DNA from: Selaginella moellendorffii
Lineage: Eukaryota > Plantae > Lycopodiophyta
Direction of reading: 5' to 3'
Length of the DNA stretch: 47,344 nucleotides
NCBI RefSeq assembly: GCF_000143415.4
Contig: NW_003314372.1
Location: 74,609 to 121,952 of the forward strand
Below, piece by piece: positions 1-47,344 of this stretch. The first letter of the stretch is position 1; the number at the start of each line of letters is the position of its first letter. Both the position numbers and the translations under genes were made by a program. Below the pieces are notes generated by a model. It made no database searches and was not told the origin of the DNA. It worked only from the letters and a program-made list of their open reading frames with translations.

Positions 1-1060
1 GCTCATTGACTTTATAGTCAATAATGGTCAAAACGGGAAAGCCTCAATCAACATGAAAGTCCTTTTGTCCATCCTCAACCTCAATGTTGTGAGCTCGATC
101 ACGTTTGGGAGAGAATTCACGCTGGCTCCGTGGAGGTGATCGAAGAAGTAATGCGGCTGATGGGCTCGTTTGTGTTGGGCGACTGCTTTCCATTCCTCTC
201 GTGGCTTGGCAGCCCCGTGATCCGAAAGATGATCTCGGCTCACACGAAACTGGACCAGCTTTTGCAAGAGATCGTGGACGAGCACAAGTCTAAATTCAAG
301 TCATCAGAGCGTGCGGGTGACTTTGTTGACGTGCTTTTGTCATTGGAAGACCAAGGAGAAATTGACGTTCAATGCGTGAAAGCAATGATCATGGTAAGTT
401 TAATTTCCTTTGGTTATGCTAACCTTATTTTCTCTTCGCAAGGACATGATCCTTGCTGGTACTGAAACTTCGGCCATCACTACCGAGTGGGCACTTTCAG
501 AGCTCATGAACAGTCCAACATGTATGATCAAAGCCCAAAAAGAGATTGACACGATTGTGGGCCGTGAGCGGATGGTGGTGGAAGCCGATCTTTGCAAGCT
601 TAGCTACATCCACAATGTTGTCAACGAAGTGTTCCGCTTGCATCCGCCAGCGCCATTGCTACTCCCTCACCATTCAACGCAAGACTGCCTAGTCAACGGC
701 TACAAGATCCCCAAGAACTCGCGAGTTTTGGTCAACGTATGGTCAATTGCACGAGATCCAAGCTTGTGGGAGTCTCCCAATCTCTTCAAGCCGGATAGAT
801 TTGCGGAGAGCTCGATCAGCTTCAAGGGGAAGAACTTTGAGCTGCTGCCTTTTGGATCTGGTCGAAGGATCTGTCCCGGATTGTCTCTTGGCGTAGCCAT
901 GGTTTCGTACACTCTTGCTCGCCTCGTCCATGGGTTCGAGTGGAAGGTCAGTGGCAAGGAGCTGAGCATGGACGAGATCTCGGAAGGAGTGGCGGTGAGA
1001 CGAAAGGTTCCACTTGAAGTTTTTGCAACACCAAGGCTTGCAAGCCATGCCTACCTGTAA
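1..1060 (+). pseudogene. Cytochrome P450 (CYP71 clan/A-type) copy A; 5' end outside window; frameshifted
   Basis: I-helix AGTETS, EVFR, PDRF and heme motif FGSGRRICPG present. GT-AG intron 394-442 (49 nt). A 1-nt deletion at ~116 (gaattcac vs gaatttcac in copy C) shifts the frame; this could also be a sequencing error. Confidence 0.85.
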
Positions 1061-1104
1061 TGAAGTTATCTTAGAAACTAGCAAGCTGAATGGACGGACA
1101 TACC

Positions 1105-1790
1105 TCATTCTCTAATCTTCAGAAACATCCTCTTGAGCAGCCTGGCTTCTCTGGAGACCGTGTTGGAGTTCTGGCCCTCGCCGGGACTCTCCACGGATGT
1201 GTAGACAGTCTTGCCTTGGCTGTCCGCAGCATCAAGAAAGTCGTCTATGTCGGCGTATGTCGCATCCTTCAACTGCATCACGCAAACTTGAGATTAGATT
1301 TCATGAATCCGTGCCTCGTCTTTTGTTGCTTACCACGATCATCTGTTTCGCAAGGCTATCAACCAATGCAAGAAAGCAACGCTTTGCATAAAACCACGTG
1401 TCTGCTTCCAGCTTTTTCCCATAAGGCTCCAGACTTCTGATGATACGGCTAATACCGAACTCGAAGTTTTGTTTTGCGCAGTAGAGGGTACCGATAACAA
1501 GGTTTACAATGCATACATGCAATTCCTGCGGCCTCCATCTCCAGGAAGCATTCCAGGCCTACCAGCCCCGTGTGGCTCGAGGCAAACATTGCCGACATGA
1601 AGGTCAGTTGATCCGCTGGATTCTAGAAAAGGAACACGGAATTAAAACCACTCCTTAAGTTATATCTAAATGGCAAACCTCGTAGTGCGCTCTCTCTTCC
1701 TCTTTTTCAATCTTTCGCATCAAATCTTCGGCCTCTTCATTCTGCTAAAGACCAATATATTACAATTTCGTCGTACTATTTGGGAGCCAA
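1105..1790 (-). pseudogene. IFT70: IFT70/TTC30 (DYF-1/fleer) 3' fragment
   Basis: Encodes CIVNLVIGTLYCAKQNFEFGISRIIRSLEPYGKKLEADTWFYAKRCFL and a last exon ending ...REARLLKRMFLKIRE*. Inverted copy of ~6185-6781, interrupted by a foreign insert at 1530-1615. Confidence 0.85.
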
Positions 1791-2881
1791 AGGAGATGCT
1801 TACGGTTTGATGGCGAACATCCACAGCTGCCTGGCGAGATCTCCGCAGCAGTGACGGGTTTCAATTCGTGACATCACTCTCACAGGGTGTTCTGGTCTCT
1901 CGGAGACTTCTTTCTTCGACAAGGAGAGGCTGGGTGCTGGGCGTATGTCTACTTGCTCTTAGACGAGGAGTGAAGTGCGGCTATGGCAGCGAAGCGTGTT
2001 TCTCTCAGAGAGGATTTGGATGCCTCGGTAGAACATGTTGTGTGTGATGGATATGACGGCGTTTGTGCTCCTGGAGGATGGGTATGGCGAGGAACCTCTC
2101 CTGGCGAGGAGCTGGAAAACGTGTTGATATGGCGTCGCCTCTTGTTCCTGGCAAGGAACTGTGGGCGAGTATGAACTTCTCTTGGCAAGGAGCGCTTCTA
2201 GATGATGGGTATGGCGAGAAATGGCAGATGCTTATCGAGAGCAACATACATGGTGAATGGCGAGCAAAGGGAGCCGAGGAGCTTGGAGCGGGAGTCGTCA
2301 TAGCCCAACAGCAGGAAAATTTCAAATCGCCAATGACCGGCACCAATGACCAGCGAAGACCTACGGCGATGACCGTGAGACGACTATGACAACTGATCGA
2401 TTACCAGCAATGACCACAAGGACAAAAGTTTATAAACACGACTGCGAGACCACAAGGCCATCATCAGCCTGCCTAGGTACATGAAATTTTCCCCATCAAG
2501 ACCGGCTAATGTCTCATCAAGTTGCATCACCACCTTGCTCATATCATCATCCTGCCTTGGCTGTTACGAAACGATTGGGGCATAGCAATGTGGCTCTCTC
2601 ACGGCCCTCTTACTCACATCACCGAAAGGGGACAGGTGGCAGAACAGGATGATCGTATGCAAAACACGACCCAGTACAACTAAAATGTTCCCGGTGGATC
2701 ACTTTGCGGTGCCTTCCGGTTCTCTGGGGTGCCAACCCCATATTAAACTTGGGAACAAGGCACAGAATCTTCCTTGTCCTCACTGGCTACTCCTCATCAT
2801 GCACCAAGAGGCCAGGTGTTCTTGCGAATGGAATCGGAATGACGTGATCGAAGGATGCCTCTCTAGGGCACACACCATCAG

Positions 2882-3104
2882 CACGGGAGTCCCAATCGCA
2901 AGCATTCACCAGTTGGACTATGATGGTGGTGCGTTGCTAGGAACCCCCACGCCTCCCAGCTACCAACAATGGAGGAGGCCGGCAGCTTTACCACGGGAGT
3001 CCCAATCGCAAGCATTCACCAGTTGGACTATGATGGTGGTGCGTTGCTAGGAACCCCCACGCCTCCCAGCTACCAACAATGGAGGAGGCCGGCAGCTTTA
3101 CCAC
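2882..3104. repeat. Tandem duplication, 2 x 110 bp
   Basis: cacgggagtcccaatcgcaagc...ggcagctttac begins at 2882 and again at 2992. Confidence 0.95.
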
Positions 3105-3304
3105 GCGACAACCAAACAGCCAACGGCCCCAGACGATCATCATCAGCAATGCTCATACCATCAATCCCACCAAGTCTCGACAGCATGGGAAAGACACCAC
3201 TACAGATCCCAATACGCTGAAGAAGACCTGGAACACCAACGGCTGCATTCCGAGAGTGCAGTGTGTCGCCCAAGTGTTGGATCTTCTGACCCCCACGAGA
3301 TTCG

Positions 3305-3966
3305 AGTTTCGAGTGAGCCGAGATCATCTTTCGGATCAGGCTGCCAAGCCACGAGAGGAATGGAAAGCAGTCGCCCTACACAAACAAGCCCATCAGCTGC
3401 ATTACTTCTTCCATCAGCTCCACAGAGCCAGTGTGACATTCTCTCCCAAACGTGATCAAGCTCACAACATTGAGGTTGAGGATGGAGAAAAGGAATCTCA
3501 TGTCGATTGAGGCTTTCCCGTTTTGACCATTATTGACTATAAAGTCCATGAGCTTCGAAACTTGCGTGTGCCTCACCATTCTGGATTCCTCGAGCCTTTT
3601 TGCAGTGAAGAGTTCCACAGTGGTGACCTTCCTCATCAATCTCCAATAGGGACCATAGCTGGTCCAGCCCAAGTCCTTACTTAAAGCAAAGGCAAGATCT
3701 TGAGTGCACAGAACTTCTCTTGCAGCATCTGGGGAAGAGACCACAAGCGTTGGAGCAAAACCAAACCAGAGCAACATGACGGGGCCATATCTACTTGAGA
3801 GATCCGAGAGAGATTTGTGAGGAAGAACACCCAGCAAATGCAAGTGACCCAGAAGCGGCACTCTAGGCGGGCCTGGAGGAAGGCTTCGATCAACAATTTT
3901 CGTTAGAATCCTCCACAGAAGACCGAAAGACAGTGTAAGCAAGAACAGAGCTATAATACTTGCCAT
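3305..3966 (-). pseudogene. P450 copy B, 5' fragment
   Basis: ATG at 3966 (MASIIALFLL...PPGPP). In-frame deletion (FALSKDLGW vs FASRPNISITKYMFYNGKDLGW), premature TAG at ~3376, truncated at ~3305. Confidence 0.9.
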
Positions 3967-4728
3967 GGGTAATTTTACACACCAGTGTGTAGTAAGAGAT
4001 AGCTTCCTCCTGCACGATTTTACAATTGACATCTTTGTATTTATGCAAGGAAGTCAATAGCGGGTCTGCCTCCATGCATTTCTTATCACAAATAGAGCTG
4101 GCATTGGTTGCAACATACGTTCTTCTCTATGTTTTTCTTCTTCTTCTTCTTCTGGTTATGAGTGGTTTCATGTATATCCGTTTCAGCTTGTGTTGATCTT
4201 GGGGCTCAAGCAACCCCTTTTGATGGATCGAAGCCCTTATCTTTGAGCTTTTAGACAGATCGGACTCACTCAAGGTCGAATTGGAATTACATCATATCCA
4301 GGGTCCCCACTGTGATTTTGTAACACCATCTCCGACTTGCTACCGAAGGTGTCATTGGTATTCAGGAGAAGGTGAGTAGGTATGTGCAAGATGCTCCTCC
4401 GAATCTTCTGTATATCAATGCTACTTTTTGTGTTAAGCCTTATTCATGTGGCTGTAACATGACCTGTAGACCAAACTTATAATCACAAACTGCTTGCCAT
4501 AGGAAATTCAATCTCAAAGTGAATCCTACTATGCATGTAGCTTAGTTCAAATCGAAGTTGAGATAAATCTTCTAAGTGTGTGGGCTTTTTAATTTACAAT
4601 CCTCACCATTGTGATTGGAAAGAAAATGCTCCACGGGTAATGACCAAACACAAGTATCCCAGATCAGAACATGGTATCATGCGTTCCTCGAAGGATTGTT
4701 GGCACATCAAAACTGGTACAGCTTGAGC

Positions 4729-6781
4729 TGACCTGCAACAGAGCTGTTTGTCTTTACCGTCTAAAGCATTACGGTCCAGGTAATGTTATTCTTGGACAAT
4801 CAATGAACGAATTTTCCTTACGTTAGTTTGCAGCTCTTAGTGTTCTTGCAGAAATTCTGGAACATGGAGTGCGATAGTATCCCGAGCTCAGCATTGGTAG
4901 GTATGCTCTTTGTCACCACATTAGTTGCTTTTGCATATATTCTAGACTATGCATTTTCTGTTTGTAAAGCCACGTAGAGGGCATTGAGCTATGTAGTGTT
5001 GGAAACAGCCCAGCGCTCAAAGAATCTGTATTAGTCGCTTTCAACTTGAAGGTCCGATCAAAATTCTTTTTGACTCACTTGATTTAGTTCTTTGTTTAGG
5101 CTGCCATTGACTACGTCAATGGAAATTTAGAGGCCGCAAAGGAAAACCTCACTGACATGCCACCACGTGTAGAAGAAGAGTTAGACTCGGTACATTCTGA
5201 TCCTTTCGCTAAGTTGTTTATTTTTGTTTTTTCTTTCCTCAGGTCACGCTTCACAATCAAGCCCTGATGAATATGGAAGTTGATCCTACTGCAGGCTTCC
5301 GTAAACTTAATTTTTTGTTGCAGGTAGATATTTTTATTCTTTTATGATTATTCTGACCACTCGCTATAGAATCCTTCATTTCCTTCAGAGACATTGGCTA
5401 ATCTACTTCTGCTGTATTGTAAACCTTCCCATGGATTCTACGACCTTGCTGCTGATGTAATGGCAGAGCATGCGGAAGTTATCTTCAAGTATCTATTGAA
5501 GCACATAAACTTCACAAGCATTAGTCTTTTTACATCAAATATTATGCAGGACCTCTACGACTTTATTAACTGCATCATTTTGACAAAGACGTCACCGGAG
5601 GTTGTTCAATTATTGTTAGTTGTGATGTTGTTGAGCTAAGCTTGACTATCGGACAGGATACATATCAAAAGATGAATGAGCTGGCAAATCGTTATAGTGA
5701 AACCATGCGCAGGCTCACCAAACAAATCCAGGATTCTTGTCTTTCTCGTGATCAGGAGGGCCACAAGAAGGCTTTGGCAGAGTATGAAGACTCTCTTGAG
5801 GTAAGATGTTCGTAATGTTTTGTCTTTTGCTTTTCGAGCATCGGCTCTTCTATAGTATTATATACCTATCATCATGGCAATTGCAAAGCTTTTCTGGGAC
5901 AAAGAAAATTACGTGCAAGTAGAGCGTTTTTTCCACCAGTCAGCAGACTTGTGTTCGGATCATCCTTTTTGGCGACTGAATGTCGCTCACACTTTCTTTA
6001 TGCAGGTGAGCTAATCATATTTGCTATCTATGCTCATGGTGCATCTAACAGGATAATCGCTACAGAAGCAATCCATTTCTATGAACCGATTGTAAAGAAA
6101 GCGGGAGATGACATTCTCAGTGTCACAGCAATTGTGCTCGCGAATCTCTGCGTTTCATACATTATGACCAGCCAGGTACTTTAAACAAATAGTACGACGA
6201 AATTGTAATATATTGGTCTTTAGCAGAATGAAGAGGCCGAAGATTTGATGCGAAAGATTGAAAAAGAGGAAGAGAGAGCGCACTACAAGGTTTGCCATTT
6301 ACATATAACTTAAGCGGCTACTAGTGGTTTTAATTCCGTGTTCCTTTTCTAGAATCCAGACAAGCAGGAATTGCATTTATGCATTGTAAACCTTGTGATC
6401 GGTACCCTCTACTGCGAAAACAAATCTTCGAGTTCGGTATTAGCCGTATTATCAGAAGTCTGGAGCCTTATGGGAAAAAGCTGGAAGCAGACACGTGGTT
6501 TTATGCAAAGCGTTGCTTTCTTGCATTGGTCGATAGCCTTGCGAAACAGATGATCGTAGTAAGCAACAAAAGACGGGATTCATGAAATCTAATCTCGAGC
6601 TTGCGTGATGCAGTTGAAGAATGCGACATACGCCGACATAGACGACTTTCTTGATGCTGCGGACAGCCAAGGCAAGACTGTCTACACATCCGTGGAGAGT
6701 CCCGGCGAGGGCCAGAACTCCAACACGGTCTCCAGAGAAGCCAGGCTGCTCAAGAGGATGTTTCTGAAGATTAGAGAATGA
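4729..6781 (+). pseudogene. IFT70: IFT70/TTC30 intraflagellar transport gene, 5'-truncated multi-exon pseudogene
   Basis: Exons translate to ALSVLAEILEHGVR*YPELSIG, AAKENLTDMPPRVEEELDS/VTLHNQALMNM, ETLANLLLLYCKPSHGFYDLAADVMAEH, AIVLANLCVSYIMTSQ, HLCIVNLVIGTLYC and ...EARLLKRMFLKIRE* (TGA 6779-6781). In-frame TAG at 4875-4877 (CAG in the copy at ~9195); frameshift at ~6416. Confidence 0.88.
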
Positions 6782-6825
6782 GGTATGTCCGTCCATTCAG
6801 CTTGCTAGTTTCTAAGATAACTTCA

Positions 6826-8334
6826 TTACAGGTAGTGGCTTGCAAGCCTTGGTGTTGCAAAAACTTCAAGTGGAACCTTTCGTCTCACCGCCACCCCTTC
6901 CGAGATCTCGTCCATGCTCAGCTCCTTGCCACTGACCTTCCACTCGAACCCATGGACGAGGCGAGCAAGAGTGTACGAAACCATGGCTACGCCAAGAGAC
7001 AATCCGGGACAGATCCTTCGACCAGATCCAAAAGGCAGCAGCTCAAAGTTCTTCCCCTTGAAGCTGATCGAGCTCTCCGCAAATCTATCCGGGTTGAAGA
7101 GATTGGGAGACTCCCACAAGCTTGGATCTCGTGCAATTGACCATACGTTGACCAAAACTCGCGAGTTCTTGGGGATCTTGTAACCGTTGACTAGGCAGTC
7201 TTGCGTTGAATGGTGAGGGAGTAGCATTGGCGCTGGCGGATGCAAGCGGAACACTTCGTTGACAACATTGTGGATGTAGCTAAGCTTGCAAAGATCGGCT
7301 TCCACCACCATCCACTCACGGCCCACAATTGTGTCAATCTCTTTTTGGGCTTTGATCATACATGTTGGACTGTTCATGAGCTCTGAAAGTGCCCACTCGG
7401 TAGTGATGGCCGAAGTTTCAGTACCAGCAATGATCATGTCCTTGCGAAGAGAAAATAAGGTTAGCATACCAAAGGAAATTAAACTTACCATGATCATTGC
7501 TTTCACGCATTGAACGTCAATTTCTCCTTGGTCTTCCAATGACAAAAGCACGTCAACAAAGTCACGCGCACGCTCTGATGACTTGAATTTAGACTTGTGC
7601 TCGTCCACGATCTCTTGCAAAAGCTGGTCCAGTTTCGTGTGAGCCGAGATCATCTTTCGGATCACGGGGCTGCCAAGCCACGAGAGGAATGGAAAGCAGT
7701 CGCCCAACACAAACGAGTCCATCAGCCGCATTACTTCTTCGATCAGCTCCACAGAGCCAGCGTGAAATTCTCTCCCCAACGTGATCGAGCTCACAACATT
7801 GAGGTTGAGGATGGACAAAAGGAATTTCATGTTGATTGAGGCTTTCCCGTTTTGACCATTATTGACTATAAAGTCAATGAGCTTCGAAACTTGCGTGTGC
7901 CTCACCATTCTGGATTCCTCGAGCCTTTTTGCAGTGAAGAGTTCCACAGTGGTGACCTTCCTCATCAATCTCCAATAGGGACCATAGCTGGTCCATCCCA
8001 AGTCCTTACCATTGTAGAACATGTACTTGGTTATAGATATGTTTGGCCTTGAAGCAAAGGCAAGATCTTGAGTGCACAGAACTTCTCTTGCAGCATCTGG
8101 GGAAGAGACCACAAGCGTTGGAGCAAAACCAAACCAGAGCAACATGACGGGGCCATATCTACTTGAGAGATCCGAGAGAGATTTGTGAGGAAGAACACCC
8201 AGCAAATGCAAGTGACCCAGAAGCGGCACTCTAGGCGGGCCTGGAGGAAGGCTTCGATCAACAATTTTCGTTAGAATCCTCCATAGAAGACCAAAAGACA
8301 GTGTAAGCAAGAACAGAGCTACAATACTTGCCAT
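6826..8334 (-). CDS. Cytochrome P450 (CYP71 clan) copy C, apparently intact, ~486 aa after splicing
   Basis: N-terminal membrane anchor, PPGPP hinge, WRLMRK, AGTETS, EVFR, PDRF, FGSGRRICPG. Single GT-AG intron 7441-7488 (48 nt) just before the I-helix, the conserved A-type P450 position. Confidence 0.93.
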   Translation of the reverse strand: MASIVALFLLTLSFGLLWRILTKIVDRSLPPGPPRVPLLGHLHLLGVLPHKSLSDLSSRYGPVMLLWFGFAPTLVVSSPDAAREVLCTQDLAFASRPNISITKYMFYNGKDLGWTSYGPYWRLMRKVTTVELFTAKRLEESRMVRHTQVSKLIDFIVNNGQNGKASINMKFLLSILNLNVVSSITLGREFHAGSVELIEEVMRLMDSFVLGDCFPFLSWLGSPVIRKMISAHTKLDQLLQEIVDEHKSKFKSSERARDFVDVLLSLEDQGEIDVQCVKAMIMVSLISFGMLTLFSLRKDMIIAGTETSAITTEWALSELMNSPTCMIKAQKEIDTIVGREWMVVEADLCKLSYIHNVVNEVFRLHPPAPMLLPHHSTQDCLVNGYKIPKNSRVLVNVWSIARDPSLWESPNLFNPDRFAESSISFKGKNFELLPFGSGRRICPGLSLGVAMVSYTLARLVHGFEWKVSGKELSMDEISEGVAVRRKVPLEVFATPRLASHYL

Positions 8335-9056
8335 GGATAATTTTACACACCAGTGTGTGCAATCTACTTATAGTAAGAGATAGCTTCCTCCTGCACGATT
8401 TTACGATTGACATCTTTGTATTTATGCAAGGAAGTCAACAAAGGGTCTCCCTCATGCATTTCTTATCTGTTCATTCTTCTCGTCCTCAAATACTTTTCAC
8501 TAGGATACGATCTTTGTCACTACATTACGTTGGCTTTGGTTGCAACATACGTTCCTCTCGATGTTCTTCGTTTCTTTCTTCTTCTTTGGTTTTGATGAAT
8601 CGAAACCCTTATCTTTGAGCTTTTACGGACAGATCGCTGAGGGTCGGATTGGAATTACATCATATCCGGGGTGGATTGTGAATCTGATTTTGTAACGCCA
8701 TCTACGACTTGCTACCAAAGGTGTCATTGATATTCAGGTGAAGGTAAGTAGGTATGTGCTAGATGCTCCTCAATGCTATTTTTTGTGTCAAGCCTCCTTG
8801 GAAAAACTGTAGACCGAACTTATAATCACAAATTGCAAAGTGAATGCTATAATGCGTGTAGCTTAGTTCAAATCGAAGTTGAGATAAAATCTCCAAGTGT
8901 GTGGGCTTTTTAATTTAGAATCCTCACCATTGTGATTGGAAAGAAAATACTCCGCAGGTAATGACCAAACACAAGTATCCCAGATCAGAACATGGTATCA
9001 TGCGTTTCTCGAAGGCCTGATGGCACATCAAAACTGGCACAGCTTGAGCTGGATTA

Positions 9057-9262
9057 GAACAGAGCTGTTTGTCTTTACCGTCTAAAGCATTACGGTCCAG
9101 GTAATGTTATTCTTGGACAATCAATGAACGAATTTTCCTTACGTTAGTTTGCAGCTCTTAGTGTTCTTGCAGAAATTCTGGAACATGGAGTGCGACAGTA
9201 TCCCGAACTCAGCATTGGTAGGTATGCTCTTTGTCACCACATTAGTTGCTTTTGCATATATT
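9057..9262 (+). pseudogene. IFT70: IFT70 small fragment (two partial exons)
   Basis: Near-identical to 4737-4942 (CLYRLKHYGP / ALSVLAEILEHGVRQYPELSIG). Confidence 0.8.
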
Positions 9263-9701
9263 CTTGCGTGTGCCTCACCATTCTTGATTCCTCGAGCCTT
9301 TTTGCAGTGAAGAGTTCCACAGTGGTGACCTTCCTCATCAATCTCCAATAGGGACCATAGCTGGTCCATGCCAAGTCCTTGTAGAACATGTACTTGGCTA
9401 AAGATATGTTTGGCCTTGAAGCAAAGGCAAGATCTTGAGTGCACAGAACTTCTCTTGCAGCATCTGGGGAAGAGACCACAAGCGTTGGAGCAAACCCAAA
9501 CCAGAGCAACATGACGGGGCCATATCTACTTGAGAGATCCGAGAGAGATTTGTGAGGAAGAACACCCAGCAAATGCAAGTGACCCAGAAGCGGCACTCTA
9601 GGCGGGCCTGGAGGAAGGCTTCGATCAACAATTTTCGTTAGAATCCTCCATAGAAGACCGAAAGAGAGTGTAAGCAAGGACAGAGCTACAATACTTGCCA
9701 T
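9263..9701 (-). pseudogene. P450 copy D, 5' fragment (~146 codons) fused to IFT70 sequence
   Basis: Matches the copy C N-terminus up to ...RMVRHTQ, then runs into antisense IFT70 sequence. Confidence 0.9.
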
Positions 9702-10356
9702 GGGTAATTTTTTACACCAGTGTATGCAATCTACTTATAGTAAGAGATAGCTTCCTCCTGCACGATTTTACAATTGACATCTTTGTATTTATGCAAGGAA
9801 GTCAATAGAGGGTCTGCCTCCATGCATTTCTTATCACAAATAGAGCTGGCATTGGTTGCAACATACGTTTCTTCTCTATGTTTTTCTTCTTCTTCTGGTT
9901 ATGAGTGGTTTCATGTATATCCGTTTCAGCTTGTGTTGATCTTGGGGCTCAAGCAACCCCTGGTTTTGATGGATCGAAACCCTTATCTTTGAGCTTTTAC
10001 GGACAGATCGGACTCACTCAGGGTCGGACTGGAATTACATCATATCAGGGTAATCTGGGGACCACCGTGATTTTGTAACACCACTACGACTTGCTACCAA
10101 AGGTGTCATTGATATTCAGGAGAAGGTGAGTAGGTATGTGCAAGATGCTCCTCCGAATCTTCTGTATATCAATGCTACTTTTTGTGTTAAGCCTTAGTCA
10201 TGTGGCTGTAACATGACCTGTAGACCAAACTTATAATCACAAATTGCTTGCCATAGGAAATTCAATCTCAAAGTGAATCCTACTATGCATGTAGCTTAGT
10301 TCAAATCGAAGTTAAGATAAATCCTCTAAGTGTGTGGGCTTTGAATTTACAATCCT

Positions 10357-10840
10357 CACCATTGTGATTGGAAAGAAAATGCTCCGCGGGTAATGACCAA
10401 ACACAAGTATCCCAGATCAGAACATGGTATCATGCGTTCCTCAAAGGCTTGTTGGCACATCAAAACTGGCACAGCTTGAGTTCGCTTGGTTCTTGTGAAA
10501 CTTCCAGAAAACACATTTGGGCCGGCTATAGTTTTCAATCCTCCGAGAGAGCCTTGTAAATGGAGCTCGGGAAAGCTAATTCCAAGCCAAACATGGTGTA
10601 TTAGCGTCCTTTGTGGGACAATTTCTCAATGTCACGCAACCTGTGGGTGACAAGAACCCATTCACATAGAACACCTGGAATTGGCTCTCCAAGCACCATG
10701 GATGTGAGTTTTGCTTCTTCTACTAGAGCAGTGACAAATACTATAAAGAAAAAAGCTTATTCATTTTTAAATATAATATTTGTTTGACTATGAAGTAAAT
10801 CAATGACAGCCTCCAATACTGCTATCTGAAGGTATTTTGT
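10357..10840 (-). pseudogene. Remnant of an unidentified multi-exon gene
   Basis: AG/GT-bounded blocks translate to FVTALVEEAKLTSMVLGEPIP and LRDIEKLSHKG/LIHHVWLGISFPELHLQGSLGGLKTIAGPNVF...FSFQSQW, with a frameshift. The 3' part is repeated at ~4605-4728 and ~8925-9050. No family recognised. Confidence 0.35.
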
Positions 10841-11334
10841 ACACAAAGAAGCTTGTTACAATAAGGCACGGGCACAGACTAGAAGAAAATTGGATTTCAA
10901 ACCAGCTTAAGTTGCGATCGTTTCAACAGTTCTTCCACTCCATCGTGGGACCTTTGCTTGTATCCTCCAAAAATTGAGAGCTTCCAACTTTAAAGAGGGT
11001 AACATGTCACCATAGTTTTTTCAGTGACGACCGGTAGCTCGATCCCCACAATTATTCTGCTACAAACACTGAAGAGATTTATCGCAGTTCATGATTCTTA
11101 CAACTAAGGTATGTCAGTGTTCTTTCCATTCTTACCATTGAGGAAAAAATTTTGTAGATCATTGATCATCAATGGCGCTCCTTTCTTTTGGTGGAGAATC
11201 GTTCTAAAGCAGTGCTCGTGTTTGTGGAGGAGATGTTTAGAAAAAAAAGAAGATGGAACGCACGCATTTTTCTACGAATTTTCTGTCGGCACTGACTGTG
11301 ACCAAAAGCGCCGGCCTTGTCTTCAATACAATGT

Positions 11335-11404
11335 GCCACGTATGATGCCAGCAGGGATTAGGGCTTGCCTCGTCGGTGCGCCAGCTAGGATATATCTGCC
11401 ACGC
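11335..11404 (-). promoter_or_regulatory. ABRE (TACGTGGC) plus coupling-element-like GCGTGGC upstream of the coiled-coil gene
   Basis: gccacgta at 11335-11342 and tgccacgc at 11397-11404, about 240-300 bp upstream of ATG 11638. Motif match only. Confidence 0.35.
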
Positions 11405-11637
11405 AAGCGCCTATGTCATTGAAAGGGCTTTGAAGGGTCTTGTTTTTCTGTGCTTCGTGGGAGGAGAGTTCTAGGCGGCTCAGCGTTGCGCGCTAGGTTT
11501 TCTAGGGATTGATTGGATCGGGAGCTGCGCCAGGGCGTGCCGCGGGCCGAGAGGTATGATCTTTTCTTTGGCACATTGACGCGCATTGATCGAGACGAGG
11601 ATTTCTTGGCCAGATTTGGGAGGAATTTCGGATTCCA

Positions 11638-14600
11638 ATGGCCGATGCGGAGAACTCGGATGCCGTCGTCGCACCGGCGCTCGAGAAGGACGAGGAGGTG
11701 AGATTCGCTGGATTCGTTCGCGTTTCCGTGCCGATCTGACGATTTTCTTCCACTGCAAACAGGAAACTACCGCTCTCAAGAGCAAGGTGACCGAGCTAGG
11801 GAAATTGCTGGCCGGCAAGGAAGAATTGGAGAAGGAACTAGAGACTGCCAAGGAGAAGGCTGGCGTTTTGTTTGAGTCGCTCGAGGATGCCAAGAAGAAT
11901 CTCGAGGATGCCAGCAAGAGAAGCGATGCTGCTGAATCCAAGCTCGCGGAATTGTTATCGTCGATGGAGAAGCACACATTGACCAAGGAGAAACTGGAGA
12001 AGGAAGTCGCCGATGCACAGAGCCTCGTGAAGGAGCTAGAAGAACAGTTGAAAGGATCGCAACTTAAGCTGGAAACCAGCGACAAGAATGCATCCATCGC
12101 CCTCCAGTCATCCAAAGAAGCTGCCGCTGCCCTCCAAGCACAAGTGGATGAGCTCACAGAAAAACTCCAACTTTCCAGTGATGCCGTCGTGGACTTGAAG
12201 AAGAACGAGGAATCGGCTGCCTTGGCTGCCAAGGAGACGGAAGGAAAGTTGCGGGCTTTGCAGCAAGATATGGAGAAGCTACAAGCGGACAAAGCTGCCG
12301 AGGTAAAAGCTGGCGAGGAAAAAGTCCAAGAGCTTTCCAGTCAGGTGGCAATCCTTACGGAAAAGGTTGAGAAAGCCGAGGCTGAAGTAGAAGCAAGCAA
12401 GTCCGCCGAGGCGTCACTCAATGGTCAGCTGGAGGCTTTGTCCAAAGCCAAGGGTGAGCTTGAGAAGCTGCTAGTGGACGCGGAGTCACGATCGAAAGAC
12501 GAAGCTGAAAGTCACAAAGTGGAGATCGAATCTGCTCGGGCGTCAATGGCTGAGTTGGAGGCTGAGGTGTCTGCTCTCAAAGCCTCGGTGAATGATCTCG
12601 AGAAGAATGCGAAGGATTCGCTCGAGCAGGTCGAGACGTATAAGAAGAACGTTTCGGTCCAAGAGGAACAGGGTAAGGAGTGGATGGAAAAAGCGAAAGA
12701 TGTTGAGCGACTTCTTCAAGAAGCTCAGGCGAGAGGAGATGCTGCTGAAGAAAGCAGCAAGTCATGGCAGGCCGAATGCGACGACTTGAAAGAAAAGGTT
12801 GCAGCCGCTTCCAAAATTGAGGCGATCTTGAAGGAAACAGAAGCTCAACTACAGCTTCTTCAACAGACGGCAGCTGACGCCGAGAGCAAGATCACGGCAT
12901 TGGAGTCCAAGTTGCGCTCTGCAGAGGACTCTGCCGCAGGCCACGAAGGTGATGCTCAAAAGCATCTGATGAAGGTGGCGGAACTTAGCGAGAGCCTGAC
13001 AAGTATCGAAGCCATTGCCGCTGCTTCTGAAGAAAAGCTTAAGTCGAGCGAGCTTGTGATTAGTGGCTTGCGGAGTGATTTGGAAGAGGCAAAGTCAACA
13101 GCAGAGAAACACGTGGCGACTGCAGCTGGGATTCAGGCAAAGCACGACGATCTTCAAAAGGAACTCCATGAGAAGCTGAGCCTGGCCGACGAGAAATACC
13201 AAAACTACGAGCGAAGCTTGGAAGAGTCCTCGGCAACGACCTCGCAGTTAAAAGAGTCTCTCCTGGCTCTTCAAAGTCAAGCTAACGAAGCCGCAGAATT
13301 GACTACAAAACTGCAAGCGGAGCTTCAAGATTCCAAGGACAGGGAAGCGAAGCTCGCTGAGCAGCTCGAAGCGTCCAGAGCAGCAGGTGAAAAGCAAGAG
13401 GCAGATTATAAAGCGGCATTGAATGAGCTTCAAGAATCGCTAACGAGACAGACGGAGGAGGCGTCCTCTAGACACGAAGCTCTTGCGCGAGATTTGAGCT
13501 CCGGCGTGGAAAGAGAGAAGGAACTTGAGCAGAAGCTCCGGACGGCGGAGGAGACGTCTGCGATTCACGAGAAGTCCAGCAACGAGTATAGCCAGAATTC
13601 TGCGCAGCTCGAGGACAAGCTGCGTGAAATCCAAGCAGAACTTTCCACTCACGCGGCAAAGGCTTCCGAGCTCGAAGGAGTTGTGGAGAGCTCTCGTCAA
13701 ATGCATGTGACACTCCAAGGGAGCGTCGAAGCTGCCGAGAGCAAATCGGCGCATTACGAAGAGCTCGCCAACGTCTCCAACAAGAAGGTTGCGGAGCTGG
13801 AAGAGGAGATGTCGAGTTTACATTCGAAACTGGCATCTCTAGAGAAGGTTTTGGCGAGTCAGGAAGAAACTCTGAAGGCGGCTCTTGACACCGAGGCGGA
13901 GCTACGTCAACAGCTCAAGCTCGCAGAAGAAACTTCAGCAATGCACGAGGCAACAGCAGGCGAACGAGAAAAAGTGGCCTCGGAAAGAGAGCAGGAGCTC
14001 TCGGCTGTGAACTCCAAGCTGACAGCTTTGAAAGAGACCTTGGCTGGCCAAGAGGAGACTCTCAAGTCGGCTTTCCAAGCCGAGGCAGAACTGCGAGGCA
14101 AGCTTTCGAGCGCAGAAGAAGCTACGGCAAAGCATCAGGCTGACGCAGGGGAGAGCCAGAGAGCCGCAGCGGAGAAGATCGCCGCTCTCGAGAGTACCAT
14201 CGAGAAGCTGGGGGAGAAGCTGGCTAATACGGAGGAAGTGCTCGAGGCCACCAAACAAGAGGCTGCGAGATCCAAAGACGCTGAAAGTAAGAAGGTGGAA
14301 GAGCTCGAGAAGGAAGCCGAGGCTATGGCATCAAACTTTCAAGCAGAGCTCGTGAAGGTCCAAGGTGTGGCGAGCTCTCTGGAGGAAAAACTGGACGAAG
14401 CAGCTCGACTCATTTCTGAGCAGGAGAAGACGATCTCGCGAATGCAGGAGAGCGAGGCCCAGCAGCGAGATGGCTACGCATCGGACACCAAGTCGCTCCT
14501 CGCCAAGCTAAGCGCGATGAGCGAAGAGTTTTCCAAGGAAAAGCAGCTGCTGGATAATGAGGTAACTCTTGCTTGGTCTTCTTCTTTCCTTCTAATACTT

Positions 14601-15048
14601 TGTGATGGACGCCAGATATCTAGTGTCAAAGGCGAGAGAGAGGATCTTCGTAAGAAGCTGAGTGAGATCCACGTAAATGGAGCGTTTGCCAAGAAGTTGG
14701 AGACTCGTCCGGCGGAGCCAGCCGTTGAAGAAGTCGAGGTAAGGAACCACACTTCTATAGTTTTCTCTCCTTCTTCCTCGCTTGCTGCTAAGACATGGAT
14801 TTTCATCTTCGTCACAGATGAGAAGTATCTCCAGAGATTTTGATACCGGAGCTCTCAAGGCAACGCCGAGGAGGAGGAAAGGAGCGGCTTCTTCCGCGGG
14901 AGTTGTGGAGGAGGAGACGAGCAGTGGCAAGGACAAAGTGGTGGGAAAGCAGGGCAAGGCTTCCTCCGGGTTCCTGGGAGCAACCATTGTCGCGGTTTCT
15001 GTGAGCTCCTTCTTCGTCGGCTTACTGGTGGACAGGAAACTATTTTGA
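11638..15048 (+). CDS. Long coiled-coil, C-terminally tail-anchored protein (PICC/PICL-like)
   Basis: Exons 11638-11697, 11763-14561, 14616-14738, 14818-15048, all GT-AG and phase 0. E/K/A/S-rich heptads with an internal ~63-aa repeat (QEETLK...EAELR). C-terminal SRDFD motif, basic patch and TM segment (FLGATIVAVSVSSFFVGLLV) with a short basic tail. Confidence 0.85.
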
Positions 15049-15230
15049 GAGAGAGGAAAAAGAAAAAGTATATATTTTTTCTTATCTTTGCGGCTTTTCA
15101 TATTCTAAATTATTTGACATACAGATTGAAATATAATTCTATGTAGGCTTCTACTCATCAAACAAATGAAAACTCTCTGAAAACCCTGGGATCCAACTAT
15201 AAATTTTCTTTTGACAAAAATTTCCATGAA

Positions 15231-16070
15231 TCAGCAAGCTTGTATTTCTGGCAGGTCTGCCAGAAATCCCTCAATATCAAGAAACACATCGTTTAATTCT
15301 TGAGGTTGCCCCCAGTAATTGGTTTGCACATCTCCACCTTGAACCCCACCGACAAACTCCTGACTAACTCGATCAGCAAACAGTCCATCGCCAAGCTCAC
15401 TAGTTTGAGCAAACAGTTCTTGCTCACAATCACCAACGAACTCCTGACTAACTTGATCAGCAAACACTCCATCGCCAAGCTCGCTAGTTTGAGCAAACAC
15501 TTCTTGCACACAATCACCAACAGGCCCTTGACCCAAGCCTGGCAGAAGCTTCCAGTTTTGATCAAAACCCTCGTGAGAGAAAGGTTGGGCACAATCACCA
15601 ACACCATAACCTTGCTCCCAATAAATAGTTTGATCAAAACCCGCAACACAATCACCCATAACTTGAGATGATTCGCCTACAAATTCTTCCTGGACGACTG
15701 GAGCGATCTTGTCTACCCCATGGCTCTTTAAAGTTCTCTTATTTCCACCGGTGGGCGATAGCGATACGTCCCTTACCTTGCCACCTTGTGTCCATTTTCC
15801 CTTGCACGACCTGCAAATATAGCGCGGCTGGTCGCGCTTGCCAGTACTCTTCTCGTTGTTGTAGTAATCGAACCGCGTGTTGTAAGATTGGCACCTTGGG
15901 CACTGGTACACGTTGTCCGGAAGGTCGTGGTGCTCCCACACGCCGTACAAGTTTTGATCCCTCACCTCTTGGGCCGTGAGCTTGCAAGCCCTCTCGCTTC
16001 TCAGTCGACGCTTCTTTGTCGGCACCATGATACCGTCGTCTTCTCTACTTCTCTTGCTTGCTCTCGCCAT
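15231..16070 (-). CDS. Atypical Dof zinc-finger protein copy 1 (279 aa, intronless; 28-aa tail duplication)
   Basis: CPRCQSYNTRFDYYNN...QPRYICRSCKGKWTQGGKVRDV aligns to the Dof consensus CPRCxSxNTKFCYYNN...QPRYFCKxCRRYWTxGG. N-terminal basic NLS-like segment; acidic tail. Confidence 0.9.
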   Translation of the reverse strand: MARASKRSREDDGIMVPTKKRRLRSERACKLTAQEVRDQNLYGVWEHHDLPDNVYQCPRCQSYNTRFDYYNNEKSTGKRDQPRYICRSCKGKWTQGGKVRDVSLSPTGGNKRTLKSHGVDKIAPVVQEEFVGESSQVMGDCVAGFDQTIYWEQGYGVGDCAQPFSHEGFDQNWKLLPGLGQGPVGDCVQEVFAQTSELGDGVFADQVSQEFVGDCEQELFAQTSELGDGLFADRVSQEFVGGVQGGDVQTNYWGQPQELNDVFLDIEGFLADLPEIQAC

Positions 16071-16105
16071 AGCTCGTACGATCCTAAAGGACTTGACCTT
16101 ATTTA

Positions 16106-16128
16106 TTTATATATGCACTAAAGTAAAG
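16106..16128 (-). promoter_or_regulatory. TATA box (TATATAAA) and tandem TAAAG-TAAAG motif upstream of the Dof gene; conserved in all six copies
   Basis: tttatatatgcactaaagtaaagg lies 36-58 nt upstream of the Dof ATG in every unit. Confidence 0.65.
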
Positions 16129-16264
16129 GCTGGGTTAGCTTAAACAGCGTAGCTTCCCACTAATCCTGTGCGCTTTAAGGTAAGAATATCAGTCGAAAGA
16201 TGGATGGATATGCGGCATCCACATCGCAGCGGGCAAGAAGGAAAGAGTCTGTCGAGAAGCCAGG

Positions 16265-16960
16265 CATGCGCAAGTATTCTCATCACAATGTATGGCAAAT
16301 GGTTTGGCTGTAAATACAATCAAGGCGCTAAAGGTTGATGATGGAAAACTGGTGAAGCTCAAGATCTATCTATAGGCATTTCCATCCACGCTGTCCAGAG
16401 CGACGAGCTGTGGCTGTGACACAGATGCCTTTGTCAGCACCTTGTTGAAGATGGAAGTGCCGTGTTTGACAGGCGTTCATTCCTCCGACTATGATCCAGG
16501 CCTACACTGAAAAAACGGCGAACCACGCATTGTATCCAAGCATCAAACTGTTCCATGACACAGTTGAAAAATCCAGCCTGTCGAACACTCCACGAGCGTC
16601 GACACTCGGCTCGGGCTCGGCACACATGCGAATCAAAACCGCTCGGATTTTCACCGACTCAAACTTGATCACGCGTTTCTTCTCAGTCGCATCATCCAGT
16701 ACGCTATCTTCTTCGGTTGCCAGGAGGGAGCAGGCCTTCAACGCAGCCACAATCGTTCGAGGATGGCTGACAGTAAATAGTTCTCATGCGTGAAAACAAA
16801 TGGAGAGCGGAGCGCACGGGCTTGGTTCTCGAGTGGAGCTGTTTCCATTCATGGAACGATCCGGGGTTTTCTCACCTTTGTGGCTGCGTTGAAAGCTTGC
16901 GCTAGTTTGGATAGGCAAACTTGTCAAACTCCGTGCTTTAGAAGATGGCATGGCTATCGC
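16265..16960. pseudogene. Scrambled PLS-PPR gene fragment in the unit spacer (also ~19705-20040, ~23095-23760, ~26660-27360, ~30320-30720)
   Basis: + strand ILITMYGK, DGKLVKLK, SCGCDTDAFVSTLLKM, VAALKACASLD. - strand VAALKACSLLA...ARGVFDRLDFSTVSWNSLMLGY. Stops and frameshifts throughout. Confidence 0.75.
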
Positions 16961-17059
16961 TTTGGAACTCTTCTTTCGGATGGGGCTGAAAGGAGTCACG
17001 AGTGCTCATCCTCTCAACATGGTGACTTGTGAGGCAAACTCTTATTCCTGGTCTCCAGG

Positions 17060-17235
17060 AAATGATCGAAGACTCGTCTGGCGGAGCCAAACATAGAAGA
17101 ACTTGACGAGGTAACAAACACTTCTTAGTTTTCTCCTCTTGAGAAATGGATTTCCCTTGTTGTCACAGATCTACAGAGATTGTGATACTAGGGTTCTCAA
17201 GGCGGCTTCTCACGGAGGAGGCAACCACTGTCGCT
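17060..17235 (+). pseudogene. Decayed copy of the coiled-coil gene 3' end (exon 3 end, last intron, exon 4); also ~20145-20320, ~23830-24005, ~27460-27640, ~34620-34750
   Basis: agactcgtctggcggagcca...gag|gtaa...cacttcttagttttctcc...gtcacag|atctacagagattgtgatac...ctcaaggc...gcaaccactgtcgc aligns to 14701-14995. Confidence 0.8.
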
Positions 17236-18224
17236 TCACTTTTAGATATTCTATGTTATGTGCTTTTAATTACATGTACTTGCCAACATTTATGAGGAAT
17301 TTCGGGAACTCAGGATTATGTTATGTTAGAATATACTCAAACCACAAACCAAAATATTGCTTAATTTGATCCGCGGGCCCCACGACGGGATATGTTATGT
17401 TATGTTATCTACTTTAGAGGTCCCAAATGACCTAAAAAACATGAGCAAGGTGGTGGTACAGAATATGCCGCGGTATCAGACATTCTTTATACCTCCACCT
17501 TCCCGTTTTTTAAAGTAGCTGTAGCTCCCCTATCGTGGTGTTGGTAGGGACAGGGCAAAAGTATGTTGTACTACTGGTAGAAGTCACACATTCCAAGTCT
17601 GGATGCCGTTAATTACATTCTAGGGTGATGAGTTTATTCTCAATGTTCTTGCTCCTTGTTCTCTCAGTTGTCCCAGTGGCCTCATGCCTCTAGCATCTAA
17701 AAACATGTATTAGTGACAAGTAGGAACAATTGTAATAGCATAACTAACATTTTAGTGACTAGCTTTGTTGCAAGAGACCCTGATAGTGCGGGTACTTGCA
17801 CCAATCTTACATTATAAAAGCACTAAAGGTCGTGATTGTTTGATCTCCTTGAAAAAAGAGTAGTTTAGCTTTATTGGCTCCTAACCAGTCTTCGCTTGCC
17901 GAAATTCCTCTCAGATTGCTTATTTTACTTTTGGATAAAGTTCAAAATCGGAGAACTAGAATGGATCACCAAAAATTTCTTACAGTTAGAAGGAAGCAGA
18001 GAAGCTCCGGTCCTTGCCCTCAGGCTGACCAGATGTGCCTGGCAAATGCTGGCAGTGTGCTCCAGCAATCCATCTAGCATGGTGATGCTTGAGAACAGGC
18101 GGCAGAAATGCCTGACGACGAGGGTGTTCTAGTCAGTCCTACAAACCAGTCATGAAGAATCCTGGGGTTCGCATCGCAACAGATGCCCATGTTCAGCAAA
18201 AACTCCTAATTTGTATATTTTTAA

Positions 18225-18805
18225 ATGTGTGTGCAATATTTAGTTTGCTTAATAATAGTACTATTTCTATTTATTAGTGAATATACTTAAAATATACTTG
18301 GATACTCTGGGATATTCTACTATCTAATGGTTGTTATTCATTTAAATTAATCATGTATTTATAATTTATAAACATTCCTAAACACTTTCTAGCATATTTT
18401 AGTTTATTCTGAAAGCTGATATTTAATCTTGTGTTTATGAATTATAAACATGTTATAATCATAAAATTGATCAATATAATTAATGAATAATAAGCACTAT
18501 TATTAAGCAAACCAAGCTTTGCTGCATGCAATGCACAACAAATTTTTAATCTAGTTGATCAAATGGAAGTTTATAATTTATAAACACAAGATTAATCTTA
18601 TTATATATCAACCATTAAATAGTAGAATAAATTAGAATATAATAGAAACTGCTTGGGAAAGGTTATAATTTATAAATGTGTTTATAAATTATAAATTCAA
18701 GATTAAATATAAATTAATAACAACTGTTAAATGGTAGAATATCCCAGAAAATTCAAGTATATTCTAGATATATTCATTAACAAGTTTACTTAAGCAAACC
18801 AAAAA
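18225..18805. mobile_element. Nested pair of ~300-350 bp non-autonomous Helentron/Helitron2-like (HINE-like) elements
   Basis: A minus-strand element (5' end ttggtttgcttaag at ~18790-18805) is interrupted by a plus-strand family member ending in subterminal taagcaaacca, a hairpin and a T-run at 18547. Confidence 0.6.
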
Positions 18806-18859
18806 TTCTGAAAAAATTGGCAACTATATATAAGGGCTTTTGACAAAAATTTCCATGAA

Positions 18860-19612
18860 TCAGCAAGCTTGTATTTCTGGCAGGTCTGCCAAAAATCCCT
18901 CAATATCAAGAAACACATCATTGACTTCTTGAGGTTGCCCCCAGCAATTGGTTTGCACATCTCCACGTTGAACCAACTCCTGACTAACTTGATCAGCAAA
19001 CACTCCATCGCCAAGCTCGCTAGTTTGAGCAAACACTTCTTGCACACAATCACCAACAGGCCCTTGACCCAAGCCTGGCAGAAGCTCCCAATAACTGTTT
19101 TGATCAAAAGCCTCGTGAGATAAAGGTTGGGCACAATCACCAACACCATAACCTTGCTCCCAATAAGTAGTTTGATCAAAACCCACAACACAATTACCCA
19201 TAACTTGAGATAATTCGCCTACAAATTCTTCCTGGACGACTGGAGCGATCTTGTCTCCCCCATGGCTCTTTGAAGTTCTCTTATTTCCACCAGTGGGCGA
19301 TAGCGATACGACCCTTACCTGGCCACCTTGTGTCCATTTTCCCTTGCACGACCTACAAGCGTAGCGCGGCTGGTCGCGCTTGCCAGTACTCTTCTCGTTG
19401 TTGTAGTAATCGAACCGCGTGTTGTAAGATTGGCACCTTGGGCACTGGTACACGTTGTCCGGAAGGTCGTGGTGCTCCCACACGCCGTACAAGTTTTGAT
19501 CCCTCACCTCTTGGGCCGTGAGCTTGCAGGCCCTCTCGCTTCTCAGTCGACGCTTCTTTGTCAGCACCACTATACCATCGTCTTCTCTACTTCTCTTGCT
19601 TGCTCTTACCAT
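18860..19612 (-). CDS. Atypical Dof protein copy 2 (250 aa)
   Basis: Intact ORF with the same Dof-variant domain and a 3-aa in-frame tail deletion. Confidence 0.9.
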   Translation of the reverse strand: MVRASKRSREDDGIVVLTKKRRLRSERACKLTAQEVRDQNLYGVWEHHDLPDNVYQCPRCQSYNTRFDYYNNEKSTGKRDQPRYACRSCKGKWTQGGQVRVVSLSPTGGNKRTSKSHGGDKIAPVVQEEFVGELSQVMGNCVVGFDQTTYWEQGYGVGDCAQPLSHEAFDQNSYWELLPGLGQGPVGDCVQEVFAQTSELGDGVFADQVSQELVQRGDVQTNCWGQPQEVNDVFLDIEGFLADLPEIQAC

Positions 19613-21486
19613 AGCTCGTACGATCCTAAAGGACTTGACCCTATTTATTTATATATGCACTAAAGTAAAGGCTGGGTTAGCTTAAAAAGCGTAGATTCCC
19701 ACTAATAATACAATCAAGGCGCTAAAGGTTGATGATGGAAAACTGGTGAAGCTCAAGATCTATCTATAGGGCATTTCCATCCACGCTGTCCAGAGCGACG
19801 AGCTATGGCTGTGACACAGATGCCTTTGTCAGCACCTTGTTGAAGATGGAAGTGCCGTGTTTGACAGGCGTTCATTCCTCCGACTATGATCCAGGCCTAC
19901 CCTGAAACAACGGCGAGCCGCGCATTGTATCCAAGCATCAAACTGTTCCATGACACAGTTGAAAAATCCAGCCTGTCGAACACTCCACGAGCGTCGACAG
20001 CAAACTTGTCAAACTCCGTGCTTTAGAAGATGGCATGGCTATCGCTTTGGAACTCTTCTTTCGGACGGAGCTGAAAGGAGTCACGAGTGCTCATCCTTTC
20101 AACATGGTGACTTGTGGGGCAAACTCTTATTCCTGGTCTCCAGGAAATGATCGAAGACTCGTCTGGGGAGCCAAACGTTGAAGAACTTGACGAGGTAAGG
20201 AACACTTCTTAGTTTTCTCCTCTTCAGAAATGGATTGCCCTTGTTGTCACAGATCTACAGAGATTGTGATACTAGGGTTCTCAAGGCGGCTTCTCACGGA
20301 GGAGGCAACCACTGTCACTTCACTTTTAGATATTCTATGTTTAAAGTTCCGATTGCAATCTACTTGCCAACATTTATGAGGAGCTCAGAGGAATTTCCAG
20401 AACTCAAGATTATGTTATGTTAGAATACACACCAAAATATTGCTTAATTTGTTTATGTTAACTTATCTACTTTAGAGGTGGATATATTCTAAGTATATGC
20501 TCTCTAGATCCATATTTCTTGCTCCTTGTTCTCTCATTCTCTTCTTCAGTTGTCCCAGTATGCCTCCAGCAAGACCCTCTAAAAAACATGTATGAGTGAC
20601 AAGTAGGAACAATTGTAATAGCATAACTAGCAATTTAGTGGCTAGCTTTGTTGTCAGTCCACAAGAGACCCCGATAGTGCGGGTACCAATCTTCCCTTTT
20701 GTTATCAACAATATAAAAGCACTAAAGATCGTGATTGCTTTTGGAAAGTTTGATCTCCTTGAAAAAAGAGTAGTTTAGTTTTATTGGCTCCTAACCGCTC
20801 AGTCTTCGCTTGCCGAAATTCCTCTCAGATCGCTTATTTTACTTTTGGATAAAGTTCAAAATCAGAGAACTAGAATGGATCACCAAAGATTTCTTACAGT
20901 TAGAAGGAAGCAGAGTAGCTCCGGTCCTTGCCCTCAGGCTGACCAGGTAGAAGATTTGATGTGCCTGGCAAATGCTGGCAGTGTGCTCCAGCAATCCATC
21001 TAGCATGGTGGTGCTTGAGGACAGGCGGCAGAAATGCCTGACGATGAGGGTGTTCTAGTCAGTCCTACAAACCAGTCATGGAGAATCCTGGGGTGAGAAA
21101 TTTGGTCAGATGCCCATGTTCAGCAAAACCTCCTAATTTGTATATTTTTAAATGTGTGTTGCATGAATATTTAGTTTGCTTAGTAATAGTATTATTCCTA
21201 TTGGTTTGCTTCGTGGTAGTGAATATATTTAGAATATACTTAGATACTCTGGGAAACTAATGGCTGTTATTCATTTAAATTAATCATGTATTTATAATTT
21301 ATAAACATTCCTAAACGCTTTCTGGCATATTCTAGTTTATTCTGAAAGTTGATATTTAATCTTGTGTTTATAAATTATAAACATGTTATAATCATAACCT
21401 TTCAATTGATCAATATAATTAAAAAATAATAAGCATTATTATTAAGCAAACCAAGCTTTGCTGCATGCAATGCACAACAAATTTTT

Positions 21487-21839
21487 GGTTTGCTTAAGCA
21501 AACCTATAGGAGGATTGGGATGGTAATGAATATACCTAGAATATGCTTGAATATTCTAGGATATTCTACCATCTAACAGTTGTTATTTATTTAGATTAAT
21601 CTTGTATTTATAATTTATAAACATGTTTATAATTTATAAACTTTCTTAAACCCCTTCTAGTATATTCTTTTTGATTCTTTCATCTAATGGTTGATATGAA
21701 ATAAGATTAATCTTGTGTTTATAAATTACAAACATACTTATAATTATAAAGTTTATTTGATCAATTGGATTAATAAATAATAATAAAACTACTATTAAGC
21801 AAACCAAGCGTTGCTACATGCAAGGCGTAGCAATTTTTT
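21487..21839 (+). mobile_element. Best-preserved HINE-like element, inserted into the 3' T-run of another copy (21201-21486)
   Basis: 5' palindrome GGTTTGCTTAAGCAAACC (21487-21504); 3' subterminal TAAGCAAACCA; hairpin TTGCTAC-atgcaaggc-GTAGCAA (21811-21833); TTTTTT; no target-site duplication. Confidence 0.7.
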
Positions 21840-22140
21840 AATCTAGTTGATCAAATGGAAGTTTATAATTTATAAACACAAGATTAGTCTTATTATATAT
21901 CAACCATTAAATAGTAGAATAAATTAGAATAACTGCTTAGGAAAGTTTATATTTTATAAATGTGTTTATAAATTATAAATTCAAGATTAAATATAAATTA
22001 ATAACAACTGTTAAATGGTAGAATATCCCAGAAAATTCAAGTATATTCTAGATATTATCATTACCCTTACTTAAGAAAACCAAAAATTCTGAAAAAATTG
22101 GCAACTATGTATAAGGGCTTTTGAGAAAAATTTCCATGAA

Positions 22141-22902
22141 TCAGCAAGCTTGTATTTCTGGCAGGTCTGCCAGAAATCCCTCAATATCAAGAAACACATT
22201 ATTGAATTCTTGAGGTTGCCCCCAGCAATTGGTTTGCACATCTCCACGTTGAACCCCACCAACAAACTCCTGACTAACTTGATCAGCAAACACTCCATCG
22301 CCAAGCTCGCTAGTTTGAGCAAACACTTCTTGCACACAATCACCAACAGGCCCTTGACCCAAGGCTGGCAGAAGCTCCCAACAACTGTTTTGATCAAAAG
22401 CCTCGTGAGATAAAGGTTGGGCACAATCGCCAACACCATAACCTTGCTCCCAATAAATAGTTTGATCAAAACCCGCAACACAATCACCCATAACTTGAGA
22501 TGATTCGCCTACAAATTCTTCCTGGACGACTGGAGCGATCTTGTCTACCCCATGGCTCTTTAAAGTTCTCTTATTTCCACCGGTGGGCGATAGCGATACG
22601 TCCCTTACCTTGCCACCTTGTGTCCATTTTCCCTTGCACGACCTACAAATATAGCGCGGCTGGTCGCGCTTGCCAGTACTCTTCTCGTTGTTGTAGTAAT
22701 CGAACCGCGTGTTGTAAGATTGGCACCTTGGGCACTGGTACACGTTGTCGGGAAGGTCGTGGTGCTCCCACACGCCGTACAAGTTTTGATCCCTCACCTC
22801 TTGGGCCGTGAGCTTGCAAGCCCTCTCGCTTCTCAGTCGACGCTTCTTTGTCGGCACCATGATACCGTCGTCTTCTCTACTTCTCTTGCTTGCTCTCGCC
22901 AT
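22141..22902 (-). CDS. Atypical Dof protein copy 3 (253 aa)
   Basis: Intact ORF; N-terminal half identical to copy 1 at the protein level. Confidence 0.9.
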   Translation of the reverse strand: MARASKRSREDDGIMVPTKKRRLRSERACKLTAQEVRDQNLYGVWEHHDLPDNVYQCPRCQSYNTRFDYYNNEKSTGKRDQPRYICRSCKGKWTQGGKVRDVSLSPTGGNKRTLKSHGVDKIAPVVQEEFVGESSQVMGDCVAGFDQTIYWEQGYGVGDCAQPLSHEAFDQNSCWELLPALGQGPVGDCVQEVFAQTSELGDGVFADQVSQEFVGGVQRGDVQTNCWGQPQEFNNVFLDIEGFLADLPEIQAC

Positions 22903-25074
22903 AGCTCGTACGATCCTAAAGGACTTGACCTTATTTATTTATATATGCACTAAAGTAAAGGCTGGGTTAGCTTAAACAGCGTAGCTTCCCACTAATCCTG
23001 TGCGCTTTAAGGTAAGAATATCAGTCGAAAGATGGATGGATATGCGGCATCCACATCGCAGCGGGCAAGAAGGAAAGAGTCTGTCGAGAAGCCAGGCATG
23101 CGCAAGTATTCTCATCACAATGTATGGCAAATGGTTTGGCTGTAAATACAATCAAGGCGCTAAAGGTTGATGATGGAAAACTGGTGAAGCTCAAGATCTA
23201 TCTATAGGCATTTCCATCCACGCTGTCCAGAGCGACGAGCTGTGGCTGTGACACAGATGCCTTTGTCAGCACCTTGTTGAAGATGGAAGTGCCGTGTTTG
23301 ACAGGCGTTCATTCCTCCGACTATGATCCAGGCCTACACTGAAAAAACGGCGAACCACGCATTGTATCCAAGCATCAAACTGTTCCATGACACAGTTGAA
23401 AAATCCAGCCTGTCGAACACTCCACGAGCATCCACACTCGGCACAGGCTCGGCACACATGCGAATCAAAACCGCTCGGATTTTCACCGACTCAAACTTGA
23501 TCACGCGTTTCTTCTCAGTCGCATCATCCAGTACGCTATCTTCTTCGGTTGCCAGGAGGGAGCAGGCCTTCAACGCAGCCACAATCGTTCGAGGATGGCT
23601 GACAGTAAATAGTTCTCATGCGTGAAAACAAATGGAGAGCGGAGCGCACGGGCTTGGTTCTCGAGTGGAGCTGTTTCCATTCATGAAACGATCCGGGGTT
23701 TTCTCACCTTTGTGGCTGCGTTGAAAGCTTGCGCTAGTTTGGATAAGCAAACTTGTTGAAAGGAGTTACGAGTGCTCGTCCTTTCAACATGGTGACTTGT
23801 GAGGCAAACTCTTATTCCTGCTCTCCAGGAAATGATCGAAGACTCGTCTGGGGAGCCAAACGTAGAAGAACTTGACGAGGTAAGAAAAACTTCTTAGTTT
23901 TCTCCTCTTGAGAAGTGGATTTCCCTTGTTGTCACAGATCTGCAGAGATTGTGATACTAGGGTTCTCAAGGTGGCTTCTCACCGAGGAGGCAACCACTGT
24001 CGCTTCACTTTTAGATATTCTATGTTTAAAGTTCCGATTGCAATCTACTTGCCACAGAGGAATTTCGGGAACTCAAGATTATGCTATGTTAGAATATACT
24101 CAAACCACAAACCAAAATATTGCTTAATTTGTTTATGTTAACTTATCTACTTTAGAGGTGGATATATTCTAAGTATATGCTCTCTAGATCCATATTCTCC
24201 CATATGACCTAAAAAACATGAGAGTGTTGTTGTAGCTCCCCTATCGTGGTGTTGGTAGGGACAGGGCAAAAGTTGTACTACTGGTAGAAGTTACACATTC
24301 CAAGTCTGGATGCCGTTACATTCTAGGGTGATGAGTTTATTTTCAATGTTCTTGCTCCTTGTTCTCATTCTCTTTTTCAGTTGTCCCAGTGGTCTCCAAG
24401 ACCCTCTAAAAACATGTATTAGTGACAAGTAGGAACAATTGTAATAGCATAACTAGCATTTTAGTGATTAGCTTTGTTGTCAGTCCAAGTGTGTCTGATA
24501 GTGCGGGTACTTGCACCAATCTTCCCTTTTGTTATCAAAACAACATTATAAAAACACTAAAGGTCGTGATTGCTTTTGAAAGTTTGATCTCCTTGAAAAA
24601 AGAGAAGTTTAGTTTTTTTGGCTCCTAACCGCTCAGTCTTCGCTTGCCGAAATTCCTCTCAGATCGCTTATTTTACTTTTGGATAAAGTTCAAAATCGGA
24701 GAACTAGAATGGATCACCAAAGATTTCTTACAGTTAGAAGGAAGCAGAGTAGCTCCCGTCCTTGCCCTCAGGCTGACCAGGTGGAAGATTTGATAGTGTG
24801 CTCCAGCAATCCATCTAGCATGGTGGTGCTTGAGGACAGGCGGCAGAAATGCCTGACGACGAGGGTGTTCTACTCAGTCCCAAACCAGTCATGGAGAATC
24901 CTGGGGTGAGAAATTTGGTCCTCGAGATGCCCATGTTCAGCAAAAACTCCTGGTTTGTGTCATTCTCCCCTTCGTCATGACCCAGCCACATATGGCAGTT
25001 TCAAGAAGCTAAACAAGCCTCATATGAAGGGAGTCCAAAGCTAATTTGTATATTTTTATATGTGTGTTGCATGC

Positions 25075-25650
25075 ATAATATTTAGTTTGCTTAATAATAG
25101 TACTATTTCTATTTACTGGTTGGTAGTGAATATACTTAGAATATACTTGGATACTCTGGGATATTTTACTTTCTAATGGTTGTTATTCATTTAAATTAAT
25201 TATGTACTTATAATTTATAAACATTCCTAAACAATTTCTAGCATATTCTAGTTTGTTCTGAAAGTTGATATTTAATCTTGTGTTTATAAATTATAAACAT
25301 GTTATAATCATAACCTTCCAATTGATCAATATAATTAATAAATAATAAGCACTATTATTAAGCAAACCAAGCTTTGCTGCATGCAATGCACAACAAATTT
25401 TTAATCTAGTTGATCAAGTGGAAGTTTATAACTTATAAACACAAGATTAATCTTATTATATATCAACCATTAAATAGTAGAATAAATTAGAATAACTGCT
25501 TAGGAAAGTTTGTAACTTATAAATGTGTTTATAAATTATAAATTCAAGATTAAATATAAATTAATAACAACTGTTAAATTGTAGAATATCCCAGAAAATT
25601 CAAGTATATTCTAGATATATTCATTACCCTTACTTAAGAAAACCAAAAAT
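25075..25650. mobile_element. Nested HINE-like pair (unit 3 spacer)
   Basis: Same termini and hairpin as 18225-18805. Confidence 0.6.
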
Positions 25651-25703
25651 TCTGAAAAAATTAGCAACTATATATAAGGGCTTTTGACAAAAATTTCCAT
25701 AAA

Positions 25704-26465
25704 TCAGCAAGCTTGTATTTCTGGCAGGTCTGCCAGAAATCCCTCAATATCAAGAAACACATCATTGAATTCTTGAGGTTGCCCACAGCAATTGGTTTGC
25801 ACATCTCCACCTTGAACCCCACCAACAAACTCTTGACTAACTTGATCAGCAAACACTCCATCGCCAAGCTCGCTAGTTTGAGCAAACACTTCTTGCACAC
25901 AATCACCAACAGGCCCTTGACCCAAGCCTGGCAGAAGCTCCCAATAACTGTTTTGATCAAAAGCCTCGTGAGATAAACGTTGGGCACAATCACCAACACC
26001 ATAACCTTGCTCCCAATAAATAGTTTGATCAAAACCCGCAGCATAATCACCCATAACTTGAGATGATTCGCCTACAAATTCTTCCTGGACGACTGGAGCG
26101 ATCTTGTCTCCCCCATGGCTCTTTAAAGTTCTCTTATTTCCACCGGTGGGCGATAGCGATACGTCCCTTACCTTGCTACCTTGTGTCCATTTTCCCTTGC
26201 ACGACCTACAAGCGTAGCGCGGCTGGTCGCGCTTGCCAGTACTCTTCTCGTTGTTGTAGTAATCGAACCGCGTGTTGTAAGATTGGCACCTTGGGCACTG
26301 GTACACGTTGTCCGGAAGGTCGTGGTGCTCCCACACGCCGTACAAGTTTTGATCCCTCACCTCTTGGGCCGTGAGCTTGCAAGCCCTCTCGCTTCTCAGT
26401 CGACGCTTCTTTGTCGGCACCATGATACCGTCGTCTTCTCTACTTCTCTTGCTTGCTCTCGCCAT
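25704..26465 (-). CDS. Atypical Dof protein copy 4 (253 aa; WTQGS variant)
   Basis: Intact ORF; GG changed to GS after the zinc finger. Confidence 0.9.
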   Translation of the reverse strand: MARASKRSREDDGIMVPTKKRRLRSERACKLTAQEVRDQNLYGVWEHHDLPDNVYQCPRCQSYNTRFDYYNNEKSTGKRDQPRYACRSCKGKWTQGSKVRDVSLSPTGGNKRTLKSHGGDKIAPVVQEEFVGESSQVMGDYAAGFDQTIYWEQGYGVGDCAQRLSHEAFDQNSYWELLPGLGQGPVGDCVQEVFAQTSELGDGVFADQVSQEFVGGVQGGDVQTNCCGQPQEFNDVFLDIEGFLADLPEIQAC

Positions 26466-28689
26466 AGCCCGTACGATCCTAAAGGACTTGACCTTATTTA
26501 TTTATATATGCACTAAAGTAAAGGCTGGGTTAGCTTAAACAGCGTATATTCCCACTAATCCTGGACGGTTTAAGGTAAGAATATCAGTCGAAAGATGGAT
26601 GGATATGCGGCATCCACATCGCAGCGCGCAAGAAGAAAAGAGTCTGTCGAGAAGCCAGGCATGCGCAAGTATTCTCATCACAATGTATGGCAAATGGTTT
26701 GGCTGTAAATACAATCAAGGCGCTAAAGGTTGATGATGGAAAACTGGTGAAGCTCAAGATCAATCTATAGGCATTTCCATCCACGCTGTCCAGAGCGACG
26801 AGCTGTGGCTGTGACACAGATGCCTTTGTCAGCACCTTGTTGAAGATGGAAGTGCCGTGTTTGACAGGCGTTCATTCCTCCGACTATGATCCAGGCCTAC
26901 ACTGAAAAAACGGCGAGCCACGCATTGTATCCAAGCATCAAACTGTTCCATGACACAGTTAAAAAATCCAGCCTGTCGAACACTCCACGAGCGTCCACAC
27001 TCGGCACTCGGCACGGGCTCGGCACACATGCGAATCAAAACCGCTCGGATTTTCACCGACTCAAACTTGATCACGCGTTTCTTCTCAGTCGCATCATCCA
27101 GTACGCTATCTTCTTCGGTTGCCAGGAGGGAGCAGGCCTTCAACGTAGCCACAATCGTTCGAGGATGGCTGACAGTAAATAGTTCTCATGCGTGAAAACA
27201 AATTGAGAGCGGAGCGCACGGGCTTGGTTCTCGAGTGGAGCTGTTTCCATTCATGGAACGATCCGGGGTTTTCTCACCTTTGTGGCTGCGTTGAAAGCTT
27301 GCGCTAGTTTGGATAGGCAAACTTGTCAAACTCCGTGCTTTAGAAGATGGCATGGCTATCGCTTTGGAACTCTTCTTTCGGATGGAGCTGAAAGGTGTCA
27401 CGAGTGCTCATCCTCTCAACATGGTGACTTGTGAGGCAAACTCTTATTCCTGGTCTCCAGGAAATGATCGAAGACTCGTCTGGCGGAGCCAAACATAGAA
27501 GAACTTGACGAGGTAAGAAACACTTCTTAGTTTTCTCCTCTTGAGAAATGGATTTCCCTTGTTGTCACAGATCTACAGAGATTGTGATACTAGGGTTCTC
27601 AAGGCGGCTTCTCACAGAGGAGGCAACCACTGTCGCTTCACTTTTAGATATTATGTTTTGTGCTTTTAATTACATGTACTTGCCAACATTTATGGAATTT
27701 CGGGAACTCAAGATTATGTTATGTTAGAATATACTCAAACCACAAACCAAAATAGCTTAATTTGATCGGCGGGCCCCACGACGGGATATGTTATGTTATG
27801 TTATCTACTTTAGAGGTTATGCTCTCTAGATCCATATTCTCCCAAATGACCTAAAAAACATGAGCAAGGTGGTGGCACAGAATATGCCGCGGTATCAGAC
27901 ATTCTTTATACCTCCACCTTCCCGTTTTTTAAAGTAGCTGTAGCTCCCCTATCGTGGTGTTGGTAGGGACAGGGCAAAAGTATGTTGTACTACTGGTAGA
28001 AGTCACACATTCCAAGTCTGGATGCCGTCAATTACATTCTAGGGTGATGAGTTTATTCTCAATGTTCTTGCTCCTTGTTCTCTCATTCTCTTCTTCAGTT
28101 GTCCCAGTGGCCTCATGCCTCTAGCATCTAAAAACATGTATTAGTGACAAGTAGGAACAATTGTAATAGCATAACTAACATTTTAGTGACTAGCTTTGTT
28201 GTCAGTCCACAAGAGACCCTGATAGTGCGGGTACTTGCACCAATCTTACATTATAAAAGCACTAAAGGTCGTGATTGCTTTTGGAAAGTTTGATCTCCTT
28301 GAAAAAAGAATAGTTTAGTTTTTTTGGCTCCTAACCAGTCTTCGCTTGCCGAAATTCCTCTCAGATTGCTTATTTTACTTTTGGATAAAGTTCAAAATCG
28401 GAGAACTAGAATGGATCACCAAAGATTTCTTACAGTTAGAAGGAAGCAGAGAAGCTCCGGTCCTTGCCCTCAGGCTGACCAGGTAGAAGATTTGATGTGC
28501 CTGGCAAATGCTGGCAGTGTGCTCCAGCAATCCATCTAGCATGGTGATGCTTGAGAACAGGTGGCAGAAATGCCTGACGACAAGGGTGTTCTAGTCAATC
28601 CTACAAACCAGTCATGAAGAATCCTGGGGTGAGAAATTTTGCCCATGTTCAGCAAAAACTCCTAATTTGTATATTTTTAAAATGTGTGT

Positions 28690-29420
28690 GCAATATTTAG
28701 TTTGCTTAATAATAGTATTATTTCTATTTATTGGTTTGCTTAGTGGTAGTGAATATACTTAGAATATACTTGGATACTCTGGGATATTCTACTATCTAAT
28801 GGTTGTTATTCATTTAAATTAATCATGTATTTATAATTTATAAACATTCCTAAACACTTTCTAGCATATTTTAGTTTCTTCTGAAAGTTGATATTTAATC
28901 TTGTGTTTATGAATTATAAACATGTTATAATCATAAAATTGATCAATATAATTAATGAATAATAAGCACTATTATTAAGCAAACCAAGCTTTGCTGCATG
29001 CAATGCACAGCAAATTTTTAATCTAGTTGATCAAATGGAAGTTTATAATTTATAAACACAAGATTAATCTTATTATATATCAACCATTAAATAGTAGAAC
29101 AATTGATCAATATAATTAAAAAATAATAAGCATTATTATTAAGCAAACCAAGCTTTGCTGCATGCAATGCACAACAAATTTTTAATATAGTTGATCAAAT
29201 GGAAGTTTAAAATTTATAAACACAAGATTAGTCTTATTATATATCAACCATTAAATAGTAGAATAAATTAGAATAACTTTATATTTTATAAATGTGTTTA
29301 TAAATTATAAATTCAAGATTAAATATAAATTAATAACAACTGTTAAATGGTAGAATATCCCAGAAAATTCAAGTATATTCTAGATATATTCATTACCCTT
29401 ACTTAAGAAAACCAAAAATT
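28690..29420. mobile_element. Nested HINE-like pair with ~165 bp internal duplication (unit 4 spacer)
   Basis: Plus element starts ttggtttgcttag at 28731; hairpin tttgctg...cagcaaa at 28990-29014; the element end plus flank is repeated at ~29101-29260. Confidence 0.6.
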
Positions 29421-29472
29421 CTGAAAAAATTGGCAACTATATATAAGAGCTTTTGACAAAAATTTCCATGAA

Positions 29473-30225
29473 TCAGCAAGCTTGTATTTCTGGCAGGTCT
29501 GCCAGAAATCCCTCAATATCAAGAAACACATCATTGAATTCTTGAGGTTGCCCCCAGCAATTGGTTTGCACATCTCCACGTTGAACCTCACCAACAAACT
29601 CCTGACTAACTTGATCAGCAAACACTCCATCGCCAAGCTCGCTAGCTTGAGCAAACACTTCTTGCACACAATCACCAACAGGTCCTTGACCCAAGGCTGG
29701 CAGAAGCTCCCAACAACTGTTTTGATCAAAAGCCTCAGGTTGGGCACAATCACCAACACCATAACCTTGCTCCCAATAAATAGATTGATCAAAACCCACA
29801 ACACAATTACCCATAACTTGAGATAATTCGCCTACAAATTCTTCCTGGACGACTGGAGTGATCTTGTCTCCCCCATGGCTCTTTGAAGTTCTCTTATTTC
29901 CACCAGTGGGCGATAGCGATACGTTCCTTACCTTGCCACCTTGTGTCCATTTTCCCTTGCACGACCTACAAGCGTAGCGCGGCTGGTCGCGCTTGCCAGT
30001 ACTCTTCTCGTTGTTGTAGTAATCGAACCGCGTGTTGTAAGATTGGCACCTTGGGCACTGGTACACGTTGTCCGGAAGGTCGTGGTGCTCCCACATGCCG
30101 TACAAGTTTTGATCCCTCACCTCTTGGGCCGTGAGCTTGCAGGCCCTCTCGCTTCTCAGTCGACGCTTCTTTGTCAGCACCATGATACCATCGTCTTCTC
30201 TACTTCTCTTGCTTGCTCTCGCCAT
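29473..30225 (-). CDS. Atypical Dof protein copy 5 (250 aa)
   Basis: Intact ORF with a 3-aa in-frame deletion (LSH). Confidence 0.9.
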   Translation of the reverse strand: MARASKRSREDDGIMVLTKKRRLRSERACKLTAQEVRDQNLYGMWEHHDLPDNVYQCPRCQSYNTRFDYYNNEKSTGKRDQPRYACRSCKGKWTQGGKVRNVSLSPTGGNKRTSKSHGGDKITPVVQEEFVGELSQVMGNCVVGFDQSIYWEQGYGVGDCAQPEAFDQNSCWELLPALGQGPVGDCVQEVFAQASELGDGVFADQVSQEFVGEVQRGDVQTNCWGQPQEFNDVFLDIEGFLADLPEIQAC

Positions 30226-30720
30226 AGCTCGTACGATCCTAAAGGACTTGACCTTATTTATTTATATATGCACTAAAGTAAAGGCTGGGTTAGCTTAAAA
30301 AGCGTAGATTCCCACTAATAATACAATCAAGGCGCTAAAGGTTGATGATGGAAAACTGGTGAAGCTCAAGATCAATCTATAGGCATTTCCATCCACGCTG
30401 TCCAGAGCGACGAGCTGTGGCTGTGACACAGATGCCTTTGTCAGCACCTTGTTGAAGATGGAAGTGCCGTGTTTGACAGGCGTTCATTCCTCCGACTATG
30501 ATCCAGGCCTACACTGAAAAAACGGCGAGCCGCACATTGTATCCAAGCATCAAACTGTTCCATGACACAGTCGAAAAATCCAGCCTGTCGAACACTCCAC
30601 GAGCGTCCACACTCGGCACGGGCTCGGCACACACGCGAATCAAAACCGCTCGGATTTTCACCGACTCAAACTTGACCACGCGTTTCTTCTCAGTCGCATC
30701 ATCCAGTACGCTATCTTCTT

Positions 30721-33163
30721 CTCGAGAAGAATGCGAAGGATTCTCTCGAGGAGGTTGAAACGTATAAGAAGAACGTTTCGGTCCAAGAGGAATAGGCTAA
30801 GGAGTGGATGGAAAAAGAGAAAGATGTTGAGCGTCTTCTTCAAGAAGCTCAGGCGAGAGGAGATGCTGCTGAAGAAAGCAGCAAATCATGGCAGGCCGAA
30901 TGCGAAGACTTGAAAGAAAAGGTGGCAGCCGCTTCCAAAATTGAGGCGATCTTGAAGGAAACAGAAGCTCAACTACAGCTTCTTCAACAGACGGCAGCTG
31001 ACGCCGAGAGCAAGATCACGGCATTGGAGTCCAAGTTGCGCTCCGCAGAGGAATCTGCCGCAGGCCACGAAGGTGATGCTCAAAAGCATCTGATGAAGGT
31101 GGCGGAACTTAGCGAGAGCCTGACAAGTATCGAAGCCATTGCCGCTGCTTCTGAAGAAAAGCTTAAGTCGAGCGAGCTTGTGATTAGTGGCTTGCGGAGT
31201 GATTTGGAAGAGGCAAAGTCAACAGCAGAGAAACACGTGGCGACTGCAGCTGGCATTCAGGCAAAGCACGACGATCTTCAAAAGGAACTCCATGAGAAGC
31301 TGAGCCTGGCCGACGAGAAATACCAAAACTACGAGCGAAGCTTGGAAGAGTCCTCGGCAACGACCTCGCAGTTAAAAGAGTCTCTCCTGGCTCTTCAAAG
31401 TCAAGCTAACGAAGCCGCAGAATTGACTACAAAACTGCAAGCGGAGCTTCAAGATTCCAAGGACAGGGAAGCGAAGCTCGCTGAGCAGCTCGAAGCGTCC
31501 AGAGCAGCGGGTGAAAAGCAAGAGGCAGATTATAAAGCGGCATTGAATGAGCTTCAAGAATCACTGACGAGACAGACGGAGGAGGCGTCCTCTAGACACG
31601 AAGCTCTTGCGAGAGATTTGAGCTCCGGCGTGGAAAGAGAGAAGGAACTTGAACACAAGCTTCGGACGGTGGAGGAGACGTCTGCGATTCACGAGAAGTC
31701 CAGCAACGAGTATAGCCAGAAATCTGCGCAGCTCGAGGACAAGCTGCGTGAAATCCAGGCAGAACTTTCCACTCACGCGGCAAAGGCTTCCGAGCTCGAA
31801 GGAGTTGTGGAGAGCTCTCGTCAAATGCATGTGACACTTCAAGGGAGCGTCGAAGCTGCCGAGAGCAAATCTGCGCATTACGAAGAGCTCGCCAACGTCT
31901 CCAACAAGAAGGTTACGGAGCTGGGGGAGGAGATGTCGAGTTTACATTCGAAACTGGCATCTCTAGAGAAGGTTCTGGCGAGCCAGGAAGAAACTCTGAA
32001 GGCGGCTGTTGACACCGAGGCGGAGCTACGTCAACAGCTCAAGCTCGCAGAAGAAACTTCAGCAATGCACGAGGCAACAGCAGGCGAACGAGAAAAGGTG
32101 GCCTCGGAAAGAGAGCAGGAGCTCTCGGCTGTGAACTCCAAGCTGACAGCTTTGAAAGAGACCTTGGCTGGCCAAGAGGAGACTCTCAAGTCGGCTTTCC
32201 AAGCCGAGGCAGAACTGCGAGGCAAGCTTTCGAGCGCAGAAGAAGCTACGGCAAAGCATCAGGCTGACGCAGGGGAGAGCCAGAGAGCCGCAGCGGAGAA
32301 GATCACCGCTCTGGAGAGTACCATCGAGAAGCTGGCGGAGAAGCTGGCTAATACGGAGGAGGTGCTCGAGGCCACCAAACAAGAGGCTGCGAGATCCAAA
32401 GACGCTGAAAGTAAGAAGGTGCAAGAGCTCGAGAAGGAAGCCGAGGCTATGGCATCAAACTTTCAAGCAGAGCTCGTGAAGGTCCAAGGTGTGGCGAGCT
32501 CTCTGGAGGAAAAACTGGACGAAGCAGCTCGACTCATTTCTGAGCAGGAGAAGACGATCTCGCGAATGCAGGAGAGCGAGGCCCAGCAGCGAGATGGCTA
32601 CGCATCGGACACCAAGTCGCTCCTCGCCAAGCTAAGCGCGATGAGCGAAGAGTTTTCCAAGGAAAAGCATAATGAGGTAACTCTTGCTTGGTCTTCTTCT
32701 TTCCTTCTAATACTTTGTGATGGACGCCAGATATCTAGTGTCAAAGGCGAGAGAGAGGATCTTCGTAAGAAGCTGAGTGAGATCCACGTAAATGGAGCGT
32801 TTGCCAAGAAGTTGGAGACTCGTCCGGCGGAGCCAGCCGTTGAAGAAGTCGAGGTAAGGAACCACACTTCTATAGTTTTCTCTCCTTCTTCCTCGCTTGC
32901 TGCTAAGACATGGATTTTCATCTTCGTCACAGATGAGAAGTATCTCCAGAGATTTTGATACCGGAGCTCTCAAGGCAACGCCGAGGAGGAGGAAAGGAGC
33001 GGCTTCTTCCGCGGGAGTTGTGGAGGAGGAGACGAGCAGTGGCAAGGACAAAGTGGTGGGAAAGCAGGGCAAGGCTTCCTCCGGGTTCCTGGGAGCAACC
33101 ATTGTCGCGGTTTCTGTGAGCTCCTTCTTCGTCGGCTTACTGGTGGACAGGAAACAATTTTGA
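30721..33163 (+). pseudogene. 5'-truncated duplicate of the coiled-coil gene; ORF open from ATG 30808 and TM exon retained
   Basis: Near-identical to 12597-15048. Lacks the promoter and first ~300 codons; CAG changed to TAG just before ATG 30808; 9-nt in-frame deletion. Confidence 0.8.
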
Positions 33164-33340
33164 GAGAGAGAAAGAAAAAGTATATATTTTTTCTTATCTT
33201 TGCGGCTTTTCATATTCTAAATTATTTGACATACAGATTGAAATATAATTCTATGTAGGCTTCTACTCATCAAACAAATGAAAACTCTCTGGAGACCCTG
33301 GGATCCAACTATAAATTCTTTTAAAAAAAATTTCCATGAA

Positions 33341-34102
33341 TCAGCAAGCTTGTATTTCTGGCAGGTCTGCCAGAAATCCCTCAATATCAAGAAACACATC
33401 GTTGAATTCTTGAGGTTGCCCCCAGCAATTGGTTTGCGCATCTCCACCTTGAACCCCACCAAGAAACTCCTGACTAACTTGATCAGCAAACACTCCATCG
33501 CCAAGTTCACTAGTTTGAGCAAACAGTTCTTGCTCACAATCACCAACAGGCCCTTGACCCAAGCCTGGCAGAAGCTCCCAATAACTGTTTTGATCAAAAG
33601 CCTCGTGAGATACAGGTTGGGCACAATCACCAACACCATAACCTTGCTCCCAATAAGTAGTTTGATCAAAACCCACAACAAAATCACCCATAGCTTGAGA
33701 TGATTCGCCTACAAATTCTTCCTGGACGACTGGAGCGATCTTGTCTCCCCCATGGCTCTTTAAAGTTCTCTTATTTCCACCAGTGGGCGATAGCGATACG
33801 TCCCTTACCTTGCCACCTTGTGTCCATTTTCCCTTGCACGACCTACAAGCGTAGCGCGGCTGGTCGCGCTTGCCAGTACTCTTCTCGTTGTTGTAGTAAT
33901 CGAACCGCGTGTTGTAAGATTGGCACCTTGGGCACTGGTACACGTTGTCCGGAAGGTCGTGGTGCTCCCACACGCCGTACAAGTTTTGATCCCTCACCTC
34001 TTGGGCCGTGAGCTTGCAGGCCCTCTCGCTTCTCAGTCGACGCTTCTTTGTCAGCACCACGATACCATCGTCTTCTCTACTTCTCTTGCTTGCTCTCGCC
34101 AT
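33341..34102 (-). CDS. Atypical Dof protein copy 6 (253 aa)
   Basis: Intact ORF; like copy 1, it is convergent with a coiled-coil gene 3' end. Confidence 0.9.
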   Translation of the reverse strand: MARASKRSREDDGIVVLTKKRRLRSERACKLTAQEVRDQNLYGVWEHHDLPDNVYQCPRCQSYNTRFDYYNNEKSTGKRDQPRYACRSCKGKWTQGGKVRDVSLSPTGGNKRTLKSHGGDKIAPVVQEEFVGESSQAMGDFVVGFDQTTYWEQGYGVGDCAQPVSHEAFDQNSYWELLPGLGQGPVGDCEQELFAQTSELGDGVFADQVSQEFLGGVQGGDAQTNCWGQPQEFNDVFLDIEGFLADLPEIQAC

Positions 34103-34294
34103 AGCTCGTACGATCCTAAAGGACTTGACCTTATTTATTTATATATGCACTAAAGTAAAGGCTGGGTTAGCTTAAACAGCGTAGATTCCGTGCGGTTTAA
34201 GGTAGTCTAGAGCGCTGAAAGATGGAAGGAGCGATCAAGGTATGCATCCACATCGCAGAGGGCAAGAAGGAAAGAGTCTGTCGAGAAGCCAGGT

Positions 34295-34620
34295 ATGCAT
34301 AGCGTACTGGATGATGCGACTGAGAAGAAACGCGTGATCAAGTTTGAGTCGGTGAAAATCCGAGCGGTTTTGATTCGCATGTGTGCCGAGCCCGTGCCGA
34401 GTGTGCACGCTCGCGGAGTGTTCGACAGGGCACTGGATTTTTCGACTGTGTCATGGAACAGTTTGATGCTTGGATACGGAGCGCACGGGCTTGGTTCTCG
34501 AGTCGAGCTGTTTCCATTCATGGAACGATCCGGGGTTGAAAGCTTTGTGGCTGCGTTGAAAGCTTGCGCTAGTTTGGATAGGCAAACTTGTCAAACTCCG
34601 TGCTTTAGAAGATGGCATGG
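34295..34620 (+). pseudogene. PPR fragment in collinear orientation (unit 6)
   Basis: ARGVFDRALDFSTVSWNSLMLGYGAHGLGSRVELFPFMERSGVESFVAALKACASL reads on one strand. Confidence 0.75.
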
Positions 34621-35334
34621 CGAGGTAAGAAACACTTCTTAGTTTTCTCCTCTTGAGAAATGGATTTCCCTTGTTGTCACAGATCTACAGAGATTGTGAT
34701 ACTAGGTTTCTCAAGGCGGCTTCTCACGGAGGAGGCAACCACTGTCGCTTCACTTTTAGATATTCTATGTTTAAAGTTCCGATTGCAATCTACTTGCCAA
34801 CATTTATGAGGGGCTCAGAGGAATTTCGGGAGGTAGAACTCAAGCAAAGACACAAGGATCTGAGAGGAATTTCGGCAAGTGAAGACTGAGCGGTTAGGAG
34901 AGTATGTGTGGCGAATTTGCCAAAAAGACTAAACTACTCTTTTTTCAAGATCATCACGACCTTTAGTGCTCTTTGTAATGTTGTTTTGGTAACAAAAGGG
35001 AAGATTGGTGCAATGGTATTGCCAGTATCCGGGTCTCTTGTGGGTGCAAGAAAAACATGGAAACTTGACAACAAAGCTAGTCACTAAAATGCTAGTTATG
35101 CTATTACAATTGTTTCTACTTGTCACTAATACATGTTTTTGGAGGGTCTTGCTGGAGGCATGAGACCACTGGGACAACTGAAGAAGAGAATGAGAGAACA
35201 AGGAGCAAGAATATTAAAAATAAACTCATCACCCTAGAATGTAATTAACGGCATCCAGACTTGGAATGTGTGACTTCCACCAGTACTACAATATACTTTT
35301 GCCCTGTCCCATGATAAACAGCTGTGAAACACTT

Positions 35335-35656
35335 TTATGTAAGCAAACTTATGATGGTAGTGGATATATTTAAAATATATTTGGATATTTTAGGATATTC
35401 TACCATCCAATGGTTGTTATTCATTTAGATTAATTTTATATTTATAATTTATAAAATTTCTTAACCCTTTTTAGTATATTCTTTTTTATTCTATCATCTA
35501 ATGGTTGATATAAAATAAGATTAATCTTGTGTTTATAAATTACAAACATGCTTATAATTATAAACTTTATTTGAGCAATTAGATTAATAAATAAGAATAA
35601 CACTACTATTAAGCAAATCATGCATTGTTACATGTAATCTGTAGCAATTTTTTTTA
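35335..35656 (+). mobile_element. Diverged HINE-like element (partial copy also ~36160-36340)
   Basis: Same AT-rich core; ends ttaagcaaatca...ttgttacatgtaatctgtagcaa followed by a T-run. Confidence 0.55.
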
Positions 35657-37364
35657 GGTCATTGATTGAGATTCTAGAATATGGATCTAGAGAGCATATA
35701 TTTAGAATATATCCACCTCTAGTAAATAAGCAAATTAAGCAATATTTTGGTTTGTGGTTTGAGTATATTCTAACATAACATAATCAACTGTGTTTATAAT
35801 CCTTATTTTACTTTTGGATAAAGTTCAACACCCCCTCAATCGGAGAACTAAAATGGTGGCCAAGGACTGACTAGAACACCCTTGTCGTCAGGCATTTCTG
35901 CCGCCTATCCTCAAGCACCACCATGCTAGATGGATTGCTGGAGCACACTGCCAACATTTGCCAGGCACATCAAATCTATGAGGCAAGGACTGGAGCTACT
36001 CTACTTCCTTCTAACTGTAAGAAATCTTTGGTGATATGTACAAACCAGTCATGGAGAATCCTGGGGTGAGAAATTTGGTCTTCCCTTGCATTAGATGCCC
36101 ATATTCAGCAAAAGCTCCTAATTTGTAAATATACTTGAAAATATTATATATATTTTTAAATGTGTGTTGTATGCAGCAATATTTAGTTTGCTTAATAATA
36201 GTATTATTTCTATTTGCTTCATGGTAGTGGATATACTTAAAATATGCTTGAATACTCTGGGATATTCTAGTTTATTCTAATAGTTGATATTTAATATTTT
36301 TATAAATTATAAACATTTTAATTTTAAATAAAATTAAATATCTAACTTTAAATTTGATGATAAATGCTTGGAAAGTTGAAGTTGTTTCTTATTTTTTTAT
36401 TTATTTATGTGAAAATTGTATTTATATACTTGTTGCCAACTTGCAAACTAGTCTAAAATAGTATAGACAATAATAAATAATATAATATATCTACAATGGT
36501 GGGGGGCATGTTCGGTTGCCATGTTTCTGGGAAATTTTTATTGATGTTTGCATGGGCAATGAGAGTTGGGCACAACAGCAAGGCTGGAAGAAGCACATTG
36601 CATATATATATATAAATCAGTCTGTATGCACGCATGCAAAGTTTGCATCCGTATTTTTACTTGGTAAGCTAAACCCGAATCATCAACACCAGACAACGGT
36701 GCGAGTAAGATTGAGATGGAGGCCATATTGCATCTGTCACTAGTTTATAGTGTTGCAAATGACTTTGCCCAAGTAAACGAGAGCCCCTTTTTTTTTTCAC
36801 TCTGGAGCAATCTTTACACTTGAAACCATGGTCACATGTAAACTACCTATATATTGGCGATTAGGAGATCGAGCTCCAAAGAAAGAAGCATAGAGGGTTT
36901 CAATCTCTTTGCCTTGCCAACGAGGTAATGACGCGTTATCACGAGTTGAGGTTCTTACTGCCACAACACACGAAAACTCGAAATGTCTCGTGAGCTCTAA
37001 ACGTAAAGATTGGATTAATTACTAAGAAATTATTTGAACTTATATTCTCCTCATATGTTCTACGTCTGTAAATTCCTAGACTTGTCACGGGGTTCGTCTG
37101 AGGAGAAGCGGTGCTCTCGGGAAAGAAAACAGTGAAGCTGGCGGCGAGACGCGACACGGGGGACAAGAGTCACTGTGAAAATCTGTGAACAAAAGATTAA
37201 AAATCCCCTGCCGCTTCAATAAGGTTGAAAAAGGGACAATTTACCCCTTGATCTCGAGTTTTGAGGTGCGTACTGCGAAGAGATCTCGCTGCTTTCTCGA
37301 CGATTGTTAGTAGATTCTGTCAATGCGTGTTGCTTTTTGTCCAGACGCTTTGTCCGGAATGATC

Positions 37365-37464
37365 NNNNNNNNNNNNNNNNNNNNNNNNNNNNNNNNNNNN
37401 NNNNNNNNNNNNNNNNNNNNNNNNNNNNNNNNNNNNNNNNNNNNNNNNNNNNNNNNNNNNNNNN
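37365..37464. other. Assembly gap (100 N)
   Basis: Run of N. Confidence 1.
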
Positions 37465-37523
37465 AAAAAAATAAAAAAAGGGCCCAGACGGCAGTGCAGC
37501 GTGAGCATAACCCATAGTGGTGG

Positions 37524-40419
37524 GTGTTGCGACCTTCTTCAAGGGCGGATCTTCACGACCCACGACGAGCGCTGGCCTCCTGGAGCGAGGATTCGGCGAG
37601 CCCGTGCAACTGGACCGGGATCCAGTGTAGCCCACAATCCGGGAGAGTCACCCAAGTCACGCTCGATGGCCTCGAGCTCTCGGGACCGCTGGGACGGGGC
37701 CTCCTCAAGCTCGACCACCTCCAGGTCCTCTCGCTCGCCAGGAACAATCTCTCGGGATCCATCTCTCCACAGATTCGCGTGCTAAAATCCTTGCGAAACC
37801 TGAGCTTAAGCCACAACGCTCTCTCGGGTCCCCTCCCTGGAGCCAGCCTCGCCAGTTTGGAGCTCCTCTCCCTCCTCGACGTCTCCCACAACTCTTTCTC
37901 CGGGAGTGTGCCACCCGAGCTCTTCGCCAATTGTTCCAAGTCCCTGAGGTACGTGTTTCTCTCCGGGAACCAGCTCGAGGGCGATCTCCCGGACTCCATC
38001 GCCAGCTGCGAGAGCTTGGAAGCTCTGGGAGCGTCCGAGAACCGGCTCTCGGGCTCCATCCCAGCCGGAGTTGGATCGCTGTCCCGGCTGGGCTCCCTCG
38101 ACCTCTCGCACAACTCGTTGAGCGGGGAGATCCCTCCGGAGCTTGGCCAGTGTCAAATGCTGGTGAGCTTGGATCTGAGCTACAACCTCCTGTCCGGAGA
38201 AATCCCGTCCTTCCTCGAGAGCTTGTCTCGGCTGGAAGTTCTTCGCTTGCCTGGGAACTCTTTCTCTGGTGGCGTGCCCGAGTGGATCGTCACTGGCTTT
38301 CCGGAGCTCCAGGAGCTCAACCTCGCGGAGAACGATCTGGGAGGGACGCTGCCATCTTCCATCGGCTCCATGAAGGCGCTGCGGAGGCTCTACCTCCACA
38401 ACAACAATCTCCAGGGAGCTCTTCCGCCAGCCTTGGCCGGATGCTTCAACCTCTCCACCATCGACTTGAGCAGCAACAACTTCTCCGGCGCCATCCCTGA
38501 CGAGATCTTCGAGCTGGAGCTGGAAAGGTTGGCTCTCGCCATGAACAGCTTCTCTGGAGGCCTCCCCGTGGCTCTCTCGTCGTCAAACTCGTCCAGCGCT
38601 TGCAAAGTCATCCAGAGCTTGGATTTGTCGAGAAACTCTCTCGAGGGCGAGATCCCACCGCAGGTTTCCGGCTGCCAGCACTTGAGAAGCTTGAATCTGG
38701 GACAAAACGGGCTGTCGGGCAGCATTCCGGAAGAACTCGTCGCTGGACTGTCCGAGCTAAGCAGCCTCGACCTCAGCAGTAACTTCCTCACAGGATACAT
38801 CCCCAGAAGCTTTGGCGGCTCTCCATCGCTGGAAACTCTCAAACTGGATGACAACGCTCTAGTTGGAATCATTCCTGAGGGGCTTGGAAACTGCTCCTCT
38901 CTGCGATACCTGTAAGTGTTCTTCGCGTTTGCCACCTAGACAGACTTTCACGTAAGTTTCTTGTCCATGCAGGGATCTCTCGCAAAACAACTTAACTGGA
39001 GGAATACCCGTCGAGCTCGCCGATCTGAGCAGCCTCCAGAGCTTGGATCTATCATCAAACCATCTCACCGGACAGATCCCAACAAGCTTCGCCCAGCTCC
39101 AAAACCTCTCGCTCTTCAACGTCTCGCACAACTCTCTCGCCGGCCCCATTCCAAGCGATGGAGCTTTTCCATTGCTAGATCCGAGCTCCTTCGCTGGAAA
39201 CGCTCATCTTTGCGGTGCCTCGCTCAGCATCGACTGCCCCGCAATCCCAAAACCGATCGTCCTCAACCCAAACGCCACCACCACCCCAGACCCGATCATC
39301 TCATCTTCAGACCATCGTTCACCACCCTCGAGCAAGATCGTTCTCAGCGTCTCGGCCATCATCGCCATCTCGGCCGCCGCGGTGATAGCTCTCGGCATCG
39401 TCGTCGTCAGCCTCCTCAATCTTCGGAGCCATCCCAGGCCGCGAGCCAGCTTCTACGTCGTGGACAGCCTCCCTGGATCATCTCCCAGCGAAGATCTCGC
39501 CATTGGAAAGCTCGTCATGTTCACGGACGACTCGGACAGCCGCGACGAGGATCTCCTCCCGACCGCCCAGGCGCTGCTCAACAAGAACTCGGAGATCGGC
39601 CGAGGAGGCTTTGGAACCGTGTACAAGGCGACGCTGGCCGCGGGAAGAACAGTGGCGGTGAAGAAGCTGAGCGTTCCAGGAATGGTAGAAACGCAGGACG
39701 AGTTTGAGAAGCGCGTCCAGTTCCTCGGGAAGATCCAGCACGAGAACCTCGTCAACTTCCAGGGGTACTACTTCACTCCAAAGCTGCAGCTGCTCATCTA
39801 CGACTTCGTCCCGAACGGAAACCTCCACTCCAAACTCCACGAGCAATCTGTTCTTCCGTGGGAGCTCCGCTTCAAGGTGGCGCTGGGAGCCGCGCAGGGC
39901 CTCTGCTACCTCCACCACAAGTGTCGGCCGCGGGTGATCCACTACAACTTCAAGTCGAGCAACGTTCTCCTGGACGATGGCTTCAACGCGCGGGTGTCCG
40001 ACTATGGCCTGGCCAAGCTGCTTCACTCGAGGGACCGCTTCGTTGTCATGAACAAGCTCCAGAGCTCGCTGGGATACCTGGCTCCGGAGTGTGGCTGCGA
40101 GAGCTTCAAGGTGACGGAGAAGTGCGATGTCTATGGCTTCGGGGTCGTGCTGCTGGAGCTCATCACTGGGAAGCCGCCGGTGGAGTATCTCGAGAACGAT
40201 GTAGTGATCCTGTGTGACTTTGTGAGATCGCTGGCGGACGATGGCAAGCCGCTGCTGTGTGTGGACCCGAAAATGGTGGTGTATCCCGAGGAGGAGGTGA
40301 TGACGCTGATCAAGCTGGGGCTGGTTTGCACGTCGCCGGTGCCTGCTAACAGGCCGTCAATGACTGAGGTCGTCCAGATCTTGGAGCTCATCAAGCCGCT
40401 TGCTGATAACAGGAGCTAG
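37524..40419 (+). CDS. LRR receptor-like kinase, LRR-VII (IRK/PXC2-like); true start lost in or near the gap
   Basis: LRRNT cap (ASWSEDSASPCNWTGIQC), many plant LRRs (LxLSxNxLSGxIP), intron 38912-38972, TM segment SVSAIIAISAAAVIALGIVVVSLLN. Kinase has GRGGFG, VAVKKL, HYNFKSSN and DYG. Confidence 0.9.
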
Positions 40420-40611
40420 TTCTTCACTACGATCGCAAAGAGCGGAGTCTAAACTTTCCTGCATGGCTGAGCTTCCGACGAGAGAAAAAAGAAGAAGTTT
40501 CACCGTTTTCCTTCGACGAGGTTACAAAGAACCGAGGTTTTTTCCACCCTTCTAGAAAGCACTCCAAAATTCTCCAGCAAAATAAGAAGCAGAAGCCGCG
40601 ACTGATGGTGG

Positions 40612-42462
<1,851 letters not shown>

Positions 42463-42464
42463 CT

Positions 42465-42486
42465 AAACCCTAGAATAAACCCTAAT
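42465..42486. promoter_or_regulatory. Two telo-boxes (AAACCCTA) immediately upstream of the lysA ATG
   Basis: aaaccctagaataaaccctaa; also ttagggttaggg near 42580. Confidence 0.55.
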
Positions 42487-42591
42487 CAAAGGTATCTCCG
42501 ACCTTTTAAAGGTCTAGAATAGAAAAAGTTTCTCGCCAAACTAGGGCAATTAAAAAATTGGCGCCAAGAATTGGGAGGATTAGGGTTAGGG

Positions 42592-45235
42592 CTAGCGGGC
42601 TCCAGCGTAGATGTTAGAGAGCAATGCGTAGGCGCCCGTGCGGCCGGGCGCGATCTTCATCAGCATTTGCGCGACGCGCCTCCCTCTCTCGAAATCGCCG
42701 TGAGTTCTACACGAGCTGAGCAGCGCCATTCCATTGAAAGCCCTCTCCTCTTGGGGCGTTCGCAGCACCAGATCCTCGGCCTCGCCCAGCCATCCCGCGC
42801 GGCCCAGCAGATCGATCATACACCCGTAGTGCTCCGGCAGCGGCACAATCCCGTGGTCCTCGATCATGAGCACCATGTAATCGCAGCCTCGATCGGCGAG
42901 CCCGGCGTGGCCGCACGCCGCGATCACGCTCTGGAACGTGATCGTGTTGGCCAGGAATCCTTCGTTCTGGAGCTCCTGGAAGAGATCCAGGCTCTCGAGG
43001 AATCGGCCATTGCTCGCGTGCGCGGCGATGAGCGCGTTCCAAGAGATCGTATTGCGATGGGAGAGATTGGCGAAGATGGCGATGGAATCGGCGAGGCTGC
43101 CGCATTTCCCATACATGTTGAGGAGCGCGGTGCCCAAGAACACACCGCGATCTCTCCCACTCTCGTTGATCAGGCCGTGCACGAATCGCCCCTCGCCCAG
43201 CGAGCTCTGCCCCACAAAGCAATCCAGCATCGCCGCGAATGTGATCTCGTCTGGCCGCGATCCCTCGCCCAGCATCCGCCGGAAGAGCTCCATCGCCTCG
43301 ATAGCCAGCCCCTGCGCCGCCATCGCGCCCAGCATCGCGTTCCAGGAGATCGCGCTCTTGCTCTCCAATCGATCGAAGATCTGTGATGCGCGATCCAAGA
43401 GGCCAAACTGGGCGAACATGTAGCACAGCGCGGTGCCCACGCGATCGTCGCTCTCGCAGCCACAGCCGCGGATTCGAGCCAAGATCTCCTCGCCATCACG
43501 AATGCTTCCGGCATTCGCGCAAGCGTCAACCGCCGCGACAAACGCGATGGCGTCGGGCTTGATCCTCATCTCCCGGAAGAGCTCCAGCGCCGCGGCGTGA
43601 TCGCCACGATCGGAGTAGCCCCCCAGCATCGTCGTCCACAGCACCACATCCTCCTCCTTGCCTCGATCATCGCGGATCCGATCGAAGAGCTCGCGCGCTC
43701 GATCGATCCGGCCACACTTGCTATACATCCTCACGATCGCAGTGCCCAGCACGAGGTTGATCGAGAGCCCAGTCGCGATGATTCGATCGTGCGCTGCCTC
43801 TCCCTCTCGCAGCGCCGCGATCTCCCCGCAAGCATCCAGCAGCGTCGCGAAGGTGGTGGAATTTGGATCACACTGCGCCTCCAGGTCCATGGATCGGAAG
43901 AGCTGGATCGCGTCGCTGGATCGGGAATTCTGGGCGTAGCCCGCCAGCATCGCGTTCCAGGAGATTGTGTTCTTAACGTCCCCAGCCATGGAATCGAAGA
44001 TCTTTCTCGCCTCGTCGACGCTGCCACACTTGCTGTACATGGTGATAAGCGCGGTGGAGAGAACTACGTCTCGATCGATCAATCGTTGCTCGGCAGCGCA
44101 GGAATGGATGGTTTTGCCTGGTCGCAGCTTGCCCAAGATCGAGCAGCCATTGAGGCTGTTGATGAAAGTCACCTGGAATTGGGTCAAACGAGAAAGTCAT
44201 CACGGAAGATCAGGAAGAACACAAGCGCACCTTTTGTGGGCGAATGCCTTCCAGCTGCATTTGATCGAGGAGCTGGAGTGATTTGGTTGGGAATCCATGG
44301 TGGATGTAGGCCGCGATCATGATGTTCCAGGTGACCAAGCTCTTCTCGGGTATTCTCGCGAAAATCCGGCAGGCCTGGGCGAGATCTCCACACTTGTTAT
44401 ACATGTTGACGAGCGTTGACGCCACGGCCACATCGGTCTCGATCTCGTTGACCCCCGCGAAGCTCGCGTGGATGGATTTTCCCCGCTCTAGATCCAGCGT
44501 TTCGCTACACGCCGAGATCGCAACCACGAAGCTCGTCTTGTCCGGCCGCGATGATCCATCCTGTTGCATCTGCCAGAAGAGCCTCAGCGAGATCTTCCAC
44601 TGCCGCTCACGATTGCAAGCCTTCATCAGCGTCGTCCAGGAAATTCCATCCTGGGACTCCATCACCGCAAAGAAATCCATGGCCTCGCGCAAGAATCCCC
44701 CGGCCGTGGCGTAGAGATTGAGGAGGGAATTGGCGAGCACGAGGTCGCCTCCAAACCCTCGCTCTGTGGCTCGGTCGAAGATCCTCCGGCCCTGGATCGC
44801 GTCTCCGAGCGCGACGCAGAGATTTACGGCCGCCGCGAAGGTGATCCTGGTGGGAAGAACCCCGCACTGCTGCATCGCATGGAAGAGATCGAGCGCCTCG
44901 CGGTGTTGCCCGCGCTGGGCAAATGCCGAGATCATCGTTGTCCATAGCCCGGCGTCGTCGAGATCGAACTGGCAGAGGAGCTGCCGCGCGTCGTAGAGAC
45001 TGCCAAGCCGGAGATACATGTGAATCACATAGCTCGCCAAGAACTCGTCTCTGTCTAGCCCGTCCCTCACAAGATCGGCGTGGATCGATCGCCCTTCCAC
45101 CAATCTGCGGCAATTCACGAGCTGGTGGCGGTAGAGCGTGATCGCATTCACCGATGACGCTGCTGCTGGCGCTGCGATCAAGATCCTCCCCAGGAAATAC
45201 TGGCCTCCGTGAGAGAGCGACGACGCTACCGCCAT
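42592..45235 (-). CDS. PLS-class pentatricopeptide repeat protein, E-type C-terminus, no DYW
   Basis: Repeats such as TALITMYSKCGSVDEARKIFD and ISWNAMLAGYAQ; PEHYGCMIDLLGRAG; ends AYALLSNIYAGAR*. One 58-nt GT-AG intron (44173-44230) joins the two ORFs as GIRPQK|VTFI. ATG at 45235. Confidence 0.9.
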
Positions 45236-45639
45236 AATCCCGGGCCGATCGAACGATCCGCGAGTGCGAATCACTCAGATCCTCGCCCGCGCCATCGCGA
45301 TCGATCGATCGGTAGAACATTACCGCGTAGAAGGCCGCGCTCCCATTCTTCCCTGGATTTCAAAAAGATGCCCAGGCACATACCGTCATAGAGCGTAGCA
45401 GAATATCTTCAGAGCAAGCAGAATATGCCTTTTCGGCGGGATATTCTGCTAGATCTGGCCCAAAAAGGGCTCACCCAAGGCGATGGCGATGGCGCTGGAG
45501 GAGGATTGCGACAGTGGAGAGGAGGCAAGGTAATGGTGTGACACGCTAGCTAGCGGGAGATCCCGGGGGACTCTTTGATCCAGGGCAGAAAATCCGAGGA
45601 GAGGAGCGAGGGATCAAGAGAAATTTGGAGGCCGCGGCC

Positions 45640-47344
45640 ATGGCCATGGAGGTCACCCAGGTCCTCCTCAACGCGCAATCCGCCGATGGCAGCGTCCGCA
45701 AGCTCGCCGAGGACAATCTCCGCCAGTTCCAGGACCAGAATCTCGCCGCCTTCCTCGTCTCGCTCAGCGGCGAGCTCGCCAGCGACGACAAGCCGCCCGA
45801 GAGCCGCAAGCTCGCGGGGTTGATCCTCAAGAACAGCCTCGACGCCAAGGACGCCGGGCGGCGCGCGGAGCTAGGGGACCGCTGGCTGCTGCTGGATTCC
45901 GCCGCCAGGGCACAGATCAAGGCCGCGCTGGTGGCGACGCTGGCGGCGCCAGTGGCGGAGGCGCGCCACACGGCGGCGCAAGTGATTGCAAAGGTGGCGG
46001 CGATAGAGCTCCCTCGCCAGGCGTGGCCAGAGCTCATCCCAGGCCTTCTCGCCAACGTCACGTCCTCCATGGGCGTCGCCAATGCCGCCCATCTCAAGGA
46101 GGCGACGCTGGAGACTCTGGGCTACGTGTGTGAGGCCATTTCTTCCGAGGTTCTCGCGCAGGATCAAGTAAACTCCGTGCTCACGGCGGTCGTGCAAGGT
46201 ATGAACTCCTCCGAGGCGAGCAGTGAGGTGAGGCTGGCCGCCACCAACGCGCTCTACAATGCGCTCGACTTCGCGCAGACCAACTTCGACAACACGGTGG
46301 AGCGAGACTATATCATGAGGGTGGTCTGCGAGGCAACTTTGTCACCGGATTCTCGAGTCCGCAAGGCCGCGTTTGAGTGCCTGGTTTCGATCGCGTCCAC
46401 GTACTACGAGAAGCTGGCGCCTTACATGAAGGATGTTTTCGCGATCACTTCCAAGGCTGTCAAGGAGGACGAGGAGTCCGTGGTGCTGCAGGCTCTCGAG
46501 TTTTGGAGCTCCATTTGCGACATAGAGATCGAGCTCTTGGACGAGTTCTCGACGACCGGGGATTCGGAGCTGTCCAACTTCCATTTCATCAGGCAGGCTC
46601 TGCCTTACCTCGTCCCGATGCTGCTGGAGACGCTGACAAAGCAGGAGGAGGGGCAGGATCAGGACGAGGACGTGTGGAACTTGGCTATGGCGGGAGGGAC
46701 TTGCTTGGGACTGGTGGCCAAAGCGGTCGGGGATGATATCGTTCCGCTCGTCATGCCTTACGTGCAAGAGAACATCTCGAAGCCCGACTGGCGGTGCCGA
46801 GAGGCGGCGACTTACGCGTTTGGATCCATTCTCGAGGGACCCGGACCGGACAAGCTCGCGCCGCTCGTCACCAGCGCTCTACCATTCATGCTCAACGCCA
46901 TGAAAGACGAGAACAGCCACGTCAAGGACACCACCGCGTGGACGCTGAGCCGGATCTTCGAGTTTCTTCACGGTCCCAGTGTGGATACGTCAGTGGTGAA
47001 CCAGGCCAACCTCCCGTTGATCCTGTCAGTGCTGCTCGAGAGCATCAAAGACGCACCGAATGTTGCCGAGAAAGTTTGCGGGGCGATCCATGCGGTGGCT
47101 GTCGGCTACGACGATTCCTTGACGAGCACCGGTGGCAGCAATCCTCTGTCACCTTTCTTCCAGAACATCGTTCAGGCGCTCCTGGCGGCTGCCGACCGAG
47201 AGGATGCGGCGGAGACGAGGCTGAGAATCGCGGCATACGAGACTCTCAACGACGTGGTGAAGTGCTCGTCCGATGACACTGTCGCGGTCGTGGGTCAGCT
47301 GGTTCCGGTGATCATGGAGAAGCTCGGGCAGACACTCCAAATGC
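45640..47344 (+). CDS. KPNB1: Importin subunit beta-1, runs off the window end
   Basis: MAMEVTQVLLNAQSADGSVRKLAEDNL...RKLAGLILKNSLDAKD (IBN_N domain), then HEAT repeats (QALEFWSSICDIE, WNLAMAGGTCL, DWRCREAATYAFGSILEGP). No stop seen, which is why it is absent from the ORF track. Confidence 0.95.
   Translation, partial: MAMEVTQVLLNAQSADGSVRKLAEDNLRQFQDQNLAAFLVSLSGELASDDKPPESRKLAGLILKNSLDAKDAGRRAELGDRWLLLDSAARAQIKAALVATLAAPVAEARHTAAQVIAKVAAIELPRQAWPELIPGLLANVTSSMGVANAAHLKEATLETLGYVCEAISSEVLAQDQVNSVLTAVVQGMNSSEASSEVRLAATNALYNALDFAQTNFDNTVERDYIMRVVCEATLSPDSRVRKAAFECLVSIASTYYEKLAPYMKDVFAITSKAVKEDEESVVLQALEFWSSICDIEIELLDEFSTTGDSELSNFHFIRQALPYLVPMLLETLTKQEEGQDQDEDVWNLAMAGGTCLGLVAKAVGDDIVPLVMPYVQENISKPDWRCREAATYAFGSILEGPGPDKLAPLVTSALPFMLNAMKDENSHVKDTTAWTLSRIFEFLHGPSVDTSVVNQANLPLILSVLLESIKDAPNVAEKVCGAIHAVAVGYDDSLTSTGGSNPLSPFFQNIVQALLAAADREDAAETRLRIAAYETLNDVVKCSSDDTVAVVGQLVPVIMEKLGQTLQM

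What the first reader, a model, noticed from the sequence alone, without database searches (positions are those of the whole stretch)
15231..34102. Macrosatellite of intronless transcription-factor genes: six intact atypical Dof ORFs in ~3.5 kb tandem units (D4Z4/DUX4-like architecture)
Seen: each unit has one compact TATA-preceded, intronless ORF with an NLS-like segment, a Dof-variant finger and an acidic tail. All six ORFs are open and every length difference between them (250/253/279 aa) is in-frame, while the spacers carry arbitrary indels, inversions and dead gene fragments. Established: mammalian DUX4/Dux are intronless TFs with C-terminal activation domains in ~3-5 kb macrosatellites, silenced except in brief developmental windows. 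Inference: this may be a plant-lineage analogue, a dosage-amplified, repeat-silenced TF array for burst expression (spore, gamete or zygote). The analogy is architectural only; no homology is implied.
Basis: partly seen in the sequence, partly recalled or inferred. Interest (0 to 1): 0.88.

Follow-up and report, generated by a model that had tools for sequence, protein, structure and literature searches.

The report
Tandem Dof transcription-factor genes in Selaginella
A spikemoss (Selaginella moellendorffii) scaffold carries six intact, recently duplicated copies of an unusual Dof-type transcription-factor gene in a row; this is a real young tandem gene cluster that varies in copy number, and nothing found here shows the proposed DUX4-like silencing.

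Summary
Six intact minus-strand ORFs of 250-279 aa lie 3.3-3.9 kb apart, and each matches the Pfam Dof domain (E about 1e-24). The window is Selaginella moellendorffii. The genes are already in databases as unnamed "Dof-type domain-containing" proteins.

- **Origin.** The array looks like a tandem gene cluster built by unequal crossing-over. One duplication also copied the 3' part of the neighbouring coiled-coil gene.
- **Copy number.** The allelic haplotype (98.3-98.5% identical on both flanks) has only 3 copies.
- **Family size.** I saw 21 copies in the nine other stretches fetched plus the window; 20 are intact.
- **Selection.** All 11 ORF indels are in frame, against 7 of 24 upstream. There are no stop codons in about 180 substitutions. 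Omega is 0.46 in the NLS+Dof part (p=0.012). Protein-level constraint is weak overall (omega 0.72).
- **Finger.** It has all Dof-invariant residues plus a 4-residue insert (x25 spacing). Its model best matches the CDF1 Dof-DNA structure. A single-copy sister gene has the canonical x21 spacing.
- **DUX4 analogy.** It is architectural at most. Spacers are only 89-93% alike, intronlessness is ancestral, and dispersal was DNA-level. Three RNA-seq runs gave no reads on copies 3 and 4, without a positive control, so expression and silencing stay untested.

Other notes of this scan flag Dof-like arrays elsewhere in this genome.

The parts
15231..16070 (-). Dof copy 1 (279 aa), next to the 3' end of the intact coiled-coil gene. 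It carries an in-frame 84-bp tandem duplication at 15347-15522.
   Evidence: allelic partner L002_10001, also 279 aa
18860..19612 (-). Dof copy 2 (250 aa)
   Evidence: sister to L002_6827 in the tree
22141..22902 (-). Dof copy 3 (253 aa). Copy 1 with its upstream flank (15431-16924) matches copy 3 (22257-23756) at 98.7%.
25704..26465 (-). Dof copy 4 (253 aa)
29473..30225 (-). Dof copy 5 (250 aa). Copies 4-5 together match copies 1-2 at about 95%, which points to a two-unit duplication.
33341..34102 (-). Dof copy 6 (253 aa), next to the duplicated coiled-coil fragment
22903..23094 (-). Proximal promoter of copy 3, given as the example. About 120-190 bp upstream is conserved in all copies at all loci, with a TATA-like motif 33-49 nt before the ATG. 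The same segment lies upstream of the other five ORFs.
30720..33340 (+). Copy of the 3' part of the flanking coiled-coil gene, carried into the array. It is 97.7% identical to 12596-15230, with the junction at 30720/30721. A 716-aa ORF (30808-32958) is kept.
11586..14843 (+). Parent coiled-coil gene (long ORF) bounding the array on the left
21522..22065 (.). Imperfect palindrome (arms about 210 bp, 83% identical) just downstream of copy 3, given as an example of the spacer inversions

Best explanation
This is a young, copy-number-variable tandem cluster of a Selaginella moellendorffii-specific Dof subfamily. It grew by repeated unequal crossing-over. One event used a breakpoint in the neighbouring coiled-coil gene and so carried its 3' part into the array; another copied two units at once. 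Each unit is a self-contained gene. It has a conserved TATA-containing proximal promoter of 120-190 bp, an intronless ORF and a short 3' flank. The ORF encodes a bipartite NLS, a Dof zinc ribbon with a 4-residue loop insert, a fast-evolving repeat-rich middle, and a conserved acidic-hydrophobic tail that probably activates transcription. Selection keeps the ORFs open and the DNA-binding part conserved, so the products are most likely working nuclear DNA-binding proteins. Shown here: the array anatomy, the 6-versus-3 haplotype difference, Dof homology and fold, and frame and stop-codon constraint. Inferred: the unequal-crossover mechanism, the activator role, and low or restricted expression.
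For: Identity and organism: (SELMODRAFT proteins, assembly GCA_000143415.2). Array map and the coiled-coil junction. Allelic haplotype: both flanks are collinear at 98.25% over 11.3 kb and 98.48% over 5.9 kb, but only 3 Dof copies lie between them. No window unit is more than 96.5% identical to any unit of that haplotype, so the six are not merged haplotypes. Twenty of 21 copies are intact. Eleven of 11 ORF indels are multiples of 3, against 7 of 24 in 230 bp upstream. There are no stops in about 180 substitutions, although 4.6% of random mutations would create one. Omega is 0.715 for the whole ORF (p=0.043), 0.46 for NLS+Dof (p=0.012) and 0.83 for the C-terminal half (not significant). The promoter is conserved. 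All Dof-invariant residues are kept. The model's best PDB match is 8xuf_C, the CDF1 Dof domain bound to DNA, TM 0.76 by target. Window and allelic copies form one clade, which indicates local expansion. Tandem duplication is very common in this genome: 6693 tandemly duplicated genes (PMC5750206).
Against: Protein-level constraint is weak: omega is 0.72 overall and the C-terminal half cannot be told from neutral. No RNA reads fell on copies 3 and 4 in three RNA-seq runs, and 13 runs guessed to be RNA hold none of the ORF's words, so function is not shown by expression. Gene conversion could mimic part of the ORF conservation. Tandem duplicates in Selaginella are reported to be poor in transcription factors (PMC5750206), so this cluster goes against the trend.
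Confidence: 0.72

Rival explanations
1. DUX4/D4Z4-like macrosatellite: a dosage-amplified TF array that is kept silent by repeat-induced heterochromatin and fires briefly in spores, gametes or the zygote.
For: Tandem kb-sized units each carry one intronless TF ORF. Copy number is polymorphic. There were no reads in three RNA-seq runs, and only one run (X24, guessed to be RNA) holds 21% of the ORF's words. CpG observed/expected in the array is 0.55-0.79, against 0.9-1.0 in neighbouring genes. ORF integrity is selected although vegetative expression is not detected.
Against: There are only 6 units and they are heterogeneous (spacers 89-93% identical). The family also occurs as singletons and pairs elsewhere. 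Every unit has its own conserved TATA promoter. Intronlessness is ancestral, since the sister gene P0004 is also intronless. The excess of CpG transitions is not significant (18% against 11%, p=0.14). The RNA test had no positive control.
Confidence: 0.12
2. Young duplicates drifting towards pseudogenes: the ORFs are open only because the copies are recent or are homogenised by gene conversion.
For: Pairwise dS is only 0.03-0.06. Some window pairs have omega of 0.9-1.35. The C-terminal half gives omega 0.83, not significantly below 1. No expression was detected. One copy at another locus is frameshifted (L003, second copy).
Against: Eleven of 11 indels are in frame (about 6e-6 if a third would be by chance) and there are no stops against roughly 9 expected. 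Omega in the DNA-binding part is 0.46, p=0.012. ORFs are more conserved than their flanks.
Confidence: 0.1
3. Cargo of a mobile element: the roughly 1-kb Dof cassette is spread by a transposon or retroelement, and the array is a by-product.
For: The family is dispersed on at least 7 scaffolds and shares only a short core. A Ty3/gypsy pol gene lies about 5 kb from the Dof pair in L006. An earlier scan note (s1-341459) reads a Dof pair as cargo inside a reverse transcriptase gene.
Against: Dispersed copies at loci B, C and D all carry the same cytochrome P450 fragment just upstream, and some carry the coiled-coil fragment downstream. That pattern indicates DNA-level segmental duplication. I noticed no terminal repeats or poly(A) at the core ends when reading the boundary sequences, but I ran no formal search for TIRs, LTRs or target-site duplications. 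The two kinds of 3' flank are diverged versions of one sequence rather than a sharp element end. In L006 the Dof pair lies upstream of the protease-RT-RNase H-integrase-chromodomain run, not inside it.
Confidence: 0.04
4. Assembly artefact: the six copies are mis-joined haplotypes or paralogous loci.
For: The assembly is an older one that keeps both haplotypes as separate scaffolds.
Against: All six units differ from each other (at most 98.7% identical) and from the three units of the other haplotype (at most 96.5%). Both flanks are collinear with the other haplotype. Mis-assembly of repeats usually collapses copies rather than adding them (general knowledge).
Confidence: 0.02

Closest known systems
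[quoted passage not shown] Arabidopsis CDF1 (PDB 8xuf)
   Same: Pfam PF02701 is hit well above its cut-off. All 20 columns that are invariant in a 50-sequence Dof alignment are kept, the four Cys ligands included. The predicted zinc-ribbon fold best matches the CDF1 Dof-DNA complex.
   Different: The spacing is C-x2-C-x25-C-x2-C because of a 4-residue insert (STGK). A 3-residue insert follows the finger. FCYYNN becomes FDYYNN and RRYW becomes KGKW. The regions outside the finger have no relatives beyond S. moellendorffii in the 1.84 billion representative proteins searched.
Single-copy S. moellendorffii gene annotated 'dof zinc finger protein DOF3.1-like' (P0004, GL377568.1)
   Same: It is 49% identical. 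It shares the pre-finger motif, FDYYNN, the K-x-W variant, WGQPQE-type repeats and the intronless structure.
   Different: It has the canonical x21 spacing, is single-copy in an ordinary gene neighbourhood, and has a different C-terminal end.
Tandemly arrayed genes formed by unequal crossing-over (in plants, for example the CBF/DREB1 clusters; from general knowledge)
   Same: Same-orientation paralogues lie a few kb apart. A flanking-gene fragment was carried in at a duplication junction. Copy number differs between haplotypes. Local copies group together in the tree.
   Different: It is a transcription-factor cluster in a genome where tandem duplicates are reported to be poor in TFs (PMC5750206). 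The paralogues also evolve fast at the protein level.
Human D4Z4/DUX4 and mouse Dux macrosatellites (from general knowledge)
   Same: Tandem units of about 3.3-3.9 kb each hold one intronless TF ORF with a C-terminal acidic region, and copy number is polymorphic.
   Different: There are 6 units rather than tens to hundreds. The units are heterogeneous and AT-rich rather than near-identical and GC-rich. Each unit has its own TATA promoter. There is no sign of retrogene origin, and silencing and burst expression are untested.

Membership tests
Dof transcription factors (PF02701) | Significant match to the Dof domain profile above the curated cut-off | tested here: met
   E 1e-24 and 85-87 bits against a cut-off of 26.6, for the three copies scanned. 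The other copies are 92-100% identical in this part.
Dof transcription factors (PF02701) | Four Cys zinc ligands and the invariant residues of the domain (CPRC, S, T, F, Y, NN, QPR, C, C, WT, GG, R) | tested here: met
   All 20 columns that are invariant in the 50-sequence alignment are kept.
Dof transcription factors (PF02701) | Canonical C-x2-C-x21-C-x2-C spacing | tested here: not met
   The spacing is x25, from a 4-residue insert after YYNNEK. The sister gene P0004 has x21. Membership therefore rests on descent, with the spacing as a derived variant.
Dof transcription factors (PF02701) | Dof zinc-ribbon fold | tested here: met
   The AlphaFold2 model has pLDDT 69-88 across the finger and a low mean of 65 because of its disordered ends. 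Its best and only significant PDB match is 8xuf_C, the CDF1 Dof domain on DNA: TM 0.76 by target, rmsd 2.6 A.
Dof transcription factors (PF02701) | Binds DNA with an AAAG core | not testable with these tools
   This needs DAP-seq, EMSA or protein-binding microarrays.
Tandemly arrayed genes from unequal crossing-over | Adjacent same-strand paralogues whose duplication junctions carry flanking sequence | tested here: met
   Six same-strand copies. The junction at 30720/30721 joins spacer sequence to the middle of the coiled-coil gene. Copies 1-2 match copies 4-5 as a two-unit block.
Tandemly arrayed genes from unequal crossing-over | Copy-number difference between alleles with collinear flanks | tested here: met
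   Six against three copies between flanks that are 98.25% and 98.48% identical.
D4Z4/DUX4-like macrosatellite | Many near-identical kb-sized units | tested here: not met
   Six units. Spacers are 89-93% identical with many indels and inversions, and the fifth spacer shares only 17-18% with the others.
D4Z4/DUX4-like macrosatellite | ORF derived from a retroposed mRNA | tested here: not met
   The single-copy sister gene is also intronless. Dispersed copies carry promoter sequence and a P450 fragment, which indicates DNA-level duplication.
D4Z4/DUX4-like macrosatellite | Repeat-induced heterochromatin or silencing | not testable with these tools
   Only proxies were available. CpG observed/expected is 0.55-0.79 against 0.9-1.0 nearby. 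CpG transitions are 18% against 11%, p=0.14.
D4Z4/DUX4-like macrosatellite | Brief expression in germline or early embryo, silent elsewhere | tested here: inconclusive
   No reads on copies 3-4 in three RNA-seq runs, of which 12% was read, with no positive control and unknown tissues. One run guessed to be RNA holds 21% of the ORF's words.

The most novel reading that the evidence does not exclude
The array and its dispersed relatives could be a fast-evolving, copy-number-polymorphic set of Dof activators. They would be silent in vegetative tissue and switched on only in a narrow reproductive or embryonic window. That would be a lycophyte counterpart of animal early-embryo TF arrays (Dux, Zscan4, Obox) or of the rapidly evolving type I MADS genes of angiosperms, and the x25 finger might give a shifted DNA specificity.
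Probability: 0.12. Interest if true: 0.6.

Novelty: new member of a known kind. Interest (0 to 1): 0.3.

Why it matters
Selaginella has no whole-genome duplication in its history, so new regulators must come from local duplication. Tandem duplicates there are nevertheless reported to be poor in transcription factors (PMC5750206). This cluster goes against that trend:

- It is a species-restricted Dof subfamily with a modified finger.
- I saw about 20 intact copies across the two assembled haplotypes.
- It shows a 6-versus-3 copy difference within one plant.
- It shows clear selection to keep the reading frame.

The cluster could be used to study how a TF family expands despite dosage-balance constraints, and whether a loop insert changes Dof DNA recognition. 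As found, it remains an ordinary tandem gene expansion rather than a new kind of system.

Tried and rejected
- **Transposon cargo.** I compared unit boundaries across loci. The apparent sharp end 23 nt after the stop is only two diverged versions of the same 3' flank. Dispersed copies share a P450 fragment upstream. The gypsy element in L006 lies 5 kb away.
- **Spacer gene fragments.** tblastn with the window's P450, PPR, LRR, kinase and coiled-coil proteins found only the coiled-coil fragment. Pfam on spacer ORFs gave nothing significant. A PPR-like look of 23334-23582 is my visual impression only.
- **Expression.** The single read-laying run gave no reads on the ORFs but had no positive control.
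- **Methylation proxies.** These were inconclusive.
- **Literature.** No paper names these genes or describes the array. No held paper on the 8xuf structure was found. The Banks 2011 genome paper is not held.
- **Spurious hit.** P0019, with 19 matched stretches in the representative search, is a low-complexity repeat protein.
Full report
**What is there**

Their ATG-to-ATG spacing is 3542, 3290, 3563, 3760 and 3877 bp. The three copies scanned match Pfam PF02701 (Dof zinc ribbon) at E about 1e-24 and 85-87 bits, against a cut-off of 26.6.

The ORFs are 94.1-97.9% identical to each other. The spacers are 89-93% identical, with 27-69 gap openings per comparison and several inverted pieces. The 279-aa form carries an in-frame 84-bp tandem duplication. 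A TATA-like motif lies 33-49 nt before every ATG, inside a proximal promoter of 120-190 bp that is conserved in every copy at every locus.

**Organism and database status**

A protein search returns only Selaginella moellendorffii entries, named 'hypothetical protein SELMODRAFT_...' or 'Dof-type domain-containing protein'. Two of the six window ORFs are in the collection as exact sequences. The genes are thus already predicted but unnamed. I found no paper that mentions their identifiers or describes the array.

**How the array was built**

Window 12596-15437 covers the 3' part of a long coiled-coil gene plus the 3' end of Dof copy 1. It recurs at 30720-33547 with 97.7% identity. At 30720/30721 the spacer upstream of copy 5 joins directly onto the middle of the coiled-coil gene. 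So one duplication had a breakpoint inside the flanking gene.

- Copies 1-2 with their spacer match copies 4-5 at about 95%, which points to a two-unit duplication.
- Copy 1 with its upstream flank matches copy 3 at 98.7%.
- In a codon tree the six window copies and the three allelic copies form one clade.

These features fit repeated unequal crossing-over.

**Copy-number difference between haplotypes**

Scaffold GL377640.1 is collinear with the window on both sides of the array:

- 98.25% over 11.3 kb on the P450 and coiled-coil side
- 98.48% over 5.9 kb on the LRR-kinase side

Between these flanks it holds only three Dof copies and no coiled-coil fragment: about 9 kb, against about 20 kb in the window. 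No window unit is more than 96.5% identical to a unit of that scaffold, and no two window units exceed 98.7%. The six copies are therefore not merged haplotypes. The 3 kb next to the array (34295-37364) is only 91-92% identical between the haplotypes.

**The family elsewhere**

Further copies lie on GL377600.1 and GL377606.1 (three copies on the latter), GL377576.1 and GL377588.1 (pairs 1.3 kb apart), twice on GL377704.1, and at a second site on GL377640.1 (a pair).

In all I saw 21 copies, of which 20 are intact. The only broken one is a frameshifted second copy on GL377576.1, whose allelic partner is open. Dispersed copies carry the same cytochrome P450 fragment just upstream, and some carry the coiled-coil fragment downstream. 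That indicates DNA-level segmental duplication rather than retroposition or transposon capture. A Ty3/gypsy element near one pair lies 5 kb away.

**Selection**

| Test | Result | Call |
|---|---|---|
| ORF indels across 17 copies | 11 of 11 are multiples of three, all in the C-terminal half | 33 |
| Indels in 230 bp upstream | 7 of 24 are multiples of three | 33 |
| Chance of 11 of 11 in frame, if one third would be | about 6e-6 | my calculation |
| Substitutions on the codon tree | 0.71 per codon, about 180 in all | 21 |
| Random mutations that would create a stop | 4.6%, so about 9 expected; none seen | 52 |
| Omega, whole ORF | 0.715 (p=0.043 against 1) | 24, 31 |
| Omega, NLS + Dof part | 0.46 (p=0.012) | 24, 31 |
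| Omega, C-terminal half | 0.83 (not significant) | 24, 31 |
| Mean pairwise dN/dS (Nei-Gojobori) | 0.44 | 20 |
| Codon columns with amino-acid changes | N-terminus 13%, finger 16%, middle 36%, last 32 residues 19% | 52 |

The genes are kept open and the DNA-binding part is constrained, but the proteins evolve fast. As a local contrast, the duplicated coiled-coil fragment differs from its parent with dS 0.043 and omega 0.18.

**The finger**

In an alignment with 49 other Dof domains, all 20 invariant columns are kept. This family alone has a 4-residue insert between the two Cys pairs (x25 instead of x21) and a 3-residue insert after the finger. It also has FDYYNN in place of FCYYNN and KGKW in place of RRYW.

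An AlphaFold2 model is confident across the finger (pLDDT 69-88), although its mean is 65. Its best and only significant PDB match is 8xuf_C, the CDF1 Dof domain bound to DNA, with TM 0.76 by target.

The closest relative is a single-copy gene on GL377568.1 that is also intronless. It is 49% identical and has the same pre-finger motif and FDYYNN, but the canonical x21 spacing. An exhaustive search of 1.84 billion representative proteins found no full-length relative outside this species; every other hit covers the finger only.

**Expression and silencing**

- Three raw RNA-seq runs labelled with this species, each about 12% read, gave no reads on copies 3 and 4. The few reads laid were on a spacer piece and ran on into unlike sequence. 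There was no positive control and the tissues are unknown.
- Thirteen runs guessed to be RNA hold practically none of the ORF's words. One such run, X24, holds 21%, which is about what a 95%-identical paralogue would give.
- CpG observed/expected is 0.65-0.79 in the ORFs and 0.55-0.72 in the spacers, against 0.9-1.0 in neighbouring genes.
- Transitions at CpG sites are not significantly enriched: 18% against 11%, p=0.14.

Low or restricted expression is therefore plausible, and repeat-induced silencing remains untested.

**Comparison with known systems**

By descent the proteins are Dof factors with a derived finger spacing. The locus meets the criteria for a tandemly arrayed gene cluster formed by unequal crossing-over. 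It fails the tested D4Z4-type criteria of many near-identical units and retrogene origin. Polymorphic copy number is met, and chromatin state and stage-specific expression could not be tested.

Tandem duplication is very common in S. moellendorffii (6693 such genes), but few of those genes are transcription factors (PMC5750206). That makes the cluster mildly unusual.

**Verdict**

This is a real, tidy and copy-number-variable tandem expansion of a lineage-specific atypical Dof gene, and a new member of a known kind. The DUX4 analogy is architectural only and is unsupported beyond that.

Noticed in passing
window 30808-32958 (+): The duplicated 3' fragment of the coiled-coil gene keeps a 716-aa ORF. 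It differs from its parent with dS 0.043 but dN 0.008 (omega 0.18). It may therefore be a live truncated gene rather than a dead fragment. Similar 367-378 aa models sit beside Dof copies in L001 and L008.
   Followed up: partly
window 34295-37364 versus L010 6827-9885: The 3 kb next to the array is only 91-92% identical between the two haplotypes, while the flanks further out are 98.3-98.5% identical. Part of it also occurs in L001 at 95.8%. This may reflect exchange with paralogous loci.
   Followed up: no
window 1-10480: A cytochrome P450 cluster: one intact 502-aa gene (6826-8334, minus strand) plus fragments. It includes a 1.5-kb inverted duplication (1-1529 against 7882-6364, 97.8%) and several direct repeats.
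   Followed up: partly
window 37524-40419 (+) and 42592-45274 (-): An LRR receptor-like kinase and a PPR (E-motif) gene flank the array on the right. The allelic annotation also places an ornithine/arginine decarboxylase-type gene between them.
   Followed up: partly
window 27327-27356 and 23936-24054: One 152-nt contig from a run guessed to be RNA (X14) joins these two spacer pieces. Three reads of run X9 and one of X8 end at about 27356 and run on into unlike sequence. The spacers seem to hold exon-like pieces of a gene that is expressed elsewhere.
   Followed up: no
P0020, P0022-P0026 (representative library): Proteins of unknown source with two to four Dof fingers in one chain (227-1565 aa; P0024 and P0026 show two). 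This is at odds with the 'one finger' name. They could be real multi-Dof proteins or gene models that fuse tandem genes.
   Followed up: no
L006 16947-20216: A Ty3/gypsy chromovirus pol region (protease, RT, RNase H, integrase, chromodomain) lies about 5 kb downstream of the Dof pair. A P450 fragment lies directly upstream of the first Dof copy (9322-9727), as in L004 and L005.
   Followed up: partly
window 28937-29263 and 2882-3105: Two short tandem duplications: a 164-bp unit, 2 copies, 95% matching, in the spacer below copy 5; and a 110-bp unit, 2 copies, 100% matching, in the P450 region.
   Followed up: no

Follow-up and report, generated by a model that had tools for sequence, protein, structure and literature searches.

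The question raised by this locus is whether a zinc finger encoded in the lycophyte Selaginella moellendorffii, in which the cysteine pairs are set farther apart than in any standard Dof domain, belongs to the Dof family at all and, if it does, whether it would still read the Dof target. Canonical Dof domains have the pattern C-x2-C-x21-C-x2-C and bind (T/A)AAAG. To our knowledge, few DNA-binding domains of plants are as uniform as Dof, in which the x21 spacing and the RRYW motif are nearly fixed from algae to angiosperms. The finger in question is encoded on the minus strand of a 47,344-nt stretch of genomic DNA (hereafter, the window), in an intronless, uninterrupted ATG-to-stop ORF of 279 codons plus the stop (15231..16070), denoted c1 here because it is the first of several copies.

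Translation of c1 yields a protein with an NLS-like N-terminus, a pre-finger extension, a Dof-type zinc ribbon and an acidic/hydrophobic C-terminal tail. The finger spans residues C57-V102 (15765..15902, minus strand, as are all features of c1 given below; the C57 codon is at 15900-15902), and its Cys4 core, C57-x2-C60-x25-C86-x2-C89 (15804..15902), reads in order C57-P-R-C60, 25 residues (QSYNTRFDYYNNEKSTGKRDQPRYI), C86-R-S-C89 and then K-G-K-W93. The original prediction had reported a C-x2-C-x25-C-x2-C finger at 15765-15902 in which FCY has become FDY and RRYW has become KGKW, and the translation bears this out in every detail: the interval corresponds exactly to residues 57-102, the cysteines are C57, C60, C86 and C89, the FCY position is occupied by F67-D68-Y69, with D68 (15867..15869) aligned to the conserved fifth, non-ligand Cys of Dof domains, and RRYW is replaced by KGKW. 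A codon alignment with an x21 sister gene from the same species, discussed below, traces the additional length to a 12-nt in-frame insertion, AAG AGT ACT GGC, which encodes K74-S75-T76-G77 (15840..15851). A second in-frame insertion, S103-L104-S105 (15756..15764), was overlooked in the prediction; it directly follows the finger, ahead of the basic P-x-G-G tail that is conserved in the domain.

A comparison of c1 with Pfam identifies the Dof profile, PF02701, with a score of 86.5 bits, well above the gathering score of 26.6 bits (E 1.4e-24); the alignment covers residues 53-116 and profile positions 2-58 of 59. The four Cys columns of the finger (C57, C60, C86 and C89, forming two CxxC pairs) are invariant in 79 Dof domains, and the host, S. 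moellendorffii, is a green plant, as expected of a Dof protein; the canonical CX2CX21CX2C spacing is lacking, with 25 residues between the Cys pairs. Because the Pfam match reaches 86.5 bits and the same finger is found six times in the window, all on the minus strand, against an expectation of 0, the c1 finger is a true Dof homologue and not a chance Cys pattern, and c1 is a variant of a known family rather than a new kind of protein.

The structural evidence points the same way. The finger sequence matches PDB entry 8xuf, the CDF1 Dof domain, with 47 bits. An AF2 model of residues 40-120, built from a 79-sequence alignment, has a mean pLDDT of 68.8, with block means of 76-88 over most of the core and 70 in the insertion loop, and contains strands at residues 65-71, 81-86 and 92-94; the inserted K74-G77 is placed in the hairpin turn between the first two of these. 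The sole significant PDB match of this model is 8xuf_C (entry title, 'CDF1 Dof domain in palindromic-bound complex with DNA duplex'), with a TM score of 0.79 by target, an rmsd of 2.5 A and a probability of 1.00, followed by weak TFIIS-type zinc ribbons. Thus, the structure prediction that had been proposed as a check resembles a Dof zinc ribbon, and the c1 finger, as modelled, has the Dof-type zinc-ribbon fold.

Within the Dof family, the variant is rare. An exhaustive phmmer search with residues 1-120 against 1.84 billion representatives detects 2368 matches, among which the sole close cluster is the c1 family itself, at 252 bits, with the next genuine Dofs at 110 bits or less. Two entries that rank above these Dofs and show many matched stretches, P0020 and P0023, are unrelated repetitive proteins and were discarded. 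Among the best 150 of the 2368 representatives, x25 is confined to the family's own cluster; the others have x21 and, in a few cases, x18. When the finger is aligned with non-Selaginella Dof domains, none of the 75 examined contains the four-residue insertion, and the substituted columns are similarly distinctive: the D68 column is C in 59 of the 75 and D in none; the G91 column is R in 69/75 and G in none; the K92 column has Y in 37/75, H in 18/75 and K in none. The fifth-Cys column is otherwise variable, with L, R, K, S and other residues, which fits the view that this Cys does not coordinate zinc. All matches of a word-index protein search are from S. moellendorffii, namely, three clusters that are 83-85% identical in BLASTP local alignments (93-94% in the MAFFT alignment) and the more distant protein P0004. 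Within the protein collections searched, the x25 family was seen in S. moellendorffii only.

Outside the finger, c1 contains several further features. The pre-finger extension, E26-Q56 (15903..15995), is clade-specific: it is conserved between the array genes and P0004 and has no counterpart in other Dofs (alignment columns 1-17, 75 non-Selaginella domains). It includes the segment A28-P51, ACKLTAQEVRDQNLYGVWEHHDLP, which corresponds to the conserved C/H-bearing segment predicted ahead of the finger and is indeed shared by the array genes and P0004. The possibility that this segment forms a second metal site was considered and rejected, only C29 and H48 being conserved in P0004. Further upstream, a bipartite-NLS-like motif can be read from the sequence, K6-R7 ... 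K19-K20-R21-R22 with an 11-residue spacer (16005..16055), which, judging by the classical bipartite NLS consensus, would direct the protein to the nucleus. The acidic/hydrophobic C-terminal region, residues 117-279 (15234..15722), is fast-evolving by both alignment and omega, and might serve in activation. It contains a 28-codon tandem duplication (15369-15452) without a counterpart in the five other copies in the window; the same duplication recurs in a 279-aa gene at L001:10001-10840. A full-length AF2 model based on the shallow family alignment has a pLDDT of 35, too low to inform on the regions before the finger and at the C-terminus.

The sister gene, P0004 (XP_024523888.1, 'DOF3.1-like'), is a single-copy, intronless gene of S. 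moellendorffii at a locus different from that of the array (L005:6001-6705, GL377568.1). The c1 and P0004 proteins are 41% identical in the BLASTP local alignment and 53% identical in the MAFFT alignment. Like the array genes, P0004 is intronless, has lost RRYW and carries FDY, CPRCQSYNTRFDYYNNE and the pre-finger extension; it differs from them in having x21, KKQW instead of KGKW, no SLS insertion and another C-terminal region, as well as in its location outside the array. In a tree of the domains, the x25 genes and P0004 form one clade with an SH-like support of 0.97 and a stem of 0.69 substitutions per site; the place of this clade among other Dofs has a support of 0.06, and the nearest non-Selaginella domains come from anonymous transcript contigs. 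This phylogeny, together with the restriction of the clade to S. moellendorffii and the purifying selection on the finger described below, substantiates the suggestion of a divergent Dof subfamily. The combination of FDY with x21 in P0004, which the original prediction did not take into account, indicates that FDY and x25 are separate events and that x25 is a later insertion. The lineage would first have exchanged the non-ligand fifth Cys (FCY to FDY) along with the RRYW recognition motif, and the 12-nt in-frame insertion would then have extended the beta-hairpin turn, taking the spacing from x21 to x25. P0004 likely represents the progenitor type of the array family.

Genomic context reveals a compact tandem array. 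Six intact ORFs of 250-279 codons, each with the x25 finger, follow one another on the minus strand at intervals of 3.3-3.9 kb (about 3.5 kb): c1, c2 (18860..19612, 250 aa), c3 (22141..22902, 253 aa, identical to the S. moellendorffii database protein P0018), c4 (25704..26465, 253 aa), c5 (29473..30225, 250 aa) and c6 (33341..34102, 253 aa, identical to the S. moellendorffii database protein P0008). Over 15231-34102, whole units repeat, spacers included, with 85-99% identity and with one atypical Dof ORF per unit. The ORFs in the spacers have no match in Pfam, the spacers have none in Rfam, and no other recognisable gene is present in the units; these searches led to the rejection of transposon cargo or a second gene as a component of the repeat. 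The genes flanking the array are ordinary plant genes for cytochrome P450 copies, an LRR protein and PPR proteins (3376-4032, 6826-8334, 9234-9701; 37524-38915; 42592-45274). The 3' part of a neighbouring gene for a long coiled-coil protein (14000-14853) is duplicated next to the sixth copy (32124-32968) with 98-100% identity, the respective ORFs being 11586-14843 and 30808-32958, both on the plus strand; hence, a larger segmental duplication overlies the array.

In the public assembly (GCA_000143415.2), at least 16 family members are annotated on seven scaffolds, and UniProt labels the array family 'Dof-type domain-containing protein'. The public gene collection has no entry for the exact 279-aa product of c1; the nearest recorded product is SELMODRAFT_425596 (P0011), also of 279 aa and 95% identical, which is encoded on another scaffold in a context syntenic with that of c1 (P450 / coiled-coil / Dof) and probably represents the other haplotype or a segmental duplicate. 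A full-length public product is lacking for four of the six intact ORFs (15231-16070, 18860-19612, 25704-26465 and 29473-30225), and the public models of the family include truncated ones of 62-64 aa and 237 aa, which makes the array look under-annotated. On other scaffolds, shortened fragments of the Dof finger are found beside intact family members (L003:11292-11687 and L002:18801-19004), and some gene calls of the family are only 62-68 aa long. Such fragments point to birth-and-death turnover of the array, so that any single copy, c1 included, could be dispensable.

The pattern of substitutions indicates that the finger is maintained by selection. The window and four further scaffold stretches together contain 13 full-length x25 ORFs; all are intact, and every indel among them is in frame. 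When changes are counted by parsimony on the tree of these ORFs, the ratio of nonsynonymous to synonymous changes is 8:8 in the finger (omega 0.27; P = 0.009 under neutral expectation), 19:16 in residues 1-116 (P = 0.0008) and 55:24 in the C-terminal region (omega 0.63), numbers that are small and that come from arrays where possible gene conversion would break the independence assumed by the tests; the omega of the pre-finger extension is 0.35. Pairwise sums over the six window copies, 0.38 versus 1.04 in the C-terminal region, agree with the tree counts. In comparison with P0004, the finger has a dN/dS of 0.19 at a dS of 0.77, which implies long-term constraint. D68, E73, KSTG, G91 and K92 are fixed in every copy. 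Thus, the finger is under purifying selection, with an omega of about 0.2-0.3, and the tail evolves fast and near-neutrally (0.63-1.04).

What this constraint preserves is best approached through the DNA-contacting residues of CDF2 from Arabidopsis. In EMSA experiments with this protein, the four Cys are essential for DNA binding, the K166A and R170A substitutions strongly reduce it, Y171A and W172A abolish it, and neither K167A nor Q169A affects it detectably (Gao et al. 2022, PMC9477738). In the alignment, CDF2 K166 corresponds to R87 of c1, K167 to S88, Q169 to K90, R170 to G91, Y171 to K92 and W172 to W93. Of the four side chains validated as DNA-binding in CDF2, c1 therefore has two replaced, by G91 and K92 (15795..15800, at the positions of R170 and Y171 in the mutagenesis of PMC9477738), and two kept, as R87 and W93, although alanine scans of CDF2 are uninformative on the effect of Gly and Lys in a different background. 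Also retained are the four Cys, the QPR motif, T94, G96-G97 and R100, with R87 providing a basic residue after the third Cys, and basic residues are abundant at and around the finger (K74, K78, R79, R87, K90, K92, K98 and R100).

Taken together, these features are best compatible with the hypothesis, to which we would assign a probability of roughly 60%, that the array encodes a selectively maintained, young, Dof-derived family of S. moellendorffii with a DNA-binding finger in which the read-out of AAAG is altered. The protein appears to be laid out as a nuclear transcription factor, with the NLS-like motif at the N-terminus followed by the finger and the acidic/hydrophobic tail. DNA binding would persist through R87, W93 and the basic residues, and the canonical (T/A)AAAG read-out would be lost, weakened or switched to another motif, given that G91 and K92 sit at two positions needed for canonical Dof binding. 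The altered specificity suggested in the original prediction is accordingly plausible on the basis of these two residues. A bolder version, that the x25/KGKW finger reads a non-AAAG motif and that the family is a young, tandemly amplified, neo-functionalised transcription-factor lineage with at least 13 intact copies and confined to a single spikemoss, can be put forward only tentatively; if it is true, the array would amount to a natural experiment on altering the specificity of a one-finger DNA-binding domain by an insertion in a loop and two swaps of recognition residues.

Several other interpretations have to be weighed against an altered read-out. The proteins might be functionally ordinary Dofs in which the longer loop and the FD and KGKW substitutions are tolerated and AAAG-type sites are still bound. 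The retention of the four Cys, QPR, W93, T94, G96-G97, R100 and R87, the placement of the insertion in a hairpin turn by the model, and the natural variability of the fifth Cys and of the Y position (H in 18/75) in other Dofs would all fit this scenario, but the equivalent of R170, an R in 69/75 domains, is G here, and in CDF2 the R170A substitution strongly reduces binding and Y171A abolishes it, so that we regard an ordinary function as somewhat unlikely.

Conversely, the finger might have given up DNA binding and survive as a protein-protein interaction module, the protein titrating canonical Dofs or their partners or acting on them in a dominant-negative manner, as the original prediction also envisaged. 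Dof domains are described as bifunctional, making both DNA contacts and protein contacts, and the finger, with two DNA-binding positions replaced, is still under purifying selection; the basic residues around the finger are, however, kept or even added, the acidic tail resembles an activation region, and no EAR-type repression motif is apparent on reading the c1 sequence; we regard this explanation as quite unlikely. Finally, the array could be recently amplified and dispensable, its ORFs being intact only through youth or gene-conversion homogenisation and on their way to becoming pseudogenes. The window copies differ by a dS of only 0.03-0.10, whole units of 3.3-3.9 kb are 85-99% identical, the omega of the C-terminal region is near 1, and shortened fragments exist. 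An omega of 0.27 in the finger within the family and of 0.19 in the comparison with the older paralog P0004, along with 13/13 full-length copies that are intact and differ by in-frame indels only, argue against such decay, which we consider highly improbable. A maintained finger with altered AAAG read-out remains our preferred reading.

A literature search yielded no paper describing the x25/FDY/KGKW variant or naming the array genes, a search on the SELMODRAFT identifiers likewise found none, and one on the fifth Cys and redox gave no usable result. A 2024 review lists 37 Dofs in S. moellendorffii, 34 after filtering, of which 25 are ungrouped (PMC10842470, Table S4); another article (PMC9897228) credits Shigyo et al. 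2007 with an earlier figure of 12. The present analysis suggests that much of this large ungrouped set may consist of recent tandem copies of one divergent gene type. The expectation that such proteins are missed by strict Dof surveys holds for literal CX2CX21CX2C filters, which undercount lycophyte Dofs, but not for HMM-based surveys, given the Pfam score, or for UniProt, where the family is already labelled as Dof-type. The wider biological importance is limited, the family having been seen in one species only; its value is that a maintained lineage with a longer zinc-ribbon hairpin and two swapped AAAG-binding residues amounts to a ready-made test of Dof specificity, made timely by the 8xuf Dof-DNA crystal structure.

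Comparison with known systems puts these features in perspective. With the canonical Dofs (PF02701; Arabidopsis CDF1 and CDF2; 8xuf), c1 shares a homologous zinc ribbon with four Cys ligands and the motifs CPRC, NT(K/R)F, YYNN, QPR, W-T-x-G-G and the trailing basic G-G-x-(K/R)-(K/R); like them, it is plant-specific, combines the finger with a variable disordered remainder and, as in many Dofs, is encoded by an intronless gene. It differs from the canonical Dofs in having x25 instead of x21, D for the fifth Cys, G-K for R-Y and E73 for Y, the extra SLS after the finger, a conserved pre-finger extension of about 30 residues and an NLS-like motif that is N-terminal. Another point of reference is provided by multi-finger or degenerate Dof-like proteins (KAF5199660.1 from Thalictrum, P0021, and the anonymous P0025, P0027, P0028 and P0032). 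Proteins of this kind (P0021, P0024-P0028, P0032 and P0092) contain two to four degenerate fingers; their sources are Thalictrum and anonymous contigs of transcript or metagenome origin, and JGI labels some of them 'transposase-like'. Like c1, the multi-finger proteins lack the fifth Cys and RRYW and keep the Cys4 ribbon and QPR(Y/H), which indicates that both positions can drift in Dof-derived fingers; in contrast to c1, they have x21, two to four fingers per protein and often F in place of W, and they fall outside the Selaginella clade.
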